Assembly (NCBI GenBank): GCA_045128835.1 | Contig: JBGVRX010000029.1 | Location: 51,583 to 115,582 of the forward strand | Reading direction: 5' to 3' | Length of the DNA: 64,000 nucleotides | Source of the DNA: Bacilli bacterium | Lineage (GTDB): Bacteria > Bacillota_I > Bacilli_A > RFN20 > DUOF01 | Shown: in pieces, positions 1 through 64,000 of the stretch | How positions within the stretch are numbered: position 1 is the stretch's first letter | How the letters are laid out: each line of letters begins with the position of its first letter | Translations under genes and position numbers: made by a program | The notes under the pieces: model-generated | Told to the model about the DNA's origin: nothing | What the model saw: the letters and a program-made list of their open reading frames with translations, nothing else | Databases searched by the model: none

Positions 1-1426
1 AACTTTTTCCATTATTTTTAATCACTAAATAATCTTCTTCAGAAATTTCTTCTTTACTCCATAAATAATAAAGTGAATCAATTCCTGAATAATAATCAGT
101 AAAATTAACCTCTAGATTAACTTGATTATAATAATTTGTATCAATATAACCATCTTTATTTAAACTAAAACTAGGGGCGTTATTATCAAAGTAAAATATG
201 TAATAGTCACTAACATAATAATTTCCCGTATAATCATAAGCATAATATCTCATACAATAAGGACCATCATTTAAATCAGGACCTAAAATAAAACTAACTC
301 CGTTTTCATAAGCAAAATTATAACTTTGACCCCAATCACAAGTATTATAATAAGGAACTATTATTTGATAAAATAAATTACTTGGATCAATACCACTTTT
401 TGAATCATCAACAGTAATCTTTACTTCAACACTTTTAGCGTATTCATCAATTGATGCAACACTTGTATTTTCTTCATCTACAGTTGGTAATTCAGTATCA
501 AAATAAAATATCTCATCTAATAAAACTATACTATCTGGAAATCTACTATTACAATTAGTTTGACATTGCACTACTGTTTTAAATCTAGCGTATTCATAAT
601 TGATGTTATTATTAGAATCATATAACAAAGTATCTGCTGAATAATAAAATGTAAAGTTACCAAGGTAAGGAGTAAGATTTAATGATTGATTTCCAGAACT
701 TACTGTCTCTACGGCTTCATCTCTACAAATATTATCTCCTACACACACACTATTTGTAACCAAAAAAGTCGGGGCGTTATCCCAAGTTAAGCTAGATGAT
801 ATGTTATTAGACATATATCCTTTAACATAAACATATTTATTAGCTTGACTGAAATAATTGTCTACATATTTCTTACCTTCATTTTCAGTATAGAAAGTAT
901 CAACTAAAAATTGATAACTATAATCTAGTTCACTAGAAACAAACTCAATATCATCAAGTATAATTTCTTCATTACATCCATCATCTATACAAACAAGTTT
1001 GTTACTAAATTTAACATATTCAAAATTAAAACCTTCACTATAATAAGGCATATCTCCATCCCAAAATTGAAAGGAATAGGTTTCACTGCTAAGAATATCT
1101 TGAGGATTTTCTTGTTGATCTTTACCAGTTAAATCAGTTTCACAAAGTTCTTCTTGCCCGCTTACTTTGTAACAAAATTTATGCTCCCAACGATAACTTT
1201 TACCTGTTTCTTCTAAACCTTTTAAAGTTACCGCAAATTGCATTCTTTCTTTTATCACACCATAATCATCTTCCAAAGAATAATAAACAGGAAGTTTATC
1301 TGTTCCTACTTCAACTTCAAAAGTAGAACTAGAAACTTTTTTCGCAGAAACATCTATAGATTCCATGAATAAGGCACAAACAAAAACAAAAACAATATAT
1401 ACAAAATTAAATATTTTCTTCATCAT
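1..1426 (-). CDS. Secreted/cell-surface protein of unknown function. Partial: the C-terminus lies beyond the window start.
   Basis: Manual reverse-complement translation gives MMKKIFNFVYIVFVFVCALFMES..., a signal peptide followed by a Cys-containing, Tyr/Asn-rich region. The ATG directly abuts the stop of the upstream gene (sense TAAATGATG), and a GGAGG RBS lies inside the upstream gene's 3' end. Not in the ORF track because it is truncated. Confidence 0.5.
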   Translation of the reverse strand, partial: MMKKIFNFVYIVFVFVCALFMESIDVSAKKVSSSTFEVEVGTDKLPVYYSLEDDYGVIKERMQFAVTLKGLEETGKSYRWEHKFCYKVSGQEELCETDLTGKDQQENPQDILSSETYSFQFWDGDMPYYSEGFNFEYVKFSNKLVCIDDGCNEEIILDDIEFVSSELDYSYQFLVDTFYTENEGKKYVDNYFSQANKYVYVKGYMSNNISSSLTWDNAPTFLVTNSVCVGDNICRDEAVETVSSGNQSLNLTPYLGNFTFYYSADTLLYDSNNNINYEYARFKTVVQCQTNCNSRFPDSIVLLDEIFYFDTELPTVDEENTSVASIDEYAKSVEVKITVDDSKSGIDPSNLFYQIIVPYYNTCDWGQSYNFAYENGVSFILGPDLNDGPYCMRYYAYDYTGNYYVSDYYIFYFDNNAPSFSLNKDGYIDTNYYNQVNLEVNFTDYYSGIDSLYYLWSKEEISEEDYLVIKNNGKS

Positions 1427-2878
1427 TTACGCCTCCACTTCCATAATTAAATTTATTAAAACTAAATATACAATTAACACGCTTATCAAAATAATAAACA
1501 TTGTTTGAGTATATGGTACAACTATCATCAAACAAGGAATTACAAACCAAAACAAAACGCTTAAAACCTTAAACAAGAAGTAATTCTTTAATTTAGTTTT
1601 TTCTTCATTATCCCCTTTTAATAAATAATACATATCATTTTTCTTTATTAAAGCAGATTGACTTTTAAACCCATAATGATAAATATCTTCAACTTTACCA
1701 CCTAATAAATTAAATAACTTACTAGTATTCAATACTTTAACTTTTTCTGTATAAATAACTTCACTATCATTATTAAATTCAACAGAAATAATTAAATTAC
1801 CATTACTACCACCATATTTTCCTTCTTGACCTTTTCCTTCTATTTCCATTTTAGAAGTACATTTAGTAATGTTATGACAGTCAATTGTTTCTTCTAGACT
1901 ACAAACAGTGTAATCACCATTAAAATACACCATTTTATTCTTATAATTTTTGTTTATAAATAAATACATTTGTTTATCTTCACCATCGTATTTACTATTA
2001 AAAAATTTAAAAACAATCTTTTTATTATTAAAATCAAATTGCTTACTATATCCATCTTCAACAAAACAAGGAACCTCAAGTTTAAAAGCACCAAATTCAG
2101 AAAAATATTCTTTACTAAATCCAAATAAGGTTTCTTCTTTAGTTAAGTAATAATCTACTTCAATAACATCACCATTAATTTTAACATTTTCTTTATCATA
2201 AAAATCAAAAGAAACTTTCAAATTAGACTTAAGATTATTTCCATAGTCATCACCATAACCCTTAAATTCTTTAAAAGAATCATCAACGTAAAAAGCGATC
2301 TTATCTTTTGTTAAGTGATATCCTTTTCCTCCACACTTTTTACAATTAACACTTACTTTGCCTTCTCCTCTACAGATTGGGCACCAAATCATATGTTCTT
2401 TATACTCAACTACTTTTTCACCATTACAAGTTTGGCAAGTAACAAAGTCAACACATGAATCACATTTAACCTTATGAGAATATTCTATTTCATAACGCAA
2501 ATTCAAAAGTTTATATAGATAACTTAATTTAACATTAACTTCAATATCTTTATAACTAGAAACGCTCAAATCTTCTACACTGTTATAATCTATTTCTTGA
2601 ATTTCATTAACTTGATTTTCTTTACTAAAATAATCATACAGGTCATATGTTTTTAAAGCATTTTCTTTCAAAGATTCCTTATCTTCCAGATTATACATCT
2701 TTCGTCTTTGTTCATCTTTTATATTCTCATATGCCTTTATAATCTCTCTATATTTTTTATAAGCATGAATAGATGTGTTAAAAGAAGGATCATACTTTCT
2801 TTTTAAGTCATTGTATGATGTTTCAATTTCTTTATCAGTTGCATCTCTAGTAACATTTAAAATCTCATAACTATCCAT
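1427..2878 (-). CDS. Membrane-anchored DnaJ-like protein. It has an N-terminal J-like domain with a degenerate HPD motif, a CR-type zinc finger (CxxCxGxG x4), a DnaJ CTD-like region and two C-terminal TM helices.
   Basis: N-terminus DSYEILNVTRDATDKEIETSYNDLKRKYDPS aligns with the DnaJ J-domain DYYEILGV...KYHPD, but HPD is replaced by DPS. The zinc finger reads CDSC...CQTCNGEK...CPICRGEG...CKKCGGKG. The segment GKGQEGKYGGSNGNLIISVEF resembles the CTD GDLxVxV motif. A hydrophobic C-terminal tail follows. RBS AAGGAGATGA sits upstream. Confidence 0.6.
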   Translation of the reverse strand: MDSYEILNVTRDATDKEIETSYNDLKRKYDPSFNTSIHAYKKYREIIKAYENIKDEQRRKMYNLEDKESLKENALKTYDLYDYFSKENQVNEIQEIDYNSVEDLSVSSYKDIEVNVKLSYLYKLLNLRYEIEYSHKVKCDSCVDFVTCQTCNGEKVVEYKEHMIWCPICRGEGKVSVNCKKCGGKGYHLTKDKIAFYVDDSFKEFKGYGDDYGNNLKSNLKVSFDFYDKENVKINGDVIEVDYYLTKEETLFGFSKEYFSEFGAFKLEVPCFVEDGYSKQFDFNNKKIVFKFFNSKYDGEDKQMYLFINKNYKNKMVYFNGDYTVCSLEETIDCHNITKCTSKMEIEGKGQEGKYGGSNGNLIISVEFNNDSEVIYTEKVKVLNTSKLFNLLGGKVEDIYHYGFKSQSALIKKNDMYYLLKGDNEEKTKLKNYFLFKVLSVLFWFVIPCLMIVVPYTQTMFIILISVLIVYLVLINLIMEVEA

Positions 2879-2896
2879 CTTATATCATCTCCTTGT

Positions 2897-3883
2897 CTAT
2901 AATAAATCTATAACCTCATTGATTAATCTGATATCTTTATACTTATCTCTATTTTTTAACAAGTATTTTTTTATATCACCTTTGTAATCTTTAAGTTTGA
3001 AAGATTCAAAACAACTTCCTTCAACTTCATCAATCACTACTTTTCCCACATTATATCCTTTTGTTTCTCTACCTATTTCTACAAAAGAATACTCACTAAA
3101 CTCTTTAATAATCTCTTCAATATAAATTTTATTTCCCTCAATTGTAAACTTCTTGCTTTCATCTACAACAAGAATATAATCACTATTTACTAAATTATTC
3201 TCTCTTCCATAAAACAAATTAACTTTGAAATTACTACTTAAAAATTCTTTTTTATCTTCACTTAGTTCTCTTGAATCATCTAGTTTTAAAGCATTCTTTT
3301 TTAAATAATCTTTAATATTTTTATTTATATTATTACTATTAACATCCATTTCAAAATAATATGGATTAGCTTCTAAACTAGTATAATTAAGTGCAATATC
3401 GTCATATCTATTAGACAATTCCTTCTTATATTTATTAATCAATTCTAAGAATTTAAAATCATTATTCCAAACAACAACATTGCTACTATTATTAATTTTA
3501 TTTTCACTAACTAATTCATTTTTTAAAGGATTATAAATAACCCTTTTCATTTCCTTTTTTTCTAATACAGGAATCTTATTTATATTCAAGCAATATTCTC
3601 CAAAAGCACTAAACTTAATATCATTAACTATAATTTCATTAATATCCTCACTATCACTATTATTAATGATAAGACCATTATCTAATAAATCATAAAAATT
3701 ATTTTGATAAAGGTACAACAAAGCCTTAGTTACATCCATATCCAATAAGACTTCACTAATAGTCTTTTTGCTTCCTTGTTTTATGATTTTGATTAGTAAA
3801 AACACAAATAAATCCATTTTTTCTAAATTATAAAGTTCAATTTCACTATTAAAATCACTAAAAGAAACAAAATTAATCTTCAT
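2897..3883 (-). CDS. Hypothetical protein, 328 aa, no recognisable motif.
   Basis: Long ORF, Lys/Asn-rich. Its start overlaps the helicase stop by 11 nt, suggesting translational coupling. Confidence 0.4.
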   Translation of the reverse strand: MKINFVSFSDFNSEIELYNLEKMDLFVFLLIKIIKQGSKKTISEVLLDMDVTKALLYLYQNNFYDLLDNGLIINNSDSEDINEIIVNDIKFSAFGEYCLNINKIPVLEKKEMKRVIYNPLKNELVSENKINNSSNVVVWNNDFKFLELINKYKKELSNRYDDIALNYTSLEANPYYFEMDVNSNNINKNIKDYLKKNALKLDDSRELSEDKKEFLSSNFKVNLFYGRENNLVNSDYILVVDESKKFTIEGNKIYIEEIIKEFSEYSFVEIGRETKGYNVGKVVIDEVEGSCFESFKLKDYKGDIKKYLLKNRDKYKDIRLINEVIDLL

Positions 3884-6800
3884 AATTTATCACCTCACCA
3901 AAATAGTTGTTTGGTTCATCAATCTTGCCTACAACTCTATCATAAATCTCACGATATATTTTTCTAACACTTACATCACTACTGTCATCTAATGCTTCCA
4001 TTTTAATTTTAAGACTTGAAAAGAATGGCTTAGATCCAACAATAATTAACATCTTTCTAGCTCTTGATAAGGCAACATTAATTCTTTCAAACTTCTTAAC
4101 AAAATCTCCAGCTTCAAAAAGAGGATTATTTCTAACAAAGTTAACAATAATAATATCTTCTTCTTTACCTTGGAATTCATCTACCGTAGAAACTTTACTC
4201 TTATTAAAATTCAAAGCTTCAAACTTCATTTTAGAAACTTCTTTTTTCAATTCACTAACTTGATCGCCATACAAAGAAATAACTCCAACACTGCACGCTT
4301 CCTTCATACTTCCTTCATCAATCAAAGCTTTATATCCTCTATCTAAAGTTTTTAAAATTTCTTTAGTTAAATAGATTTCTTCCTCATTATAGAAAGATGT
4401 TGAAACGATACTTCCCTTTTTCTTCTTTCTTTCATAACTTACATTACGATTAACATCATAATGAGAATTAAACCAATATGTATGAATGTTTTCTTCAAAC
4501 AAACTATAAGAGTTACTACTTACATTTAAATAGTGCCTCTTTGCCTCATTTTGTTCTTTTAAATTACCAAGTTTTAATTTATCATCATAGAAAATGTTTA
4601 CGACATCCATTATTTGCTCATGGCTTCTGTATTGATTTACTAACATGTATTTATTATTTCTAGATTTTTTGAATAATTCCTTAAACATACTATTTTCTAC
4701 TAAAGATTCATATTTAGAAAGCAATTCTTTATCACTATCGTCTTTAAACATCTTTTCCTTATATTTGAATAAAGGTGGTAATTGACGATGATCTCCTACT
4801 AAAATAATACTCTTTCCATATAAAATAGGAATTAAAAGTTCTACCCCATTAGCCTTACTAACTTCATCTATAATAACTACATCAAAATCTATATTTTTAA
4901 GTTCAATATCTCCTAACCCCAATTTCTTTAGATACTCATTTTTCTCTTCCAAATACTTAGAATTAGCGTTACATGTAATACTGTAAACATTCGCATTATT
5001 ATTTAGTAAATATTTCGTATATTTTACTTTATCCTTCTCTAGTAAATCTTCCTTGTTATCTTCAATGTATTTAATTACATCCTTATATAAAAATTCATAT
5101 TCCTTATATTTACTTTCTTCTTTTTCAAACTTATTCTTTTCTTGATTTATATAAGAATGAATAACATTTAAGCATCCTTCATCATCCAAAGGTCTCTTGT
5201 TAAAAGAAAGAATATTATTAAAATACTCATCAAAATATTCATCAATTTCTCTAAAGTCTTTTTCTCTTCCCTTAGTCTTATTTGCTATTTGATTATTTAA
5301 CTCATTAATCTCTTTTGATAAGGAACTTCTACTTTCTTTGTATTCATTAACCTTTGAACTATAAACATCTAAACTATTCTTTGCTTCATTATAAAAATTA
5401 TCTAAAGTAGAGATATTCTTGTTTATAAATTTCTTATAATCACTTGCAAACTTTTCGTTATTACTAAAATAAATTTTAAAATATTTTAAATAATCATTAA
5501 AATTTTCATACTCTTCATTTATTTCATATTCTTTTACAAATTCTAATCCTCTAAATACTGACGAAGATAAATAACCTTTGTATTCATTTATATCGTAATT
5601 ACTTCTTCTAAATTCATTTATAAATAACAAATTATTCTTGAAATCTCTAATCTTACTAAGAGAAACACTTATTTTATTATCCAATTCGTTTGCTTTGCTT
5701 TTTACAATATTTCTATTATTAATCAAACTTCTAACTTCTTTTCTTAAATTTAAATGTTTAATAACCTTATCTTTAATTTCTTCATATCTTACAAATGATT
5801 GCTCAACTGTTTTACCATATAAAACAAAGTTTTTCTCTTTGTTCAAATACTTATTTTTCATCTTTTCATAAAAATTATCTACAAGTTTATCTGGCAAATA
5901 ACTCTTATTAGATTTTATCTTTCTTTCACTGTTTACTAATCTAATTGGCAAAACATCTAGTTCATCAGGAAGTCTTTCAATAACATTGTCTATTGCAACG
6001 TGTGTTTGAGATGAAAGTAAAACTTTCTTTCCCATTTTATTATATTGGTAAACCATTTCTGTAATAGTTTGAGTCTTACCAGTTCCTGGAGGTCCTTGAA
6101 GTAAAAAGATAGAGTTCGAATTAATCGCACGATAAACAGCTTCTTTTTGATATTTATCCAAAGAATTATTGCTCCATACAATATCCTCTCTTTTTAAAAC
6201 ATCTTCACTAGTCTCAAACTCACTAATATTGAATAAGTAACTAGCAATACCAGGACTCTTAACATTACCTTCTCTTAAATCTCTTAAAGCTTGTTTTCCT
6301 CTTTTATAAAGTGCTACATCACCACTTAAGATATTAACCAAAACAGGCTTTTCTCCAAACTCTCTAGTAACATATTCATTAACTCTAGCAAAACTAAAAT
6401 ATAAATCTAAATCCTCATCACTCCAGAACTTTGAAAAAGAATAAGTTGCTTCCGTTTCACTTTCACTAACTAACTCTAACGGTTTTAACAAACTACCTAG
6501 TCTTCTAGTTTTAAAACTAAATTCTAATTCGTTATTTCCAACCTTAAGTTCTCCTTTTTCCAAACAATCAACTTCATTAGCTAATTCTATTTCTTGAGAA
6601 ACAAAAAATTGCAAATTGTTGAAACTATTCTCATTCTTTTTTATTCTAACTAGAAATTCTACAGCGATTACACTGTTATATGATTCATCAACCATCTCAT
6701 TTCCATCTACATAAAGATAATTATTACCATCATCAAAATAAGTGACATCCTCATACTTTTTACAAATATTTAAGTTTCTTTTAACCTCTTTTAACTCAAT

Positions 6801-7352
6801 TGCCTTAAATTCTAAAGTCTTATAGAATCCTAGTTTCTTTAAAAAATGTCTTTTTTCAAACTCTAAATAACTTTCAAAATCTCTAACAAAATCTAAACAA
6901 TGATAATCATAAACATTTGGAGTCTCATTAATAATATATCTAACAGTTTTAAGATCGCTCAACGCTTTCTTATAATCATTTTTTATTTTTACATCAAAAG
7001 AAAATTCTTTTTCATATTTTCGCATTTTCTTACTATCGTTTATGTAAATATCTTTAACCTTATAATAACTTTCTCCATCCTTAGTTATTATAAAGTCTCC
7101 AACAAATTGATATAGTTGTCCTTTTGGTCTAATAAAAAAATTTTTGTAAAAATCAAAGTTTATATCTTTTAAAAGTCTTCTTTCAAGACTTGAACATGCT
7201 ACAAAAAAAGTATTTTCTAGCACAACTACTTCTTTAACAAAATTATTCAAATCAACATTAATTTCATCTAAGTATTTATAAAATGATGCTCCTGCTAGTC
7301 TCTTCTTATATTCATCTTTATAAACTTCACTAAAATCAAAGAAAATACCCAT
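3873..7352 (-). CDS. Superfamily 1B helicase of the Upf1/DNA2/NAM7-like family (AAA_11/AAA_12 type). It carries an N-terminal domain of about 400 aa of unknown function and a coiled-coil insertion of about 390 aa.
   Basis: Walker A LLQGPPGTGKTQ (nt ~6085-6115). Walker B VVIIDEVSKA. Motif III VGDHRQLPP. Motif IV QYRSHEQI. Motif V TVDEFQGKEEDIIIVNFVRNN. Motif VI INVALSRARKMLIIVGS. A long heptad-like Lys/Glu/Asn-rich insertion lies between Walker A and B. RBS GGAGGTG precedes the ATG. Confidence 0.75.
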   Translation of the reverse strand: MGIFFDFSEVYKDEYKKRLAGASFYKYLDEINVDLNNFVKEVVVLENTFFVACSSLERRLLKDINFDFYKNFFIRPKGQLYQFVGDFIITKDGESYYKVKDIYINDSKKMRKYEKEFSFDVKIKNDYKKALSDLKTVRYIINETPNVYDYHCLDFVRDFESYLEFEKRHFLKKLGFYKTLEFKAIELKEVKRNLNICKKYEDVTYFDDGNNYLYVDGNEMVDESYNSVIAVEFLVRIKKNENSFNNLQFFVSQEIELANEVDCLEKGELKVGNNELEFSFKTRRLGSLLKPLELVSESETEATYSFSKFWSDEDLDLYFSFARVNEYVTREFGEKPVLVNILSGDVALYKRGKQALRDLREGNVKSPGIASYLFNISEFETSEDVLKREDIVWSNNSLDKYQKEAVYRAINSNSIFLLQGPPGTGKTQTITEMVYQYNKMGKKVLLSSQTHVAIDNVIERLPDELDVLPIRLVNSERKIKSNKSYLPDKLVDNFYEKMKNKYLNKEKNFVLYGKTVEQSFVRYEEIKDKVIKHLNLRKEVRSLINNRNIVKSKANELDNKISVSLSKIRDFKNNLLFINEFRRSNYDINEYKGYLSSSVFRGLEFVKEYEINEEYENFNDYLKYFKIYFSNNEKFASDYKKFINKNISTLDNFYNEAKNSLDVYSSKVNEYKESRSSLSKEINELNNQIANKTKGREKDFREIDEYFDEYFNNILSFNKRPLDDEGCLNVIHSYINQEKNKFEKEESKYKEYEFLYKDVIKYIEDNKEDLLEKDKVKYTKYLLNNNANVYSITCNANSKYLEEKNEYLKKLGLGDIELKNIDFDVVIIDEVSKANGVELLIPILYGKSIILVGDHRQLPPLFKYKEKMFKDDSDKELLSKYESLVENSMFKELFKKSRNNKYMLVNQYRSHEQIMDVVNIFYDDKLKLGNLKEQNEAKRHYLNVSSNSYSLFEENIHTYWFNSHYDVNRNVSYERKKKKGSIVSTSFYNEEEIYLTKEILKTLDRGYKALIDEGSMKEACSVGVISLYGDQVSELKKEVSKMKFEALNFNKSKVSTVDEFQGKEEDIIIVNFVRNNPLFEAGDFVKKFERINVALSRARKMLIIVGSKPFFSSLKIKMEALDDSSDVSVRKIYREIYDRVVGKIDEPNNYFGEVINYED

Positions 7353-7364
7353 CTATAACACCTC

Positions 7365-8714
7365 CTATCTTATAACTTTAACTATAACTTTATTTCCATC
7401 TTCATCTACTACAACGATTTCCTTCTTTTTGTTTAAAGTGACTTTTAAACCACTCTCAAACAAGTTAACTTCTTCAAAAAAGAACTTTTTATAATCTTGC
7501 AAATAAATAACTTTATCTTTTTTACTAACACGAACAGTAACCTTATATACATCATAGTTAAAAGGATTTAATTTAAAAACTGCGCTCTCACATTCATTTT
7601 TATCAAGCATGAATCCTTGTTCTTTAACTTCTACTTCTTTTTCTTCTTCTATATTTTTGGGAAATGACAATGTCAATTTACTCTTATTAAACTCAATTGT
7701 CTTCTTACCATCACTAACTTCATATTTAGTTAATTTAATAGGCATTGAATATAAAACATCATCAATACATTTAAAATCTTCTTCAAAGTAAATTTTTAAG
7801 TATAAGTCTCCTTGCTCTCCACCAAACTTACCATCTAACCCTTTTCCTTTTAGTTTAACAATTTTAAAATTGTTCGCTTCTTCTATTTCTATATACTGAT
7901 AATCTTTATTATTTATTTGTTTATAATAAGAAATGTTTAAACATTTTAAATTACTAGATAACTCTTTTTTATTAATATAAAATCCTGGCATATCTTTCTT
8001 TATAACGACATTTTTATAAACGTCTTTACCCTTTAAAGGAACTAGTTCACTCTCTATACAAATATAAAATGAGCCTTCGTTAATCCCTTGATTTTCAAGC
8101 TTAATTACTTCTCTAGTTTCTTCTCCGCTCGATTTTATTTTTTCAAAACCTTTTATAGTCTCTACATTTTTACTTATTCCTTTTATAATTTCTTCTTTAG
8201 AAAACTTTATTATTCTTTTGTCATAAACATCATTACCAACTACTTCAAAACATTCATAATCATTTATTTGAACTTTGATAAACAAATCACCTTTAATATC
8301 ATTACTTTCTCTTCCTTTTCCTTTTACAGTAATAATATCTCCTTCTTTTAAAGTTGGAGTTAATTGAACTTTAACTTTACCTTTTTTTACTAATTTACCT
8401 TTTCCTTCACATAAAGGACAAATGTTTTTAATAATTCTTTTATTCCCCTTACAGTGATTGCAAATCACTTTATTACCATTAATATTAATAAAACCTAACC
8501 CATTACATTTATCACACTTTTCGTAATATGTATTAAAATTAACACTCTCTACACATTTACAATCTTTTTCTACTTTACTTATAACTTCAACTTCTTTTCC
8601 TTTTAAAATATCCAAATATGAAAAAGAACCTTCATCATAAATATCTAGATTCTCTTTAACATTTAAATTATTCTCATAATTATAATTATCTACAAAAATA
8701 TTATTCTTTTTCAT
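7365..8714 (-). CDS. DnaJ-like substrate-binding module protein with a CR-type zinc finger and two DnaJ CTD-like repeats. It lacks a J domain.
   Basis: Zinc finger CKCVESV...CDKCNGLG...CNHCKGNK...CPLCEGKG. CTD-like motifs KGKGRESNDIKGDLFIKVQIND and GKGLDGKFGGEQGDLYLKIYFEED. No J-domain at the N-terminus. The start overlaps the coaE stop (ATGA). Confidence 0.55.
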   Translation of the reverse strand: MKKNNIFVDNYNYENNLNVKENLDIYDEGSFSYLDILKGKEVEVISKVEKDCKCVESVNFNTYYEKCDKCNGLGFININGNKVICNHCKGNKRIIKNICPLCEGKGKLVKKGKVKVQLTPTLKEGDIITVKGKGRESNDIKGDLFIKVQINDYECFEVVGNDVYDKRIIKFSKEEIIKGISKNVETIKGFEKIKSSGEETREVIKLENQGINEGSFYICIESELVPLKGKDVYKNVVIKKDMPGFYINKKELSSNLKCLNISYYKQINNKDYQYIEIEEANNFKIVKLKGKGLDGKFGGEQGDLYLKIYFEEDFKCIDDVLYSMPIKLTKYEVSDGKKTIEFNKSKLTLSFPKNIEEEKEVEVKEQGFMLDKNECESAVFKLNPFNYDVYKVTVRVSKKDKVIYLQDYKKFFFEEVNLFESGLKVTLNKKKEIVVVDEDGNKVIVKVIR

Positions 8715-9277
8715 TTTAATTCTCCTAGCAATTTTATTATAAAACTATCATCAATATTTTGCCCATCTATTATAAAATCCATTTCTTCCCTGTTATAATC
8801 ATTTTTCATAACTTCTCTTAAATCAAAATATTCATTAGTGATATTATCTCTTTTTATAACTCTATTCTTTCTTGTTTCATATTTAGTGTCTACTAAAATC
8901 TTATAGTCTAGTAAATTCCAATATTTTGTTTGATCTAAAATAATCCAATCTAAAAACACCTTTTTATCTTTGTTTTCTTTTATTATTCTATCTATAATTT
9001 CATTTTCTATTTTTTCTGTATAATCGTAATATTTTTGATATTTAACCTTATCATTAAAAACAATATTCCCTACTTTTTTTCTATCTAAAACTCCATTAAC
9101 TACAACTGAATTATCTTCTACTATTTTTACTATGTTCTCTACTATCTCTTTATCTTTTAAAATATCATGCCCGATTTTATCAATTTCAACATGAATTATA
9201 CCATCATCAAAAGACATCATTCTCCTAATTAAAGATGACTTTCCTGCTCCTGATTTTCCAACAACACCTATAAGCAT
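8711..9277 (-). CDS. coaE: Dephospho-CoA kinase.
   Basis: N-terminal P-loop MLIGVVGKSGAGKSS. Length of 188 aa and collinear similarity to CoaE (IGLTGGIASGKST...VIDAD...LDRKKLG...). A TATAAT-like -10 and GGAG RBS lie upstream. Confidence 0.7.
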   Translation of the reverse strand: MLIGVVGKSGAGKSSLIRRMMSFDDGIIHVEIDKIGHDILKDKEIVENIVKIVEDNSVVVNGVLDRKKVGNIVFNDKVKYQKYYDYTEKIENEIIDRIIKENKDKKVFLDWIILDQTKYWNLLDYKILVDTKYETRKNRVIKRDNITNEYFDLREVMKNDYNREEMDFIIDGQNIDDSFIIKLLGELK

Positions 9278-9308
9278 AATATCACTCCAAAATTATTATA
9301 CTATTAAT

Positions 9309-9334
9309 AAAAAAAAGAAGGAATAATTCCCTCT
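9309..9334 (-). terminator. Putative rho-independent terminator separating the upstream 248-aa gene from the coaE operon.
   Basis: Hairpin AGAAGG-AATAATT-CCCTCT (minus-strand RNA AGAGGG...CCUUCU) followed by a U-tract (A-run on the plus strand at 9309-9315). Confidence 0.4.
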
Positions 9335-9364
9335 TTTAAAGTGTACACAAGTAAAATATATACC

Positions 9365-10111
9365 CTATTTTTTACCTATATTTACTAGTATATATTCAAG
9401 ATAATTTAAAATTTGTTCTTTATCTTTTCTATCTGATGATTTTACTAGATTAGAATAATCATTTAATTCGTCAAAAGAAAGATTTTCATAGTGACTAGAT
9501 ATATATGCTTCTAACGTCTCTATACTTATTTTATCAGGCGCTAAATTATTTAATACAATCACATCTTTCTTTATTTCACTGCTACACTTTAAATAAAAAT
9601 TAGGATCATTTTTAATAAAGGCGCATTGAACTAAATTAGAACAATTGCATAATAATTCTATATCCTTTTTAGCAAGTTCGTATTGAACCTCTTCAGATGC
9701 ATATTCAAGATAAAATTTATTTTTAAAAACTACTTTATTTTGATTTTTTAAAGAAATCAAAGATAATTTTGATGGGTTATCAAAAGCAAATTTCACTTGA
9801 GCATCATCACTAGCGTATTTAACTTTATTATTGTTCTTTTCAATAATTTGAACTTGCAAATCTTCACTTAAAAGATGAAAATTCTCATTATTAACTATTT
9901 GCACTTGAATTTTATAACTTAAAAATTTAATAACCTCTGGTTCTAAATCAGCTAATTCTTTAACAACATTTAGATCTAATAATTCTAACTTTTTTCCCAA
10001 CTCATTTAAAATTAATTCATTATATTTTAGCTCACCAGAAAAAGTTTTCCACTCATCAATAGTAAATCCTTTTTTTAATTTTTTCAATGCAACTTTTTCT
10101 GTTTTTTTCAT
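9365..10111 (-). CDS. Hypothetical protein, 248 aa.
   Basis: Long ORF with no recognisable motif. Internal repeat IQVQIVNNENFHLLSEDLQVQIIEKNN. Lies 26 nt downstream of the 665-aa gene. Confidence 0.35.
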   Translation of the reverse strand: MKKTEKVALKKLKKGFTIDEWKTFSGELKYNELILNELGKKLELLDLNVVKELADLEPEVIKFLSYKIQVQIVNNENFHLLSEDLQVQIIEKNNNKVKYASDDAQVKFAFDNPSKLSLISLKNQNKVVFKNKFYLEYASEEVQYELAKKDIELLCNCSNLVQCAFIKNDPNFYLKCSSEIKKDVIVLNNLAPDKISIETLEAYISSHYENLSFDELNDYSNLVKSSDRKDKEQILNYLEYILVNIGKK

Positions 10112-10137
10112 AATTATTCCTACCTTTATAATGGCTA

Positions 10138-12135
10138 TTATCTTTTGCCTATAACATCTTTATCTGTCGCTAAACTTTCGCTAGAAACTTTCACATCACT
10201 TTCACTTACTTCACTTTGTAATAAATGCTCATTATTTTTCATTGCCAGCTTCATTCTATTTCTCTTTGCAAGTACTGTATATTGTTGCTTCTTTACAACC
10301 ACTATAGGCATCTTCCACCCTTTAGGCTTTAAACCGTTTTCAACACAATACTTAGTAAATGCTTCTGCAGCTTTTGCTTGAACATCACCAATCTCATCAC
10401 TACACAAAATGGCACTTGGAATGGTTTTACCACCAAATTCTTTGCTGTCCTCAAAATCAAATCTATCAATATCAACTTCGTTATAATTGCCCAAAGCTGT
10501 GTTTTTAATTAATTTATCAGCTACCATAAACCTTGCGCTATCACTAACTTCCACATCACTAACTCTAGCTTCCTTTGAACTGTTGATATCAGAAGGACTC
10601 ATAACAAGAATTTTTGCCTTATCAAACAAATAAGTTACTTGGACATCATCACATCCAAACAATTTATTATATTTATTAAATTCTAAATTATTTAAGCAAT
10701 CTTGATTTGTATATGAGCAACAAATGTGTGATGCTCCATTTTCGTATTCAAACCAAGAAGATGCAAAATCTCCTACAACACTATTTCCTGATAACCCTTT
10801 AACAAAATTTGTGGTAGATAAGAACGAGAAATCTGCTCCATCAAAAACATACACCGGAGAGTTAATAGCGGTTCCCTCTATTGTTTTTGGACTTTTAGCT
10901 ACATAAATTCCCTCTTCTAATCCATTGGCTCTTTTTTCAATTGACTCTACAGTCGATATTGTCTTCATCATGTTATTTTCAAATGCCAATGGCAATTTAT
11001 CAACAATATTTAAATAGTTTCCTTCAACAGTATTTCCTCTTTTTTCAAGGTATTCTGCATATTGCAAAAGTTTATAATAGTCTTCTTTAGAAGTAACACC
11101 TTCTGCAAAATCCAATATTTTAATTAGTCCTTTAATACCTTCAATTTCTTCACTTGTAAAAATAGAAGCAACATTATCTTCGTTATTCACAATAGATTCC
11201 ATATCAAAATATTCCTTCATAATTTGAGGTTTATTTTGAGACAAATAATAGGCCCACTTTCTATGTCCCAACATATCTAATGCATAATAGTTTCTAAAAA
11301 TAGCATCTGCTAAAAGGTTGGCAGCCTCTTTGCTGTCTCCTTGTTTCAATGCAACTTCTGCTTTCGTCTTTGCTAGTAAATACACCTTATTTTTGTTTTC
11401 GAAGAAATTATTTAGACCTTTAACGCTATGTACATTATATGGATTATCTATATCCTTAAATATTTCTATTAAAGAACTTTTTTGAACATCTGTAATTTTT
11501 TTATTATTTTTTCTTAAATCTCTAATAAGTGGTTGATATTCCTTAAATTCTCTAACCATTTTTTCAAAATTCACTCTAGAAAAATCTATATTTTTCTCAT
11601 AAAAATGATATAAATATTTAAAATCAGCCATTTTTTCCTTGTCAGTTAAAATGTCTTTAACAAGAATTAAAGAATGTGGTTTCAAATTTAAATTAAGTAT
11701 TTTATTAACAAAATCTTCACTTAAATTATCGAATACCTCTTGATGTAACACATGAATTTCACTAGCATTAAAAACATTAATATTCTTTCTTTGTTTTAAA
11801 ATTTTTACGGCTGATTTTCCAAAATGATTTCCTACAATTTTTAAAAAGGTTTGATGAGTTTTACTATTAATTTGCTCATCATTCATATAATTAAACGCAT
11901 TGGAAACATTACCATTATACTTATTATTTTCCACGCCAAAAATTCCTTTTTCTACATCCTCATTAATAGCGTCTATCAATTTATTTATTTCTTTTTTAGG
12001 AACGGAAGAAATTATTGATCTTTCAAAAAAATTAGCCACTAAAGGGCGTATTCTTTTGTCTTTTATTTTCAATAAATAGTAATTTAATCCAGGGTAATTC
12101 GCATTACTAAAATCAAAAACATTGTTTTTGCTCAT
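10138..12135 (-). CDS. Hypothetical protein, 665 aa.
   Basis: Long ORF with no recognisable catalytic motif. Its C-terminal half contains a Cys/aromatic-rich segment (GASHICCSYTNQDC...GCDD). Confidence 0.4.
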   Translation of the reverse strand: MSKNNVFDFSNANYPGLNYYLLKIKDKRIRPLVANFFERSIISSVPKKEINKLIDAINEDVEKGIFGVENNKYNGNVSNAFNYMNDEQINSKTHQTFLKIVGNHFGKSAVKILKQRKNINVFNASEIHVLHQEVFDNLSEDFVNKILNLNLKPHSLILVKDILTDKEKMADFKYLYHFYEKNIDFSRVNFEKMVREFKEYQPLIRDLRKNNKKITDVQKSSLIEIFKDIDNPYNVHSVKGLNNFFENKNKVYLLAKTKAEVALKQGDSKEAANLLADAIFRNYYALDMLGHRKWAYYLSQNKPQIMKEYFDMESIVNNEDNVASIFTSEEIEGIKGLIKILDFAEGVTSKEDYYKLLQYAEYLEKRGNTVEGNYLNIVDKLPLAFENNMMKTISTVESIEKRANGLEEGIYVAKSPKTIEGTAINSPVYVFDGADFSFLSTTNFVKGLSGNSVVGDFASSWFEYENGASHICCSYTNQDCLNNLEFNKYNKLFGCDDVQVTYLFDKAKILVMSPSDINSSKEARVSDVEVSDSARFMVADKLIKNTALGNYNEVDIDRFDFEDSKEFGGKTIPSAILCSDEIGDVQAKAAEAFTKYCVENGLKPKGWKMPIVVVKKQQYTVLAKRNRMKLAMKNNEHLLQSEVSESDVKVSSESLATDKDVIGKR

Positions 12136-12220
12136 AATAAATCACCCCTATCTATTATCTATATTTTAACACTTACTTTAGGTATTTCCTATTTTTTAAA
12201 ATGTTTTACACATTATTTAT

Positions 12221-12245
12221 AAAAAAAAGTGCTTAATTAGCACTT
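12221..12245 (-). terminator. Rho-independent terminator overlapping the stop codon of the GtrA-like gene.
   Basis: Palindrome AGTGCTTAATTAGCACT preceded on the plus strand by AAAAAAAA, giving a U-tract after the hairpin in minus-strand RNA. Confidence 0.5.
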
Positions 12246-12664
12246 TCTTCAACTTTATTAACTTTTGTTTCAATACTGTCTTTGAATACATAATATCTTT
12301 GATACAAATATTCTGTAGCAAAGTTAAGAACCATTGTTCCTATTAAAATAACATATTCATTAACGTGTGGCTCTAACCACGCTCCTGCTAGTGTTGTAAC
12401 AGGAATAAACACTACATAAAATAACAATGTTTTTGTCATAGCAATAGGAACATTGCTTGCAGATTTAAATGTAAATTCTCTATTTAATGTAAAATTCCAA
12501 ATAACAGACAATACAACTGAAATCAAGTATTGAACCCAATATCCACTCTTAAATACAAGTTCATTTAAAAGTGTAAATGAACCTATTTGAATTATTCCTG
12601 CTGATAAAGAGAACAAAGTAAACTTTATAACTCTCAATAACTCTTTTTTCTTATTTTCTTCCAT
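12233..12664 (-). CDS. GtrA-family membrane protein.
   Basis: 143 aa with four predicted TM helices. The N-terminal LRVIKFTLFSLSAGIIQIGSFTLL resembles GtrA-like proteins. Confidence 0.45.
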   Translation of the reverse strand: MEENKKKELLRVIKFTLFSLSAGIIQIGSFTLLNELVFKSGYWVQYLISVVLSVIWNFTLNREFTFKSASNVPIAMTKTLLFYVVFIPVTTLAGAWLEPHVNEYVILIGTMVLNFATEYLYQRYYVFKDSIETKVNKVEESAN

Positions 12665-12666
12665 AT

Positions 12667-13032
12667 TTACTCCTCTATAGTTCTTGTAGCAACAATATCA
12701 ACACCTAAGTCCATTACATTACTTACAATAACATCTTTCACTTTGATTGGTGCACTAACTTCAATATTATCTAAGTAACGCACAATTTCTTGAACTTTAT
12801 CTTTTGGTACATCTCCACTTGTAATAACAGGTAATCTTCTAACAAGTTTAGAATTAATTTTAACTGTTGATGTTAAAGTTCTTTTAGGATCGACAGCTTC
12901 TTGTTTTCCATACTTTTCTCCTCTTATACAAGTATGTCCAGTAACATTACCATTGTCATCAACTTTCAAATGACATCCTTTAGGACAAACAATACAAATA
13001 AATTCTTTCATTTTATCTATCCTCCACTTCAA
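12667..13032 (-). CDS. DUF1667 domain protein, a Cys-rich partner of glycerol-3-phosphate dehydrogenase operons.
   Basis: CIVCPKGCHLKV...GHTCIRGEKYG metal-binding motifs. Position downstream of the two FAD oxidoreductases matches the conserved Firmicutes cluster. Confidence 0.55.
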   Translation of the reverse strand: MKWRIDKMKEFICIVCPKGCHLKVDDNGNVTGHTCIRGEKYGKQEAVDPKRTLTSTVKINSKLVRRLPVITSGDVPKDKVQEIVRYLDNIEVSAPIKVKDVIVSNVMDLGVDIVATRTIEE

Positions 13033-14266
13033 TTACTAGTTTACCTTCATTAGTAGTAAATTCTTCTTTCTTTACTACAATTGTTTCCATTTCTGCTGGA
13101 AGCAAATGAAGTTTAACTACACTTTTTATAACTTGATCATTAAGTTTAATAACAACTTTTTTGTTTTCCATAGGGCCTCTAACTCTAAATTTAAATTCTA
13201 CATTTTCATCAATGTTTTCTTTGTTTATAATTTGAGGAATAATATAGCTAATGCCTGTGCCTGGTACACAATCTATTTTTTTATCACTTCTTGTTACTAA
13301 TCCTTTTAAGTATTTACTAGCACCTTTACCAGCTGCTCTACCTTCTTTAGTAACAAAATCAACTAAGTCATGAACATGCAAACTATTACCACAAGCAAAA
13401 ATTCCTTCTTTAGTAGTCTCCATCATTTCATTAACAATAGGTCCTCTTGTTGAGCTCATTGCCATACCCATATCTTCTAATAAAACATTTGATGGAAGTA
13501 ATCCTACAGATAAAAGCAATGTATCAACATCAAACTCTATTTCAGTACCTGGAATGAAATTAAACTTTTCATCAACCTTACTTATAACAACCTTTTCAAT
13601 TCTATCTTTACCAATAATATTACTTACTGAATGAGATAAATATAAAGGAATATCAAAATCATTTAAACATTGTACAATGTTACGGTTCAATCCATTAGAA
13701 TACGGCATTAATTCTGCTACTCCTAATACTTTAGCACCTTCCAAAGTCATTCTTCTTGCCATAATAAGTCCAATATCTCCACTACCTAATATGAACACTC
13801 TTTTACCAACTAAATAACCATCAATATTTAAATATCTTTGAGCAAGACCAGCACTCATAATTCCACTAGGTCTCTCTCCAGGAATTGCAATAGCACCTCT
13901 TGTTCTTTCACTACATCCAGTAGACATAACTATCGCTTTTGCTTTAATAACACAATATCCATCTTTATCATTTGAATAAATAATTGTTTTGTCTTCATTA
14001 ATACCTAAAACCATTGTATCTACTTTATATTCAATACCACACTCTTTAAATTTATCAACAAATCTTTGAGCATATTCAGGACCTGCTAACTGTTCTTTAA
14101 ACTCATGCAAACCAAATCCATTGTGAATACATTGAAGTAAAATACCACCTAAATATTTTTCTTTTTCTAAAAGAAGAATACTTTTAATTCCTTCTTCATA
14201 AGCAGTTAAGGCTGCAGCTAAACCAGCACTTCCTCCACCAACTACAACTAAATCATATTCTCTCAT
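13013..14266 (-). CDS. NAD(P)/FAD-dependent oxidoreductase of the pyridine nucleotide-disulfide family. Partner of the anaerobic glycerol-3-phosphate dehydrogenase.
   Basis: Rossmann motif YDLVVVGGGSAGLAAA. A second dinucleotide motif VFILGSGDIGL. The start is trimmed to the internal MREYDLVVVGGG, which abuts the stop of the upstream gene. Confidence 0.7.
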   Translation of the reverse strand: MREYDLVVVGGGSAGLAAALTAYEEGIKSILLLEKEKYLGGILLQCIHNGFGLHEFKEQLAGPEYAQRFVDKFKECGIEYKVDTMVLGINEDKTIIYSNDKDGYCVIKAKAIVMSTGCSERTRGAIAIPGERPSGIMSAGLAQRYLNIDGYLVGKRVFILGSGDIGLIMARRMTLEGAKVLGVAELMPYSNGLNRNIVQCLNDFDIPLYLSHSVSNIIGKDRIEKVVISKVDEKFNFIPGTEIEFDVDTLLLSVGLLPSNVLLEDMGMAMSSTRGPIVNEMMETTKEGIFACGNSLHVHDLVDFVTKEGRAAGKGASKYLKGLVTRSDKKIDCVPGTGISYIIPQIINKENIDENVEFKFRVRGPMENKKVVIKLNDQVIKSVVKLHLLPAEMETIVVKKEEFTTNEGKLVIEVEDR

Positions 14267-14267
14267 G

Positions 14268-15692
14268 TTATTTTCCCTCCTTTGTTTCGCTTTGCAAGAT
14301 GTATGAATCTTTTGAATCATAGCGGACATTTAAAGGATTTAAATTTAACTCTCTAGCAAGAATTTCTACTACTAATGGTTCACAGAAACCACCTTGACAT
14401 TTTCCAAAACCTGGACGACATCTTTTCTTAACCCCTTTAATTGTTCTAGCTCCAGCATTTCTTCTAATGCAATCTACAACTTCACCTTCACTAATACCTT
14501 CACATCTACAAATAATATGACCATAGGCAGGGTTATTTCTAATAAGTTCATTTCTTTCTTCAATACTCATTTTATTAAGTCTAATAACTTTTCTTCTAAA
14601 TGGATTGAAGTTGTTATTTTTCTCTAAATCCAATACACCATTAACTAATTTAACAGCTTCCTTAGCAATTGCAGGAGCACTTGCAAGTCCTGGAGATTCA
14701 ATACCACCTAGATTTACAAAACCATCTACTTCTTCAATAACAAAATCATGAGTAGAACCAGTTGCTCTTAAACCACTGAATTGTCTTATAATATAACCGA
14801 AAGGAATATCTCTAACTAATTTTGTTGAACTACTTCTAACGTTATCTAAAGTTAACTTATCTGTAGATAAGTCTTCTTTATCATCAACAAACTCACTACT
14901 TGGCCCAACCAAATAATTTCCGTGAGTTGTAGGAGTAACCAAAATTCCTTTTCCTTTTTCTGTAGGAACAGGGAAAATAACATGGCTTACAAAAGGTTTC
15001 TCAAAGTGATCCAAAACAAAATATTCACCTTTTCTAGGAGTTATTTCGAAATGATTAATTCCTGCCATTTTAGAAATCTTATCACTATATAACCCTGCAG
15101 CATTTACAACAACCTTAGCTTCATATTCAGTTTTATTTGTCTTAACAATATATTTATCAGATAATTTTCCTATTTCTACAACTTCTTCATTTAATAAAAT
15201 ATCTACACCATTATCCATTGCATTTTCACATAAAGCTACACATAACTCAAATGGATTAATAATTCCTGCAGTAGGAGCATATAAAGATCCAATTACCGCA
15301 TCACTAACATATGGTTCTATTTTCTTTGTTTCTTCTTTATTTAATATTTTAACTTCAACATTATTTTCCTTTGCTCTAGGAAGATAACTTTCAATAATTT
15401 TCATTTCTTCTTCATCAGTAGCGCAAGTTAAAGAACCAATTCTTTTAAATTCAACATCCAACTCTTTAGTTAATAAGTCGTACATTGCATTTCCTTCAAC
15501 ATTATATTTAGCTTTATTTGTTCCTGGTTTTGGATCATATCCTGAGTGAACAATTGCACTGTTTGCCATTGAGGTAACGTTACCAACATCACTTTCTTTA
15601 TCTAAAACCAAAACTTTTGCTTTATATTTTGATAACTCTCTAGCTACACTGGCACCTATTACTCCAGCACCAATAATAATTACATCATACAT
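14268..15692 (-). CDS. FAD-dependent glycerol-3-phosphate dehydrogenase/oxidase (GlpA/GlpD family) with a C-terminal BFD-like [2Fe-2S] domain.
   Basis: N-terminal MYDVIIIGAGVIGASVAREL. C-terminal Cys motifs CRCEGISEGEV...CRPGFGKCQGGFC. Sits next to glpK. Confidence 0.7.
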   Translation of the reverse strand: MYDVIIIGAGVIGASVARELSKYKAKVLVLDKESDVGNVTSMANSAIVHSGYDPKPGTNKAKYNVEGNAMYDLLTKELDVEFKRIGSLTCATDEEEMKIIESYLPRAKENNVEVKILNKEETKKIEPYVSDAVIGSLYAPTAGIINPFELCVALCENAMDNGVDILLNEEVVEIGKLSDKYIVKTNKTEYEAKVVVNAAGLYSDKISKMAGINHFEITPRKGEYFVLDHFEKPFVSHVIFPVPTEKGKGILVTPTTHGNYLVGPSSEFVDDKEDLSTDKLTLDNVRSSSTKLVRDIPFGYIIRQFSGLRATGSTHDFVIEEVDGFVNLGGIESPGLASAPAIAKEAVKLVNGVLDLEKNNNFNPFRRKVIRLNKMSIEERNELIRNNPAYGHIICRCEGISEGEVVDCIRRNAGARTIKGVKKRCRPGFGKCQGGFCEPLVVEILARELNLNPLNVRYDSKDSYILQSETKEGK

Positions 15693-15709
15693 AAGTTATA
15701 TCTCCTTCC

Positions 15710-18048
<2,339 letters not shown>

Positions 18049-18142
18049 TATCTCACTCCTTTTATTTAACCTGTCTTCTCTTTAATTTAATTATACTATT
18101 ATTATTTAGTTTCCCCTAGAATTTAAAAGATATTTTTTACAC

Positions 18143-18166
18143 AAAAAAAACACAGATTTCTGTGTT
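18143..18166 (-). terminator. Rho-independent terminator downstream of the zinc-ribbon membrane protein gene.
   Basis: AACACAG-ATTT-CTGTGTT hairpin preceded on the plus strand by AAAAAAAA (a U-tract in minus RNA). Confidence 0.5.
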
Positions 18167-18196
18167 TTCATTGTTTAATTACTTAAATAAAATTAC

Positions 18197-18583
18197 CTAT
18201 TGAGGCATATTTGGAATATTCGCAAACAATTCAGGTTTTAATAACACAAGTGCTACTAAAGCTGCAGACAAAATAAATGCAAACAATGCCACTAATAGTT
18301 GTGCTCTAGCAAATCCTTTCTTTGTTAAATCTTGTGTAGAACCAAAGGCCCATTTAAAGATTAGAACGATTTGAATGATACTACCAATTAAAGGAATACA
18401 TGGTAACAAATAGAAACCAATCCATCTCCACGCTGTTAATGGTTTTTCTCCCTCTGCTTGTCTTTCCTCTTTAACATAGTTCACTTTAGTATCATATTTT
18501 TCTACTGGTGTTCCACAAAAGGCACAATTACTAGCGTAACTCTCTAACTTACCTCCACACTTTTGGCAAAACATACGAATCAC
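18197..18583 (-). CDS. Zinc-ribbon domain membrane protein.
   Basis: N-terminal CQKCGG...CAFCG zinc ribbon followed by two or three TM helices. Confidence 0.4.
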   Translation of the reverse strand: MIRMFCQKCGGKLESYASNCAFCGTPVEKYDTKVNYVKEERQAEGEKPLTAWRWIGFYLLPCIPLIGSIIQIVLIFKWAFGSTQDLTKKGFARAQLLVALFAFILSAALVALVLLKPELFANIPNMPQ

Positions 18584-18673
18584 TCCTTTTTCTTATTATA
18601 ATTCTTTTTTCCTTATTTTTACAATTAATTTTAAAGATAAGTGGATTAATTGTTATGAATTCTATTTTAACAA

Positions 18674-18697
18674 TAAAAAAAGAGCCGTTTGGCCCTT
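18674..18697 (-). terminator. Rho-independent terminator downstream of hpf.
   Basis: AAGAGCC-GTTT-GGCCCTT hairpin (with a G-U pair) preceded on the plus strand by an A-run. Confidence 0.45.
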
Positions 18698-18706
18698 CTT
18701 TATAAA

Positions 18707-19240
18707 TTACTCAACTTCGATTAAACCGTATCCGCCGTTTCTACGTCTATAAACAACAGCATAGTTTTCATTTTCGCTATCTTTATAAATATAGAAATCA
18801 TGTCCTAACATAGTCATGTTAGCAATTGCTTGGTCTAAATCCATAACGTCAACGCTGATAACTTTAGTTTTTACTAAAATTTCTTTTTCGTCTTTCTTTT
18901 CCTCACTAATTTCATCTAATGCTAAAACGCTTCCTAAATGTTCTTTATTTTTTCTGTTCATTTTAGTCTTAGCTTTTCTTAATTGTGATTCTAATTTTTC
19001 AACAGCTTCATCAACACCGTTGTAAATATTTTCGTTGATAACTTCTGCTCTTAGAACAGCAACTTTTGTAGGGATAGTAACTTCAATTTTTTGTCCTACT
19101 TTGTAAGTTCTAACTAATACTCTACATTCAACGTCTTCACCAACGATGAAAAACTTTTCTAATACTTTTAATTTATCTTCGATAACATTTTTCATTGCCT
19201 CAGTTACTTCAATATTTTTTCCAACTACTTGATACTTCAT
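18707..19240 (-). CDS. hpf: Ribosome hibernation promoting factor (long form).
   Basis: MKYQVVGKNIEVTEAMKNVIEDKLKVLEKFF matches the HPF/RaiA N-domain. Length 177 aa. Confidence 0.8.
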   Translation of the reverse strand: MKYQVVGKNIEVTEAMKNVIEDKLKVLEKFFIVGEDVECRVLVRTYKVGQKIEVTIPTKVAVLRAEVINENIYNGVDEAVEKLESQLRKAKTKMNRKNKEHLGSVLALDEISEEKKDEKEILVKTKVISVDVMDLDQAIANMTMLGHDFYIYKDSENENYAVVYRRRNGGYGLIEVE

Positions 19241-19329
19241 AATTATTCCTCCTTAACTAACGCATAGTAATATTAACATAATATTTTCCTTAATACAATA
19301 TTTACAAAACAAATTAAATGATTATTTAA

Positions 19330-20271
19330 TTACATTTTAAATACTTTATTATTGTTTTTTAATTCCTCTACAATACCTAAGATTATTTCAATTTCATCAT
19401 ATAATTTCTCAAACATTGATAAATCATTGTTTAACTTATAACCACTTAGTTCAAACATATTAACTTTTTCTGAACCTATATAAACATATCTATCAACAAA
19501 AACAATCTTAATTCCTTTTATCTTACTATCTAAAAGGCTTATTTTTTCCATCATATCTGGCGTTAATATATACCTCGCCTCAACTTGATTATTAGAAGTT
19601 ATTTTAAACTTTTTATTAAAGTTAATGTCCTCTAAAACTACCTTTTCAAACTCAACGCCTCTTCTTTTATACTTAGAATCAATGGCTAAGATACACTTGA
19701 ATTTTTTCTTAAATTTAACATAACCAAACATTCCCTTATAAACATCTGTTGTAGTTCTGTTGCCTTCTTCATCTATACTGAGATCATAAGCATTTACATC
19801 AGCAATTGCTAAATCTATTTTTGACTCACTACCATCATCGTTTGGGATATTAATACATAACAAGTCTCCAGAAGTAAAACAATCATATCTTTTTGAAAAT
19901 TGACTAGCCTCAAACTCTGAAGAACTAATCCACCCACTTTTATCAAAATAATATGAATTGTCTTTTAGTAAATAAGCAATTAATTTTTCTCTTACTTCTC
20001 CCCTGTAAAACTTAAGCATTTTATTTCTTTTAACTATCATAACAATAGATAAAATAATCATAACTACACCGATAATAAGTGCCTTGGGTAATCTCTTCAT
20101 ATAAACAATTAAAGGGATTTGAAAGAGCCCTTTCAAGCAAAGCAATGAACCTATAATTATTAATATAATAAAAGCTACCAAGCACCAAACCGATAAAAGT
20201 CTTCTATCACCTTTATCATTACTATCAATTGTCTTTTTTACATATTCCAAATATTCTTCTTTACTTACCAT
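19330..20271 (-). CDS. LemA-associated membrane protein, possibly DUF3137-like. Paralog A.
   Basis: 313 aa with N-terminal TM helices. Shares the MVSKEEY... start and ...NNNKVFKM end with the neighbouring paralog. Confidence 0.45.
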   Translation of the reverse strand: MVSKEEYLEYVKKTIDSNDKGDRRLLSVWCLVAFIILIIIGSLLCLKGLFQIPLIVYMKRLPKALIIGVVMIILSIVMIVKRNKMLKFYRGEVREKLIAYLLKDNSYYFDKSGWISSSEFEASQFSKRYDCFTSGDLLCINIPNDDGSESKIDLAIADVNAYDLSIDEEGNRTTTDVYKGMFGYVKFKKKFKCILAIDSKYKRRGVEFEKVVLEDINFNKKFKITSNNQVEARYILTPDMMEKISLLDSKIKGIKIVFVDRYVYIGSEKVNMFELSGYKLNNDLSMFEKLYDEIEIILGIVEELKNNNKVFKM

Positions 20272-20279
20272 GAAATCAC

Positions 20280-21215
20280 CTACATTTTAAATACTTTATT
20301 GTTATTCTTTATCTCATCAATTAATTTTAAAATAGCCTCGATTTCATCATAAAAAACATTAAATGCTTCCTCGATATTTGTGCCATCAATTCCCTCTAAT
20401 TCAAATAAATCTTTGTGAATTGCTCCAATATACATTCTATTATCTACTAAAGTTATTTTTGTCCCATTAAATCTTTTCTCTAGTGCTAAAAGATTTTCCA
20501 TCATTGTCGGAGTCAATATGTATCTAGATTCTATTTGATCATCACTAATAACCATAAACTTCTTGTTAAAAACAATATCCTCTAAAGTAACACCTTTTAA
20601 AGTTTTGCCACTTTTTTTATAATTTGAATCAATACACAAAATACATTTAAATTCAAAAGGAAATTCTACATAACCAAAAACACCTTTATATACCGTAACA
20701 GTTCTTGTATCTCCATCGCTATCTTCAACAGTTTTAGTAACATTTAAATCACATAAAGTTAGATCACATCCAGATTTACTTCCATCATCGTTAGGAATAC
20801 TAATAGTTAGTTTATCAGTACCATTATAATCTTCATAGTAGCCGCCAAATTGACTATCTTTAAATATTCTTTCACTTACTTTACCTTCAGGAATAAATGA
20901 ATATTCATAACCTTTAAGTAAATAGTCTAATATTAATCCCCTATAATTCTTTTTATAGTATCTTGCCGCAGATGTCGTATTTACAGTTCTAATCGCACCA
21001 ATAATAATAAATGTAATTCCCAAAACTGCAAAAAGAAAGGCTCCTGACCCTATCATAAATATTAAAAAAGTTAAGGTAAAAAGAACAACTCCTATTGTAA
21101 CTAAAGTTGAACTAGTACCTTTATAAGATTTAGTTAAATACTTTATTTCATGGCCTTTATTATCTTCTCCAACAAGTTCTTTAACGTATTGTTTATATTC
21201 CTCTTTACTTACCAT
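20280..21215 (-). CDS. LemA-associated membrane protein, possibly DUF3137-like. Paralog B.
   Basis: 311 aa, roughly 40-45% identical to 19330-20271 by eye. Identical N- and C-terminal peptides. Confidence 0.45.
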   Translation of the reverse strand: MVSKEEYKQYVKELVGEDNKGHEIKYLTKSYKGTSSTLVTIGVVLFTLTFLIFMIGSGAFLFAVLGITFIIIGAIRTVNTTSAARYYKKNYRGLILDYLLKGYEYSFIPEGKVSERIFKDSQFGGYYEDYNGTDKLTISIPNDDGSKSGCDLTLCDLNVTKTVEDSDGDTRTVTVYKGVFGYVEFPFEFKCILCIDSNYKKSGKTLKGVTLEDIVFNKKFMVISDDQIESRYILTPTMMENLLALEKRFNGTKITLVDNRMYIGAIHKDLFELEGIDGTNIEEAFNVFYDEIEAILKLIDEIKNNNKVFKM

Positions 21216-21225
21216 TTAAAATCAC

Positions 21226-21807
21226 CTATTCATCCATATTAATTTTAGAACTGAAATTTTCTCCTACATCTATTTTGAAAAGTTCCATTCTTTCAAAACC
21301 GAACATAGAAGCCATAATATTATTAGGGAATACTTCTATTAAAGTATTGTACTCATTAACATTACTATCATAAAATCTTCTAGAAGCTGCAATTTTGTCT
21401 TCTACTAAAATTAACTCTTCCATTAAACTCTTATATAAAGAATCAGCCTTCAATTCAGGATAATCTTCTGCAATTATTAAAACCTGTCTCATGTTAGGAA
21501 CAAGTTCATTAGCAAACTCTAACTTTTCCTTTTCATCTTCCGCATTAACGGCTTTTTTTCTTAATTCAATTAACTTAGAGAAAACTTCATTCTCATGTTT
21601 AGAATAAGCTTTTACAGTCTTTACTAAATTTGGAATTAAATCAAATCTTAATTTTAAATGTATATCAATCAATCTAAGACTTTCCTTAACTTTATTTCTA
21701 TATCTAACCATTTTGTTGTATTTAGAAATACTCACACAAATAGCAATAAATAAAACTACTAATAGAACAATTCCTCCTGCCATAGCAATACCTCCACTTC
21801 GTAACAA
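21226..21807 (-). CDS. lemA: LemA family protein.
   Basis: N-terminal TM helix followed by the conserved region ...KYNKMVRYRNKVKESLRLIDIHLKLRFDLIPNLV... typical of LemA. 193 aa. Confidence 0.7.
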   Translation of the reverse strand: MLRSGGIAMAGGIVLLVVLFIAICVSISKYNKMVRYRNKVKESLRLIDIHLKLRFDLIPNLVKTVKAYSKHENEVFSKLIELRKKAVNAEDEKEKLEFANELVPNMRQVLIIAEDYPELKADSLYKSLMEELILVEDKIAASRRFYDSNVNEYNTLIEVFPNNIMASMFGFERMELFKIDVGENFSSKINMDE

Positions 21808-21854
21808 ACTTATTCTAGCATTATGAATAAAAAATCACAATAAAAGAGAAGATG

Positions 21855-23012
21855 CTATTTCTCTTCTCTTTTAAAATATTCATTTATTTTTTCTGCTTTG
21901 TCTAATCTTTCATACGGTAAATCCATATTTTCTTTACCAAAATGTCCGCCTCTAGCAAGTTCTCTATAATTTAAGTTAAGTAAATCAAGTGACTTAATTA
22001 TATTACCCGGCTTAAAATTAAAGACTTTTTTAATCATATTACATAATTCCAAGTCACTTACTTTGCCAGTCCCATAAGTGAACACATTAAATGATACCGG
22101 TTCTGCTAATCCTATCGCATAACCAACTTGCACTTCACACTCTTTAGCGTATCCACTTGCTACTATATTTTTTGCTACATATCGAGCATAATAAGCAGCA
22201 CTCCTATCAACTTTAGTAGGATCTTTACCACTAAATGCTCCTCCACCATGTCTTCCTCTACCACCATATGTATCAACAATTATTTTTCTTCCTGTAAGTC
22301 CAAAGTCTCCTCTAGGACCTCCAATAACAAATCTTCCTGATGGATTAACAATTAATCTATAATTATCTTTAATTAAGTCATATTCTTTAAGAACTTCTTC
22401 AACAATGTCTTCTTTAATATATTTTCTAAAAGATTCTTCATCAAAATCATCACTATGTTGTATAGAAACTAAAACTGTATCAACTCTGTTTTTGTCCCCA
22501 TATTCAATACTAACTTGAGATTTCATGTCTGGTCTAGCATATTTAAATTCACCAGATTTTCTTTTTTCTGTTGCTTTTAATAATATTTTATTAGCAATCT
22601 CTAATGTTAGAGGCATATAATTTTTAGTTTCATCACACGCATAACCAAAAATAATCCCTTGATCTCCTGCCCCAATTTCTTCTTTATTTACAGCATTAAA
22701 AATATCACTAGATTGTTCTTTAATTAAAATTTCATACTCTGCATTCTCGCTATCAAAACCATCATCATAACTATTATAACCAATCTCTTTTAAAACATTT
22801 TTAGCAACACTAGCATAATCAACGCTGCCCTTCATTGTAATTTCTCCACCAATTACAACTTTTCTTTCTCCAATCATAACTTCACATGCAACATGCGCAT
22901 TTTTGTCTTGTCTTAAACATTCAGTTAAAATTGCATCACTAATTTGATCGCAAACCTTATCTGGATGCCCCTCACTAACTGCTTCAGACGTAAAAATTTT
23001 ACCTTTTTCCAT
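21855..23012 (-). CDS. metK: S-adenosylmethionine synthetase.
   Basis: [27 protein letters not shown]...[19 protein letters not shown] motifs. The start is trimmed to MEKGK, which has an AGAGGGA RBS. Confidence 0.9.
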   Translation of the reverse strand: [385 protein letters not shown]

Positions 23013-23032
23013 AATTCTTTCCCTCTTTCTAG

Positions 23033-23179
23033 AAAAATAAAACTCCCTTATTAAAAGGAAGTTCACTTCTAGTATAACTCCCTCTTATTGTTCATATCTC
23101 TATGCTTGGGTTAGCACCTTAAATTTTAGGTTGCTCTTACGTTTAACGGTCCCTATACCTACGTAAATCTTAATAAGAG
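23033..23179 (-). promoter_or_regulatory. SAM-I (S-box) riboswitch with a terminator expression platform, upstream of metK.
   Basis: Minus-strand RNA CUCUUAU...UAGGGACCG...GCAACC...AAGGUGCUAA...AUAAGAG, containing the P1 helix, AGGGA box, GCAACC and GGUGCUAA elements. Followed by hairpin ACUUCCUU-UUAAU-AAGGGAGU and UUUAUUUUU. Confidence 0.7.
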
Positions 23180-23391
23180 TTTCTATTTTCTAAATACATA
23201 CTACTATCATAATTATTTAATGTCAATGAGTTGCCTTTTGATTTCTCTATTTTCTTTCTCAAAAAAACTTTTTTATCAATTCCTGACATTTTCTCTACTA
23301 AATCCAAATCCATTCCCATCTCAAAAAATAAGTTTGCTAATTTTTCTTGTCTTGCTTGTCTTTCTTGCTCATTTATAGTCATTTGTCTCAC
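23170..23391 (-). CDS. Doubtful small ORF (73 aa). It overlaps the metK promoter and the riboswitch P1 helix.
   Basis: ORF-track only, with no recognisable family. Its 3' end contains the TTGACA -35 and the first P1 strand of the riboswitch. Confidence 0.2.
   Translation of the reverse strand: MRQMTINEQERQARQEKLANLFFEMGMDLDLVEKMSGIDKKVFLRKKIEKSKGNSLTLNNYDSSMYLENRNSY
23197..23225 (-). promoter_or_regulatory. Putative sigma-A promoter for the metK riboswitch transcript.
   Basis: Minus-strand TTGACA (23220-23225), a 17-nt spacer, then TAGTAT. Sits just upstream of the riboswitch 5' end. Confidence 0.35.
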
Positions 23392-23439
23392 CTACTTATA
23401 AGTATGATACAAAAATAAATTTGTAAACAAAAAAAGGAC

Positions 23440-23934
23440 TTATTTTTGTCCTTCTATCATTCTTTTTGGTAACTTTTGCAATGTAACACTAGCAATAAAA
23501 GCAGTTAACACACCACTAGCAACACTAGTTAACTCCAATATAACTAAATAGTTAATCATGTAAACACTATTATACAGTAACATAACCATTAAAACTTGTC
23601 CTAAAGCATGGAAAACCGCCCCAATAACAGACAATCCATAAATAGATGCCTTCTTAAACTTGTACACGATAAGAGTAAAAATAGTAGCTAATGCTGTACC
23701 ACTAAATCCAATAAAGAAAGCTGTGCCAAATCCCGTTCTTAGAAGTGCTACCATGAACACTTTTAAAATATTAAATAAAATATAATCTTTTTCATCATAT
23801 AAACACAAAACTACTAATCCAATACAATTCGCTAACCCAAGTTTTACTCCAGGTAAAGGCAATGGTAAAGGTACTAATGATTCTAAATAATTTATAATTA
23901 AAGCTACTGCTAAAAGAAGTGATATTTTTATCAT
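23440..23934 (-). CDS. Polytopic membrane protein, heptaprenyl-diphosphate-synthase-component-I-like (Gx transporter, EetB-like).
   Basis: Five or six TM helices. The N-terminus MIKISLLLAVALIINYLESLVPLPLP resembles PF07456-type proteins. The start is trimmed to the internal MIKIS. Confidence 0.4.
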   Translation of the reverse strand: MIKISLLLAVALIINYLESLVPLPLPLPGVKLGLANCIGLVVLCLYDEKDYILFNILKVFMVALLRTGFGTAFFIGFSGTALATIFTLIVYKFKKASIYGLSVIGAVFHALGQVLMVMLLYNSVYMINYLVILELTSVASGVLTAFIASVTLQKLPKRMIEGQK

Positions 23935-23959
23935 TTTATTTGTTCTACTATTCATAATA

Positions 23960-24358
23960 TCACATCTCCCAATCATTATCAGGAGTCGCTTGACCCATTA
24001 TCGTAATAATTACAGCATTTGGCAAACAAACTATTGGACGAGCAACACTATCTACCCAACCTTGCATAGAACAATAGTGAAGAGGAGATTCTTCTTTTTT
24101 AACTCTAACTTTTTTGTCTTTTATTTCTATTATCATCTCGCCTAATAAACTAGAATACTTATCAGGACTAAGGACAATCTCAGCATCTTCATTCATCTCC
24201 AATTTATATTTTTGTTTTCCTTCAATCGTTACAATAGCATATAAAACTTCACCTTTTGCCTTATTTGTAACGGCATTAGAAACAATGAATAAAACACAAA
24301 TAAGAATAAAGGAAATAATATAGACAATAATATCGTATTTATTATGCTTAAGCTCCAT
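23960..24358 (-). CDS. NusG domain II (DUF1312)-containing membrane protein, EetA-like.
   Basis: N-terminal TM helix followed by a beta-rich module ...AIVTIEGKQKYKLEMNEDAEIVLSP...EIKDKKVRV. Gene context is ApbE plus Rnf. Confidence 0.4.
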   Translation of the reverse strand: MELKHNKYDIIVYIISFILICVLFIVSNAVTNKAKGEVLYAIVTIEGKQKYKLEMNEDAEIVLSPDKYSSLLGEMIIEIKDKKVRVKKEESPLHYCSMQGWVDSVARPIVCLPNAVIITIMGQATPDNDWEM

Positions 24359-25574
24359 AATTAAATACCTCTAATTCAATATCATTAAATACTTGTAATA
24401 CTTGATCTTGCATAGTATCATTCACTAATAACTTAATACCATCATCTACCTTAACTTGTAACAATACATCTAAAGAAACATTGTTATTTTCCAACAATGT
24501 AAGATAAGTTTTAATCTCTTCAATGCTATTCATTGTCATAAGTGTTGTAGTTACAACATCCACCATCATAGCACTTTCTCCTATTACAGTAGCACCAACT
24601 AAATAAGTATTAGGATATCCACTAGTCGCATTAATAATGTGATGTCTTATAATACCATCACTATTTATATACCCTCTATGTTGAATACCTGAAGTAGATA
24701 TTGCATTATCACCTTCTAATTGAAGTTGTGCAGCTTGAGTAGATACAAAAGTATTACTATTCATACTATCATTAACTGCAATATTCCATACTCCACCATC
24801 TCTAGTAGGGTTATTTCCTCTAATTATAATACTAGATTGCCCAGCATCATAAATTGATGCACCTATATCTATAAATTCATCAATTTGTGACATTTTATCT
24901 AAGAAATAACTTTTAGCCATAGCACCTAATGTAATTGACGCTTGGCCAATACAACTGTTGAACGAATTAAAAGTAATTTTATTATTAACATCATCAATTA
25001 CAAGAATATTATCAATATCATTAACAGGAGCAACACACTTCATTGCTTCCTCTATTTCTTCACTTGTAGGATCAACATTTCTAATAGAAGTATCATAAGA
25101 AGTAAATCTTTCATCCCATACATCTACAATTGAACCAGATATAATATTAAATCTACCATTAGATAATTTAGTGTACTTTACGCCTTCTTTTAAAGCATCA
25201 ATAATTATCTCATCTACCTCAATAGAAGCACCACTACCATAACTATCATTAATAATTTTAATATTATTTATTAAATTACCCTTACTATCTTTGTAATAAT
25301 AGTTTCTATCCAATAAACTATGATACTTAAAAACTTCCTCATTTAATAAATCTTGTAATTCATTAACTTTTTGTTCGTTATATCCAACAAAACCAATATA
25401 AGTACCAAAAGGCTCAACTAATGTATAAGATGTGCCTTCTTTATTTAAATAGCCAATTATGTATGAAGAAAAAATAGATGTCTTAACTGGTTCTTCTTTT
25501 TTACACGAGCATCCACTAACTATACAAATTAATATAACTATTAAACTAAATATCTTCTTCATACATATCCTCAC
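24348..25574 (-). CDS. ApbE-family FAD:protein FMN transferase lipoprotein (FmnB-like).
   Basis: Lipoprotein signal MKKIFSLIVILICIVSGCSC. C-terminal GATVIGESAMMVDVVTTTLM resembles the ApbE ATViG..a..ADalsTal motif. Adjacent to the rnf operon. Confidence 0.5.
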   Translation of the reverse strand: MRICMKKIFSLIVILICIVSGCSCKKEEPVKTSIFSSYIIGYLNKEGTSYTLVEPFGTYIGFVGYNEQKVNELQDLLNEEVFKYHSLLDRNYYYKDSKGNLINNIKIINDSYGSGASIEVDEIIIDALKEGVKYTKLSNGRFNIISGSIVDVWDERFTSYDTSIRNVDPTSEEIEEAMKCVAPVNDIDNILVIDDVNNKITFNSFNSCIGQASITLGAMAKSYFLDKMSQIDEFIDIGASIYDAGQSSIIIRGNNPTRDGGVWNIAVNDSMNSNTFVSTQAAQLQLEGDNAISTSGIQHRGYINSDGIIRHHIINATSGYPNTYLVGATVIGESAMMVDVVTTTLMTMNSIEEIKTYLTLLENNNVSLDVLLQVKVDDGIKLLVNDTMQDQVLQVFNDIELEVFNYGA

Positions 25575-25577
25575 TAA

Positions 25578-25913
25578 CTACTTTAAATTTATTTCTTCAC
25601 CTTTATTATTTTTTATTGTTTTACAATATTCTTTTAAAACATCTGCATTAGCATCTGTAATAACTTTACATGCCTTTGCTTCATTAACTTCACCATCTAA
25701 AATTGCTTTTGCTAATGCTTCACAACCAACATATCCACACGCTCCACAATTATAACTAGGCAAAATAAACTCTATTTTACTAACTCTATCATCATCTTCA
25801 ACATGAAAGTATTTATTTGCAAGGGCTAATCCTACTCCTAAAACTACAGCAATAACAAGAATAACTCCTCCTGCAATTAATACATTAACAAAATCCATAT
25901 TATTCCTCCTCAC
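25578..25913 (-). CDS. rnfB: RnfB-like protein. Short form with an N-terminal TM helix and an Fe-S cluster domain only.
   Basis: MDFVNVLIAGGVILVIAVVLG...NCGACGYVGCEALAKAI matches the RnfB N-terminal Fe-S domain. No 4Fe-4S ferredoxin domains follow. Confidence 0.55.
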   Translation of the reverse strand: MRRNNMDFVNVLIAGGVILVIAVVLGVGLALANKYFHVEDDDRVSKIEFILPSYNCGACGYVGCEALAKAILDGEVNEAKACKVITDANADVLKEYCKTIKNNKGEEINLK

Positions 25914-26055
25914 TTCTATGAATGCACCCTAAAAAGTTACATCCATGACAAGTTTTTTTATCACATTTAACTTCAAATTTCTTATTTAATTTAAACATAG
26001 CTAAATATATTAAACTAAAAATCAAAACAACTACGACCGGTAACAAATATTTCAT
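25900..26055 (-). CDS. Small membrane protein (about 51 aa) with a CxxxxCxxCxxxxC motif, between rnfA and rnfB.
   Basis: MKYLLPVVVVLIFSLIYLAMFKL (TM) followed by CDKKTCHGCNFLGC. The start abuts the rnfA stop and the end overlaps the rnfB start. Confidence 0.3.
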   Translation of the reverse strand: MKYLLPVVVVLIFSLIYLAMFKLNKKFEVKCDKKTCHGCNFLGCIHRSEEE

Positions 26056-26057
26056 TA

Positions 26058-26633
26058 TTATACAATTCCTGCAAAACCAGTAAAGGCCAAAGCCATAAAT
26101 GCCGCACAAATTAAAGCAATTGGAACACCTTTAAATGCCTTAGGAACTGGTGCTTTGTCTAATTGCTCTCTTATCGCAGAGAAAATGAAGATAACCATTA
26201 AATAACCAATTGATATTGAAAGTGAATAAACACACATTTCTAAGAAATTATAACCAAATGATATGTTATTTAAAGTAACCCCTAAAACAATACAGTTTGT
26301 TGTTATTAATGGTAAATAAACTCCAAATTCTTCATATAAATGAGGGAAATACTTCTTTATCAATAATTCTGCAAATTGAACTAATGAAGCAATAACTAAA
26401 ATAAATACAACATTATTCATATAAGCTATTTCTAATGGTTCTAACACTAAATGATATAACCCATATGTCATAATAGATGACAAGAATACTACACAAATAA
26501 CAGCAATTCCCATTCCAAAAGCTTGAGATCTTTTTTTACTTACTCCAAGAAAAGGACAGATACCTAAGAATTGTCCTAAAACAACATTACTAACTAAAAT
26601 AGCACCTATCGCCAAACTAATATAACTAAGCAT
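26058..26633 (-). CDS. rnfA: Rnf electron transport complex subunit A.
   Basis: 191-aa polytopic membrane protein at the RnfA position in a C-D-G-E-A-B operon. Confidence 0.85.
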   Translation of the reverse strand: MLSYISLAIGAILVSNVVLGQFLGICPFLGVSKKRSQAFGMGIAVICVVFLSSIMTYGLYHLVLEPLEIAYMNNVVFILVIASLVQFAELLIKKYFPHLYEEFGVYLPLITTNCIVLGVTLNNISFGYNFLEMCVYSLSISIGYLMVIFIFSAIREQLDKAPVPKAFKGVPIALICAAFMALAFTGFAGIV

Positions 26634-27327
26634 TTTCCTTTTCCTCCTTTACAGTTTCTACAATTTGTTTTTCTTCTTTTTTCTTATTTGCAATTTTATC
26701 AGAAACAAAATTATATAATGCCATCAATAATCCTAAAACAAGAAATGCTCCCATTCCAGTAGAGAATAAAGAAATTTGAATTGTTGAGCTATATTCCTCT
26801 AATCCAATTAAATTCATTAAATTAAAGATTTCGTTATTGTTAAACAGATTGTGTAAAACAATGTTTCCTGTTCCTAAAAATTCTCTAATAAACGCTATAG
26901 AAATTAATGCAACAGCAAATCCTAATCCTGTAGCTATTGCATCTAGAAAACTCTTTAGAGGATCATTTTTACTAGCAAAAGCTTCTGCTCTACCAAGAAC
27001 AATACAGTTAACTGTAATAAGAGGTAAAAAGACACCTAAACCCTTATATAATTCATAAGTAAATGCTTCAGCTAACATTGTTACACAAGTAACAAATGTT
27101 GCAATAATTATTATGAAAATTGGAAGTCTTATTTCAGATGGTATTATTTTTCTTAGCAAAGAAACAACAACATTTGAAAAAATTAAAACGATTGTTACTG
27201 CAATTGACATACCTATAGCATTATCTATAGAAGTTGTAATTGCAAGAGCTGAACATAAACCCAGCATCAAAACTAGAACAGGATTTTTTGTAAGGATTCC
27301 TTCCTTAAAAATTGTACTATTTTTCAT
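26626..27327 (-). CDS. rnfE: Rnf electron transport complex subunit E.
   Basis: 233-aa polytopic membrane protein paralogous to RnfA, at the RnfE position. Confidence 0.85.
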   Translation of the reverse strand: MKNSTIFKEGILTKNPVLVLMLGLCSALAITTSIDNAIGMSIAVTIVLIFSNVVVSLLRKIIPSEIRLPIFIIIIATFVTCVTMLAEAFTYELYKGLGVFLPLITVNCIVLGRAEAFASKNDPLKSFLDAIATGLGFAVALISIAFIREFLGTGNIVLHNLFNNNEIFNLMNLIGLEEYSSTIQISLFSTGMGAFLVLGLLMALYNFVSDKIANKKKEEKQIVETVKEEKENA

Positions 27328-27854
27328 TATTTAACCCTCCCATAATGTGCAATTGCTGCATTTATTGCTGCAACAACATTATCTCCAGTATCAGATGCTC
27401 CAGTAACTACATCACTATCTGCTAAACTTGTCTTACCTTTTATTTTATTTAAATAACTGTTTGATGCATATAAGTTTGCATAACTATCACCTGCACTAGT
27501 AATTTTAAGAGTATATATCTTTCCATTTTGAAGAGCTACAATTGCAGCGCTATCATCACTACCAACACCATCTTTAATAGTTAATTTATAAACGTAATAT
27601 GTTTTACCTTCACTTTTAACCTCATAGGCATTGTTAACACCACTATCTAATTCAGCAGCATTTAAACTTGTGCTAATATTTTCTATTTTAGCATCTTCAC
27701 CAAACACTTCTAAAATAACAGCATTTTCTCTTTTGTTGGCATTTTTTTCAATAATTGGAGAAGTTACATTGTAAACAACTGCTAAAAGAAGACCTGCAAT
27801 AACAGCGATAATCCCTAAAATAAGAGGATATCTAATTAGCTTATTCTCTTTCAT
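27327..27854 (-). CDS. rnfG: Rnf electron transport complex subunit G (FMN-binding).
   Basis: N-terminal TM helix plus an FMN_bind-like domain with a VTGASDTG motif. 175 aa at the RnfG position. Confidence 0.7.
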   Translation of the reverse strand: MKENKLIRYPLILGIIAVIAGLLLAVVYNVTSPIIEKNANKRENAVILEVFGEDAKIENISTSLNAAELDSGVNNAYEVKSEGKTYYVYKLTIKDGVGSDDSAAIVALQNGKIYTLKITSAGDSYANLYASNSYLNKIKGKTSLADSDVVTGASDTGDNVVAAINAAIAHYGRVK

Positions 27855-29341
27855 TATTTAGCACCTCCTCTTACTGTTTCAACAACAGCTTTTAAGTTAC
27901 CTATAAATGCACTTGTAGTATATGTAGCGCTTGTTTCTACATCAATTCCTACATTAGCATCTGTTGTATTTTCACAAACTTTATTTTCACATTTGAAGTT
28001 ATCTAAATCACTAAATTTAATTTGTTTATTGTCTCCAATAACAGCACCATAAATTGAACTACTTTCTAAACTTGAATAATACTCTCCTGGATTTTTCTCT
28101 AATAGTTCTACTGCAACAATTGTTTCAGTTGATGCATTTACTGTAACTTTAAACTTTAATGTCCCTTTAAATCCATCACTACTAACTGTGTACTCACTAT
28201 CACTTAATTTTTCAACAGTATAATCTTTTAACCAAGGATTTTTTTCTTCTTTTTCTAATGGATATAAAGCACTATATCCAATATTCATACCTATTGCTCC
28301 AACAAAGAATGCTGCTACAACAGCCCATTTAGAAGCGACTTTATTAACAGTTGTTCCTTTTATACAACTATCAATTAAAGGATTTAACATATTCATTAAA
28401 GCAACTGAGAACATAACTCCTTCTGGGTAATCAGAGTTTATTCTAATAAACATTGTTAAAGCAGCTGCACCTATACCAAAAATTATTTTACCATTCATTG
28501 ATTTTGGACTAGTCACAGGATCTGTAATCATGAATACTGAAGCAAACATGATTCCTCCTGTTGCTAGTTGAAGTAATGTATAAGATAATACGTTATCTAC
28601 TCCATAGAACAATCCTAAAGCAAAGCTAATACCTGTAATTGTTAATAAATAACTTAACATTAATCTATAACTAATAATTCCTCTGATAATTAAATAAATT
28701 GCTGCAACAACTAATAGAATTGTAAATGTTTCTCCCATTGCTCCATTATAATTACCAAATAAAATTGTTTTAAAATCATAACCTTCTGGAATAGCCCCTT
28801 CCGCCCAGTTAATGCTACTAGTAACTGTTGAACTAGTAACAAAATCATAAGTAGCAGAATTAGTTTCATTTGCTACAATTCCATAATTTAAACTTGATCC
28901 AAATGCTAATCCAACAAAAATTCTACCGATTATTGCTGGGTTAAATATATTATAACCAAATCCACCAAATAAATATTTTCCTAATAATGTTGCTACTATT
29001 GAACCAATAATAACAGCATAATAACTAACACCTACTGGTAAACATAAAGCAAATATAATCGCCGTAACATAACTATAACTAGTTGAAACGGCATTACCTA
29101 TCTCTTTTATTTTTCTTTTTCCTTTAAGCAAGGCTATAATAACATCAACTGCTAATGTTGTACCTAAAGATATTAAAACAACAAGTATTGCTCTTAATCC
29201 AACTAAAAAGTTAAATCTAATCGAATAAGAAACAACTGAAACCAACCACACAACAGCAAGTACCGCAAACAATTCTAACATTATCCCTGTTGTGCTTCTT
29301 TTACTCCTTAAAAAAGGTCCTTTTGCTAACGAAAATTTCAT
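27854..29341 (-). CDS. rnfD: Rnf electron transport complex subunit D, with a fused C-terminal FMN-binding-like extension.
   Basis: N-terminus MKFSLAKGPFLRSKRSTTGIMLEL typical of the RnfD/NqrB family. About 150 extra C-terminal residues contain the flavinylation-like motif ETSATYTTS. Confidence 0.8.
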   Translation of the reverse strand: MKFSLAKGPFLRSKRSTTGIMLELFAVLAVVWLVSVVSYSIRFNFLVGLRAILVVLISLGTTLAVDVIIALLKGKRKIKEIGNAVSTSYSYVTAIIFALCLPVGVSYYAVIIGSIVATLLGKYLFGGFGYNIFNPAIIGRIFVGLAFGSSLNYGIVANETNSATYDFVTSSTVTSSINWAEGAIPEGYDFKTILFGNYNGAMGETFTILLVVAAIYLIIRGIISYRLMLSYLLTITGISFALGLFYGVDNVLSYTLLQLATGGIMFASVFMITDPVTSPKSMNGKIIFGIGAAALTMFIRINSDYPEGVMFSVALMNMLNPLIDSCIKGTTVNKVASKWAVVAAFFVGAIGMNIGYSALYPLEKEEKNPWLKDYTVEKLSDSEYTVSSDGFKGTLKFKVTVNASTETIVAVELLEKNPGEYYSSLESSSIYGAVIGDNKQIKFSDLDNFKCENKVCENTTDANVGIDVETSATYTTSAFIGNLKAVVETVRGGAK

Positions 29342-29344
29342 TTA

Positions 29345-30649
29345 CTACTTCCCTCCTTTATTAGCACTTACTCTTAAATATAGTTTTGCTTTTTTTATCG
29401 CATCCGTTAATTCAATATGTGATGGACAAACAAATGAACACATACCACATTCTACACATTTACTACAATCAAACGCTTGAAGTTCTTTTGCATCTTTATC
29501 ATCAAAAGCATTCTTAATTTGAATTGGTTGTAACCCTGCTGGACAATTTTCAATACATTTGCCACATTTTAAGCAAGGCAATGTTTGATAAACTTTTTTC
29601 TTCATTATAGTTAAACCACCATTGTTTGTTTGAATTGCAAATTCATCTGTTATATTAGCTTTTGAAGTCATTGGTCCTCCTGCTAAAACACAAACTTCTT
29701 CAGCCAAGTATCCGCACTTTTCTAAAATATTTTTAGCTAAAGTTCCAACTGGAACAACCACATTTGTAGGATTAACAGCATCACCACTAATAGTTAACAA
29801 TCTTTCGCTAATTACATCACCATCTATTAGTGCTTTAGCAACACTTATAACAGTTTGAGCATTATTTACAACAACGCCAATTTCACTAGGAAGTTTATCA
29901 TAAGTCTTTTTGTATACAGTTTTAACTAATAGTTTTTCCCATCCCATTGGGTATCTATCTTTAACTTCTACAATTCTAACTCCTTGATAGTTTGATAACT
30001 CCTTTTCAATAATTTCCTTTAAATCCTTCTTATTGTTTTTAAAAGCAATAATAGCTTCACTTGCTCCACTAAGTTTCATTAAAATAGAAATTCCTTCTAA
30101 TAAATAGTTAACATTACTTTTCATTGTAATATAGTCAGTAGTTAAATAAGGTTCACATTCTACTCCATTTACTAACAAACTGTTAATTTGCGCATCTGAA
30201 GAATACTTAACATATGTTGGGAACCCAGCACCACCTAAGCCTACGATTCCGGCTTCTTTAATAGCATTTAAAATTGTTTCTCTATCACAGTTTTTATAAT
30301 CAATTGTTTTTAATAGTTCTTTAGTGTATTTAAAGTCATTCTCAATTACTAAGTGATCACAACTTTTTCCTAATGCACTATTGTACATGCTTTTAATACC
30401 TTTCACTTTCCCACTCACACTTGAATAAAGAGGAACATAGAAATCATTTCTTTTACAAAGCACAGTTCCTACCTTAACTGTATCTTTTTCTTTTACTAAA
30501 ATTTCCATTTCCTTTCCGTTAGGTGCTAATACAGGAAAATAAACTTCACCACAAATTTCTTTTTCTTGTTTGAAGTCTACAACTTCCTTATGAGCGGTTA
30601 ATTCTTTGTGTCCATTAATGTGTCTTTTACCAATTGAACTAATAATCAT
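29345..30649 (-). CDS. rnfC: Rnf electron transport complex subunit C.
   Basis: GGAGFPTYVK NADH-binding motif. Two 4Fe-4S motifs, CLKCGKCIENCP and CSKCVECGMCSFVCP. Confidence 0.85.
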   Translation of the reverse strand: MIISSIGKRHINGHKELTAHKEVVDFKQEKEICGEVYFPVLAPNGKEMEILVKEKDTVKVGTVLCKRNDFYVPLYSSVSGKVKGIKSMYNSALGKSCDHLVIENDFKYTKELLKTIDYKNCDRETILNAIKEAGIVGLGGAGFPTYVKYSSDAQINSLLVNGVECEPYLTTDYITMKSNVNYLLEGISILMKLSGASEAIIAFKNNKKDLKEIIEKELSNYQGVRIVEVKDRYPMGWEKLLVKTVYKKTYDKLPSEIGVVVNNAQTVISVAKALIDGDVISERLLTISGDAVNPTNVVVPVGTLAKNILEKCGYLAEEVCVLAGGPMTSKANITDEFAIQTNNGGLTIMKKKVYQTLPCLKCGKCIENCPAGLQPIQIKNAFDDKDAKELQAFDCSKCVECGMCSFVCPSHIELTDAIKKAKLYLRVSANKGGK

Positions 30650-31614
30650 TTCTTTCCTTCCTCCTTCTTGTAAACACTGTCAAATACTTTCATTTTATCA
30701 CCTTCAACATAACCATCATATATAAATGATTTAGTAAACTCTTCTAAATTTATCGAATTACCTTTATATCTTTCATTTACTAAATTAATCCATTCATTTG
30801 CTTCTAACTTTGCTTCATCTAATAGTTCATCAAAATTCTTATCAAATTCAACTTCTGTCGCAGGATCTTTCCATTTATTCTTCTTTATATTTAAATAATC
30901 TACAGTTTTATCATCCTTAACAGTTAAAGGATGCATCATTGTGTTAAATGGTGTCTTTTTAAACAAAGCATTTACAATACCTTTCTTAACACCCTTTTTA
31001 CTATACAATAGTTTTTCTATCAAAAGCATATCATCATAAGAATCTTCAAAACTATCATCATCTATGAAAGTTTCATTTAGTATTTCTTTAGCCATTTTCT
31101 CATACATTTCACTTACTTCTTCAATTTTATCTTCATCGCATTTTATAGACTCTATTGACGTTGTTTTGTATTGGCTATATCTGCCATTCATTAGCAAAAC
31201 ATCTAAATGAGTTTCAAACAATGTATGATTAGCAAAATATTTCTTTTTTTGTTTTGGATCATCACTAAATCCTGTCTTATAAAAAACATAAGGATGTATC
31301 TTTCTATCCAAAACATAATGAAGACCTGCTCCTAAAATATAAGCATATAAAATATCCTTTTCTTCTTTTTCATCTGAGTATTTGAAGAAATATTCAAAAA
31401 CTTTACCTGGATCCATCTTATGAAGTTTATTGCCAAACTTACGTATTTCTTTAGAATTTTTAGAACCAGTAATAAAAGGTACTATACCACAAAAGAAAAA
31501 TGGGTCTGGTCCTTGCGCTCCAAGCAAATAAATATCCTCGTTACCTTTTAAAAATTGTATATTATTATTTAAAACTTCTTTGTTGAAACCATAATGAGTT
31601 AATACAGATGGCAT
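30646..31614 (-). CDS. Hypothetical protein, possibly zinc-dependent phospholipase-C-like. Co-transcribed upstream of rnfC.
   Basis: MPSVLTHYGF...LGAQGPDPFFF near the N-terminus. The 3' end overlaps the rnfC start (ATGA). The start is trimmed because the longer ORF would overlap the divergent gene. Confidence 0.3.
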   Translation of the reverse strand: MPSVLTHYGFNKEVLNNNIQFLKGNEDIYLLGAQGPDPFFFCGIVPFITGSKNSKEIRKFGNKLHKMDPGKVFEYFFKYSDEKEEKDILYAYILGAGLHYVLDRKIHPYVFYKTGFSDDPKQKKKYFANHTLFETHLDVLLMNGRYSQYKTTSIESIKCDEDKIEEVSEMYEKMAKEILNETFIDDDSFEDSYDDMLLIEKLLYSKKGVKKGIVNALFKKTPFNTMMHPLTVKDDKTVDYLNIKKNKWKDPATEVEFDKNFDELLDEAKLEANEWINLVNERYKGNSINLEEFTKSFIYDGYVEGDKMKVFDSVYKKEEGKK

Positions 31615-31744
31615 TGCTATACTACCTCCCTTAGTTATCATTATAACTAAATAAAAGTAACTTGTGAAATTTTTGCAATCTTTTTTGATTATTTTATTCT
31701 TCTTATCTATATAGATAATATTAAAAGAAAGGAGATTTACTTTT

Positions 31745-33763
31745 ATGTTCAAAAAACTAATTTATTTTTTCGTTATTTTAACACTATACTTACTTATCGG
31801 AGGAACTAAAATAAGTGCAAAGGAGACATGTTATTTTTTTGTTAATAATGAATTTCATAGTTCAATGGATTTACCTTTTTACTACCACGAATTAACAAGA
31901 GAAACATCATTTGATACAGCAATGCCAACTTACATTTATACAAAAAAAACAATATACATAGACTCACTAACCAAATGTGAATCAATAAAAAAAACTATAA
32001 TCAATTCTAAACTAGCAAATAGCACATTAGAACTTGCCCACTACACTACAAATAACAAAGTTACAAATGAAGAAGAATTCTTTTGGTCCGCTGTTTTTAA
32101 AAAAGATAACTCAATTATAACAGGACATGGAAAACGTTTTGATACAGAGCCCCCTAAACTATATGGAATGCAAACACAATACACATCAAACATAGATTAT
32201 CCTATAAACTTAGTTAATCTTCTACAGTCTTTTTCTGCATATGATGATTTTGATGGAAACATCTCTAGTAATATTATAATTGAATATGATGAATACTCTA
32301 ATAATACTAAAAAAGTCGGAGATTATTTAATAATTGTAAGCGTTGAAGATGCTTCAAAAAACAAGATAAGTTCTTCATTTTATATAAAGGTCGTTGACAC
32401 TACGCCACCGATTATTGAAGGACAAAACAATTACATTTCATATCTCTCAAATCCTTTAAATATCGAATTAATAAGAGAAAAATTAAGCGCTTTTGATAAT
32501 TCAAATTTCGATTTAACATCTCAAATATTTTTATGTGATGATACTTATTCTCCAAATAAAAATATTGTTGGAACTCATAATTTATATTTCTGTGTTTATG
32601 ATTATTCTAATAACATCTCTGATAGTTTTCTTGTTAAAGTAGAAGTTAAAGATGACATTCCTCCTGTTATTGAAGGATTGGATTATTTTACATCTTACTT
32701 ATCTTCTCCTTTATCAATTGAAGATATACTTTACTCTGTTGCGGCCTCTGACAACAATATTGATATATCTGCTAGCATCTTTATAACAAAAGACTTATAT
32801 TCTAATTTTCAAAATACAATCGGAGAAAAATATCTTTACTTACAAGCCATGGATGACTATTTAAATGTTAGCAAAGAATTTAGAGTTACTATAAATTTAA
32901 TTGATGACATCTCCCCGCAAATATTCGGCCTTAATATTTATGATTCTTATCTGTCTTCTCCTCTATCAATATCGCACATAAAACAACAATTAACTGTACT
33001 TGATAACATTGATGGAAACATAACAAACACCTTAGAAATAATCGAAGATTCTTACACTAATAACATAAACAAAAAAGGTACTTTCTTTATAACATTTATA
33101 TCAAAAGATTCTTCAAATAATACATCTGAAAATTTCAAAGTAACTATAAACAATATCGACAATGTAAAGCCTTACTTTACAGGTCCTGAATTATTAACTT
33201 TTCAGATAGATAAAAAGCCTACTTTAGATTTTATTCTAAATCAATATACAGCGTTTGATAATAGCGATTCTAACATTGATTTTGAAATATTAAGCGACAC
33301 TTATTCTAACTCTATAAAAACCGGAGATTTCTTTATCAGTCTTTCGTGTACAGATTCTTCTTTAAACAAAAGCATACCTTTTTCTATTAAAATTACAGTA
33401 GTAGAAAAAATAGAAGAAATTAAAAATATCAGTTTATATTTGTCAACTTCTAAGTTATTAAAAGATGATGAAATAGCTATCCTAATAAACGTTTCAGAAG
33501 AATATACTATAATAGAAAATACATACTCAGATAACTATTCAGTAGAGGGCAATTACACAATAAAATACAAGTTTCAAAACGGAGATATATTAGATGTATC
33601 TATAACAACCTTTACTTTAAGTACCATTAATGTTGAAGAAGAAGAAGAAGAAAAAAAAGAAACGTTTATAACAAAAGCTAAACGTTTCTTTAATAAAATA
33701 ATTAATTTTTTCAAAAATTTATTTAATTGTATTATTTTAAAAGACTATCGATTTTTTCTTTAA
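31745..33763 (+). CDS. Secreted surface protein with five tandem Ig-like repeats of about 83 aa (DUF5011-like) and a poly-Glu/Lys segment.
   Basis: Signal peptide MFKKLIYFFVILTLYLLIGGTKISA. Repeats are built on SYLSSPLSIE...DN.DGNI...G.Y......D.S.N.S..F.V.V.D..PP.I.G. EEEEEEKKE near the C-terminus. Confidence 0.6.
   Translation: MFKKLIYFFVILTLYLLIGGTKISAKETCYFFVNNEFHSSMDLPFYYHELTRETSFDTAMPTYIYTKKTIYIDSLTKCESIKKTIINSKLANSTLELAHYTTNNKVTNEEEFFWSAVFKKDNSIITGHGKRFDTEPPKLYGMQTQYTSNIDYPINLVNLLQSFSAYDDFDGNISSNIIIEYDEYSNNTKKVGDYLIIVSVEDASKNKISSSFYIKVVDTTPPIIEGQNNYISYLSNPLNIELIREKLSAFDNSNFDLTSQIFLCDDTYSPNKNIVGTHNLYFCVYDYSNNISDSFLVKVEVKDDIPPVIEGLDYFTSYLSSPLSIEDILYSVAASDNNIDISASIFITKDLYSNFQNTIGEKYLYLQAMDDYLNVSKEFRVTINLIDDISPQIFGLNIYDSYLSSPLSISHIKQQLTVLDNIDGNITNTLEIIEDSYTNNINKKGTFFITFISKDSSNNTSENFKVTINNIDNVKPYFTGPELLTFQIDKKPTLDFILNQYTAFDNSDSNIDFEILSDTYSNSIKTGDFFISLSCTDSSLNKSIPFSIKITVVEKIEEIKNISLYLSTSKLLKDDEIAILINVSEEYTIIENTYSDNYSVEGNYTIKYKFQNGDILDVSITTFTLSTINVEEEEEEKKETFITKAKRFFNKIINFFKNLFNCIILKDYRFFL
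32190..33430 (+). repeat. Intragenic tandem repeat array. Five diverged units of about 250 nt encoding Ig-like domains.
   Basis: Protein-level periodicity of about 83 aa with conserved PP.IEG / FDN.D.NI / SYLSSPLSI landmarks. Confidence 0.5.
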
Positions 33764-34052
33764 TAGAATCCTTGCTTTGGAATCCAACATTAACTTCACT
33801 AACCTTACCGTCTTTAAAATATATCAATGTAGGAATAGAACGAACGTTATATCTGTACGCTAATGATTCAACCTCATCAACATCAACTTTACAAACTTTA
33901 ACTTTCCCATCATATTCTTCGGCTATTTCTTCTACAAAAGGCGCTAACATTTTGCAAGGTCCACACCAATTTGCATAAAAATCTATCAAGCAAACCCCGC
34001 TTTCTACAGTAGTATCAAAATGGCTTTCACTTTCAATTAAAATTTCTTTCAT
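33732..34052 (-). CDS. trxA: Thioredoxin.
   Basis: WCGPCK active site. About 106 aa from MKEILIE. The longer ORF-track N-terminus is probably not translated. Confidence 0.85.
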   Translation of the reverse strand: MKEILIESESHFDTTVESGVCLIDFYANWCGPCKMLAPFVEEIAEEYDGKVKVCKVDVDEVESLAYRYNVRSIPTLIYFKDGKVSEVNVGFQSKDSIKEKIDSLLK

Positions 34053-34086
34053 AATTTCTCTCCTTACAAATATATTATAACCTAAA

Positions 34087-34872
34087 TTACAATAAAATGG
34101 CACCTAAAAAAGCAAGTAAATTATTTAATGTATGCGCAATATAACTAGAACCTAAATTTTCCGATTTATCATACACATAACACAATATTAATCCTGAAGT
34201 TAAATAACCTGGAAGATAAAGAAATTCCATTAATAGTTCCTTACTAAAACCATATTCAGTAAAAGAAGAAATAGAATGCATAAACATGAAAATAAGAGAT
34301 GCCACAACATATGCAACCCATTTTTTCTTGCTTTTTACAAGTCCTCCAAACAAAAAATATCTATAAACAATTTCTTCTACGATTGGTGATAAAACCACAA
34401 CAAGCGCAAACCCCAATAATGGATTATTTAAAATAAGATTAACAACACTATCTTGGTTTGAGTTTCCTGAAGAATCTAATCCAATAAAAGAATGTAAAAC
34501 ATTAAATATTAATTGAAACATTATAATAGCAAAAAAGCCGGCTACACCATACAATACACTTTTTGAATTAATCGCTTTCTTACAAATTTCTTTAAATTTA
34601 GAAAACTTCATAATAATTATAGATGTCACTAGAGTAACAACAGATCCTAAACACGTTGCTAAAATAGAAAATTTGCTAACATAATAATCTTCAGCAAGAA
34701 GAGATAACTCTTCTTGACCCATACCTGTATTTTGTCCTGCAACTATTGTTGAAGCAACAATACTAAAAAATACCGCTATTATTACATTGTAAATGTATGA
34801 CCCTATTATTCCATTAATAGTGCCTTTAAAAGCAATTTGTGAATTTTCTACAAATTCAACTTTTTCATTCAT
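34087..34872 (-). CDS. CPBP family intramembrane metalloprotease (CAAX protease/Abi-like).
   Basis: EExxxR motif SPIVEEIVYRYFLFGGL. FxxxH motif FMFMHS. A second His in IAHTLNN. Polytopic. Confidence 0.65.
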   Translation of the reverse strand: MNEKVEFVENSQIAFKGTINGIIGSYIYNVIIAVFFSIVASTIVAGQNTGMGQEELSLLAEDYYVSKFSILATCLGSVVTLVTSIIIMKFSKFKEICKKAINSKSVLYGVAGFFAIIMFQLIFNVLHSFIGLDSSGNSNQDSVVNLILNNPLLGFALVVVLSPIVEEIVYRYFLFGGLVKSKKKWVAYVVASLIFMFMHSISSFTEYGFSKELLMEFLYLPGYLTSGLILCYVYDKSENLGSSYIAHTLNNLLAFLGAILL

Positions 34873-34882
34873 ACAATTCCTC

Positions 34883-35629
34883 CTATACTAAAGCAAGTGA
34901 TACACTCATTAACACAAATGATACTATATTATACAACATATGAACTAAAATTGCTCTTCCAATATCGTTATTTTTGTAGTAATAACTACCTAGCATCCAT
35001 CCAATAATTAGAAATTTTGGAAGCGCTAAAATATCACCCATCACATCTGTACTGCTAAACAAAGAAAACATATGAGGAATAGTAAATAATACGGATGTTA
35101 TCACTAATAACCATGTGCTAGAAATATGTTCTTTTAAACTTTTAAAAGGAATAAACCTAAATAAAAGCTCTTCAACAAAAGGCCCTAAAATCACAACTAA
35201 GATAAACATTATCCAATATTGTTGCTTCATCGACTCTTTAATTAAAGCTACGTTACTTCCATCTTCGCCAGTTCCACCCGCTAAAGGCAAAAATAAATTG
35301 TAGCAAATCGTAACAAAATACACCAAAAGTGCATATCCAATAGTTTTAAAAATAAGTTTATAATCCTTTAAAAACGAAAAATGTCCTTTTAAACTTCTAA
35401 AATAAATTACTACTAAAACAATTAAAATAATAAAAGAACTGATCAATTGCGCTATATTTGATAATCCTCTTTCTAAAAATGCTTCATCTGAAAGATATGC
35501 AGGAAAAAGAGAACTATTGTTATCATAAATAGTTCTCAATATCAAATATATTAAACCAGTTCCAAAAATATAATATAAAACAAAACTAATAACAAAAATA
35601 AACAAATCTTTTATTGATTCTTTTTTCAA
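34883..35629 (-). CDS. CPBP family intramembrane metalloprotease. Second paralog.
   Basis: GPFVEELLFRFIPF, FTIPHM and HMLYN motifs. Polytopic. Confidence 0.6.
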   Translation of the reverse strand: MKKESIKDLFIFVISFVLYYIFGTGLIYLILRTIYDNNSSLFPAYLSDEAFLERGLSNIAQLISSFIILIVLVVIYFRSLKGHFSFLKDYKLIFKTIGYALLVYFVTICYNLFLPLAGGTGEDGSNVALIKESMKQQYWIMFILVVILGPFVEELLFRFIPFKSLKEHISSTWLLVITSVLFTIPHMFSLFSSTDVMGDILALPKFLIIGWMLGSYYYKNNDIGRAILVHMLYNIVSFVLMSVSLALV

Positions 35630-35673
35630 TTTTCACACCCCATTTTCTATTGAAAACAAGGCTACTATAAATA

Positions 35674-37113
35674 CTATTTATATTTTAACAAATTATTGTA
35701 AACTTTCAAGTATTCAGAAGCGGATTTGCTCCAACTATTATTCTTCTTCATACATTGTTCAACAATATTCATCCACTCATCTTTTTTATTAAAATAAATG
35801 TTTGATGCATAATATAACATTTTTCTCATATCTTCCCCACTATAATGAGTGAAAGAGAATCCTGTTCCTGTCTTTGTATACTCATTGTAAGCTTCAACAC
35901 TATCCTTTAATCCACCAACTTCTCTAACTAAAGGAACAGTACCGTATCTTTGAGAAATCATTTGTGATAATCCACAAGGTTCATATAATGAAGGCATTAA
36001 GAACATATCACAACCAGCATAAACTTTATGCGCTAATTCGTTTGAGAATCCAACATAAATTCCTACATTGTTAGGATATTTTTCTCTATAATACTCTAAA
36101 CTCTTTTCTAACTCAGAATCTCCAGAACCTAATACAACAAGTTGCATATTATTGCTTACGATCCAAGGAATACTGTTTGTAATTAAATTAATTCCTTTTT
36201 GATTTGCTAATCTTGATACAACACCTAAAAGCATTTTACTTGGCGCAACATCAATTGAAAACAATTTTTGAATATCTTCCTTATTTTTACTTTTCTTATC
36301 ATATGAAGAGAATGTATAACTTTCTTGGATTAAATCATCTTTACTTGGGTTATTTTCTACATAATCAATGCCATTTAAAATGCCAAAGAAATCATCTTTA
36401 CGATATTTTAAAACAGACTCCAATCCATATGCATAATCACCTTTTAATAATTCTTTTGCATTAGTAGGGCTTACTGTAGATAAATAATCACTGTACATAA
36501 TACCAGTCTTTAAAGTCGAAACGCAGTCACCAAATCTAGCTACACCATTATCATACAAATAATAAGGCAAGTTAAACAAGTTACCTAATGCTTCTCTTTG
36601 ACAGAATCCTTGGAATGCTGGATTATGTATAGTAAGCATTGTTTTGATATTTTCATATCCTGGTTTGTTTTTATAAGTCTCCTTATATAAAACAGGAATC
36701 ATTGCAGTTTGCCAGTCATGAACATGGATAATATCTGGATGATATCCTATTAATTTTAATAATTCTAAACTTGCAAAATCAAAGAATGCATATCTTTCAA
36801 TTTCATCAAATCCCCCATAAATATTATCTCTATAGAAATAATAATCATTTTCTACGAAATAGTATTTAACTCCGTTCATTTCTAATGTATAGAATTCTGC
36901 TTTTTGTTTTCTCCATGACATATTAAATTCAACTTTTCCAACTTTTTTCATGTCATCAAAGTATTTATCTTTTACTTTTTTAAATAAAGGTATGACAACT
37001 ATTTGATCATCTAATTTTTCTTTTAAATAAACTGGTAATGCTCCTATAACATCACCTAATCCACCAGTTTTAATAAATGGTGCACATTCTGTTGAAACAA
37101 ACATTAATTTCAT
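35674..37113 (-). CDS. glgA: Glycogen synthase (ADP-glucose type).
   Basis: MKLMFVSTECAPFIKTGGLGDVIGALP, the N-terminal signature of GlgA. About 479 aa. Confidence 0.85.
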   Translation of the reverse strand: MKLMFVSTECAPFIKTGGLGDVIGALPVYLKEKLDDQIVVIPLFKKVKDKYFDDMKKVGKVEFNMSWRKQKAEFYTLEMNGVKYYFVENDYYFYRDNIYGGFDEIERYAFFDFASLELLKLIGYHPDIIHVHDWQTAMIPVLYKETYKNKPGYENIKTMLTIHNPAFQGFCQREALGNLFNLPYYLYDNGVARFGDCVSTLKTGIMYSDYLSTVSPTNAKELLKGDYAYGLESVLKYRKDDFFGILNGIDYVENNPSKDDLIQESYTFSSYDKKSKNKEDIQKLFSIDVAPSKMLLGVVSRLANQKGINLITNSIPWIVSNNMQLVVLGSGDSELEKSLEYYREKYPNNVGIYVGFSNELAHKVYAGCDMFLMPSLYEPCGLSQMISQRYGTVPLVREVGGLKDSVEAYNEYTKTGTGFSFTHYSGEDMRKMLYYASNIYFNKKDEWMNIVEQCMKKNNSWSKSASEYLKVYNNLLKYK

Positions 37114-37149
37114 TTTACTACTTTTCCTCTCTTTCAATACTTTTTTATA

Positions 37150-39189
37150 TTAACGACGTCCGCCGCCAAATGAGCCGCCTCCGCCACCGAATGAGCTTCC
37201 TCCACTGAAGCCACCTCCGCCACCACGGAAGCCTCCGAATCCTCCTCCTGATCTTGAACTTATTCTTTGAGCAGTCATATGTCTTGATATAGTTCCTGAA
37301 GAAGCTGTTCTAATAGTTCTTATAGACCTATTAAGAACACCAATTCTATGTCTATAACCAAAATAAACGAAATAAGTACAATCCGCAGAAGTCAATTCTT
37401 CATATTTAAATTTAAGTTTTAATTGAGCAGTTACTTTATCTGCAATTCCAAAACTAGTTGCATAAACTAAGTAATGTTCCCAAACTACTATTGAAGGCAC
37501 TGGATAATCTTCAAATGAAGAAAAATCTTCTAAGAATTTTTTAAATGCTTTCCATCTAACATAATCCTCGTTACCTTTTTTACTACGTTTATTAATTGTC
37601 TTTAAATAACAAACAAACGAAGTAATCATACATATGATACCAAACCACAAGCTAGTTCCAAATATATAACCACTATAATTAGTTATAAAAATCATTATAG
37701 CCATTAAAGCGAAAGCAATTAAAGACGCCATTATAATATATCCTGTTTTAGCACTTCCCGATGCATCTTCAAAGAATTTATATTTACTAGCCTCTGCTTT
37801 TACTAATTTATACCACTTGTTACTGCATTTTTGATAATTTGTTGCACCAGAATAAGAATCACAATATGATTTTAATTGCCCACTAGTAACTTGTTCATGA
37901 TCTCCCATCTCATCAATGAACCATTTAATCAAAAATCTTTCTGATTCAGTTAAATCACTAGTACTCTTTTCTTTGTTTTTCTTAATTATATATTCAAATT
38001 TTCTTTCATCATCGCCGCCAGAATTACCTTTAGTATCTAAAATTAAATACTTCCTTCTAATTAAATCTAGTAATGTCGCAGACAAGTCATCATCATTAAT
38101 ATCCCTAAATTTATATAAATACCCCATTACAGCTGGAGGATAATTCGCTGGCAATTCTCTATAATACTCATTATAGAATTCTGACACATATTCTTTATCA
38201 AGTTTCTTATAACAAATAAAGAACAACAAAGCAAACAAAGCAAATCCTACATAATATATAATTAATGCGCCTAAATTACCCCAGAAGTATTTAGAATCTG
38301 CTTCTTTTGTAGTATTTTCTTCAAAAGCCAAAATATCATTTTTTGCATTAATATTTACTTGGTTAATTAAATCAACACCAGTAAACAATTCATTATCTAA
38401 TAATAATCTAACTTCTATTTGCTCATCGCTAATCATATCATCTGCTGTAATAGTGATTTTATTGTTTTCAATAAATCTTCTTTCAGCCATATTTGTTCCA
38501 TGGAAGAATGTATCTTCTTCAGCAATATCATAATTACCTTCAGGTAATGTAATATTGATTTTGACATTATTAAACTTGAATGGTTGATAGCCTAACATTA
38601 CCCAGTTAAATTCAGAAATATCATTATATTGCGTGATTACACCTTCAATAGTATATTCATACTTAAAAGTCGTAATTCTTGCAAAACCAGGCTTGTTGTA
38701 ATAGAAAACAACATCACAATATTTAGTTGAAGCATTTTCACATTTAAGTTTATAACCACGTTCATCCACATCATTATTATAAGAATACCCTACAAAATGC
38801 TTAGGGTAATTCTCTTCACTAGTTTCTGAATCAAATACAACACCAGTAGAATCACTAACAGTAAATTTAACATCTTTCACTAATTTACTTCTATTAATTG
38901 AACTATTTCCAAAATCATTGTTTTTGTTATAGGCTATTTCTTTATAAAAGTAGTTATTGTAATAATTAACGTAATTATCTATAACAATGGTTTCTACTAC
39001 ATGCATATCCCCATTTTCATCGATAACCACGTCCATATTATAATTTTTGGCTTCCATATTTCCTTTTTTGTCACCACTACTATAATTAATGCAAGATCTA
39101 GACATTATTGGGAATAAAAGGCCCAAAATTAAAAAGATAACCATCAATACTTTAGAAAGTTTTTTTGATGCAACACTATTATTTTCCAC
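37150..39189 (-). CDS. DUF2207-family membrane protein with a C-terminal glycine-rich tail.
   Basis: N-terminal signal/TM, a large extracytoplasmic domain and central TM helices. Tail SRSGGGFGGFRGGGGGFSGGSSFGGGGGSFGGGRR. Confidence 0.6.
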   Translation of the reverse strand: MENNSVASKKLSKVLMVIFLILGLLFPIMSRSCINYSSGDKKGNMEAKNYNMDVVIDENGDMHVVETIVIDNYVNYYNNYFYKEIAYNKNNDFGNSSINRSKLVKDVKFTVSDSTGVVFDSETSEENYPKHFVGYSYNNDVDERGYKLKCENASTKYCDVVFYYNKPGFARITTFKYEYTIEGVITQYNDISEFNWVMLGYQPFKFNNVKINITLPEGNYDIAEEDTFFHGTNMAERRFIENNKITITADDMISDEQIEVRLLLDNELFTGVDLINQVNINAKNDILAFEENTTKEADSKYFWGNLGALIIYYVGFALFALLFFICYKKLDKEYVSEFYNEYYRELPANYPPAVMGYLYKFRDINDDDLSATLLDLIRRKYLILDTKGNSGGDDERKFEYIIKKNKEKSTSDLTESERFLIKWFIDEMGDHEQVTSGQLKSYCDSYSGATNYQKCSNKWYKLVKAEASKYKFFEDASGSAKTGYIIMASLIAFALMAIMIFITNYSGYIFGTSLWFGIICMITSFVCYLKTINKRSKKGNEDYVRWKAFKKFLEDFSSFEDYPVPSIVVWEHYLVYATSFGIADKVTAQLKLKFKYEELTSADCTYFVYFGYRHRIGVLNRSIRTIRTASSGTISRHMTAQRISSRSGGGFGGFRGGGGGFSGGSSFGGGGGSFGGGRR

Positions 39190-39267
39190 ACAATCACCTC
39201 ATGCTCCTTTAGATTAACACATTTAAAATAATTTTAAAATATAACCTCTATTTTTTTTAATTTGCAA

Positions 39268-39290
39268 AGAAAAAGCAGCCCTGCGGCTGC
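39268..39290 (-). terminator. Rho-independent terminator downstream of the 630-aa lipoprotein gene.
   Basis: GC-rich hairpin GCAGCC-CTGC-GGCTGC flanked on the plus strand by AAAAA (minus RNA has UUUUUC after the stem). Confidence 0.5.
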
Positions 39291-39313
39291 TTTGTCCTAT
39301 TAATAAATTTATA

Positions 39314-41206
39314 TTAATTGTATGTTATTGTTGTTACAGTAGTATTTCTTTGCTCAACATTTGCGTTTTCAAAGTCATAATAAGTAACTTTTGTAATTTT
39401 TCCACTTTCTATTTTTACTCTCAAGTATGGAACACTACAATCTTTATCAAAGAACTCATATTCTCCAGTAGATTCATTTACTGAGAATGAATCATATCCA
39501 TTAGTAGAATGATCTAAATCGCGAAGTTTAATTAATACAGCTTTAATTGCATTAGCAACGCCAGCATCTAAATTATTTAACACATCTGTTCCAGCAGCAA
39601 TATCTGCTGTTTTGTTATATGTATCTCCATCCCAAGTAATTTGCGTATTAACACTAAAGCCACCGTTGCTTAATTCATTAACAGCATTTACAACAACTTG
39701 AGCATTTGCTGTAACGTCAATAGTTATTGTAACACTATTATTGAATGGATTAATATCATCTAAAGCAGACGTGATTACTGTGCTTTCTCTCTTTACTTCA
39801 TAATTATACTTTTTCAATACAGCATCTAATGTTGCATCGCCTATTAATACTTCTCTTAATGTTTGACCTTGTTTAATTTTTAACATTCCTTCAAAGCTGC
39901 TATTCATTTCATCAAACAAATCTTTCAAATCTGTTGCTTCAGTTAAATCAGAGTCATCTAATTCTAATTTTATCATGTACATATTCTTAGTTGCACTTGG
40001 ATTAACCTTTGTTCCAGTTGTTGGATAATTTATAACATTTGTTTTTCCATCTGCAGATTCAGTTTTATAAATCTTTCCAGAATTAATATAGAAATGATAA
40101 AGAACATTATCAGAAGCATCTTTGATAGTATATTTAGCACAAGAAACTTCAATATCTGCTCCAGCAGCATCTTTACCAACAACGATATTAGTTCTAATAA
40201 CTCCATCAGCATTTTTCTCAACAGAGAACTTATACTCACTATTTGTTACATCAACTTCAAGATGCTTGAAGAACTTCTCAAAATCTGCTAATTTATCAAC
40301 TGATAAACCAAATCCATCTACTGCTAAATCAGCTTTATAGTAAGCATCATCTTCATTTTGCCAATAGAAACCTTGATCAATGATAAATACTCTTTTCTTA
40401 GCTGCATTAACATAATCAAAGAACATTGATTTTTTCTCTGCATCTGTACCACTTACAAATTTATTGTAGTTATTAACTTTAGCAGAACTTCCATCATCTA
40501 AAGTCATTTCTAAGTATTGACTATTTTTAAATGCTCTAATTGCACCTTCCATAATAGCTTTAGGACTATCTTCTAATTTACTATATAAAGTAACATTAGC
40601 ATTTACTTTTTGAGCGAAATCGTATTTGTTATTCAAATCCTTATCTTTATACCACTCTAAAATCCCTTCAAGTCCTTCAAATGAAGTTATATCTTCAGCA
40701 ACTCCACCATATTTTACATCTTTACTTACTGACTTTATTGTATTTCCATCGTCATCTATAACTTTGTAGTTAACAGTAAATTTAGTTGCAGTAGCATCAG
40801 AAGCTTCATCTGATGATCTAGTTGCACAATTACAAATTACATTGTATGTACCAACATTTCCTGTTTCAGCATTATTATCAACAGTAAATTCATACAAGTA
40901 GTATTTACCATCTACTAAGTTTGTAAGTTCAAATGAATCAGTAACACTTTCTTGCCCTTGTCTAGTGAATTCCATTCTAGGATATTGTGCTGGGCTAGTT
41001 TCAGTACCAAAACAACCTTCTGTTGGATATACTTTTAAATAAACTTTCTTTCCATTAGCGTACTTTCCTCCACCAGTTATATAACTTTCTTCTCCAGAAT
41101 TAACTTTAGTAGTAATTGTATATTTTGTTTCGCCACATCCTGCAGCCATTCCTATACATGCTGACGCTAATATAGTAAATAATATTTTATTTTTCTTCAT
41201 ATTCAA
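39314..41206 (-). CDS. Surface lipoprotein with Listeria-Bacteroides-type repeat-like segments.
   Basis: Lipobox MNMKKNKILFTILASACIGMAAGCG. Segments such as EGLEGILEWYKDKDLNNKYDF resemble the flg_new/List_Bact repeat. Confidence 0.45.
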   Translation of the reverse strand: MNMKKNKILFTILASACIGMAAGCGETKYTITTKVNSGEESYITGGGKYANGKKVYLKVYPTEGCFGTETSPAQYPRMEFTRQGQESVTDSFELTNLVDGKYYLYEFTVDNNAETGNVGTYNVICNCATRSSDEASDATATKFTVNYKVIDDDGNTIKSVSKDVKYGGVAEDITSFEGLEGILEWYKDKDLNNKYDFAQKVNANVTLYSKLEDSPKAIMEGAIRAFKNSQYLEMTLDDGSSAKVNNYNKFVSGTDAEKKSMFFDYVNAAKKRVFIIDQGFYWQNEDDAYYKADLAVDGFGLSVDKLADFEKFFKHLEVDVTNSEYKFSVEKNADGVIRTNIVVGKDAAGADIEVSCAKYTIKDASDNVLYHFYINSGKIYKTESADGKTNVINYPTTGTKVNPSATKNMYMIKLELDDSDLTEATDLKDLFDEMNSSFEGMLKIKQGQTLREVLIGDATLDAVLKKYNYEVKRESTVITSALDDINPFNNSVTITIDVTANAQVVVNAVNELSNGGFSVNTQITWDGDTYNKTADIAAGTDVLNNLDAGVANAIKAVLIKLRDLDHSTNGYDSFSVNESTGEYEFFDKDCSVPYLRVKIESGKITKVTYYDFENANVEQRNTTVTTITYN

Positions 41207-41217
41207 TTACCTCCTAA

Positions 41218-42039
41218 TTAAAAGTTAAATGCGCCACTAAAGAATCCAGTAAGCACAGACACAAGAGCAGAAGCAGCATATGCAATTCCACATCCTATTA
41301 TCAACCACTTCAAAGAACCAATTTTTTCTTGTCTTAATTGTGGTTCATCTGCAGCCTTAACAATTTGGACACCTAAAATAGCACCTTTAATTATTAAGAA
41401 TAGAGTTAAAACGATATAAATTATTGGCATTATAGTACCATAAACTAAGCCAGTAATTTTCTCCATTACTGATTCTAATTCATCGTTTTCAATATCATCA
41501 ATGTTAGTACTTAAAATATCTCCAACTTTGAATTCTCTTCTTGCATATCCAACATCTTCACTGTAATATTGGCAAGCTGTCTTATCTTCATTTCTGAAAG
41601 AACAGAATGCAACACGAACAAAAACAACATATTGATCTTCACGATGAGAACTATCTATAGTATACCCCTCTTGTTTCAAATTGTATGTTCTACTTGTTGG
41701 ATATTGGTCTGCCGCATTAGCATCTTTTTCAGAAACTTCAGCACCAATACCGACAAATGAACTTTCACAATAAGTTTCATAAGTCAATAAAGAATCATCT
41801 GTTTTCTTTTCACAAATTTTATATCCTAGAGCTGCCGCAGTTGCATCATAACCTCTTTGATAATCAATTATAATTTGCAAATTTAATTTTTTGGTTTCAC
41901 CATCTGTTACAGTGCCAACAAAAACGTTAACACCATTCTTTGAACTATCATATATAGCACTAGCTTGTTTTGCGGTGAACAAAGCCATTATGAAAGTACT
42001 AATTAATAGCAAAGAAAAAAATCTTAATACTTTCTTCAT
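41218..42039 (-). CDS. Secreted/membrane protein of unknown function. Signal peptide plus two C-terminal TM helices.
   Basis: MKKVLRFFSLLLISTFIMALFTAKQASA signal. A Cys-containing ectodomain. C-terminal TM-KAADEPQLRQEK-TM. Confidence 0.4.
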   Translation of the reverse strand: MKKVLRFFSLLLISTFIMALFTAKQASAIYDSSKNGVNVFVGTVTDGETKKLNLQIIIDYQRGYDATAAALGYKICEKKTDDSLLTYETYCESSFVGIGAEVSEKDANAADQYPTSRTYNLKQEGYTIDSSHREDQYVVFVRVAFCSFRNEDKTACQYYSEDVGYARREFKVGDILSTNIDDIENDELESVMEKITGLVYGTIMPIIYIVLTLFLIIKGAILGVQIVKAADEPQLRQEKIGSLKWLIIGCGIAYAASALVSVLTGFFSGAFNF

Positions 42040-42116
42040 TATCATCACTCCTAATAAAATTCTACATTTTTCACCATAAATAAGCAATTGCTCTATCTTC
42101 TTTTTTTTCTTTTTTG

Positions 42117-42148
42117 TTAAAAAAGGACCTATTTCTAGGCCCTTTTTA
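42117..42148. terminator. Bidirectional rho-independent terminator downstream of rpoC.
   Basis: GGACCTA-TTTC-TAGGCCC hairpin flanked by an A-run upstream and TTTTT downstream on the plus strand. Confidence 0.55.
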
Positions 42149-42153
42149 ATTTA

Positions 42154-45100
42154 TTAATCTAATAAAGTTAAATCATCATCTAATTCGATATCATCAGCTA
42201 CATCTTGGTGGATTGCAAGACCAGTACCTGCTGGAATTAATTTACCAACAATTACGTTTTCTTTTAATCCCTTCAAATAGTCATATTTTCCTTTGATAAC
42301 TGCATCAGTTAGCATTCTATTTGTTTCTTGGAATGAAGCACTTGATAAGAATGAATCAGTTTCCAAACTTGCTTTTGTAATACCTAATACCATAGGTCTA
42401 GCAACAGCAGGTCTTCCACCTCTTAACAATACATCTTTATTAACTCTTGTGAAATCATTGATGTCAATTCTTGTACCTGGTAATAAATCACTATCACCTG
42501 ATTCAATAACTGTCATCTTTCTTAACATTTGACGAACGATAACCTCGATATGTTTATCTGAAATTTCATCACCTTGTAATTTATATACCTTTTTAATTTC
42601 TTTTAAGATATATTTTTGAACAGATCTAACATCACTAACTTCTAGTAATTGTTTTGGATTAATACTTCCATCTGTTAATTGTTGACCATTCTTAACTGTA
42701 TCGCCAACTTTAACAATAACTTTTGAACCATAGTTAGTAACGTAAGTTTTCTTATCAAACTTGTTAGCAATAGTGATTTCACTTCTTCCGTTATTTTCGT
42801 TAATTTCTAAGATTTCACCACTTATTTCAGTAATTAAAGCTTCACCCTTTGGATTACGAGATTCTACTAACTCTTGAATACGAGGTAAACCTTGAGTGAT
42901 ATCGGCACCAGCAACACCACCAGTATGGAAAGTACGCATTGTTAATTGAGTACCACGTTCACCGATAGATTGAGCAGCCATAACACCTACAGCTTCTCCG
43001 ATTTCAACTTCATTACCAGTTGCTAAGTTAACACCGTAACATTTCTTACATACACCTTGTTCGCTCTTACAAGTAAACAATGTTCTAATTTCAACTTCTT
43101 TAATTCCTGCTGCAACGATTTCCTTAGCTTTTTGAGAACTGATTAATTCATTTGCATGAACAATAATTTCTCCAGTTGTAGGATTTACAACATCTCTCAT
43201 AGAAGTTCTACCGTATAATCTGTTTTGTAATGAAGAAATAACAGTATTTTCTTTTTCATTTATTAAATCACTTATAACTGTACCAGCATCACAACCACAA
43301 TCTTCTTCGTTAACGATAATGTCGTGAGATACGTCAATAAGTCTTCTTGTTAAGTAACCAGCATCAGCTGTTTTTAAGGCTGTATCTGTATTACCTTTTC
43401 TAGCACCGTGTGTAGAAATAAAGAATTCAGATACTGTTAAACCTTCTCTAAATGAAGATTTAATAGGAATTTCGATTGTTTGACCAGTTGTGTTAGCCAT
43501 AGGTCCTCTCATACCACATAATTGAGAGAAGTTCTTGATACTACCACGGGCACCTGATTCAGAAATGATACATAATGGGTTGAATTTATCTGCTTTGAAT
43601 TGAGCTTCAACACAGTTACTTACTTGTTTCTTAACATCTTCCCATTTTTTAATAACTGCTTCGTATCTTCCTTTTTCATCAAGCAATCCTTTTTCAAACA
43701 TAGCATTTGTTTTATCAACAATCTTGTCTGCTTCAGCGATAATTCCTTCTTTTTCAGGAACTACTTTAATATCGCTAATAGAAATAGTAACACCAGATTT
43801 TGTAGAATATTTAAATCCTAAATCTTTTAAGTTATCCATCATCTTAGAAGTTTCTAAAGTTCTAAACTTATTAAATACTTCTTTAATAATTGGACCGAAG
43901 TCACCTTTCTTATATGGTTTAGCTACAGGTAAGTTTTCAACATATTCTTTAATGTTTGTACCTTTTTTAATGATGAATCTATCATTCATCTTAGTGAAAC
44001 TACCAACATCAAATTCATTTAAATATTGGAAATCTTTAGGGAATATTGTATTGAATATAATCTTACCAACACTAGTTAATACATAGTCACCTTGATCGTA
44101 TTGTGCAAAGCAAGGCTTATTCATTCCATCCATTCTAACAACAATACGGTTGTGAGCATGAATTTGATTTGTAGAATATGCTAACATTACAGAATCAACA
44201 TCTTTAAATACTTTACCATCACATTCAGCAAAATATCTATAGTCTTCTGCCATCTTAACGTCGCCTTTTTGCTCATAGATTTCAGCAACTTCTAAGAAAT
44301 CATTCTTGTTATATTCTTTAGATAAGTAATACATACCTAAAAGCATATCTTGAGATGGGCTTACGATAGGTTCTCCATCCTTTGGTGAAAGAATGTTATT
44401 AGAAGCTAGCATTAATACTCTAGATTCAGTTTTTGCTTCTTCACTTAAAGGAACGTGAACTGCCATTTGGTCTCCATCAAAGTCGGCATTGAAGGCACTA
44501 CATACAAGTGGGTGCAATCTAATGGCTTTACCTTCTACTAGTTTAGGCTCGAATGCTTGGATTGAAAGTCTGTGAAGTGTAGGAGCACGGTTAAGTAATA
44601 CTGGATGTTCTTTACTTACTGCTTGAACTACATCCCAAATTCTATCATCCATTTTATCGATCATTTTATCTGCTTTTTTATGAGAATCAACAATTCCTCT
44701 CTTTATCATTTCACAAGCAATGAAAGGTCTAAATAATTGAACTGCCATTTCTCTAGGTAATCCACATTGATACATTTTTAAATCTGGTCCTACAGCGATA
44801 ACACTACGTCCAGAGTAGTCAACTCTCTTACCTAATAAGTGTTGACGGAATCTACCTTGTTTTCCTTTTAATGAGTGAGATAGAGATTTTAATGCTCTAC
44901 CACCAGCACCAGTAACAGGTTTATTTTTTCTTCCGTTATCAATTAATGCATCTACAGCTTCTTGAAGCATACGTTTTTCGTTGTTTAAAATAACTGTAGG
45001 AGCATTCATATCTTGTAATTTTTTAAGTCTTATATTACGAGAAATAACTCTTCTATATAAGTCATTTAAGTCACTAGCAGCAAGTCTACCACCATCTAAT

Positions 45101-45978
45101 TGAAGTAAAGGTCTTAAATCAGGTGGGATAACTGGAAGTGCTGTAAGAATCATCCATTCAGGTTTGTTGTCTGATTGTCTGAATGAGTTGATTACTTCTA
45201 GTCTCTTTAATAATTTTACTCTTCTTTGGTTTTTATCACCTTGAGTATCTTTTAATTCAGCTTTAATTTTTACAAATTCAGCATCAACGTCCATACCGCT
45301 TAACAATTCTTTAATTGCTTCAGCACCAACACCAAATCTAGCATTTGTGAAATCGCTAATGAAATTAGCGTTATTACTAAATTCAAATGGTTCTTTTGGA
45401 TTATTGATTCTTTCAAGTAAAGAAGCACCATATGTATATTCATATGATTCTGGATCTAATTTTTCTAAAATTTCTCCAACAATAACACTAAATCTTTCTC
45501 TAGCTGTTTTTTCATCTAAAACATCACCTTTAGACAAGTGTTTACAAGTACCTGCATCCAAAACAACTTGTGACATGAAATAAATTACTTCTTCAACTTG
45601 CTTAGCAGGGATATCAAGGACTAATCCCATTTTAGGAGATATACCCTTGATATACCAAATATGAGCAACTGGAGTAGCTAGTTCAATATGCCCTAATCTC
45701 TCTCTTCTAACACTCTTAGAAGTAATTTCAACTCCACATTTTTCACAAACCATACCTTGGAAACGGATTTTTTTGTATTTTCCACAGTGACATTCATAGT
45801 CCTTACTAGGACCAAAGATTTTTTCACAGAATAATCCATCTAATTCAGGTTTTTGAGAACGATAGTTTATAGTTTCTGCTTTTTTAACTTCACCATAAGA
45901 CCATTCTCTAATTTTTTCAGGAGAAGCAAGTCCTACCTTAACTGCTGCATAACGATTTACATCCATAGTTGTAGCCAT
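42154..45978 (-). CDS. rpoC: DNA-directed RNA polymerase subunit beta'.
   Basis: Zn-binding [28 protein letters not shown] catalytic motif. 1274 aa. Confidence 0.95.
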
Positions 45979-45991
45979 TTATTTTCCCCCT

Positions 45992-48900
45992 TTACTCGTA
46001 ATCCTCATCATCGTAGTCATCCATCATTGCTTCAGTTGCATCATCAACTGCTACGAAATCTGAGAATTGTTCTTTAATTGTATCTGCTAATCTTCTTTCT
46101 TCTCTTTCTTGATATTTAGTTGATGCTTTCATATCAATTATTTCACCATCAACATCGTAAACGTTAATATCAATAGCAAGAGCTTGTAATTCTTTTTGTA
46201 AAACCTTAAATGATTCTGGAACACCAGGTTTTGGTAAAGATTTTCCTTTAATGATAGCTTCGTATGTTTTTACTCTTCCTATTACATCATCAGATTTAAT
46301 AGTTAACATTTCTTGTAATGTGTGAGCTGCACCATATGCTTCTAATGCCCAAACTTCCATTTCTCCAAATCTTTGACCACCGTTTTGTGCTTTACCACCT
46401 AAAGGTTGTTGAGTAACTAATGAATAAGGTCCTGTAGCACGAGCATGTAACTTATCATCAACCATGTGAGCAAGTTTTAACATGTACATAACACCTACAG
46501 AAATTCTAGCATCGAATGGTTCTCCAGTTCTTCCATCATAAAGAATAGTTTTTCCATCTTCAGCAATGCCAGCTTCTTTCATCATTTTCTTTAAATCTTC
46601 GTCTTTAACTCCATCGAATACTGGAGTAGCAACTTTCATACCAAGTTTCTTAGCTGCATATCCTAAGTGCATTTCTAAAACTTGTCCGATATTCATACGA
46701 GAAGGAACTCCTAGAGGGTTTAACATGATATCTACTGGAGTACCATCTGGTAAGAATGGCATATCTTCTTGAGGCATAATACGTGAGATAACACCTTTGT
46801 TACCATGACGTCCAGCCATCTTATCACCTTCAGATATTTTACGTTTTTGAGCAACATATACTCTTATCATCTCGTTAACTCCTGGTTCTAATTCATCACC
46901 ATTTTTACGAGAGAAATATTTAACATCAAGAACGATACCAGCACCACCGTGAGGAACACGAAGTGATTTATCTTTACCTTCTTTAGTCTTTTCACCAAAG
47001 ATAGCCATTAATAATTTTTCTTCTGGAGTTGGTTCGCTTTGTCCTTTTGGAGTAATTTTACCAACTAAGATATCTCCTTCTTTAACTTCAGCACCAGGTA
47101 TAACAATACCACGAGCATCTAAGTGAGATTTAGCATCTTCACCAACGTTAGGAACATCACGAGTAATTTCCTCAGGGCCTAATTTTGTATCTCTACATTC
47201 AATTTTATAGTCTTCAATATGAATTGAAGTATAAACATCATCTTTAACTAATCTATCTGACATGATAATAGCATCCTCGTAGTTATATCCATCCCATGTC
47301 ATGAATGCTATAGTAACGTTTTGTCCTAATGCTAATTCACCATTTTGAATAGCACCACCATCAGCTAAAACATCGCCAACACTTACTTTTTGACCTTCAA
47401 CAACACTAGGAATTTGATTTAAACAAGTTCCTTGGTTACTGCTTGCAAATTTCTTTAAATTATATGTATGTTCACCATCTTTAGCTTGAACCTTAACTTT
47501 TTTAGCATCAACATAAGTAACTGTTCCGTCGACTTTACTTAATAAAGATGAACCAGAGTCGTGCGCGATTTTTCTTTCAACACCTGTACCAACATATGGA
47601 GAATCAGGTTTTACTAAAGGAATAGCTTGACGTTGCATGTTTGCGGCCATTAGAGCACGGTGAGCATCATCGTTTTCAAGGAAAGGAATACAAGATGTAG
47701 ATATTGAAATTAATTGCTTAGGAGAAACGTCAACGTAGTCAACATCTTCTTTTCTAATCAATAAGTTTTCACCTCTATGACGAGCAACAACTCTGTCATC
47801 TAAGATATATCCATCTTTATCCATATTAATGTTAGCTTGAGCAACAGTGAAATCATTTTCTTGGTCTGCTGTCAAGTAATCACATTCTTCTAATACTCTG
47901 TTATTTGTTTTATCTACTCTTCTATAAGGAGTTTGAATAAATCCATTATCATCTAATTTTGCATAAGTTGCTAAGTTAGAAATCAAACCGATGTTAGCGC
48001 CTTCTGGTGTTTCAATCGGACAAATTCTACCGTAGTGTGAATAGTGAACATCACGAACTTCTACACCAGCTCTATCTTTATTTAATCCACCAGGACCTAA
48101 AGCACTAATTCTTCTCTTGTTTGCAAGTTCAGATAATGGGTTAGTTTGATCCATGAATTGTGCTAATTGAGAATAAGCAAAGAACTCTCTTAAAGCAGCA
48201 CTTAGTGGTCTTATATTTGTTAAACTTTGAGGTGTAATAGATGTTGTCTCAGAAATTGACATCTTTTCTTTAACACCTTTTTCCATTTTAGATAAACCTG
48301 CTCTGAATTGGTTTTGAATTAATTCACCTACAGATCTAATTCTTCTGTTACCTAAGTGGTCAATATCATCATTGATAACATAACCATCAAATGCATTAAG
48401 GAAGAAAGAAAATGTTGCAATAATATCAGGAATATTTAAATTTCTAACTTCGCTACTGCAATCATTACCAATAATTTTCATAGTCTTAGTTTGAGTTTCA
48501 TCAGTATAAACAGTAATAATGTTTACGCTGTCTTCACCTTCACCATTTAAATATAAGTTTCTATTAACACTTAATGAAACGCTGTGAGCGCCTTTTTCAA
48601 AGAATCCAATGCTCTTCAAATGATCAACTTCAGTTTTAGTAATTAAAGTTCCTTTTGGATAAATTACTTCTCCTTCGCTATCAATTAAATGTTCTGCAAC
48701 AACTTTACCTTGTAATCTAAAATAAGCACTTAACTTAGTATTTATTTTAAATCTACCAGCTTTAGCTAAGTCATATCTCTTTTTATCGAAATATTTTTGG
48801 AACATTAAGTTTCTTGAACCTTCTTCAGTTGCTGGTTCACCAGGTCTTAATTTTGTATAAATTTCAATTAAAGCTTCTCTAGAATTACTAGTTGGATCTT

Positions 48901-49564
48901 TTTCAAAAGTGTTGTTTAAGTAAACGCTTTCTCCAAATAATTCAGTAATATCTTCATTACTTTCTAATCCGATTGCTCTTAATAATACAGTAGCAGGAAT
49001 CTTTCTTTCTCTATCGATTCTTACATGTAATACATCATGTGAATCTGATTCAAATTCCAACCAAGCTCCTCTAATTGGATGAACTTCACCATTAGAAATT
49101 AATTTACCAGTTTTTTCATCTCTTCCACAGTTGAAGTACGCTCCAGGAGATCTAGCTAATTGAGAAACGATAACTTTTTCATTTCCACTAATGACAAAAG
49201 TGCCAGCATCACTCATTGCAGGCATTTCGCCAAAGAATACATCGCTTTCTTTAATTTCTCCCGTTTCATTATTGATCAAACGTAGAGTTGCTCTCATAGG
49301 ATAAGCATAAGTTAGATAACGATCTCTACATTGTTCGATATCATATTTTGGTTTCTCGAACCTACAATTAACGAACTCCATAACGAAATTCCCATTTGGG
49401 CTTTCGATTGGATAAATGTCGTTAAATGCATCAATAATTCCCTCGTTGATAAACCATTCATAAGACTTTTGTTGGATTTCAACAAGATTAGGAATAGGCA
49501 ATGAACCACTAATTTTAGAAAAGTCTTTTCTCTCAGTAGTTAGGCCATTTTTGTTTATTGCCAC
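45992..49564 (-). CDS. rpoB: DNA-directed RNA polymerase subunit beta.
   Basis: Conserved [14 protein letters not shown]. Rif-region and catalytic motifs throughout. The ORF-track TTG start at 49612 is probably upstream of the true start. A GTG at ~49564 preceded by AGAGGTG fits the RpoB N-terminal alignment better. Confidence 0.9.
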
Positions 49565-49678
49565 AACATTCACCTCTTTCAGTTTTGTCCTTTTTGGGCA
49601 TAAAAAAGACAATTAGACATTATAGTTTAACATGCTATAGCGCAAGTGTCAACCAACTTTTAACTTATTTTCTTTTTT

Positions 49679-49703
49679 ATAAAAAAAGAAGGCCACTGCC
49701 TTC
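49679..49703 (-). terminator. Rho-independent terminator after the tmk-like gene, upstream of the rpoB leader.
   Basis: GAAGGC-CACT-GCCTTC hairpin preceded on the plus strand by AAAAAAAAA. Confidence 0.5.
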
Positions 49704-49705
49704 TT

Positions 49706-50368
49706 CTATGCAATTTTATTACAAATTTCTTTATGAATTTGTTCAATAGATTTCATCTTGTTATTTTCATCACACAATATTATGTCCCAATTCAAATAAT
49801 CAGCCAAAAACACCGCATTATCATAAACTTTTTTCATGAAAGATAGATCTCTTTCGTGCAAATCTTGGGCAATACCATCATTTTGCTTTCTTGCATTTCT
49901 CATTTCAGTAACCAAATCAAAAGGGGCAGTCAAGAATATAACTTCATCAGGTTTCCCTATCCCTAATTTTTCATATTCAAAGTCACAAACATAATCAACA
50001 AATCTTTTCCTTTCTTCCTTATTTTCAATAACCGAAGCCTGATATATCAAACTTGATGTAGTGTATCTATCTAAAAGAATCGTTTTCCCTTCATCATACG
50101 CTTTTTTTAATTCGATATTCCACGTAATAACTCTGTCATTAGCATACAAACTATTAACAAAATAAGGCGATAACTCATTTGGTTTACCATATTTCCCACT
50201 TAAATATTCTTCAACACCTTTACCTTGGTATGTATCATAAGATGGAAAATGATGTTTAACAACACTTTCACCTTTATTTACCAAAAATTCCTCTAGTAAC
50301 TTGTATTGCGTAGACTTGCCTATGCCATCGCAAGCACCTTCAACAACTATAATTTTTCCTTTTCCCAT
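49706..50368 (-). CDS. tmk: Thymidylate kinase (dTMP kinase)-like.
   Basis: P-loop IVVEGACDGIGKSTQ. DRY-type motif LLDRYTTSSLIYQA. The start is trimmed to MGKGK, which has an extended -10 TGGTATAAT and GGGGAG RBS upstream. Confidence 0.65.
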   Translation of the reverse strand: MGKGKIIVVEGACDGIGKSTQYKLLEEFLVNKGESVVKHHFPSYDTYQGKGVEEYLSGKYGKPNELSPYFVNSLYANDRVITWNIELKKAYDEGKTILLDRYTTSSLIYQASVIENKEERKRFVDYVCDFEYEKLGIGKPDEVIFLTAPFDLVTEMRNARKQNDGIAQDLHERDLSFMKKVYDNAVFLADYLNWDIILCDENNKMKSIEQIHKEICNKIA

Positions 50369-50453
50369 ATTAACACTCTCCCCACAAAAATTATACCACA
50401 AACAACAATCTATATCACCTAAATAATTAAACAAAAAAGAGAGTTTCCTCCCT

Positions 50454-51047
50454 TTATTCAACAACCGATTTCAATATATAAAAGCCACTGTCTCTTTTAA
50501 CTATTTCACAATTCCCATATACTTCAGTCATCTTTTTCTTTGCACTATCCGCACCTTGATTTTTTCTTATAACAACCCACAATTCACCTTGTTCACTCAA
50601 ATATTCTTTAGCCTTTTCTAAAATTTCAAAAACAACTTTTTTACCCGCTCTAATTGGAGGATTACTTATAACAACGTCATATCTCCCATTAGCTTTTTCG
50701 TAAATATCGCTCTCATAAACTTTACAATTAGAAACGCCATTTAAAATTATGTTTTCTTCACACAATCCTACAGCCCTCTTATTTATCTCTAACATATCAA
50801 CTTCACTATCAGCAACTTTAGCAATAGTTATACCAATAACACCAACACCAGCCCCAACATCTAACGTTCTACCTCTTTTTTCCGAATTCAAAAAAGCAGT
50901 AAGTAAAATCTCACTTCCTTCATCTATTTCATTTTTAGAAAAAACGCCATTGTCGCTAGAAAACTTAAAAGCAAAACCTTTGAAATTGAAATAAAGATTT
51001 CTTTTTTCACTCTTCAAACTATCATCATTAACAAAGTAGTGCCCCAT
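50454..51047 (-). CDS. Class I SAM-dependent methyltransferase (RsmC/RlmG-like small MTase domain).
   Basis: SAM motif LDVGAGVGVIGI. NPP motif VISNPPIRAG. 197 aa. Confidence 0.65.
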   Translation of the reverse strand: MGHYFVNDDSLKSEKRNLYFNFKGFAFKFSSDNGVFSKNEIDEGSEILLTAFLNSEKRGRTLDVGAGVGVIGITIAKVADSEVDMLEINKRAVGLCEENIILNGVSNCKVYESDIYEKANGRYDVVISNPPIRAGKKVVFEILEKAKEYLSEQGELWVVIRKNQGADSAKKKMTEVYGNCEIVKRDSGFYILKSVVE

Positions 51048-51376
51048 TAAATAGCACCTCTATCTTTCAAAAAAACATATAAAGCAACGCCCAAAATCAC
51101 CATAACAATAAACCATTTTAATGTTTCGCCTTTTTTATAATCACACGCTTGGCAATATCCTCTAACTAGTTTTTGGCCACAATGAGGGCATGTTTTTGCC
51201 GCCTTACCTTTTTTGCCACCTCTGCTTCTATATCCACATCTATAGCAAACCCCTTTAACCATCGGTTCACCACACTCTGGACACGAATGAAATTTATCCC
51301 TTTTTCTATAACCGCATTCAAAACAAACACCAGTATCTGAATCAACATAGTGTCCACATCTAGGACATCTAGCCAT
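51047..51376 (-). CDS. Multi-zinc-ribbon protein with a C-terminal TM helix.
   Basis: Four CxxC...CxxC pairs (CPRCGH...CFECGY...CPECGE...CYRCGY...CPHCGQ...CQACDY) then a hydrophobic tail. The start is trimmed to MARCPRCG, which has a GGGAG RBS. Confidence 0.45.
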   Translation of the reverse strand: MARCPRCGHYVDSDTGVCFECGYRKRDKFHSCPECGEPMVKGVCYRCGYRSRGGKKGKAAKTCPHCGQKLVRGYCQACDYKKGETLKWFIVMVILGVALYVFLKDRGAI

Positions 51377-51418
51377 AATTATCAACTCCCACAATACTAT
51401 TATAATCGTTTTATATAC

Positions 51419-51448
51419 AAAAAAAAAGAAAGTCCTCAACGGACTTTC
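51419..51448 (-). terminator. Rho-independent terminator downstream of rplL.
   Basis: GAAAGTCC-TCAAC-GGACTTTC hairpin preceded on the plus strand by nine A's. Confidence 0.6.
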
Positions 51449-51475
51449 TAAAAAGTTAATATTAATTATCTTAAA

Positions 51476-51850
51476 TTATTTAACTTCAACTTCAGCGCCA
51501 GCTTCAACTAATTTAGCTTTAACATCTTCTGCAGCAGCTGGAGAGATTTTTTCTTTAATAACTGAAGGAACAACATCAGTTAATTTTTTAGCATCTCCTA
51601 AACCTAAGCCAGTGATACCTTGGATAGCTTTAACAACAGCTAACTTAGAAGCACCTACAGCCTTTAAGTAAACAGTTACTTCAGAAGGTCCTTTTGTAGT
51701 TTCTTCTTCTGCAGGAGCAGCAGCTACAGCTACAGGAGCAGCAGCAGTTACACCAAATTCTTCTTCGATTGCTTTTACTAAATCATTTAATTCTAAAATT
51801 GTCATTTCTTTTAAACTTGCGATTAAATCAGTTGTATTAATTTTTGCCAT
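51476..51850 (-). CDS. rplL: 50S ribosomal protein L7/L12.
   Basis: MAKINTTDLIASLKEMTILELNDLVKAIEEEFGV and a C-terminal AKLVEAGAEVEVK tail. Confidence 0.95.
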   Translation of the reverse strand: MAKINTTDLIASLKEMTILELNDLVKAIEEEFGVTAAAPVAVAAAPAEEETTKGPSEVTVYLKAVGASKLAVVKAIQGITGLGLGDAKKLTDVVPSVIKEKISPAAAEDVKAKLVEAGAEVEVK

Positions 51851-51865
51851 TTTAAATTCCCCCTT

Positions 51866-52372
51866 TTAATTATTTTCTTTTTGATCGGCAACAGCTTTTA
51901 CAGCACACGCAAAACTCCTAATTGGAGATTGTAAGCAGCTAAGTAACATAGATAGCATACCTTCTTTGTTAGGTAATGTAGCAACTACTTTCATTTCTTT
52001 AGCATCTACATATTTACCTTCTACGATACCACCCTTAACTACTAACTCATCATTTCTTTTAGCAAACTTTGTTAAAAGTTTAGCAGCACCAGTTGAATCA
52101 GTTTTTGAGAAAACGATTGCGTTTGGTCCAGTAAGTTCAGCATCTAATTCACTATAACCAACTTTACTAGCAGCTCTTGAAACAATTGAGTTTTTGTAAA
52201 CTTTCATAGTAGCATCTTGTTTTCTAAGTTCTCTTCTTAGTTCACTTATTTTTTCAACAGTTAAACCACGATACTCTACAACAACTGTAGATGCACTATT
52301 TTTCATCTCTTCACTTACTTCATTAACTAAAGTCTCTTTTTGTTCGATGATTGTTTTATTCACTAACGGCAC
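51866..52372 (-). CDS. rplJ: 50S ribosomal protein L10.
   Basis: 168 aa upstream of rplL with the typical L10 N-terminus. Conserved operon position. Confidence 0.9.
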   Translation of the reverse strand: MPLVNKTIIEQKETLVNEVSEEMKNSASTVVVEYRGLTVEKISELRRELRKQDATMKVYKNSIVSRAASKVGYSELDAELTGPNAIVFSKTDSTGAAKLLTKFAKRNDELVVKGGIVEGKYVDAKEMKVVATLPNKEGMLSMLLSCLQSPIRSFACAVKAVADQKENN

Positions 52373-52565
52373 CTCCTCTTTCTTATTGTTTTATAATAAG
52401 CGTAATTACCTTTTCAATAAAAAACCCCTAAACCAAATTTTGGCGCAGGGGAAATAAATCAAGTTTATTTTCACCTCGGCAACCTTATTAAGTCCCTTGA
52501 CCGTTGCTGTCTTTGGTAATTAAGCATCATTATTTTAATAGTTTAATATGTATTTGTCAACTAAA
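52373..52565 (-). promoter_or_regulatory. Ribosomal protein L10 leader (autoregulatory attenuator) upstream of rplJ.
   Basis: An untranslated stretch of about 190 nt. Contains the hairpin CCCCUGCGCCAAAAUUUGGUUUAGGGG followed by UUUUUUAUU in minus RNA (plus strand ~52419-52452). Confidence 0.5.
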
Positions 52566-53249
52566 TTAGAAATTAACATCAACTTTGATGCTAGGTCCCA
52601 TAGTTGTAGTAATTGTTAAGTTGTTCATATAAACACCTTTAACAGTACTAGGTTTAGCTTTAACAACTATATCATAAATAGTTTTAAAGTTTTCATATAA
52701 TTTTTCTGTATCAAAAGATACTCTACCAATTGTAACATTGATATTTCCTTCTTTATCAGCACGGTATTCAACTTTACCAGCTTTTACATCTTTAATAGCT
52801 TTAGTAATGTCCATTGAAACTGTACCAGTTTTAGGGTTAGGCATTAATCCTTTAGGACCTAAGATTCTACCAATCTTACCTAATTCACCCATCATATCTG
52901 GAGTTGCAACGATTACATCGAATCCGAACCAGTTTTCTTTTTGGATCTTTTCGATCATATCTTTACCACCAACGAAGTCAGCACCAGCACTCTTAGCTTC
53001 TTCTTGTTTGTTAGTGATAGCTAAAACTGTTTTAGTTTTTCCTGTTCCGTTTGGTAATACTACAGCACCTCTAATTTGTTGTTCAGCATAACGAGTATCG
53101 ATATTTAAATTGAAAGCTACATCAACACTAGCATCAAATTTAGTTGTACTTGTCTTTTTAATTAATTCACAAGCTTCTTTAGCACTATAAACTTTATTTT
53201 TTTCTATTAAAGAACTTGCTTGTTTATATTTTTTTCCTCTTTTAATCAT
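52566..53249 (-). CDS. rplA: 50S ribosomal protein L1.
   Basis: 227 aa with conserved L1 segments ([14 protein letters not shown]...). Operon position. Confidence 0.95.
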
Positions 53250-53313
53250 ATCTTTCTATCCTCCTTGTGGTTCTAACGGACGAGTTTATCCTTCCACTTC
53301 TATTTTTTATAAA

Positions 53314-53727
53314 TTATTCTTCTACTTCTACGCCCATACTACGAGCACTACCAGCAACAATCTTCATTGCAGCTTCAATGTCGTTAGCATTCAAATCAGG
53401 CATTTTATATTCAGCAATCTTTCTAACATCTTCCTTGCTTAATTTAGCAACCTTATTCTTTTTAGGGTTACCAGATCCGCTCTTAATATTGCAAGCTTTT
53501 TTAATTTCGTTTGCAACAGGACTTGTTTTGATTACAAAATCAAATGACTTGTCTTCATAAGCAGTGATAATTACAGGGATAATGTTTCCTCTCTTGTCAG
53601 CTGTTTTTTCGTTAAACTCTGTACAAAACTTAGGCATTACGATACCAGCACTTGCTAATGCTGCTCCTGGTTTTGCTTCTCCTGCTGGAAGTTGAATCTT
53701 AACAACTTTTGCGATTTTCTTAGACAT
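53314..53727 (-). CDS. rplK: 50S ribosomal protein L11.
   Basis: KIAKVVKIQLPAGEAKPGAALASAGI...PKFCTEFNEKT matches the L11 N-terminus. GGAGG RBS. Confidence 0.9.
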   Translation of the reverse strand: MSKKIAKVVKIQLPAGEAKPGAALASAGIVMPKFCTEFNEKTADKRGNIIPVIITAYEDKSFDFVIKTSPVANEIKKACNIKSGSGNPKKNKVAKLSKEDVRKIAEYKMPDLNANDIEAAMKIVAGSARSMGVEVEE

Positions 53728-53928
53728 ATATTTACCTCCTTCTAAATTTAAGGCTGTGGTACAAACAGAATGAAATTCTTCCCACTGCGCAAAAGTGCAT
53801 TCGCATACACCTGTGATATGATACTATATTCTACAACTAAATGCAAGTATCAATTAAAAAAATATCTAAAATAAAAAAGAATTATTAACCATTCAATTTC
53901 TAGTTAACAATTCTTTGCAAATCAACTA

Positions 53929-54393
53929 TTACTTCTTTTCAAAAACCATGTGAATTATTGAATTGCCTGGGCCTTCTTCAGAACGAATCATACCTTTCTC
54001 AATAAAATATCCACTTTCATACATGTTAGAATCTGTTGCATTATCTTTTGTATAAAAAACATAATCATCTCTAAGTACATAATATTGGGTAGCTAGTTTT
54101 TCTCCATCTTTATACGTCGCCATTGTCGATGTTGTAACATCTAAATAAAAATTATCTTCCAACAAAAGGCTACAGAAAGAATCGTATTGTTCATCACCAC
54201 CATCAACGCAAGCACTTTTACTGTAACGTTTAGTATAATCAACGTACTGTACGCCGCCCTCAGTTCCAAGAACATCAACGTAAAACTCTTTCAAATAATA
54301 CTTTCCTTCGTGTTTAATTTTTCCATTTCCTGTGCTACATCCACTCAATACCATAGCAAAAGCACACGCTAATAACGCAAACATTTTTTTCAT
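53929..54393 (-). CDS. Small lipoprotein of unknown function inserted between nusG and rplK.
   Basis: MKKMFALLACAFAMVLSGCSTG lipobox. About 155 aa. Confidence 0.45.
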   Translation of the reverse strand: MKKMFALLACAFAMVLSGCSTGNGKIKHEGKYYLKEFYVDVLGTEGGVQYVDYTKRYSKSACVDGGDEQYDSFCSLLLEDNFYLDVTTSTMATYKDGEKLATQYYVLRDDYVFYTKDNATDSNMYESGYFIEKGMIRSEEGPGNSIIHMVFEKK

Positions 54394-54478
54394 AGTTTTC
54401 CCTCCCATTGATAATCACATTTTATCATTTAAACAGCAAAAAAAGCAATCTTTGATAACCTTTTTTAACAGTATTATA

Positions 54479-54504
54479 AAAACGCCCCATATTAAAGGCG
54501 TTTT
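54479..54504 (-). terminator. Possible terminator/attenuator immediately downstream of nusG.
   Basis: AAAACGCC-CCATATTAAA-GGCGTTTT hairpin starting 3 nt after the nusG TAG. The U-tract is only partial. Confidence 0.3.
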
Positions 54505-54507
54505 AAA

Positions 54508-55062
54508 CTATTTATTAACCTTATCTACATCAGCGAAGTCAACTTCAACAGATGTTTCTCTTCCGAAGAAAACAGAAGTAACTCTTACAATATTTTTAGC
54601 AACATCTACCGCTTGAATTGTTCCTTCACTACCCATCAATGGACCACGAAGAATCTTAACAACATCGCCAACATTGTAATCAGAATACATATCATCTTCG
54701 ATAACACCAATTCCTTTTAGAACTGATTCGATTTGTTCTTTTGGAACAGGGAATGGTTTAGCACCTCTACCACTAGAACCGATAAATCCAGTAACTCCAG
54801 GAGTATTTCTAACTACATACCAAGCCTCATCTGTCATATACATTTCAATAAACAAATATCCAGGATATGTATTTTTCATTTTAATTTTATCTGTAGGCAA
54901 TCCATCTTTTAAAACTGGAACTGGATGTTCTGCAACAATTACTCTAAAGATGTAATCTTGCATATTCATTGTTTCAATTCTTCTTTCAAGATTTATTTTA
55001 ACTTTATTTTCGTGTCCTGAGTATGTATTAACAACATACCATTTTTTCTCTACATTTTCCAT
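54508..55062 (-). CDS. nusG: Transcription termination/antitermination factor NusG.
   Basis: KKWYVVNTYSGHENKVKINLE NGN domain and a KOW region. 184 aa, downstream of secE. Confidence 0.9.
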   Translation of the reverse strand: MENVEKKWYVVNTYSGHENKVKINLERRIETMNMQDYIFRVIVAEHPVPVLKDGLPTDKIKMKNTYPGYLFIEMYMTDEAWYVVRNTPGVTGFIGSSGRGAKPFPVPKEQIESVLKGIGVIEDDMYSDYNVGDVVKILRGPLMGSEGTIQAVDVAKNIVRVTSVFFGRETSVEVDFADVDKVNK

Positions 55063-55079
55063 TTTCTCTAACTCCCATC

Positions 55080-55307
55080 CTAGTATTTAATTAATCTTAA
55101 TATTTGAGCAACAATCCAGTCATCCAAAACAATGTATAACCCAAACAAAGCAATAACAGTTAATACGATATAAGAGTTTTCTTTTAATTTTTGTTTAGAT
55201 GGCCATCTAACCTTTTTCATTTCTCTAACTGTCCAAACAAAAAACTTAGCTATAGAATAACCCAATCTCTTAAAAAATCTTCCAATAGCACTTAAAACTT
55301 TTTTCAT
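55080..55307 (-). CDS. secE: Preprotein translocase subunit SecE.
   Basis: 75 aa, ...EMKKVRWPSKQKLKENSYIVLTVIALFGLYIVL with a single TM helix. Confidence 0.8.
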   Translation of the reverse strand: MKKVLSAIGRFFKRLGYSIAKFFVWTVREMKKVRWPSKQKLKENSYIVLTVIALFGLYIVLDDWIVAQILRLIKY

Positions 55308-55321
55308 ATTTAACCTCCTAT

Positions 55322-55471
55322 TTACTTACTTTCTTTGTGAAGGGTATGCGCATTACATTTAGGGCAATACTTTATAACCTCCATTTTTTTGCTAACATCA
55401 AATTTCTTTCTAGATGATGAATAATTTCTAGATAAACATTTACTGCAAACAAGTATAACTTTTTCTCTCAT
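55322..55471 (-). CDS. rpmG: 50S ribosomal protein L33.
   Basis: Manual translation gives MREKVILVCSKCLSRNYSSSRKKFDVSKKMEVIKYCPKCNAHTLHKESK (49 aa). This is below the ORF-track size cut-off. C4 zinc ribbon. Canonical position upstream of secE. Confidence 0.8.
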   Translation of the reverse strand: MREKVILVCSKCLSRNYSSSRKKFDVSKKMEVIKYCPKCNAHTLHKESK

Positions 55472-55519
55472 ACAATCAACACCTATTCATGCTAATAAAC
55501 TTTATCACAAAAATCAAAT

Positions 55520-56095
55520 TTAGTCAATTTTTTCTATTATATCTTTTACAATGTTCCTAATTGTAACCATTTTCCTATAAATTAATTGTTTATTTACCCC
55601 TAAATAATCCGCAATTTCTTGATATGTAAATCCTTCAACTTTCATATCAATAATCTTTATATCCCTTTCATCTAATTCTTCTTTGATTTTCTTGTACAAT
55701 TCCGTTTCATAATACATCCTATTATCTGTTTCTTCAATATAATCCAGATAACTTTCATTACCGCTAGAAAAGCAAAGTTCATCTAACGATGCAATCTTCT
55801 TACTTTTACTTAATCTATCAATTAAATTAAATAATCGCCTTTCGGAAGCACATTTAACAAAAAAATAAAAACAGCCCGATTCTTCATCATATCTATCAAT
55901 ACAATTTATAAGCACAACAAAAAGCTCTTGAAACACTTCTTTATATTCGCAGCGAACATTTTGTGTTTTAAAAATCCTATTTATGAACCCGTACAAAAAA
56001 ACACTATATCTTTCAAACAAAAGATCTATGGCCCATTGAAGGCCTTCCCTATATAGACTTATAAGTAAATCATCACTTATTTCATCCAAGTACAA
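55520..56095 (-). CDS. Sigma-70 family RNA polymerase sigma factor (SigH-like).
   Basis: Region-4 HTH GFTYQEIADYLGVNKQLIYRKM. Region-2-like N-terminus. Canonical position in the sigH-rpmG-secE-nusG arrangement. Confidence 0.65.
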   Translation of the reverse strand: MYLDEISDDLLISLYREGLQWAIDLLFERYSVFLYGFINRIFKTQNVRCEYKEVFQELFVVLINCIDRYDEESGCFYFFVKCASERRLFNLIDRLSKSKKIASLDELCFSSGNESYLDYIEETDNRMYYETELYKKIKEELDERDIKIIDMKVEGFTYQEIADYLGVNKQLIYRKMVTIRNIVKDIIEKID

Positions 56096-56106
56096 TAAAA
56101 TCCCTC

Positions 56107-56832
56107 CTATAGAGGAAATCTATTGTTATACACTTGATACAAAAGAACAGCACACGCTACTGATACATTCAAAGAATTTACTTTTCCAACCATTGGTAGT
56201 TTAACTTTATAATCACAATTTTCAATCACAAGTCTTGATATTCCTTTACCTTCAGATCCAACAACAAGACCTATTTTGCCAGCATAATCAACTTCTCTAT
56301 AATCTACAGAGTTGTTTGCTTCTGCTCCAACAATCCAAAAGCCTTCATCCTTCATCCTTTTTATAGCATTATTAAGATTAACCACTTCAACAACTTTAAC
56401 ATTTTCAATAGCTCCTGTAGAAGTTTTCGCTACAGTAGAATTTAACGGACACGCGCCATGACGAGGTACAATAACCCCATCCACTCCCATAGCTTCACAA
56501 CTTCTAAGAATTGCTCCAAAATTATGAGGATCTTCAATGCCATCTAAAATAACAACAAGAGGATTATCTTTACCCGCAACATCACTTAACAAATCATCAA
56601 ACGGATAATAATTATAAGTATGAACTTTAGCAACAATCCCTTGATGGAATTCATTTCCTGCTAATGTATCCAATTTGCTCTTTTTGCATCTAATCACTTT
56701 TGCCTTAGATTTCAAAAGTAAATCCAATACACCCTTATCTTTAAATGTATCTAATAAAAACACTTCGTCTATATCTTTTGCTTCTTTAAGTCTAGAAACA
56801 ACAACGTTCCTCCCATAAATATATTGTGCCAT
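56107..56832 (-). CDS. rlmB: TrmH/SpoU-family 23S rRNA 2'-O-methyltransferase (RlmB-like).
   Basis: VVILDGIEDPHNFGAILRSCEAMGVDGVIVP and GSEGKGIS motifs. 241 aa. Confidence 0.75.
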   Translation of the reverse strand: MAQYIYGRNVVVSRLKEAKDIDEVFLLDTFKDKGVLDLLLKSKAKVIRCKKSKLDTLAGNEFHQGIVAKVHTYNYYPFDDLLSDVAGKDNPLVVILDGIEDPHNFGAILRSCEAMGVDGVIVPRHGACPLNSTVAKTSTGAIENVKVVEVVNLNNAIKRMKDEGFWIVGAEANNSVDYREVDYAGKIGLVVGSEGKGISRLVIENCDYKVKLPMVGKVNSLNVSVACAVLLYQVYNNRFPL

Positions 56833-56877
56833 ATTTCACGCTCTCCTTTTTCTCTAATTATTCTTATATTTGTCTCA

Positions 56878-57594
56878 TTATTCGTGAGATACTTTTAACT
56901 CTATTGGAGTATATTCACTTTCAACTTTTCCAACAAATTCATACAAAGCATCTACGCTTGAATCTCTTTCAAAAACAACAGTTATCTTTGCTACTTTTTC
57001 TTTATTCATTGTTACTACTTTAGATTCCATATCATTAACTTGCAATTTGCAATCGCCAAGCATTTTTCTAATATTCTTCAATAAATCTTCTTGTTCTTTT
57101 ATTGTTAAAAACACCTTTGCGTTGTATTTACTTGATGCCGCCATCTTTCTTTCAAAACTTCTAAGAATAGTCAAAATAACTAAAGAACATATTGTAACTA
57201 ATATAGCTCCAAAATAGAACCCGTTACCACAAGCAAGGCCTATCATTGCGCTCAACCAAATAGTAGCGGCTGTTGTTATGCCCTTAATACTATTTCCTTT
57301 ATCTTCTCTCATAATAGCACCAGCACCTAAGAAACCGATACCACTAACAACTTGTGCTGCGACCCTAGCAGGATCTCCACTATCAAATCCATACATTGAA
57401 ACCAGCATTATTAAACAAGAAGCCATACAAACAAGAATGTGTGTCCTTAATCCAGCCGGTCTTTTATATAATTCTCTCTCCAAGCCTAAAATAAAACCTA
57501 ATAATATTGCCAATAAAATTCTCACTAAAACAGTTAATTCCATGTAACCACCTATTAATGAATCAATCCATGCATCCATAAAATCACCCTCCAA
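56878..57594 (-). CDS. mgtC: MgtC/SapB family membrane protein.
   Basis: LLAILLGFILGLERELYKRPAGLRTHILVCMAS matches the MgtC signature. A C-terminal ACT-like region. Confidence 0.7.
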   Translation of the reverse strand: MEGDFMDAWIDSLIGGYMELTVLVRILLAILLGFILGLERELYKRPAGLRTHILVCMASCLIMLVSMYGFDSGDPARVAAQVVSGIGFLGAGAIMREDKGNSIKGITTAATIWLSAMIGLACGNGFYFGAILVTICSLVILTILRSFERKMAASSKYNAKVFLTIKEQEDLLKNIRKMLGDCKLQVNDMESKVVTMNKEKVAKITVVFERDSSVDALYEFVGKVESEYTPIELKVSHE

Positions 57595-57715
57595 GTCATA
57601 TAAAATTATAGCAAATTATTTACAATTCTATGTACATTTAAATAAATAATTTCCCATTAATCAAGAATAATTAATAATTTACTTAAATTTATTTATACAA
57701 AAATAAATAAATGTT

Positions 57716-57727
57716 TTTTTTGTGATA
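57716..57727 (+). promoter_or_regulatory. Putative extended -10 promoter for the hydrogenase operon.
   Basis: TTGTGATAGAAT (TGn-TAGAAT) about 25 nt upstream of the GAGGTG RBS and ATG. Confidence 0.3.
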
Positions 57728-57752
57728 GAATTATTTTTGTGAGGTGAAGCAA

Positions 57753-58232
57753 ATGATTTGCGAGAAAAATATTAAAGAAATTAAACAAATTATTGAAAAC
57801 AGAAAAAACATAGAAACTCCCCTTATGATGATTCTAAGCGATATTCAAAACAAATATGGATATATAGATTTAGAAGTTCAACAAATAGTAGCAGACGAAT
57901 TAAATTTGCCTGTAAGTGAAGTTTATGGCGTTGTTACATTCTATTCATATTTTTCATTACAACCTAAAGGTAAATATGTAATAGGAATTTGTATGGGTAC
58001 TGCATGTTATGTGAAAGGAAGTCAATCTTTGTTAGATGCTTTCTGTAATAGACTAGGAATCAAGGAAGGACAAACAACAGAAGACGGCTTATTTACTATT
58101 GATGTATTAAGATGTATTGGAGCTTGTGGATTAGCCCCTGTAGTTAGCGTTAACGGTAAAATTTATCCGCATGTTGCTATAAAAGACGTAGACAAAATTA
58201 TTGCAGATTGTAAGAAAGGAGAAATCAACTAA
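57753..58232 (+). CDS. NuoE-like [2Fe-2S] thioredoxin-like ferredoxin subunit of a bifurcating [FeFe]-hydrogenase (HydC/HndA).
   Basis: Cys motifs ...GICMGTACYVKG...CIGACGLAPV. The start is trimmed to the ATG after the GAGGTG RBS. Confidence 0.8.
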   Translation: MICEKNIKEIKQIIENRKNIETPLMMILSDIQNKYGYIDLEVQQIVADELNLPVSEVYGVVTFYSYFSLQPKGKYVIGICMGTACYVKGSQSLLDAFCNRLGIKEGQTTEDGLFTIDVLRCIGACGLAPVVSVNGKIYPHVAIKDVDKIIADCKKGEIN

Positions 58233-60103
58233 TGGGCAAATTAAATAATCTCCAAGATTTAAAAAACAAAATTGAAGAATGTAAAAACAAACCAAGCGTT
58301 ACAGAAAGAATATTAACATTTTGTTGCTCTAGTGGTTGCGTTGCAAATAAATCACTAGATGTTAAAGCCATTTTCGATAATTTGATTAACGAAAATAATT
58401 TATCAGATAAAATACAAACAAAAACAGTTGGATGTTTTGGATTCTGTTCACAAGGACCTTTCGTTAAGGTTTACCCTGACAACGTTACTTACAAACTTGT
58501 AAAAGAAAACGATGTAAAAGAAATATTTGAAACTCATTTATTAAACAACACAATCGTTGAAAGACTAGTATTTAAAAACAACGAAGGAAAAGTAGAAACA
58601 AATCACAACAATCTAGAATTCTTCCAAAAGCAAAAAAGAATTGCTTTACACGGATGTGGAGAAATCAACCCTAATGATATTGAAGACGCATTCAAAGTTG
58701 GTGGTTATAGTGCATTCGCTAGATGTTTAGAAAAACTATCACCACTTCAAGTTATTGAAGAAGTTAAAGATAGCGGATTAAGAGGAAGAGGTGGAGGAGG
58801 CTTCCCTACTGGAAGAAAATGGGAAGCAGCTTACAATCAACAAAGCGAAATCAAATACGTAATTTGTAACGGAGATGAAGGTGACCCAGGAGCATTCATG
58901 GATCGTTCTATTCTTGAAAGTAATCCTCATTCAGTTGTAGAAGGAATGTTAATTGCAGGATACGCTATTGGTGCTTGTAAAGGATTCATTTATGTAAGAG
59001 CTGAATACCCTTTGGCGGTTGAAAGTTTCTCTAAAGCAGTAGAAAGTGCTAGAGAATATGGAATTCTTGGAAATAATATATTAGGAACCAACTTCTGTTT
59101 TGATATTGAAGTAAGATTAGGCGCTGGAGCTTTTGTGTGTGGCGAAGAAACAGCACTTATCGGTTCAATTGAAGGAAAAAGAGGAATGCCAACAGCTAAA
59201 CCTCCTTATCCTGCTCAAAAAGGATTGTGGGGAAAACCTACAATAATTAATAACGTCGAAACATTTGCTAACTTGCCATTCATTTTAAAAGATGGTGGAG
59301 TTGCTAAATTCAAAGAAATAGGAACAGAAAAATCAAAAGGTACAAAAGTATTTGCTCTTGCTGGTAAAGTAAAAAACATCGGACTAGTAGAAGTTCCAAT
59401 GGGTACAACATTAAGAGAACTTATTTACGATATAGGTGGAGGAATTGCTAATGATAAAGAATTCAAAGCAATTCAAACTGGCGGTCCTAGCGGAGGATGC
59501 TTAACTAAAGATGATTTAGATACACCAATCGACTTTGATAACTTATTAGCTAAAGGTTCAATGATGGGTAGTGGTGGAGCTATCGTCATGGATGAAGACA
59601 ACTGTATGATAGATGTCGCTAAGTTCTATTTGAACTTCATTTGTGAAGAATCTTGTGGTAAATGTTCTCCTTGTAGAATAGGAACAACAAGAATGCTAGA
59701 AATTTTAGAAAAGATTAGCGATGGTAAAGGCGAAGAAAAAGATTTAGAAGAATTAGAAAGCCTAGCAAACTATATAAAGAAAGCTTCATTATGTGGATTA
59801 GGCCAAAGTGCACCTAACCCAGTTCTATCTACATTATCTAAATTTAGAGATGAATATTTAGAGCACATTAGAGAACACAAATGTCGCGCTAAAGTATGTA
59901 AAGGAATGCTAGGATATTCAATTGATCCAGAAAAATGTAAAAAGTGCGGATTATGTTCTCGTTCTTGTCCAGTTGGAGCAATAAGTGGCGTTCCTGGAAA
60001 AGAGCCATTCAAAATCGATCGTAATAAATGTATAAAATGTGGACTATGTATGAACAGTTGTCCATTTAAATCAATAGACAAAACAAGTGGAGGTGAAAAT
60101 TAA
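58232..60103 (+). CDS. NuoF-like NADH-binding flavoprotein subunit of the [FeFe]-hydrogenase (HydB/HndC).
   Basis: FMN/NADH motifs GRGGGGFPTGRKWE. A SLBB/4Fe-4S region. C-terminal 2x[4Fe-4S] CKKCGLCSRSCP...CIKCGLCMNSCP. Confidence 0.85.
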   Translation: MGKLNNLQDLKNKIEECKNKPSVTERILTFCCSSGCVANKSLDVKAIFDNLINENNLSDKIQTKTVGCFGFCSQGPFVKVYPDNVTYKLVKENDVKEIFETHLLNNTIVERLVFKNNEGKVETNHNNLEFFQKQKRIALHGCGEINPNDIEDAFKVGGYSAFARCLEKLSPLQVIEEVKDSGLRGRGGGGFPTGRKWEAAYNQQSEIKYVICNGDEGDPGAFMDRSILESNPHSVVEGMLIAGYAIGACKGFIYVRAEYPLAVESFSKAVESAREYGILGNNILGTNFCFDIEVRLGAGAFVCGEETALIGSIEGKRGMPTAKPPYPAQKGLWGKPTIINNVETFANLPFILKDGGVAKFKEIGTEKSKGTKVFALAGKVKNIGLVEVPMGTTLRELIYDIGGGIANDKEFKAIQTGGPSGGCLTKDDLDTPIDFDNLLAKGSMMGSGGAIVMDEDNCMIDVAKFYLNFICEESCGKCSPCRIGTTRMLEILEKISDGKGEEKDLEELESLANYIKKASLCGLGQSAPNPVLSTLSKFRDEYLEHIREHKCRAKVCKGMLGYSIDPEKCKKCGLCSRSCPVGAISGVPGKEPFKIDRNKCIKCGLCMNSCPFKSIDKTSGGEN

Positions 60104-60104
60104 G

Positions 60105-61838
60105 ATGGTTAACATTAAAATTGATAATAAAGAATATTCTTTTGAAGAAGGACTAACAATCTTAGAAGCATGTAGAAAAGCAAATATCGATATACCTACA
60201 CTTTGTTATTACAAAGATTTAGTAGAATCTGGAAACTGCCGTGTTTGTCTTGTGGAAGTAAAAGGAAATAGAAATTTCGTAACTGCTTGCAACTATAAGA
60301 TTTACGAAGGAATGAAAGTTTTAACTAATACATTAGATGTAATTGAAGCAAGAAAGAAATCGCTAGAATTAATAATTTCTAACCATTCTATGGAATGTTT
60401 AAATTGTAGTGCAAACAATAACTGTGAATTACAATCCCTAACAAAAAAATTAAATGTTCAAGAAAGATATTATGGAAAGAAAACAGAAACTTTCAAAGAT
60501 GAATTATCAGGGATAATTTGTAGAGATACATCAAAATGTATTTTGTGTGGTAGATGTATTGAAATGTGTAAAAAAACACAAGGAATTGGTATTTTAAACT
60601 TTGAAAACAGAGGGTTAAATACAATTCTTGCTCCTGTTGCTAATAAATCATTTAAAGATGTACCTTGTACATATTGTGGTCAATGCACTAAAGTTTGCCC
60701 TACTGGAGCATTAACTGTGAAAGAAAATATTAGAGACTTATTATTGGCTATTAAAGAAGGAAAACATATTGTTGCCCAAACAGCTCCAGCAGTAAGAGCG
60801 GGCCTTGGCGAAGAATTTGGTTACCCTATCGGAACTAACGTTGAAGGAAAAATGGTAGCTGCTTTAAGAAAAATCGGATGTCATAAAGTATATGACGTTA
60901 ACTTTGGTGCGGATTTAACTATCATGGAAGAATCAAATGAATTTATTGAAAGATTTACAAAAAAAGAAAATTTACCATTGATAACTTCTTGTTGTCCAGG
61001 ATGGGTTAGATATGCAGAAACTTATTACCCAGAATTATTAAACCACTTATCAAGTTGCAAATCTCCACACATGATGGAAGGCGCTTTAATTAAATCTTAT
61101 TATGCTGAAAAGAATAACATTGACCCTAAAGACATAGTAGTCGTTTCAATTATGCCTTGTAGTGCTAAAAAAGAAGAAAAAGACCGTAATGATGATGTAG
61201 ATATCGTACTAACTACAGTTGAATTAGCAGATGTTATTAAGTTGTTCGGAATTTCTTTCACTAACTTAGAAGATGAAAAATTCGATACAGACTTATTAGG
61301 CGACTTCTCTGGTGCTGCAGTTATATTTGGAACAAGCGGAGGAGTTATGGAAGCAGCTTTAAGAACTGCATATCACACTCTAACAAACAACGAATATGAT
61401 TCAATTAAATTTGAAACAGTTCGTGGAATGAACGGTATTAAAGATGCTAGTTTAGAAATAAACGGAAACAAAATAAATGTCGCAGTAGTTCACTCTTTAT
61501 CTAACGCTAAAGTATTACTAGAGCAAATTAAAGAAGGAACTTGTAAATACGACTTTATTGAAGTAATGGCCTGCCCTCTTGGATGTATAAATGGTGCAGG
61601 GCAACCTAAAATAACTTCAAATCATTTAGATATAACTCAAAAAGATAATGTATTATTCAATACATATAAAAGAGCTAACGCTTTATATAAAGAGGACGAT
61701 AACTTACCAATAAGACAATCTCATAACAATCCTCAAATACAACAATTATATAAAGATTATTTAGAAAAGCCTGGTTCTCATAAGGCACATAAGTTATTAC
61801 ACACAACTTACAGCGAAAAAGAAAGAAAAGTAAAATAA
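60105..61838 (+). CDS. hydA: [FeFe]-hydrogenase catalytic subunit.
   Basis: N-terminal 2Fe-2S/4Fe-4S domains. H-cluster motifs TSCCPGW, MPCSAKKEE and EVMACPLGCINGAGQP. The start is the ATG after the GGAGGTG RBS. Confidence 0.9.
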   Translation: MVNIKIDNKEYSFEEGLTILEACRKANIDIPTLCYYKDLVESGNCRVCLVEVKGNRNFVTACNYKIYEGMKVLTNTLDVIEARKKSLELIISNHSMECLNCSANNNCELQSLTKKLNVQERYYGKKTETFKDELSGIICRDTSKCILCGRCIEMCKKTQGIGILNFENRGLNTILAPVANKSFKDVPCTYCGQCTKVCPTGALTVKENIRDLLLAIKEGKHIVAQTAPAVRAGLGEEFGYPIGTNVEGKMVAALRKIGCHKVYDVNFGADLTIMEESNEFIERFTKKENLPLITSCCPGWVRYAETYYPELLNHLSSCKSPHMMEGALIKSYYAEKNNIDPKDIVVVSIMPCSAKKEEKDRNDDVDIVLTTVELADVIKLFGISFTNLEDEKFDTDLLGDFSGAAVIFGTSGGVMEAALRTAYHTLTNNEYDSIKFETVRGMNGIKDASLEINGNKINVAVVHSLSNAKVLLEQIKEGTCKYDFIEVMACPLGCINGAGQPKITSNHLDITQKDNVLFNTYKRANALYKEDDNLPIRQSHNNPQIQQLYKDYLEKPGSHKAHKLLHTTYSEKERKVK

Positions 61839-61854
61839 CAACTAAAAAGGCATA

Positions 61855-62436
61855 TCAATCGATGTGCCTTTCTTTTACACAAATACACCATTTACCTAAT
61901 GGAGTATCCATAAATTTCATAACCTCTTCTTCGCTTAGTATAGTTTTGTCTTTCATTAAAGGATCACAAACAACAAATTTGTTATCACAATATTTTTCTA
62001 ACACAATAGCATGCAAATAATCATCAACTTTACCTGCTAAAATAATTTTATAATCTTCACTAATCTTTCCAGTCAAAAATGAGATATCTATATCTATACC
62101 ATTACTGATTTTAGCACCTTTTTCTTCACAATACTTACACCACAAATTATATTCTTCCATTAATTCATTAAATGATTCTTCATTAAGATATCCATCATTT
62201 TTAAAAATGTGTTCTTCAGAGTGAACTAATTCACAATATAAATTTTCTTTAGACAAATACCAACACGCCGCAGAAAACGGAGTACCTTCCATATATTTGG
62301 ATTCCAATTTTTTAAACAATTTGCTTTCATTATATTTAATTGCCCTAGGTATAATTTCATAATACTCTAAAAGCATAAGCATACAGCAAATAACGCAAGT
62401 AGAGCCATGTTGTTTATACGGGGTTATTTCTCTCAT
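61855..62436 (-). CDS. Peptidase C39-like (papain-fold) domain protein.
   Basis: Candidate catalytic Cys in KQHGSTCVICCMLMLL. Candidate His in LHAIVLEKY...VVCDPL. 193 aa. Confidence 0.4.
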   Translation of the reverse strand: MREITPYKQHGSTCVICCMLMLLEYYEIIPRAIKYNESKLFKKLESKYMEGTPFSAACWYLSKENLYCELVHSEEHIFKNDGYLNEESFNELMEEYNLWCKYCEEKGAKISNGIDIDISFLTGKISEDYKIILAGKVDDYLHAIVLEKYCDNKFVVCDPLMKDKTILSEEEVMKFMDTPLGKWCICVKERHID

Positions 62437-63404
62437 TATAAACTTTGGGCTACACTTAATATAGCCATTTTATAAACTTCTTCTTCATTACATCCTCTAC
62501 TTAAATCATTAACAGGCATTCTAACCCCTTGAAGAATAGGGCCTAGAGCCTCATATCCACCTAATCTTTGAGCAATCTTGTATCCAATATTTCCAGATTG
62601 TAAATCAGGGAAAATAAATACAGTTGCTTTACCTGCTACTGGAGAGTTTGGAGCTTTTTTAGCACCTGTTGAAGCATCATATGCTGCATCAAATTGAAGT
62701 TCTCCATCATAAGCAAAATCCACGTTTTTATCTTTCATTAATTCTACTGCTGTTTGAACTTTAGTAACTTCATCACTTTTAGCACTTCCCTTTGTAGAAA
62801 AAGACAAGAACGCAACACGAGGATCTACATCAAATAATCTTCCTGTTTCTACACTTGAAATTGCTATATCACATAATTGTTCACTTGTTGGATTAACATT
62901 AACACCACAATCACCGAAAATAAGTGTTGGACTATCTTCTTTTAACAAAGCAAAACAAGATGAAACAATATTACATCCTGGCTTTGTTTTTATAATTTGT
63001 AAAGCTGGTCTTATTGTGTCAGCAGTAGAGTAAGTAGCACCACCTAAAGCAGCATCTGCTATACCATTATATAAAAGCATAATTGCATAATAGTTTCTTC
63101 CAGTTAATAATTTTTTACAATCTTCTAAAGTGTTTTTTCCTTTTCTCAACTCAAACATTTTATTAACGTTTTCTTCAAACTTTTCATCTTCGATTGGATT
63201 TAAAATCTCAATTCCTTCTATATTAATATTATTTAATCCTGCTAATTCTTTTATTTTTGTTTTATCCCCTAACAATAAAGGTTTACATAAATTTTCTTTT
63301 TTTAATCTACTAGCAGCACCTAATATTCTAATATCATCACCTTCAGGCAAAACTAAAACCTTATTCTTACCTTCTATTCTTTTTTTCATTTCATCAATTA
63401 TCAT
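62436..63404 (-). CDS. pta: Phosphate acetyltransferase.
   Basis: VLVLPEGDDIRILGAA...GDCGVNVNP...SGNIGYKIAQRLGG motifs. The start is trimmed to MIIDEMKK. Confidence 0.85.
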   Translation of the reverse strand: MIIDEMKKRIEGKNKVLVLPEGDDIRILGAASRLKKENLCKPLLLGDKTKIKELAGLNNINIEGIEILNPIEDEKFEENVNKMFELRKGKNTLEDCKKLLTGRNYYAIMLLYNGIADAALGGATYSTADTIRPALQIIKTKPGCNIVSSCFALLKEDSPTLIFGDCGVNVNPTSEQLCDIAISSVETGRLFDVDPRVAFLSFSTKGSAKSDEVTKVQTAVELMKDKNVDFAYDGELQFDAAYDASTGAKKAPNSPVAGKATVFIFPDLQSGNIGYKIAQRLGGYEALGPILQGVRMPVNDLSRGCNEEEVYKMAILSVAQSL

Positions 63405-63443
63405 ATACTCATCTCTCCTCAACATTTAATATATCACAACAAA

Positions 63444-63470
63444 ATAAAAAAAGGGCTTTTTATAGCCCTT
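63444..63470 (-). terminator. Rho-independent terminator downstream of the partial gene at 63475-64000.
   Basis: AAGGGCT-TTTTAT-AGCCCTT hairpin preceded on the plus strand by AAAAAAA. Confidence 0.5.
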
Positions 63471-63474
63471 ATTT

Positions 63475-64000
63475 TTAACCTAATAAAGCATTGAATGCTT
63501 CAGACCAAGTTTTTCCTGTTGGTTTTGCAATTTCTTTAACTGTTCCTCCAGTTAATGCCTCTACAACTTTATTGGCGATAGTTTGAGCATTTACTTCACC
63601 TAGGAAATCACTGCTTTCTATAGCACCTAAAGTTTGACCAATCTTTTGGATTTTAACTTCTTTATCTGTTGCGATATTTTCAACACTGTACTTAGATATT
63701 TCATTAATATTTGCACTAATTACTGATAATCCTTCTATTTCATCAGACCAAGAAATATTTACATAACCATTAACTTCATCACTTCTATTTACTGCAACTC
63801 CTGTATATCCAGATTTTGAAATTTCACCATCAATAGTATCTAATACGCTATCAACAGTATTTAAATATTTAGCAGCAAAGATTTTACTATATTTCATAGC
63901 ATCTAATAAATTAGATACGTATGCTTTTGTTGAAGCAGATAGTGTTCCAATATCATCACCCAAGTTACTAACTACGCTAGTATCTTTAGCAAAAGAAATT
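63475..64000 (-). CDS. Hypothetical protein. Only the C-terminal part is in the window.
   Basis: The reading frame stays open upstream of the TTG chosen by the ORF track, through to the window end. No recognisable motif. Confidence 0.35.
   Translation of the reverse strand, partial: ISFAKDTSVVSNLGDDIGTLSASTKAYVSNLLDAMKYSKIFAAKYLNTVDSVLDTIDGEISKSGYTGVAVNRSDEVNGYVNISWSDEIEGLSVISANINEISKYSVENIATDKEVKIQKIGQTLGAIESSDFLGEVNAQTIANKVVEALTGGTVKEIAKPTGKTWSEAFNALLG

Follow-up and report, generated by a model that had tools for sequence, protein, structure and literature searches.

Between rnfA and rnfB of a Bacilli bacterium lies a 51-aa open reading frame that is a real, conserved gene, and the RnfB encoded directly after it has no ferredoxin domains. 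Both lie in the window, by which we mean the whole 64,000-nt stretch of DNA that was analyzed. The best reading of the window is a lineage-specific Rnf complex encoded as rnfC-D-G-E-A-mini-B, where mini is the short gene (the mini-gene, with its product the mini-protein). The short RnfB and the mini-protein, conserved together throughout one lineage, seem to represent a hitherto undescribed variant of a thoroughly studied energy-conserving enzyme, and a literature search found no publication on short RnfB or on any gene located in the rnfA-rnfB junction.

The rnf operon

The ORF list together with Pfam and NCBIfam searches resolved a single, complete minus-strand cluster, rnfC-D-G-E-A-[mini]-B-apbE (Table 1). 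The Zn_dep_PLPC-like gene is probably the first gene of the operon, and the best promoter-like site (31668-31640) was 5' of it; a terminator-like site was found at the operon end (23455-23432). The fusion of rnfD to an FMN_bind domain occurred in relatives too. RnfA and RnfE retained their membrane Cys pairs, and these, the full-length RnfC, and the confident model of the RnfB domain described below make the rest of the Rnf complex look functional. The same window also encodes a HydABC-type [FeFe]-hydrogenase, which indicates a ferredoxin-based metabolism.

Table 1 Genes of the rnf cluster in the window, listed from the 5' to the 3' end of the cluster.
Gene or product	Coordinates	Strand	Length (aa)	Basis and remarks
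Zn_dep_PLPC-like gene	30646-31668	-		Stop overlaps rnfC start; same gene in relatives
rnfC	29345-30649	-	434	Full length: RnfC_N, Complex1_51K, 2x[4Fe-4S]; Pfam and NCBIfam
rnfD	27854-29341	-	495	Extra C-terminal FMN_bind domain fused, aa 390-487; Pfam
rnfG	27327-27854	-	175	FMN_bind match weak; Pfam and NCBIfam
rnfE	26626-27327	-	233	Pfam and NCBIfam
rnfA	26058-26633	-	191	PF02508 and TIGR01943
mini-ORF	25900-26055	-	51	Sequence, synteny, family profile
rnfB, minimal	25578-25898	-	106	PF04060
apbE flavin transferase	24348-25574	-		Lipoprotein-like N-terminus; directly 3' of rnfB; Pfam and synteny
NusG_II-domain protein	23960-24358	-		Operon end; Pfam and synteny
Hpre_diP_synt_I/ECF-S-like membrane protein	23440-23976	-		Operon end; Pfam and synteny

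Minimal RnfB

RnfB consisted of one membrane helix, a single PF04060 [4Fe-4S] domain, and a short conserved C-terminal tail. An initial annotation, made from the DNA letters and an ORF list, had given its length as 111 aa. That ORF exists (25578-25913, starting with GTG at 25913), but the product is most likely the 106-aa protein from the ATG at 25898, since all of the 70-odd RnfB homologues are 105-106 aa long with the N-terminus MDF(V/I)N, and a strong Shine-Dalgarno sequence, GAGGAGGA, sits 6 nt 5' of this ATG.

PF04060 ('FeS') matched residues 51-82 (E = 2.5e-10; 40.3 bits against a cut-off of 23), and the four cysteines of the domain, C51, C54, C59, and C77, were invariant among homologues. 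The absence of ferredoxin domains noted in the initial annotation was borne out. The Pfam search placed PF04060 and no Fer4 family on RnfB, whose C-terminus falls 29 residues past the last FeS-domain cysteine. The NCBIfam rnfB models were matched only over their first ~75-85 positions, with TIGR01944 scoring 56.7 bits, under its cut-off of 68.7. Using phmmer against the PDB, residues 6-78 aligned with residues 5-76 of the solved RnfB chains from A. woodii (9eri_B, 333 aa), C. tetanomorphum (7zc6_B, 274 aa), and A. vinelandii (8ahx_B, 174 aa). The AF2 model had a pLDDT of 90.8, with a TM helix at residues 2-31 (pLDDT ~90) that aligns to the TM region of the same three chains. Its soluble part superposed on the [4Fe-4S] N-domain of the corrinoid iron-sulfur protein CFeSP (2ycl_A, 4c1n_G, 9fzy_F) with an rmsd of 1.3-1.6 A over ~52 residues. 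Foldseek with the RnfB model retrieved this CFeSP domain instead of the cryo-EM RnfB chains, a result that fits poor resolution of the small RnfB domain in those cryo-EM maps.

The gene between rnfA and rnfB

A 51-aa ORF with one TM helix and four cysteines had been reported in the rnfA-rnfB junction, and it is indeed present on the minus strand, with its ATG at 26055 and its stop at 25900-25902 (MKYLLPVVVVLIFSLIYLAMFKLNKKFEVKCDKKTCHGCNFLGCIHRSEEE). The interval reported for this ORF and rnfB, 25578-26109, does hold both, but its upper end, 26109, is the TTG start of a mechanical 69-aa ORF that overlaps rnfA. The genes are tightly packed: the mini-ORF begins 2 nt past the rnfA stop (TAA-TA-ATG), its junction with rnfB reads TAA-T-ATG, and the Shine-Dalgarno sequence of rnfB lies within its last codons, where it codes for the C-terminal EEE. 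Junctions of the mini-gene in relatives were 1-4-nt overlaps.

An AF2 monomer model of the mini-protein gave one predicted helix (residues 4-26, pLDDT >90), followed by a low-confidence Cys region, and was uninformative beyond the helix; low confidence of this kind is common where a fold depends on a cofactor. A Lys/Arg cluster comes just after the helix. We infer a single-pass protein with N-out/C-in topology, which would put the Cys segment in the cytoplasm, on the same side as the RnfB domain. The cysteines, C31, C36, C39, and C44, are spaced C-x4-C-x2-C-x4-C.

The exact sequence of the mini-protein was not found in a collection of 15 billion proteins in which the RnfA sequence of the window is present on 7 contigs, so the mini-gene was never called in the source organism. 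With the 51-aa sequence alone as query, a word-indexed protein search returned no match, and neither the mini-protein nor 22 homologues had a significant match in Pfam/NCBIfam; below threshold, members of the family matched FeoB_associated, Lepto_8Cys, and similar Pfam entries. The family was instead recovered through synteny first and then by profile.

Conservation and distribution

Comparison with relatives, as the initial annotation had proposed, found both the short RnfB and the mini-ORF conserved. Every close relative examined had a syntenic ORF of 51-83 aa between rnfA and short rnfB, and such ORFs also occurred in distant relatives whose RnfA was only 42-60% identical. A family HMM matched in 27 loci besides the window, always in the rnfA-rnfB gap. 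The dN/dS of the mini-gene was 0.11 against the closest relative and 0.11-0.68 across computable pairs, all <1, with dS saturated. The mini-gene is thus under purifying selection, with its Cys region evolving faster than rnfA or rnfB. Relatives with saturated synonymous sites still keep the ORF, its position, and the Cys motif, so this is more than a chance ORF.

The mini-gene was present in 21 of the 25 reference-genome loci with an RnfB of 92-119 aa and in none of the examined loci with an RnfB of 232-356 aa. The rnfA-rnfB gap in the latter was -8 to +64 nt, so that these relatives have no spacer there and no non-coding equivalent of the mini-ORF. Four short-RnfB loci (L009, L012, L023, and L051) had no mini-gene within +/-6 kb; minimal RnfB can therefore exist without the mini-protein. 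All short-RnfB loci formed a single clade in a tree of RnfA+RnfE, which makes the co-occurrence of mini-gene and short RnfB one evolutionary event and not a repeated independent association. Given this single origin, we dropped the co-occurrence as statistical evidence of coupling.

A profile search of 1.84 billion representatives recovered 433 stand-alone mini-protein relatives (clusters at 50% identity) of 49-101 aa at E<=1e-3. None of the 433 had a Pfam/NCBIfam assignment, and any given name was "hypothetical protein". Going by contig labels, Erysipelotrichaceae, Solobacterium, Bulleidia, Acholeplasma, and Izemoplasma-type bacteria are among the members of the lineage, many of them from gut or rumen. 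One metagenomic protein, P0120, joins the mini-protein and the RnfB FeS domain in a single chain; as Rosetta-stone evidence it is weak, being from a single 6.3-kb contig with a disrupted rnfE, and may be an artefact. The rnfX and rnfY genes of Methanosarcina acetivorans are unrelated accessory genes.

The cysteine motif

The core CxxCx4-5C occurred in 196/200 mini-protein representatives (98%), and 165 of these 196 (about 84%) also had the upstream cysteine. Only three cysteines are thus invariant in the family-wide motif C-x4-10-C-x2-C-x4-5-C, with the fourth found in about 84-90%; the doubt raised in the initial annotation, that the cysteines might not be conserved, was not borne out. A conserved aromatic/polar pattern, Y-x3-Y-x-L-N-x-K/R-T-P-x-P-E-G, spans the cytoplasmic end of the helix and the residues just beyond. 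Metal (Fe-S) binding by the motif is plausible by analogy. The motif of E. coli RseC is CX5CX2CX5C; of its four cysteines, the last three are the conserved ones and ligate an O2-sensitive [4Fe-4S] cluster. RsxB and RsxD are interaction partners of RseC (PMC11729352).

Affinity to RnfB itself was faint. Alignment of the mini family with short RnfB and PF04060 by hhalign gave a probability of 63-69% with E about 5e-5 (pairwise) over 15-36 collinear columns, and one mini member matched PF04060 with 14.3 bits (cut-off 23). The CxxCx4C spacing is common to the mini-protein and the PF04060 domain, whereas the fourth, downstream cysteine of the domain is absent from the mini-protein. The initial annotation had offered two identities for the ORF. 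The first, an unannotated accessory subunit, is supported insofar as the ORF is a genuine gene that is conserved, fits tightly into the rnfA-rnfB junction, and occurs in the short-RnfB lineage only. The second, a remnant of a split rnfB, is not supported in the sense of leftover ferredoxin domains, because the mini-protein has no CxxCxxCxxxCP motif; at most it may be a paralogue, much diverged, of the N-terminal part of RnfB (helix plus CxxCx4C).

Proposed role and alternatives

We tentatively favor the mini-protein as a seventh, Fe-S-binding accessory subunit that acts with minimal RnfB at the ferredoxin side of the complex, a reading that we place close to probable but short of it. The mini-protein would be a stoichiometric member of the Rnf complex with an Fe-S cluster of its own, most probably a labile [4Fe-4S] cluster held by the three invariant cysteines and a fourth ligand. 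From a place next to RnfB on the cytoplasmic side of RnfA/E, it could form or stabilize the site at which ferredoxin exchanges electrons with the RnfB cluster, and would thereby do the job of the C-terminal polyferredoxin module in other Rnf complexes. The position of the mini-gene suggests a structural component, as it is inserted between the structural genes rnfA and rnfB, its start and stop codons coupled to those of its neighbors, and the maturation gene apbE is instead at the operon end. A bolder form of the proposal, which we regard as rather doubtful, makes the mini-protein an unrecognized seventh redox subunit, a minimal carrier of an RseC-type Fe-S motif on one helix that, with the one-cluster RnfB, forms the whole ferredoxin-side entry. 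If that were true, the large polyferredoxin module of canonical RnfB would be dispensable, and RseC in other bacteria would serve as an Fe-S adaptor where RnfB meets RnfA-E and not as a transcriptional regulator.

The presence of apbE in the operon also fits a maturation or assembly factor that transiently holds Fe or Fe-S for the [2Fe-2S] site of RnfA/E or for RnfB, as do the faster evolution of the Cys region and the short-RnfB operons that manage without the mini-gene. The model for such a factor is NqrM, a small membrane-bound Fe-S maturation protein of the nqr operon, thought to serve the membrane Fe-S center of Na+-NQR, for which the same architecture has been described (PMC12174285; PMC6209661). 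None of 22 mini members matched the NqrM Pfam family, however, even at E<=10, and nqrM and apbE are located 3' of the nqr structural genes (PMC12174285), whereas the mini-gene is embedded in the rnfA-rnfB junction, its codons coupled to both neighbors. Where RnfB is long, the same [2Fe-2S] center of Rnf is assembled without such a factor, so this explanation leaves the restriction to short RnfB unaccounted for, and we consider it unlikely. Lower still we rate a non-redox structural micro-subunit, whose helix would pack on RnfB, RnfA, or RnfE and whose cysteines would bind Zn or form a knuckle positioning the mobile RnfB domain. Single-helix subunits are common in membrane complexes, four cysteines spaced over 14-20 residues could likewise form a single-metal site, and the aromatic/polar pattern at and after the cytoplasmic helix end would suit packing; yet the first cysteine is dispensable in about 16% of members, which suits a three-Cys Fe-S site as in RseC over a Cys4 Zn site, and CxxCx4C is the spacing of the cluster-binding PF04060 motif.

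Two further readings give the ORF little or no function of its own. The alignment with short RnfB at its best (36 collinear columns, probability 69%), the weak PF04060 match in one member, and the rnfB Shine-Dalgarno sequence inside the end of the mini-ORF would fit a partial copy of the 5' portion of rnfB that is decaying and is kept mainly for translational coupling of rnfA and rnfB. Such decay is very improbable with the ORF open, the Cys triad invariant, and the juxtamembrane motif conserved where RnfA is only 42-60% identical, and with dN/dS well under 1; an ORF kept purely for coupling would not conserve a helix and a Cys motif. If the rnfA-rnfB spacer were non-coding and the ORF open there by chance, that would explain why the ORF is unannotated in the source organism, has no Pfam/NCBIfam match, and went unmatched in the single-sequence word-indexed search, but this reading is effectively refuted by the comparative data, namely synteny, the family HMM, dN/dS, the 433 relatives, and Cys conservation.

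Significance

Rnf is central to energy conservation in anaerobes, and in current structural models ferredoxin docks at the C-terminal polyferredoxin domain of RnfB. In solved Rnf complexes, the small RnfB [4Fe-4S] domain shuttles electrons to the membrane [2Fe-2S] center of RnfA/E. A lineage that has no polyferredoxin domain and mostly co-encodes a tiny membrane protein with a Cys motif (21/25 reference loci) offers a natural minimal system for how electrons enter Rnf. To our knowledge, the role of RseC with Rnf/Rsx has been unsettled for two decades, and the mini-protein is a simpler relative of RseC by motif. The system also falls into an annotation gap, with the mini-gene missed or labelled 'hypothetical' and the short RnfB scoring under the NCBIfam cut-off.

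Comparison with known systems

RnfB/RsxB. The window RnfB shares with RnfB/RsxB (TIGR01944, K03616) the N-terminal TM helix followed by a PF04060 domain with all four cysteines, and its gene is directly 3' of rnfA in an rnfCDGEAB-type operon, clustered with rnfA, C, D, E, and G. It differs in that the C-terminal ferredoxin-like module, with its two or more [4Fe-4S] clusters, is missing altogether, and its 106 aa compare with 174 aa for the smallest solved RnfB. Every characterized RnfB has this module, with 2-7 [4Fe-4S] clusters, and it is regarded as the ferredoxin acceptor (PMC12174285).

CFeSP. The N-terminal [4Fe-4S] domain of CFeSP (PF04060; 2ycl, 4c1n, 9fzy) was the best structural match to the soluble part of minimal RnfB, with ~30% identity. 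CFeSP, in contrast, is soluble, 440 aa long, and part of the acetyl-CoA pathway; the kinship is at the domain level only.

NqrM and the FeoB-associated protein. NqrM (DUF539) and the mini-protein are both small membrane-bound Cys proteins of an Rnf/Nqr-type operon with apbE. They differ in that the mini-gene is internal, between rnfA and rnfB, and goes with Rnf and not Nqr; the Pfam family of NqrM was matched by 0/22 mini members at E<=10. The FeoB-associated Cys-rich membrane protein (PF12669) resembles the mini-protein in size (~50 aa), N-terminal TM helix, and Cys-rich C-terminus. A few mini members matched PF12669 weakly (16-17 bits against a cut-off of 27), the mini-protein of the window did not, and the mini-gene neighborhood contained no feoB.

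RseC. Homology to the RseC/MucC/RnfF-associated family (PF04246) could not be demonstrated: hhalign against E. coli RseC gave a probability of 2%, though with the Cys motifs in register, only 1/22 mini members matched PF04246 (E = 4.4), and neither the window nor any locus retrieved from relatives contained an RseC-like ORF. RseC is ~140-160 aa long, and two TM helices follow the N-terminal soluble domain that carries its Cys motif, whereas the mini-protein has a single TM helix before the motif and no further domain. The genes for RseC are outside or upstream of the rnf operon, and the mini-gene is between rnfA and rnfB. The two proteins nevertheless share a membrane-anchored Cys motif, predicted to be cytoplasmic in the mini-protein, with similar spacing and the same conservation pattern, and both are tied to Rnf/Rsx, RseC also through its contacts with RsxB and RsxD.

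A conserved gene between rnfA and rnfB

A 51–54-aa ORF (mini-ORF) occupied the same rnfA-rnfB slot in relatives with 71–89% identical RnfB; some annotation pipelines called it and others, including that used for the window organism, missed it. We collected 80 reference-genome loci with an RnfB profile. A small ORF lay between rnfA and rnfB in 21 of the 25 loci with an RnfB of 92–119 aa, encoding one hydrophobic helix and then ...P-x-G-C-E-x4-8-C-x2-C-x4-5-C, whereas loci with an RnfB of 232–356 aa had no such ORF, their rnfA and rnfB lying -8 to +64 nt apart. The family HMM, run against all six-frame ORFs of all loci, matched in this slot only. Three further contexts, reached via the mini-protein family, had the order rnfA-X-rnfB(short) with 1–4-nt overlaps. 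Mini-ORF dN/dS was 0.11 for the window against its closest relative and 0.13–0.68 in more distant pairs (dS saturated), compared with 0.10–0.20 for rnfB and 0.03–0.13 for rnfA.

Searched with the family profile, a set of 1.84 billion representatives yielded 433 mini-family proteins at E ≤ 1e-3, of which 134 reached E ≤ 1e-10. Among the 150 matches listed, all were stand-alone proteins of 51–101 aa. Where the source gives a name it is "hypothetical protein"; no Pfam domain was found in the family, nor membership of the mini-protein in any Pfam or NCBIfam family. The core CxxCx4-5C was present in 196 of 200 representatives (the other four look truncated), with an upstream Cys 4–10 residues before it in 165 of these 196. 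In the AF2 model of the mini-protein alone, confidence was high for the helix and low for the Cys region. Retention beside the short RnfB, the dN/dS to the closest relative, and the Cys core together indicate that the mini-ORF is a real gene, a possibility that the initial annotation had raised, and both it and the short RnfB are kept in relatives. No description of a short RnfB, or of a gene separating rnfA from rnfB, turned up in our full-text literature searches. The accessions in the rnf gene list of the Peloplasma aerotolerans description are interrupted by two gaps; one falls between rnfA and rnfB and would fit a gene that the list leaves out.

A minimal RnfB

PF04060 "FeS" (residues 51–82) was the only Pfam domain in the window RnfB. 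Matches to NCBIfam rnfB models were confined to the N-terminal ~75–85 positions, with the TIGR01944 score below its cut-off, and PDB comparison aligned the protein to residues 5–76 of RnfB from A. woodii (333 aa), C. tetanomorphum (274 aa), and A. vinelandii (174 aa). The proposal that this RnfB lacks ferredoxin domains is thus borne out. According to a 2025 review, the TM helix of RnfB is followed by a small, flexible domain with one cluster and then by a C-terminal ferredoxin-accepting domain with two to seven clusters (PMC12174285); unlike this canonical form, the window protein has the first two parts without the C-terminal cluster domain. The 111 aa first reported correspond to an existing ORF from GTG at 25913, but the 73 homologous RnfB clusters are nearly all 105–106 aa and begin MDF(V/I)N, so translation probably begins at the ATG at 25898. 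C51, C54, C59, and C77 of the FeS domain were invariant among homologues. The AF2 model, a confident one (pLDDT 90.8), had a TM helix at residues 2–31 and a small helical domain, and its soluble part superposed on the corrinoid iron-sulfur protein [4Fe-4S] N-domain at 1.3–1.6 Å.

The C-terminal ~25 residues, modelled by AF2 as a helix and a short strand pair, belong to a conserved post-FeS tail (L001–L008, L013, L025, L037, L040, and L065 among the collected loci). The tail reads E-Y-C-K-T-I-K-N-N-K-G-E-x-I-x-L-K in the window's clade and Y-L-K/N-x-x-P-G-P-D-G-x-x-h-x-h in distant relatives. Many members share it; the minimal RnfB is not simply a truncation.

Operon organization

The Zn-dependent phospholipase C-like gene appears to be the operon's first gene; its stop overlaps the rnfC start, a position kept in relatives L081, L084, and L085. 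By consensus matching only, the top promoter-like site preceded the row's first gene and a terminator-like hairpin followed its last, and no terminator was found between rnfA and rnfB. Only TA separates the rnfA stop TAA from the mini-ORF ATG, and only T separates the mini-ORF stop TAA from the rnfB ATG; the rnfB Shine-Dalgarno GAGGAGGA falls within the final mini-ORF codons. RnfA and RnfE retain paired membrane cysteines in their sequences.

RnfD carries a C-terminal FMN_bind domain with a flavinylation-like D-x-x-T-S-A-T motif, and RnfG is therefore not the sole extracytoplasmic flavin domain. In relatives, RnfD is fused likewise, or the RnfG-like proteins are larger (350–486 aa). Multi-flavinylated Rnf may, it has been suggested, feed extracytosolic acceptors (PMC8238504). 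Immediately downstream of the operon is metK with its upstream SAM riboswitch; a LemA-family gene and two tandem DUF3137-like paralogues also follow metK in L081 and L085.

Features of the rnf region and of the wider window
Feature	Position	Strand	Remark
LemA-family gene, two DUF3137-like genes	19330-21807	-	paralogues of 311 and 313 aa
metK	21855-23066
SAM riboswitch	23082-23179	-
Hpre_diP_synt_I/ECF-S-like gene	23440-23976	-
NusG_II-domain gene	23960-24358	-
apbE	24348-25574	-
short rnfB	25578-25898/25913	-	alternative starts
RnfB C-terminal tail	25578-25655	-
mini-ORF	25900-26055	-	51 aa
rnfA	26058-26633	-
rnfE	26626-27327	-
rnfG	27327-27854	-
rnfD	27854-29341	-	extra C-terminal FMN_bind domain
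RnfD FMN_bind domain	27881-28174	-	aa 390-487
rnfC	29345-30649	-	full length
Zn_dep_PLPC-like gene	30646-31641	-	PF00882, E=2.5e-8
ribosomal protein L10 leader	52410-52534	-
HydABC-type genes	57753-61838	+	NuoE-like 2Fe-2S thioredoxin-like protein, NuoF-like subunit with Fer4 domains, HydA

Lineage and distribution

In a neighbour-joining tree of RnfA+RnfE, all short-RnfB loci formed one clade, with contigs labelled mostly Erysipelotrichaceae, Solobacterium, Bulleidia, Acholeplasma(taceae), Xianfuyuplasma (Izemoplasma-type), and unclassified Bacilli. This single clade indicates that the association of short RnfB and mini-gene is one ancient event, since maintained, and not repeated convergence. 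Four operons with an RnfB of 93–104 aa (L009, L012, L023, and L051) had no mini-gene between rnfA and rnfB or within ±6 kb; a short RnfB can thus be maintained without one, at least within that distance. L023 and L051 nest within the clade; RnfA of L009 and L012 has a ~38-aa Cys-free C-terminal extension.

In L095 (764-1012), L040, L045, and L050, an 82-aa 2x[4Fe-4S] ferredoxin-like gene precedes rnfD. Full-length rnfC was missing from its usual place in this one subclade of the short-RnfB lineage, where RnfC tblastn matches covered only ~77 aa; if so, both peripheral modules of its Rnf would be minimal and the cluster would be without an NADH-binding domain. Loci L007 and L050, labelled "Candidatus Methanomethylophilaceae archaeon" and "Sodaliphilus sp.", carry the Bacilli-type operon with short RnfB and mini-gene and are probably mis-binned contigs. 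In one 135-aa metagenomic protein (P0120, L088:5177-5584), the mini-protein helix and Cys motif are joined to the FeS domain of an RnfB that has lost its own helix. The protein comes from a single 6.3-kb contig on which rnfE also looks disrupted; it could be a genuine Rosetta-stone fusion, or an assembly/pseudogene artefact.

Possible role of the mini-protein

Lys/Arg residues cluster after the mini-protein helix, so the Cys motif would be cytoplasmic, like the RnfB domain. Structural genes flank the mini-gene on both sides and are translationally packed with it, whereas the known maturation gene apbE stands at the operon end. Three genes in the window resemble those of a HydABC-type [FeFe]-hydrogenase linked to NADH and ferredoxin, which makes ferredoxin a likely redox partner. 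On the strength of topology, gene position, full-length RnfC, the RnfA/RnfE cysteines, and this probable partner, we tentatively favour, at slightly below an even chance, a stoichiometric Fe-S micro-subunit that would form the ferredoxin-side entry of Rnf together with the one-cluster RnfB.

An NqrM-like assembly factor is rather unlikely, though the strongest of the rivals: NqrM, a small Cys-containing membrane protein needed for the Na+-NQR membrane Fe-S centre, has a similar architecture, but is encoded after the structural genes instead of between rnfA and rnfB, and no NqrM profile match was found for the mini-protein. A non-redox structural micro-subunit seems improbable. By hhalign, the mini-protein showed a faint collinear resemblance to the N-terminal part of RnfB, spanning the helix end to CxxCx4C (probability 63–69%), as would fit an origin by partial duplication of rnfB; that the product is now a nearly functionless coupling ORF, for which the Shine-Dalgarno placement might speak, is very improbable. 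A chance ORF is scarcely credible beside the conservation described.

Comparison with known systems

Accessory genes peculiar to one lineage are already known from an rnf cluster: Methanosarcina acetivorans has rnfX and rnfY, whose products are unrelated to the mini-protein. At the motif level only, the most informative resemblance is to RseC, which interacts with RsxB and RsxD and whose cytoplasmic motif (C-x5-C-x2-C-x5-C in E. coli) binds an oxygen-sensitive [4Fe-4S] cluster (PMC11729352); Rnf-dependent autotrophy in C. ljungdahlii requires RseC (PMC9124969). The hhalign comparison placed the Cys motifs in register with a probability of only 2%, and RseC has a soluble domain and then two TM helices, whereas the mini-protein has one TM helix ahead of its motif. 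In RseC the last three cysteines are conserved and the first is not (PMC11729352), a 3+1 pattern also seen in the mini-protein family.

Follow-up and report, generated by a model that had tools for sequence, protein, structure and literature searches.

The window (the whole stretch of 64 kb analysed here), which comes from a gut bacterium, encodes an RnfD protein in which the membrane core is followed, within one ORF, by an eleventh transmembrane helix and a C-terminal FMN_bind domain with a conserved threonine in the flavin-acceptor position. The same operon encodes a separate, orthodox RnfG, so the fused FMN_bind domain is an additional one, and the fusion recurs in relatives of the window protein (features in Table 1). 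The extension is very probably an extracytoplasmic, flavinylated FMN_bind domain, and the overall explanation that we regard as the probable one is that RnfD carries an RnfG-like flavinylated outer module acting as a side port of the Rnf complex; the side-port role of the tethered flavin, taken by itself, is a serious though tentative proposal.

Table 1. Features of the rnf locus, with coordinates given in the window and residues numbered in the respective protein.
Feature	Residues	Coordinates	Strand	Remarks
rnfC-D-G-E-A-(small ORF)-B operon with the fused gene		25578..30649	minus	
rnfD	495 aa	27854..29341	minus	one ORF: RnfD core, eleventh transmembrane helix, FMN_bind domain
RnfD core (PF03116)	6-329	28355..29326	minus	Pfam E 1.2e-69
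RnfD-core flavinylation site	D166-F-V-T-S-S-T172	28826..28846	minus	sequence alignment
Eleventh transmembrane helix (VASKWAVVAAFFVGAIGMNIGYSAL)	335-359	28265..28339	minus	hydropathy; AF2 helix 335-359
Acidic linker (YPLEKEEKNPWLKD)	360-373	28223..28264	minus	
FMN_bind domain	374-491	27869..28222	minus	
Cysteine pair	C451-x4-C456	27974..27991	minus	invariant (x3 in one relative)
Predicted ApbE flavinylation motif	D467-V-E-T-S-A-T473	27923..27943	minus	T473 codon 27923-27925
rnfG, separate and orthodox	175 aa	27327..27854	minus	
RnfG motif	D148-V-V-T-G-A-S154	27393-27413	minus	serine acceptor
apbE, FAD:protein FMN transferase	408 aa	24348..25574	minus	PF02424 E 9.6e-33; lipoprotein signal (…IVSGC)

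The TAA stop of rnfD overlaps the ATG of rnfG (TAATG). The solved RnfD chains that can be aligned to the core (9eri_D, 8ahx_D and 7zc6_D) leave the alignment at approximately query residue 328, and solved RnfD chains are 310–366 aa long, in agreement with the first-pass annotation, which had described the window ORF as longer than a typical RnfD; the span flagged there (27854-28306) translates to residues 346–495 and the stop codon. Foldseek searches with the model of the whole protein matched RnfD/NqrB only (9eri_D: E 7e-14), with NqrC far lower in the list. The TIGR01946 score of 175 lies under the cut-off of 207, and we therefore regard the protein as a member of a divergent RnfD subfamily.

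The identity of the tail was established with family profiles and a structural model. When isolated, it matches PF04205 with 24.6 bits (gathering cut-off 22, E 4e-5, profile positions 1–76 of 77), which agrees with the earlier proposal that the extra residues, with ETSATYTTS at positions 469–477, resemble an FMN_bind domain bearing a flavinylation-type motif; this HMM search was the check suggested at the time. Within the whole protein the PF04205 score is 20.5 bits, just below the cut-off of 22, and a precomputed match exists in about one third of the close homologues. Alignment of the extension to the RnfG family with hhalign gave a probability of 90.8% (E 1.2e-6) and placed the two flavinylation motifs in register. 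Among PDB sequences, the extension profile matched solely 8p2b, the crystallised flavinylated domain 1 of CbFMN4 (E 1e-5), and no RnfG chain; T473 falls in register with the DVHSGAT motif of 8p2b, whose covalent FMN was seen crystallographically on Thr67. The domain model (pLDDT 89.2, pTM 0.86) has a sheet of four strands, an inserted region with a beta-hairpin and, from T473 on, a last helix. This is the FMN_bind fold, in which helices come after an antiparallel sheet and the last of them has the acceptor Thr at its N-terminus. The relationship between the tail and RnfG is visible only by profile-profile and fold comparison: BLASTP of the tail against the RnfG of its own operon reveals no similarity (E 16), the extension does not match the RnfG family TIGR01947 over its full length, NCBIfam searches found no family in the tail (including no rnfG match), and Foldseek searches of the flavin domain against the PDB gave no match at E <= 0.001. 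A word-indexed search with the tail alone (12 candidates scored, 4 fragments returned) was uninformative and was replaced by an exhaustive profile search. Beyond the RnfD fusions, profile searching retrieved mostly proteins in which several stretches matched; four of these were checked against Pfam, and all four are multi-FMN_bind proteins.

With Ser in place of Gly, the motif of the tail differs at one position from the consensus D-x-x-[S/T]-G-A-[S/T]. Relatives have S, G, D, N or T at the Gly position, and A or S at the Ala position; in a model substrate, the Gly-to-Ala and Ala-to-Val substitutions only halved flavinylation (~50% kept). T473, whose conservation had been named as a point to verify, and D467 are invariant in all 29 listed close relatives, and both belong, together with the cysteine pair, to the 18 invariant positions of a tail that is 41–88% identical among relatives, compared with 74–94% for the core. 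C451 and C456 are located on the two strands of a beta-hairpin in the model; a disulphide between them is likely. The flavinylation site of the RnfD core itself, DFVTSST, has Ser in place of the usual Gly and also of the usual Ala, and its T172 is invariant across 68 aligned homologues. Judging from this site, the cognate ApbE presumably tolerates Ser in place of the Gly. As the core has a site of its own, the RnfD polypeptide of the window would carry two covalent FMNs.

The 175-aa neighbour belongs to a family whose profile matches the solved RnfG 7zc6_G over its full length (E 1.6e-24), which rules out the converse assignment, in which the tail would be RnfG proper and the 175-aa protein something else, and upholds the first-pass view that the fused domain comes in addition to RnfG. 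That annotation had also reported an ApbE-like lipoprotein just upstream of the operon; the protein is indeed one, as its family match and its lipoprotein signal show, and only its position needs to be corrected, since on the minus strand its lower coordinates place apbE directly downstream of rnfB, at the operon end. This synteny is kept in L001-L006. The only other motif match in the window, DSYSGAT in the ORF at 37150-39189, belongs to a DUF2207 membrane protein and probably arose by chance. RnfB of the window is minimal and has no polyferredoxin input domain. No candidate for an extracytoplasmic acceptor or reductase was seen within the 64-kb window.

RnfD and NqrB have 10 transmembrane helices (review), both ends of the 10-helix RnfD core are cytoplasmic, and the window RnfD has one helix more. 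This helix is flanked by three lysines on its N-terminal side (KGTTVNKVASK) and by acidic EKEEK on its C-terminal side, and it is kept in relatives, even in those that end right after it. The helix count (10 + 1), the charge distribution, the invariant cysteine pair and the RnfD-RnfG fusions of other lineages suggest that the FMN_bind domain is extracytoplasmic; the cytoplasmic tail that had been named beforehand as evidence against a flavinylated extension is not what these features predict. The earlier description of the extra part as hydrophilic is wrong for the tail as a whole, as its first ~25 residues (335–359) are the hydrophobic helix.

The fusion is widespread among relatives. The 29 listed clusters of close homologues (P0001-P0029, 64–99% identity, from ENA, JGI, Logan and NCBI) have the same single ORF of 494–506 aa, or of 632–635 aa in members with a duplicated domain (P0006 and P0007 carry the window-type domain in tandem); this is the length comparison that the first pass had proposed. 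The fusion ORF, its length and its synteny are shared by six loci drawn from some five genome assemblies, L001 and L004 being one contig. The Erysipelotrichaceae loci L016 and L022, with an RnfD of 499–500 aa, come from MAGs. In uncultured gut Bacilli, Erysipelotrichaceae and allies, relatives contain helix 11 either alone (many proteins, 348–403 aa) or followed by one, two (according to Pfam) or three (according to motif count) FMN_bind domains; two or more are found in P0006, P0007 and P0039-P0042, and fifteen in one unplaced RnfD protein from a metagenome. In the sister lineage P0030-P0037 the same position is taken by an RnfG paralogue (34–41% identical to RnfG, E 1e-21 to 2e-31), whose FMN_bind domain has the canonical SGAT motif. 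A separate rnfG is absent from L031, L032, L038, L041, L042, L044 and L047, which have the core-helix-FMN_bind fusion, so that in these loci the fused domain must act as the periplasmic RnfG; L025 and L026 encode RnfD-RnfG fusions with two domains.

These RnfD-RnfG fusions of other uncultured Bacilli have the same layout of core, one helix and FMN_bind domain as the window RnfD, but where the operon contains no separate rnfG the fused domain is RnfG, whereas in the window it is supernumerary. RnfG/NqrC of Rnf and Na+-NQR is a separate, membrane-anchored periplasmic FMN subunit; the window module, in contrast, continues the RnfD chain at its C-terminus, has an inserted Cys-x4-Cys hairpin and is encoded next to an orthodox RnfG. 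Extra FMN_bind domains that are ApbE substrates and are associated with RNF clusters are known from multi-flavinylated proteins (PMC8238504; CbFMN4 and SaFMN3, PMC10339131), and Meheust et al. 2021 (eLife, PMC8238504) proposed that multi-flavinylated RnfG opens a second route by which electrons reach extracytosolic acceptors. Here, by contrast, the extra FMN_bind domain is a single one and sits on RnfD, not on RnfG or a secreted protein, and this polypeptide therefore falls outside the multi-flavinylated class, which comprises proteins with more than one such domain. The NQR/RNF-like systems of the same study consist of an NqrB/RnfD membrane domain, a cytosolic NqrF-type NAD-binding domain and an RnfG-like partner (PMC8238504), and resemble the window RnfD in joining an RnfD-family membrane domain to a C-terminal redox fusion and in their link to extracytosolic flavinylation. 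In those systems, however, the fused domain is the cytosolic PF00175, RnfD no longer has its flavinylation threonine and the other parts of Rnf are missing, whereas the window RnfD has an FMN_bind domain predicted to lie outside, retains T172 and is accompanied by rnfC, G, E, A and B; it shows no match to PF00175 and is not a member of that class. We found no mention of RnfD as the carrier of an extra FMN_bind domain in Meheust et al. 2021 (PMC8238504), the supplement of which mentions PF03116 only in defining the NQR/RNF-like class, or in the literature searched on RnfD fusions.

According to the explanation that we favour, the last ~160 residues of RnfD would form an RnfG-like module consisting of helix 335–359, the acidic linker and an FMN_bind domain (~374–491) on the outer face. 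The lipoprotein ApbE would attach FMN to Thr473, as likewise to Thr172 of RnfD and Ser154 of RnfG, giving each complex three covalent flavins outside the cytoplasm, versus the usual two. The tethered flavin would adjoin the RnfG-FMN/RnfD-FMN pair, and the side port could deliver electrons from NADH (via RnfC and RnfD) or from ferredoxin (via RnfB, RnfA/E and RnfG) to extracytoplasmic acceptors or, if used in reverse, take up electrons from donors on that side. The window domain would then be the minimal, one-domain form of the RnfD flavin chains that have two, probably three, or fifteen domains. The side port is favoured by these multi-domain RnfD proteins, by the tandem duplication in P0006 and P0007, by the multi-FMN_bind proteins retrieved with the profile and by the like role that Meheust et al. 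2021 proposed for multi-flavinylated RnfG. Points against the explanation are the non-canonical motif, the whole-protein Pfam score under the cut-off, the negative NCBIfam and Foldseek results for the tail and the failure to see a candidate acceptor or reductase in the 64-kb window; moreover, a single extra flavin alone cannot span a cell wall.

It is rather doubtful that the fused flavin instead works within the normal ferredoxin-to-NAD+ path, as an in-line relay or in a division of labour with RnfG. In such an arrangement RnfG-FMN would stay near the [2Fe-2S] cluster of RnfA/E and the tethered FMN near RnfD-FMN, and electrons would cross the gap of ~35 Å, normally bridged by RnfG movement (review), through two flavins one after the other or through one of two mutually redundant shuttles. 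The existence of this gap and of the RnfG movement agrees with a relay, and so does the position of the RnfG-type module (helix plus FMN_bind), which sits where RnfG is fused in lineages without rnfG and where P0030-P0037 carry a plain RnfG paralogue; the failure to see a gene for an external acceptor nearby, in the 64-kb window, points in the same direction. However, the separate RnfG is complete and its family well conserved, which leaves no missing subunit to substitute for. By sequence, the window-type domain resembles the small domains found in secreted multi-flavin proteins more than it resembles RnfG, and arrays of two to fifteen domains on other RnfD proteins make little sense in line. 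It is unlikely that the tethered flavin changes the function of the complex altogether, either because the minimal RnfB and the outer flavin would make it an exporter of mainly NADH-driven electrons (RnfC to RnfD) to extracellular acceptors, or because a two-flavin relay would supplant the swinging-RnfG step and so alter the coupling of electron transfer to ion pumping.

We consider it improbable that the domain is a structural or vestigial element, for instance an outer-face cap or assembly element that is unflavinylated or whose flavin is not redox-relevant. The non-canonical and variable Gly position, the borderline Pfam score and a tail evolving about twice as fast as the core would fit such a role, as would the many relatives that keep only helix 11, which indicate that the FMN_bind domain is dispensable for Rnf as such. 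Against it, Thr473 and Asp467 are kept, and so is the stretch that follows the motif (T-x-S-A-x-I-G), in a tail that has otherwise diverged to ~41% identity, and the duplication of the domain in P0006 and P0007 and its replacement in the sister lineage by another FMN_bind domain with canonical SGAT argue for selection on a flavin-carrying function. The joining of rnfD to a small FMN_bind gene by a sequencing, frameshift or assembly error can be rejected, since the 29 listed clusters, which come from independent sources, and the six loci all have the ORF uninterrupted, and no Met or start signal separates helix 11 from the core.

Many anaerobes use Rnf as their central converter of energy between ferredoxin and NADH, and the flavins on its outer face are usually regarded as parts of a closed, U-shaped path. 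If the side-port reading is correct, the flavin domain fixed to RnfD would build a branch point into the complex on that face. As PF04205 is borderline for the domain and NCBIfam misses it, annotation pipelines record such proteins simply as RnfD, and the additional cofactor site goes unnoticed. The arrangement is nevertheless a common one among relatives that are uncultured, and we found no description of it in the literature searched. The fusion offers a natural experiment on what RnfG movement contributes to coupling, a matter of debate, and it would tie Rnf, in a way that can be tested, to flavin-based extracellular electron transfer in gut bacteria that are poor in cytochromes.

On translation, the C-terminal extension of RnfD flagged in the first-pass annotation corresponds to residues 346–495, with the motif ETSATYTTS at residues 469–477, which confirms the observation. 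Residues 6–329 constitute a normal RnfD core (PF03116, E-value 1.2e-69), which aligns to the solved chains 9eri_D, 8ahx_D and 7zc6_D as far as query residue 328 (Foldseek against solved structures: E-value 7e-14) and contains the core flavinylation site D166-F-V-T-S-S-T172, with T172 invariant in a 68-sequence alignment. The extension had been described as hydrophilic; this holds for an acidic linker (YPLEKEEKNPWLKD), but directly before it residues 335–359 (VASKWAVVAAFFVGAIGMNIGYSAL) form a hydrophobic helix according to both hydropathy and the AF2 model. The linker leads into a domain of about 120 residues.

Assignment of this domain to the FMN_bind family, first proposed from its motif, was borne out by Pfam, which matches PF04205 to residues 390–487 over the whole profile (gathering score 22; 24.6 bits, E-value 4e-5, for the tail alone and 20.5 bits within the whole RnfD). 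The NCBIfam scan found no family in the tail, and automated Pfam annotation already gives PF03116 together with PF04205 on some relatives. In a search of PDB sequences with the tail profile the sole match was 8p2b (E-value 1e-5), with T473 in register with its DVHSGAT motif, whose Thr67 is seen with covalently bound FMN in the crystal. When the tail and RnfG families were compared profile to profile, the probability was 90.8% (E-value 1.2e-6), DVETSATYTTSAF being aligned to DVVTGASDTGDNV. Nineteen homologous tails yielded a confident model of the tail (pLDDT 89.2, pTM 0.86); its Foldseek search against the PDB returned nothing significant, with NqrC chains recurring at E-values of about 0.1. 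The module would work in the same way as RnfG/NqrC and is a member of the FMN_bind family, but by sequence tests it is not RnfG, and BLASTP detected no similarity between it and the operon's own RnfG. The latter, an orthodox 175-aa protein (family profile match to 7zc6_G over the full length, E-value 1.6e-24; motif D-V-V-T-G-A-S154), is encoded next door, so the tail domain is indeed additional to it. The RnfD studied here differs from multi-flavinylated proteins in the strict sense in having just one FMN_bind domain, and from NQR/RNF-like fusions in having no PF00175 domain.

The tail is kept in all 29 listed close homologues (64–99% identical overall), and T473, D467, the cysteine pair C451-x4-C456 and residues W, Y, A, G and K in it are invariant even though identity is 41–88% in the tail versus 74–94% in the core. 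The published flavinylation consensus is D-x-x-[S/T]-G-A-[S/T], and replacing the Gly or Ala residue in a model substrate only halved flavinylation. In the tails the position preceding the motif Ala, instead of being Gly throughout, may hold S, G, D, N or T, and the core site likewise has Ser there. All three predicted sites of the operon deviate from SGAT (core TSST, tail TSAT, RnfG TGAS, the last with serine as the acceptor), which suggests that the cognate ApbE may have relaxed specificity.

In Rnf and NQR structures the N-terminus of RnfD/NqrB is cytoplasmic. These proteins have ten transmembrane helices (RNF/NQR review), so that an eleventh would put the tail outside. Helix 11 is flanked by three lysines before and EKEEK after it. 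In the tail model the invariant cysteines sit on two strands of a hairpin, an arrangement typical of extracytoplasmic disulphides. Moreover, a core with one helix and FMN_bind is the sole RnfG-like element in several relatives' operons without separate rnfG (L031, L032, L038, L041, L042, L044 and L047; also L025 and L026, with two domains), and must therefore work on the outer face there. From helix count, charges, cysteines and these relatives we infer that the tail lies on the outer face of the membrane.

Closest among the related genomes are MAGs of uncultured gut 'Bacilli bacterium' (identity up to 69%), followed by Erysipelotrichaceae, Allobaculum, Izemoplasmatales and Acholeplasmataceae. 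In this clade RnfD may stop just past helix 11 (348–357 aa), or carry a short tail (377–403 aa), one FMN_bind domain (about 466–540 aa), two (594–635 aa), or three flavinylation motifs of which Pfam resolves one FMN_bind stretch only (about 827–829 aa; P0091, P0092). The two tandem window-type copies in P0006 (632 aa) and P0007 (635 aa) hardly differ from each other, so that an internal duplication was probably recent. In a sister lineage (P0030–P0037) a core 69–79% identical to ours and the same helix 11 bear a plain RnfG paralogue (34–41% identical to RnfG, E-values 1e-21 to 2e-31; motif SGAT, SGAS or AGAT); thus the outer domain was exchanged or re-derived with the architecture kept, by sequence a swap of domains in an unchanged position. 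In one locus of that lineage (L002, RnfD at 7001–8491) the separate RnfG carries the odd motif DVVSGNT. In Izemoplasmatales and Acholeplasmataceae relatives with helix 11 only (L037, L045, L050, L055, L058) the next gene, rnfG, is enlarged (in L037 and L045 to 342–350 aa, including two stretches that resemble FMN_bind; in the others to 251–387 aa), and the predicted extra flavin domains are on RnfG, not RnfD.

An exhaustive tail-profile search gave 143 representatives at E-values up to 0.001. The close matches are RnfD fusions, and most of the more distant matches have several matched stretches; four distant representatives checked by Pfam are all multi-FMN_bind proteins. One of the four, P0135, an RnfD of 1853 aa with 15 tandem FMN_bind domains (L068, 5890–11451), gives the impression of a wire of flavins built straight onto RnfD. 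Its operon, on a taxonomically unplaced metagenome contig, is rnfC-rnfD-rnfE-rnfA with no rnfG or rnfB called; exbB-exbD-tonB follow, which suggests a diderm host. FMN_bind is normally extracytoplasmic, and its pairing with an N-terminal HTH_3 DNA-binding domain in P0129 (176 aa; FMN_bind Pfam E-value 3e-7) is odd.

Features of the rnf locus and of host metabolism in the window
Feature	Coordinates	Strand	Remark
rnfC	30649..29345	minus	rnf operon
rnfD	29341..27854	minus	495 aa
RnfD core flavinylation site	28826–28846	minus	T172
RnfD flagged span	27854–28306	minus	residues 346–495
rnfG	27854..27327	minus	175 aa
RnfG flavinylation site	27393–27413	minus	S154
rnfE	27327..26626	minus	
rnfA	26633..26058	minus	
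small Cys-rich membrane ORF	26055..25900	minus	51 aa
rnfB	25913..25578	minus	111 aa
apbE	25574..24348	minus	lipoprotein signal
NusG_II gene	24358..23960	minus	
Hpre_diP_synt_I / ECF-S-like membrane gene	23976..23440	minus	
apbE, NusG_II and Hpre_diP_synt_I trio	23440–25574	minus	synteny conserved
glycerol kinase-sized ORF, FAD-dependent oxidoreductase and DUF1667 genes	12667–17218	minus	
HydABC-type [FeFe] hydrogenase set	57744–61838	plus	NuoE-like, NuoF-like, [FeFe] hydrogenase

The gene apbE, originally placed upstream of the operon, lies downstream in the direction of transcription, heading a trio of genes after it; relatives' loci keep the gene order all the way from rnfC to Hpre_diP_synt_I. 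The Hpre_diP_synt_I membrane protein has weak ECF S-component similarity, and one may speculate that it could provide ApbE with flavin (FAD) on the outer face, in analogy to Listeria FmnA/ECF. RnfB consists of a transmembrane helix and a small single-cluster domain (PF04060), without the C-terminal polyferredoxin domain (two to seven [4Fe-4S] clusters), the ferredoxin acceptor site according to the RNF review. Downstream ORFs of 94–112 aa occupy the rnfB position in most related loci (Bacilli MAGs, Erysipelotrichaceae, Izemoplasmatales), a PF04060 match being recorded for L001 and L002 only. The product of the ORF between rnfA and rnfB, which has no Pfam match, comprises a single hydrophobic helix and a tail rich in cysteine (CDKKTCHGCNFLGC). 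ORFs of 53–54 aa are called at its position in L001 and L002; the product may bind metal or serve as an additional small subunit of Rnf.

Strongly negative GC skew prevails along the window; only at 58–62 kb, where the genes run on the plus strand, does it become positive. We read the glycerol kinase-sized ORF and its neighbours as a candidate glycerol(-oxidation) cluster; together with the hydrogenase it indicates an anaerobe that lives by fermentation and has, and uses, pools of both ferredoxin and NADH.

That RNF clusters can include additional FMN_bind domains is known (Meheust et al. 2021, eLife, PMC8238504). We came across no mention of RnfD as a carrier via an added helix, whether in this paper and the 2024 follow-up, in the reviews of ApbE and RNF/NQR or through keyword searches. 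The architecture has bioinformatic support, with the fold, motif, conservation and operon context of the tail established and its flavinylation predicted. ApbE would put FMN on T473 at the outer face, where the Rnf complex would thereby have three covalent flavins. We tentatively prefer a side port, in which the tethered flavin would take electrons from RnfG-FMN or RnfD-FMN to extracytoplasmic acceptors, or the reverse; the window contains no gene for such an acceptor. A less likely alternative, supported by the RnfG-paralogue tails (P0030–P0037) and true RnfD-RnfG fusions of relatives, is that the tail flavin acts within the normal path as an in-line relay or second shuttle from the RnfA/E cluster to RnfD-FMN, between which the RNF/NQR review reports a gap of about 35 Å. 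A purely structural role is improbable: it sits poorly with an acceptor threonine that never varies and with a domain that has repeatedly been duplicated and replaced. In favour of the side port are the multi-domain arrays on other RnfD proteins, the closeness in sequence of the tail domain to multi-flavin proteins that are secreted, and a similar proposal made for multi-flavinylated RnfG (Meheust et al. 2021).
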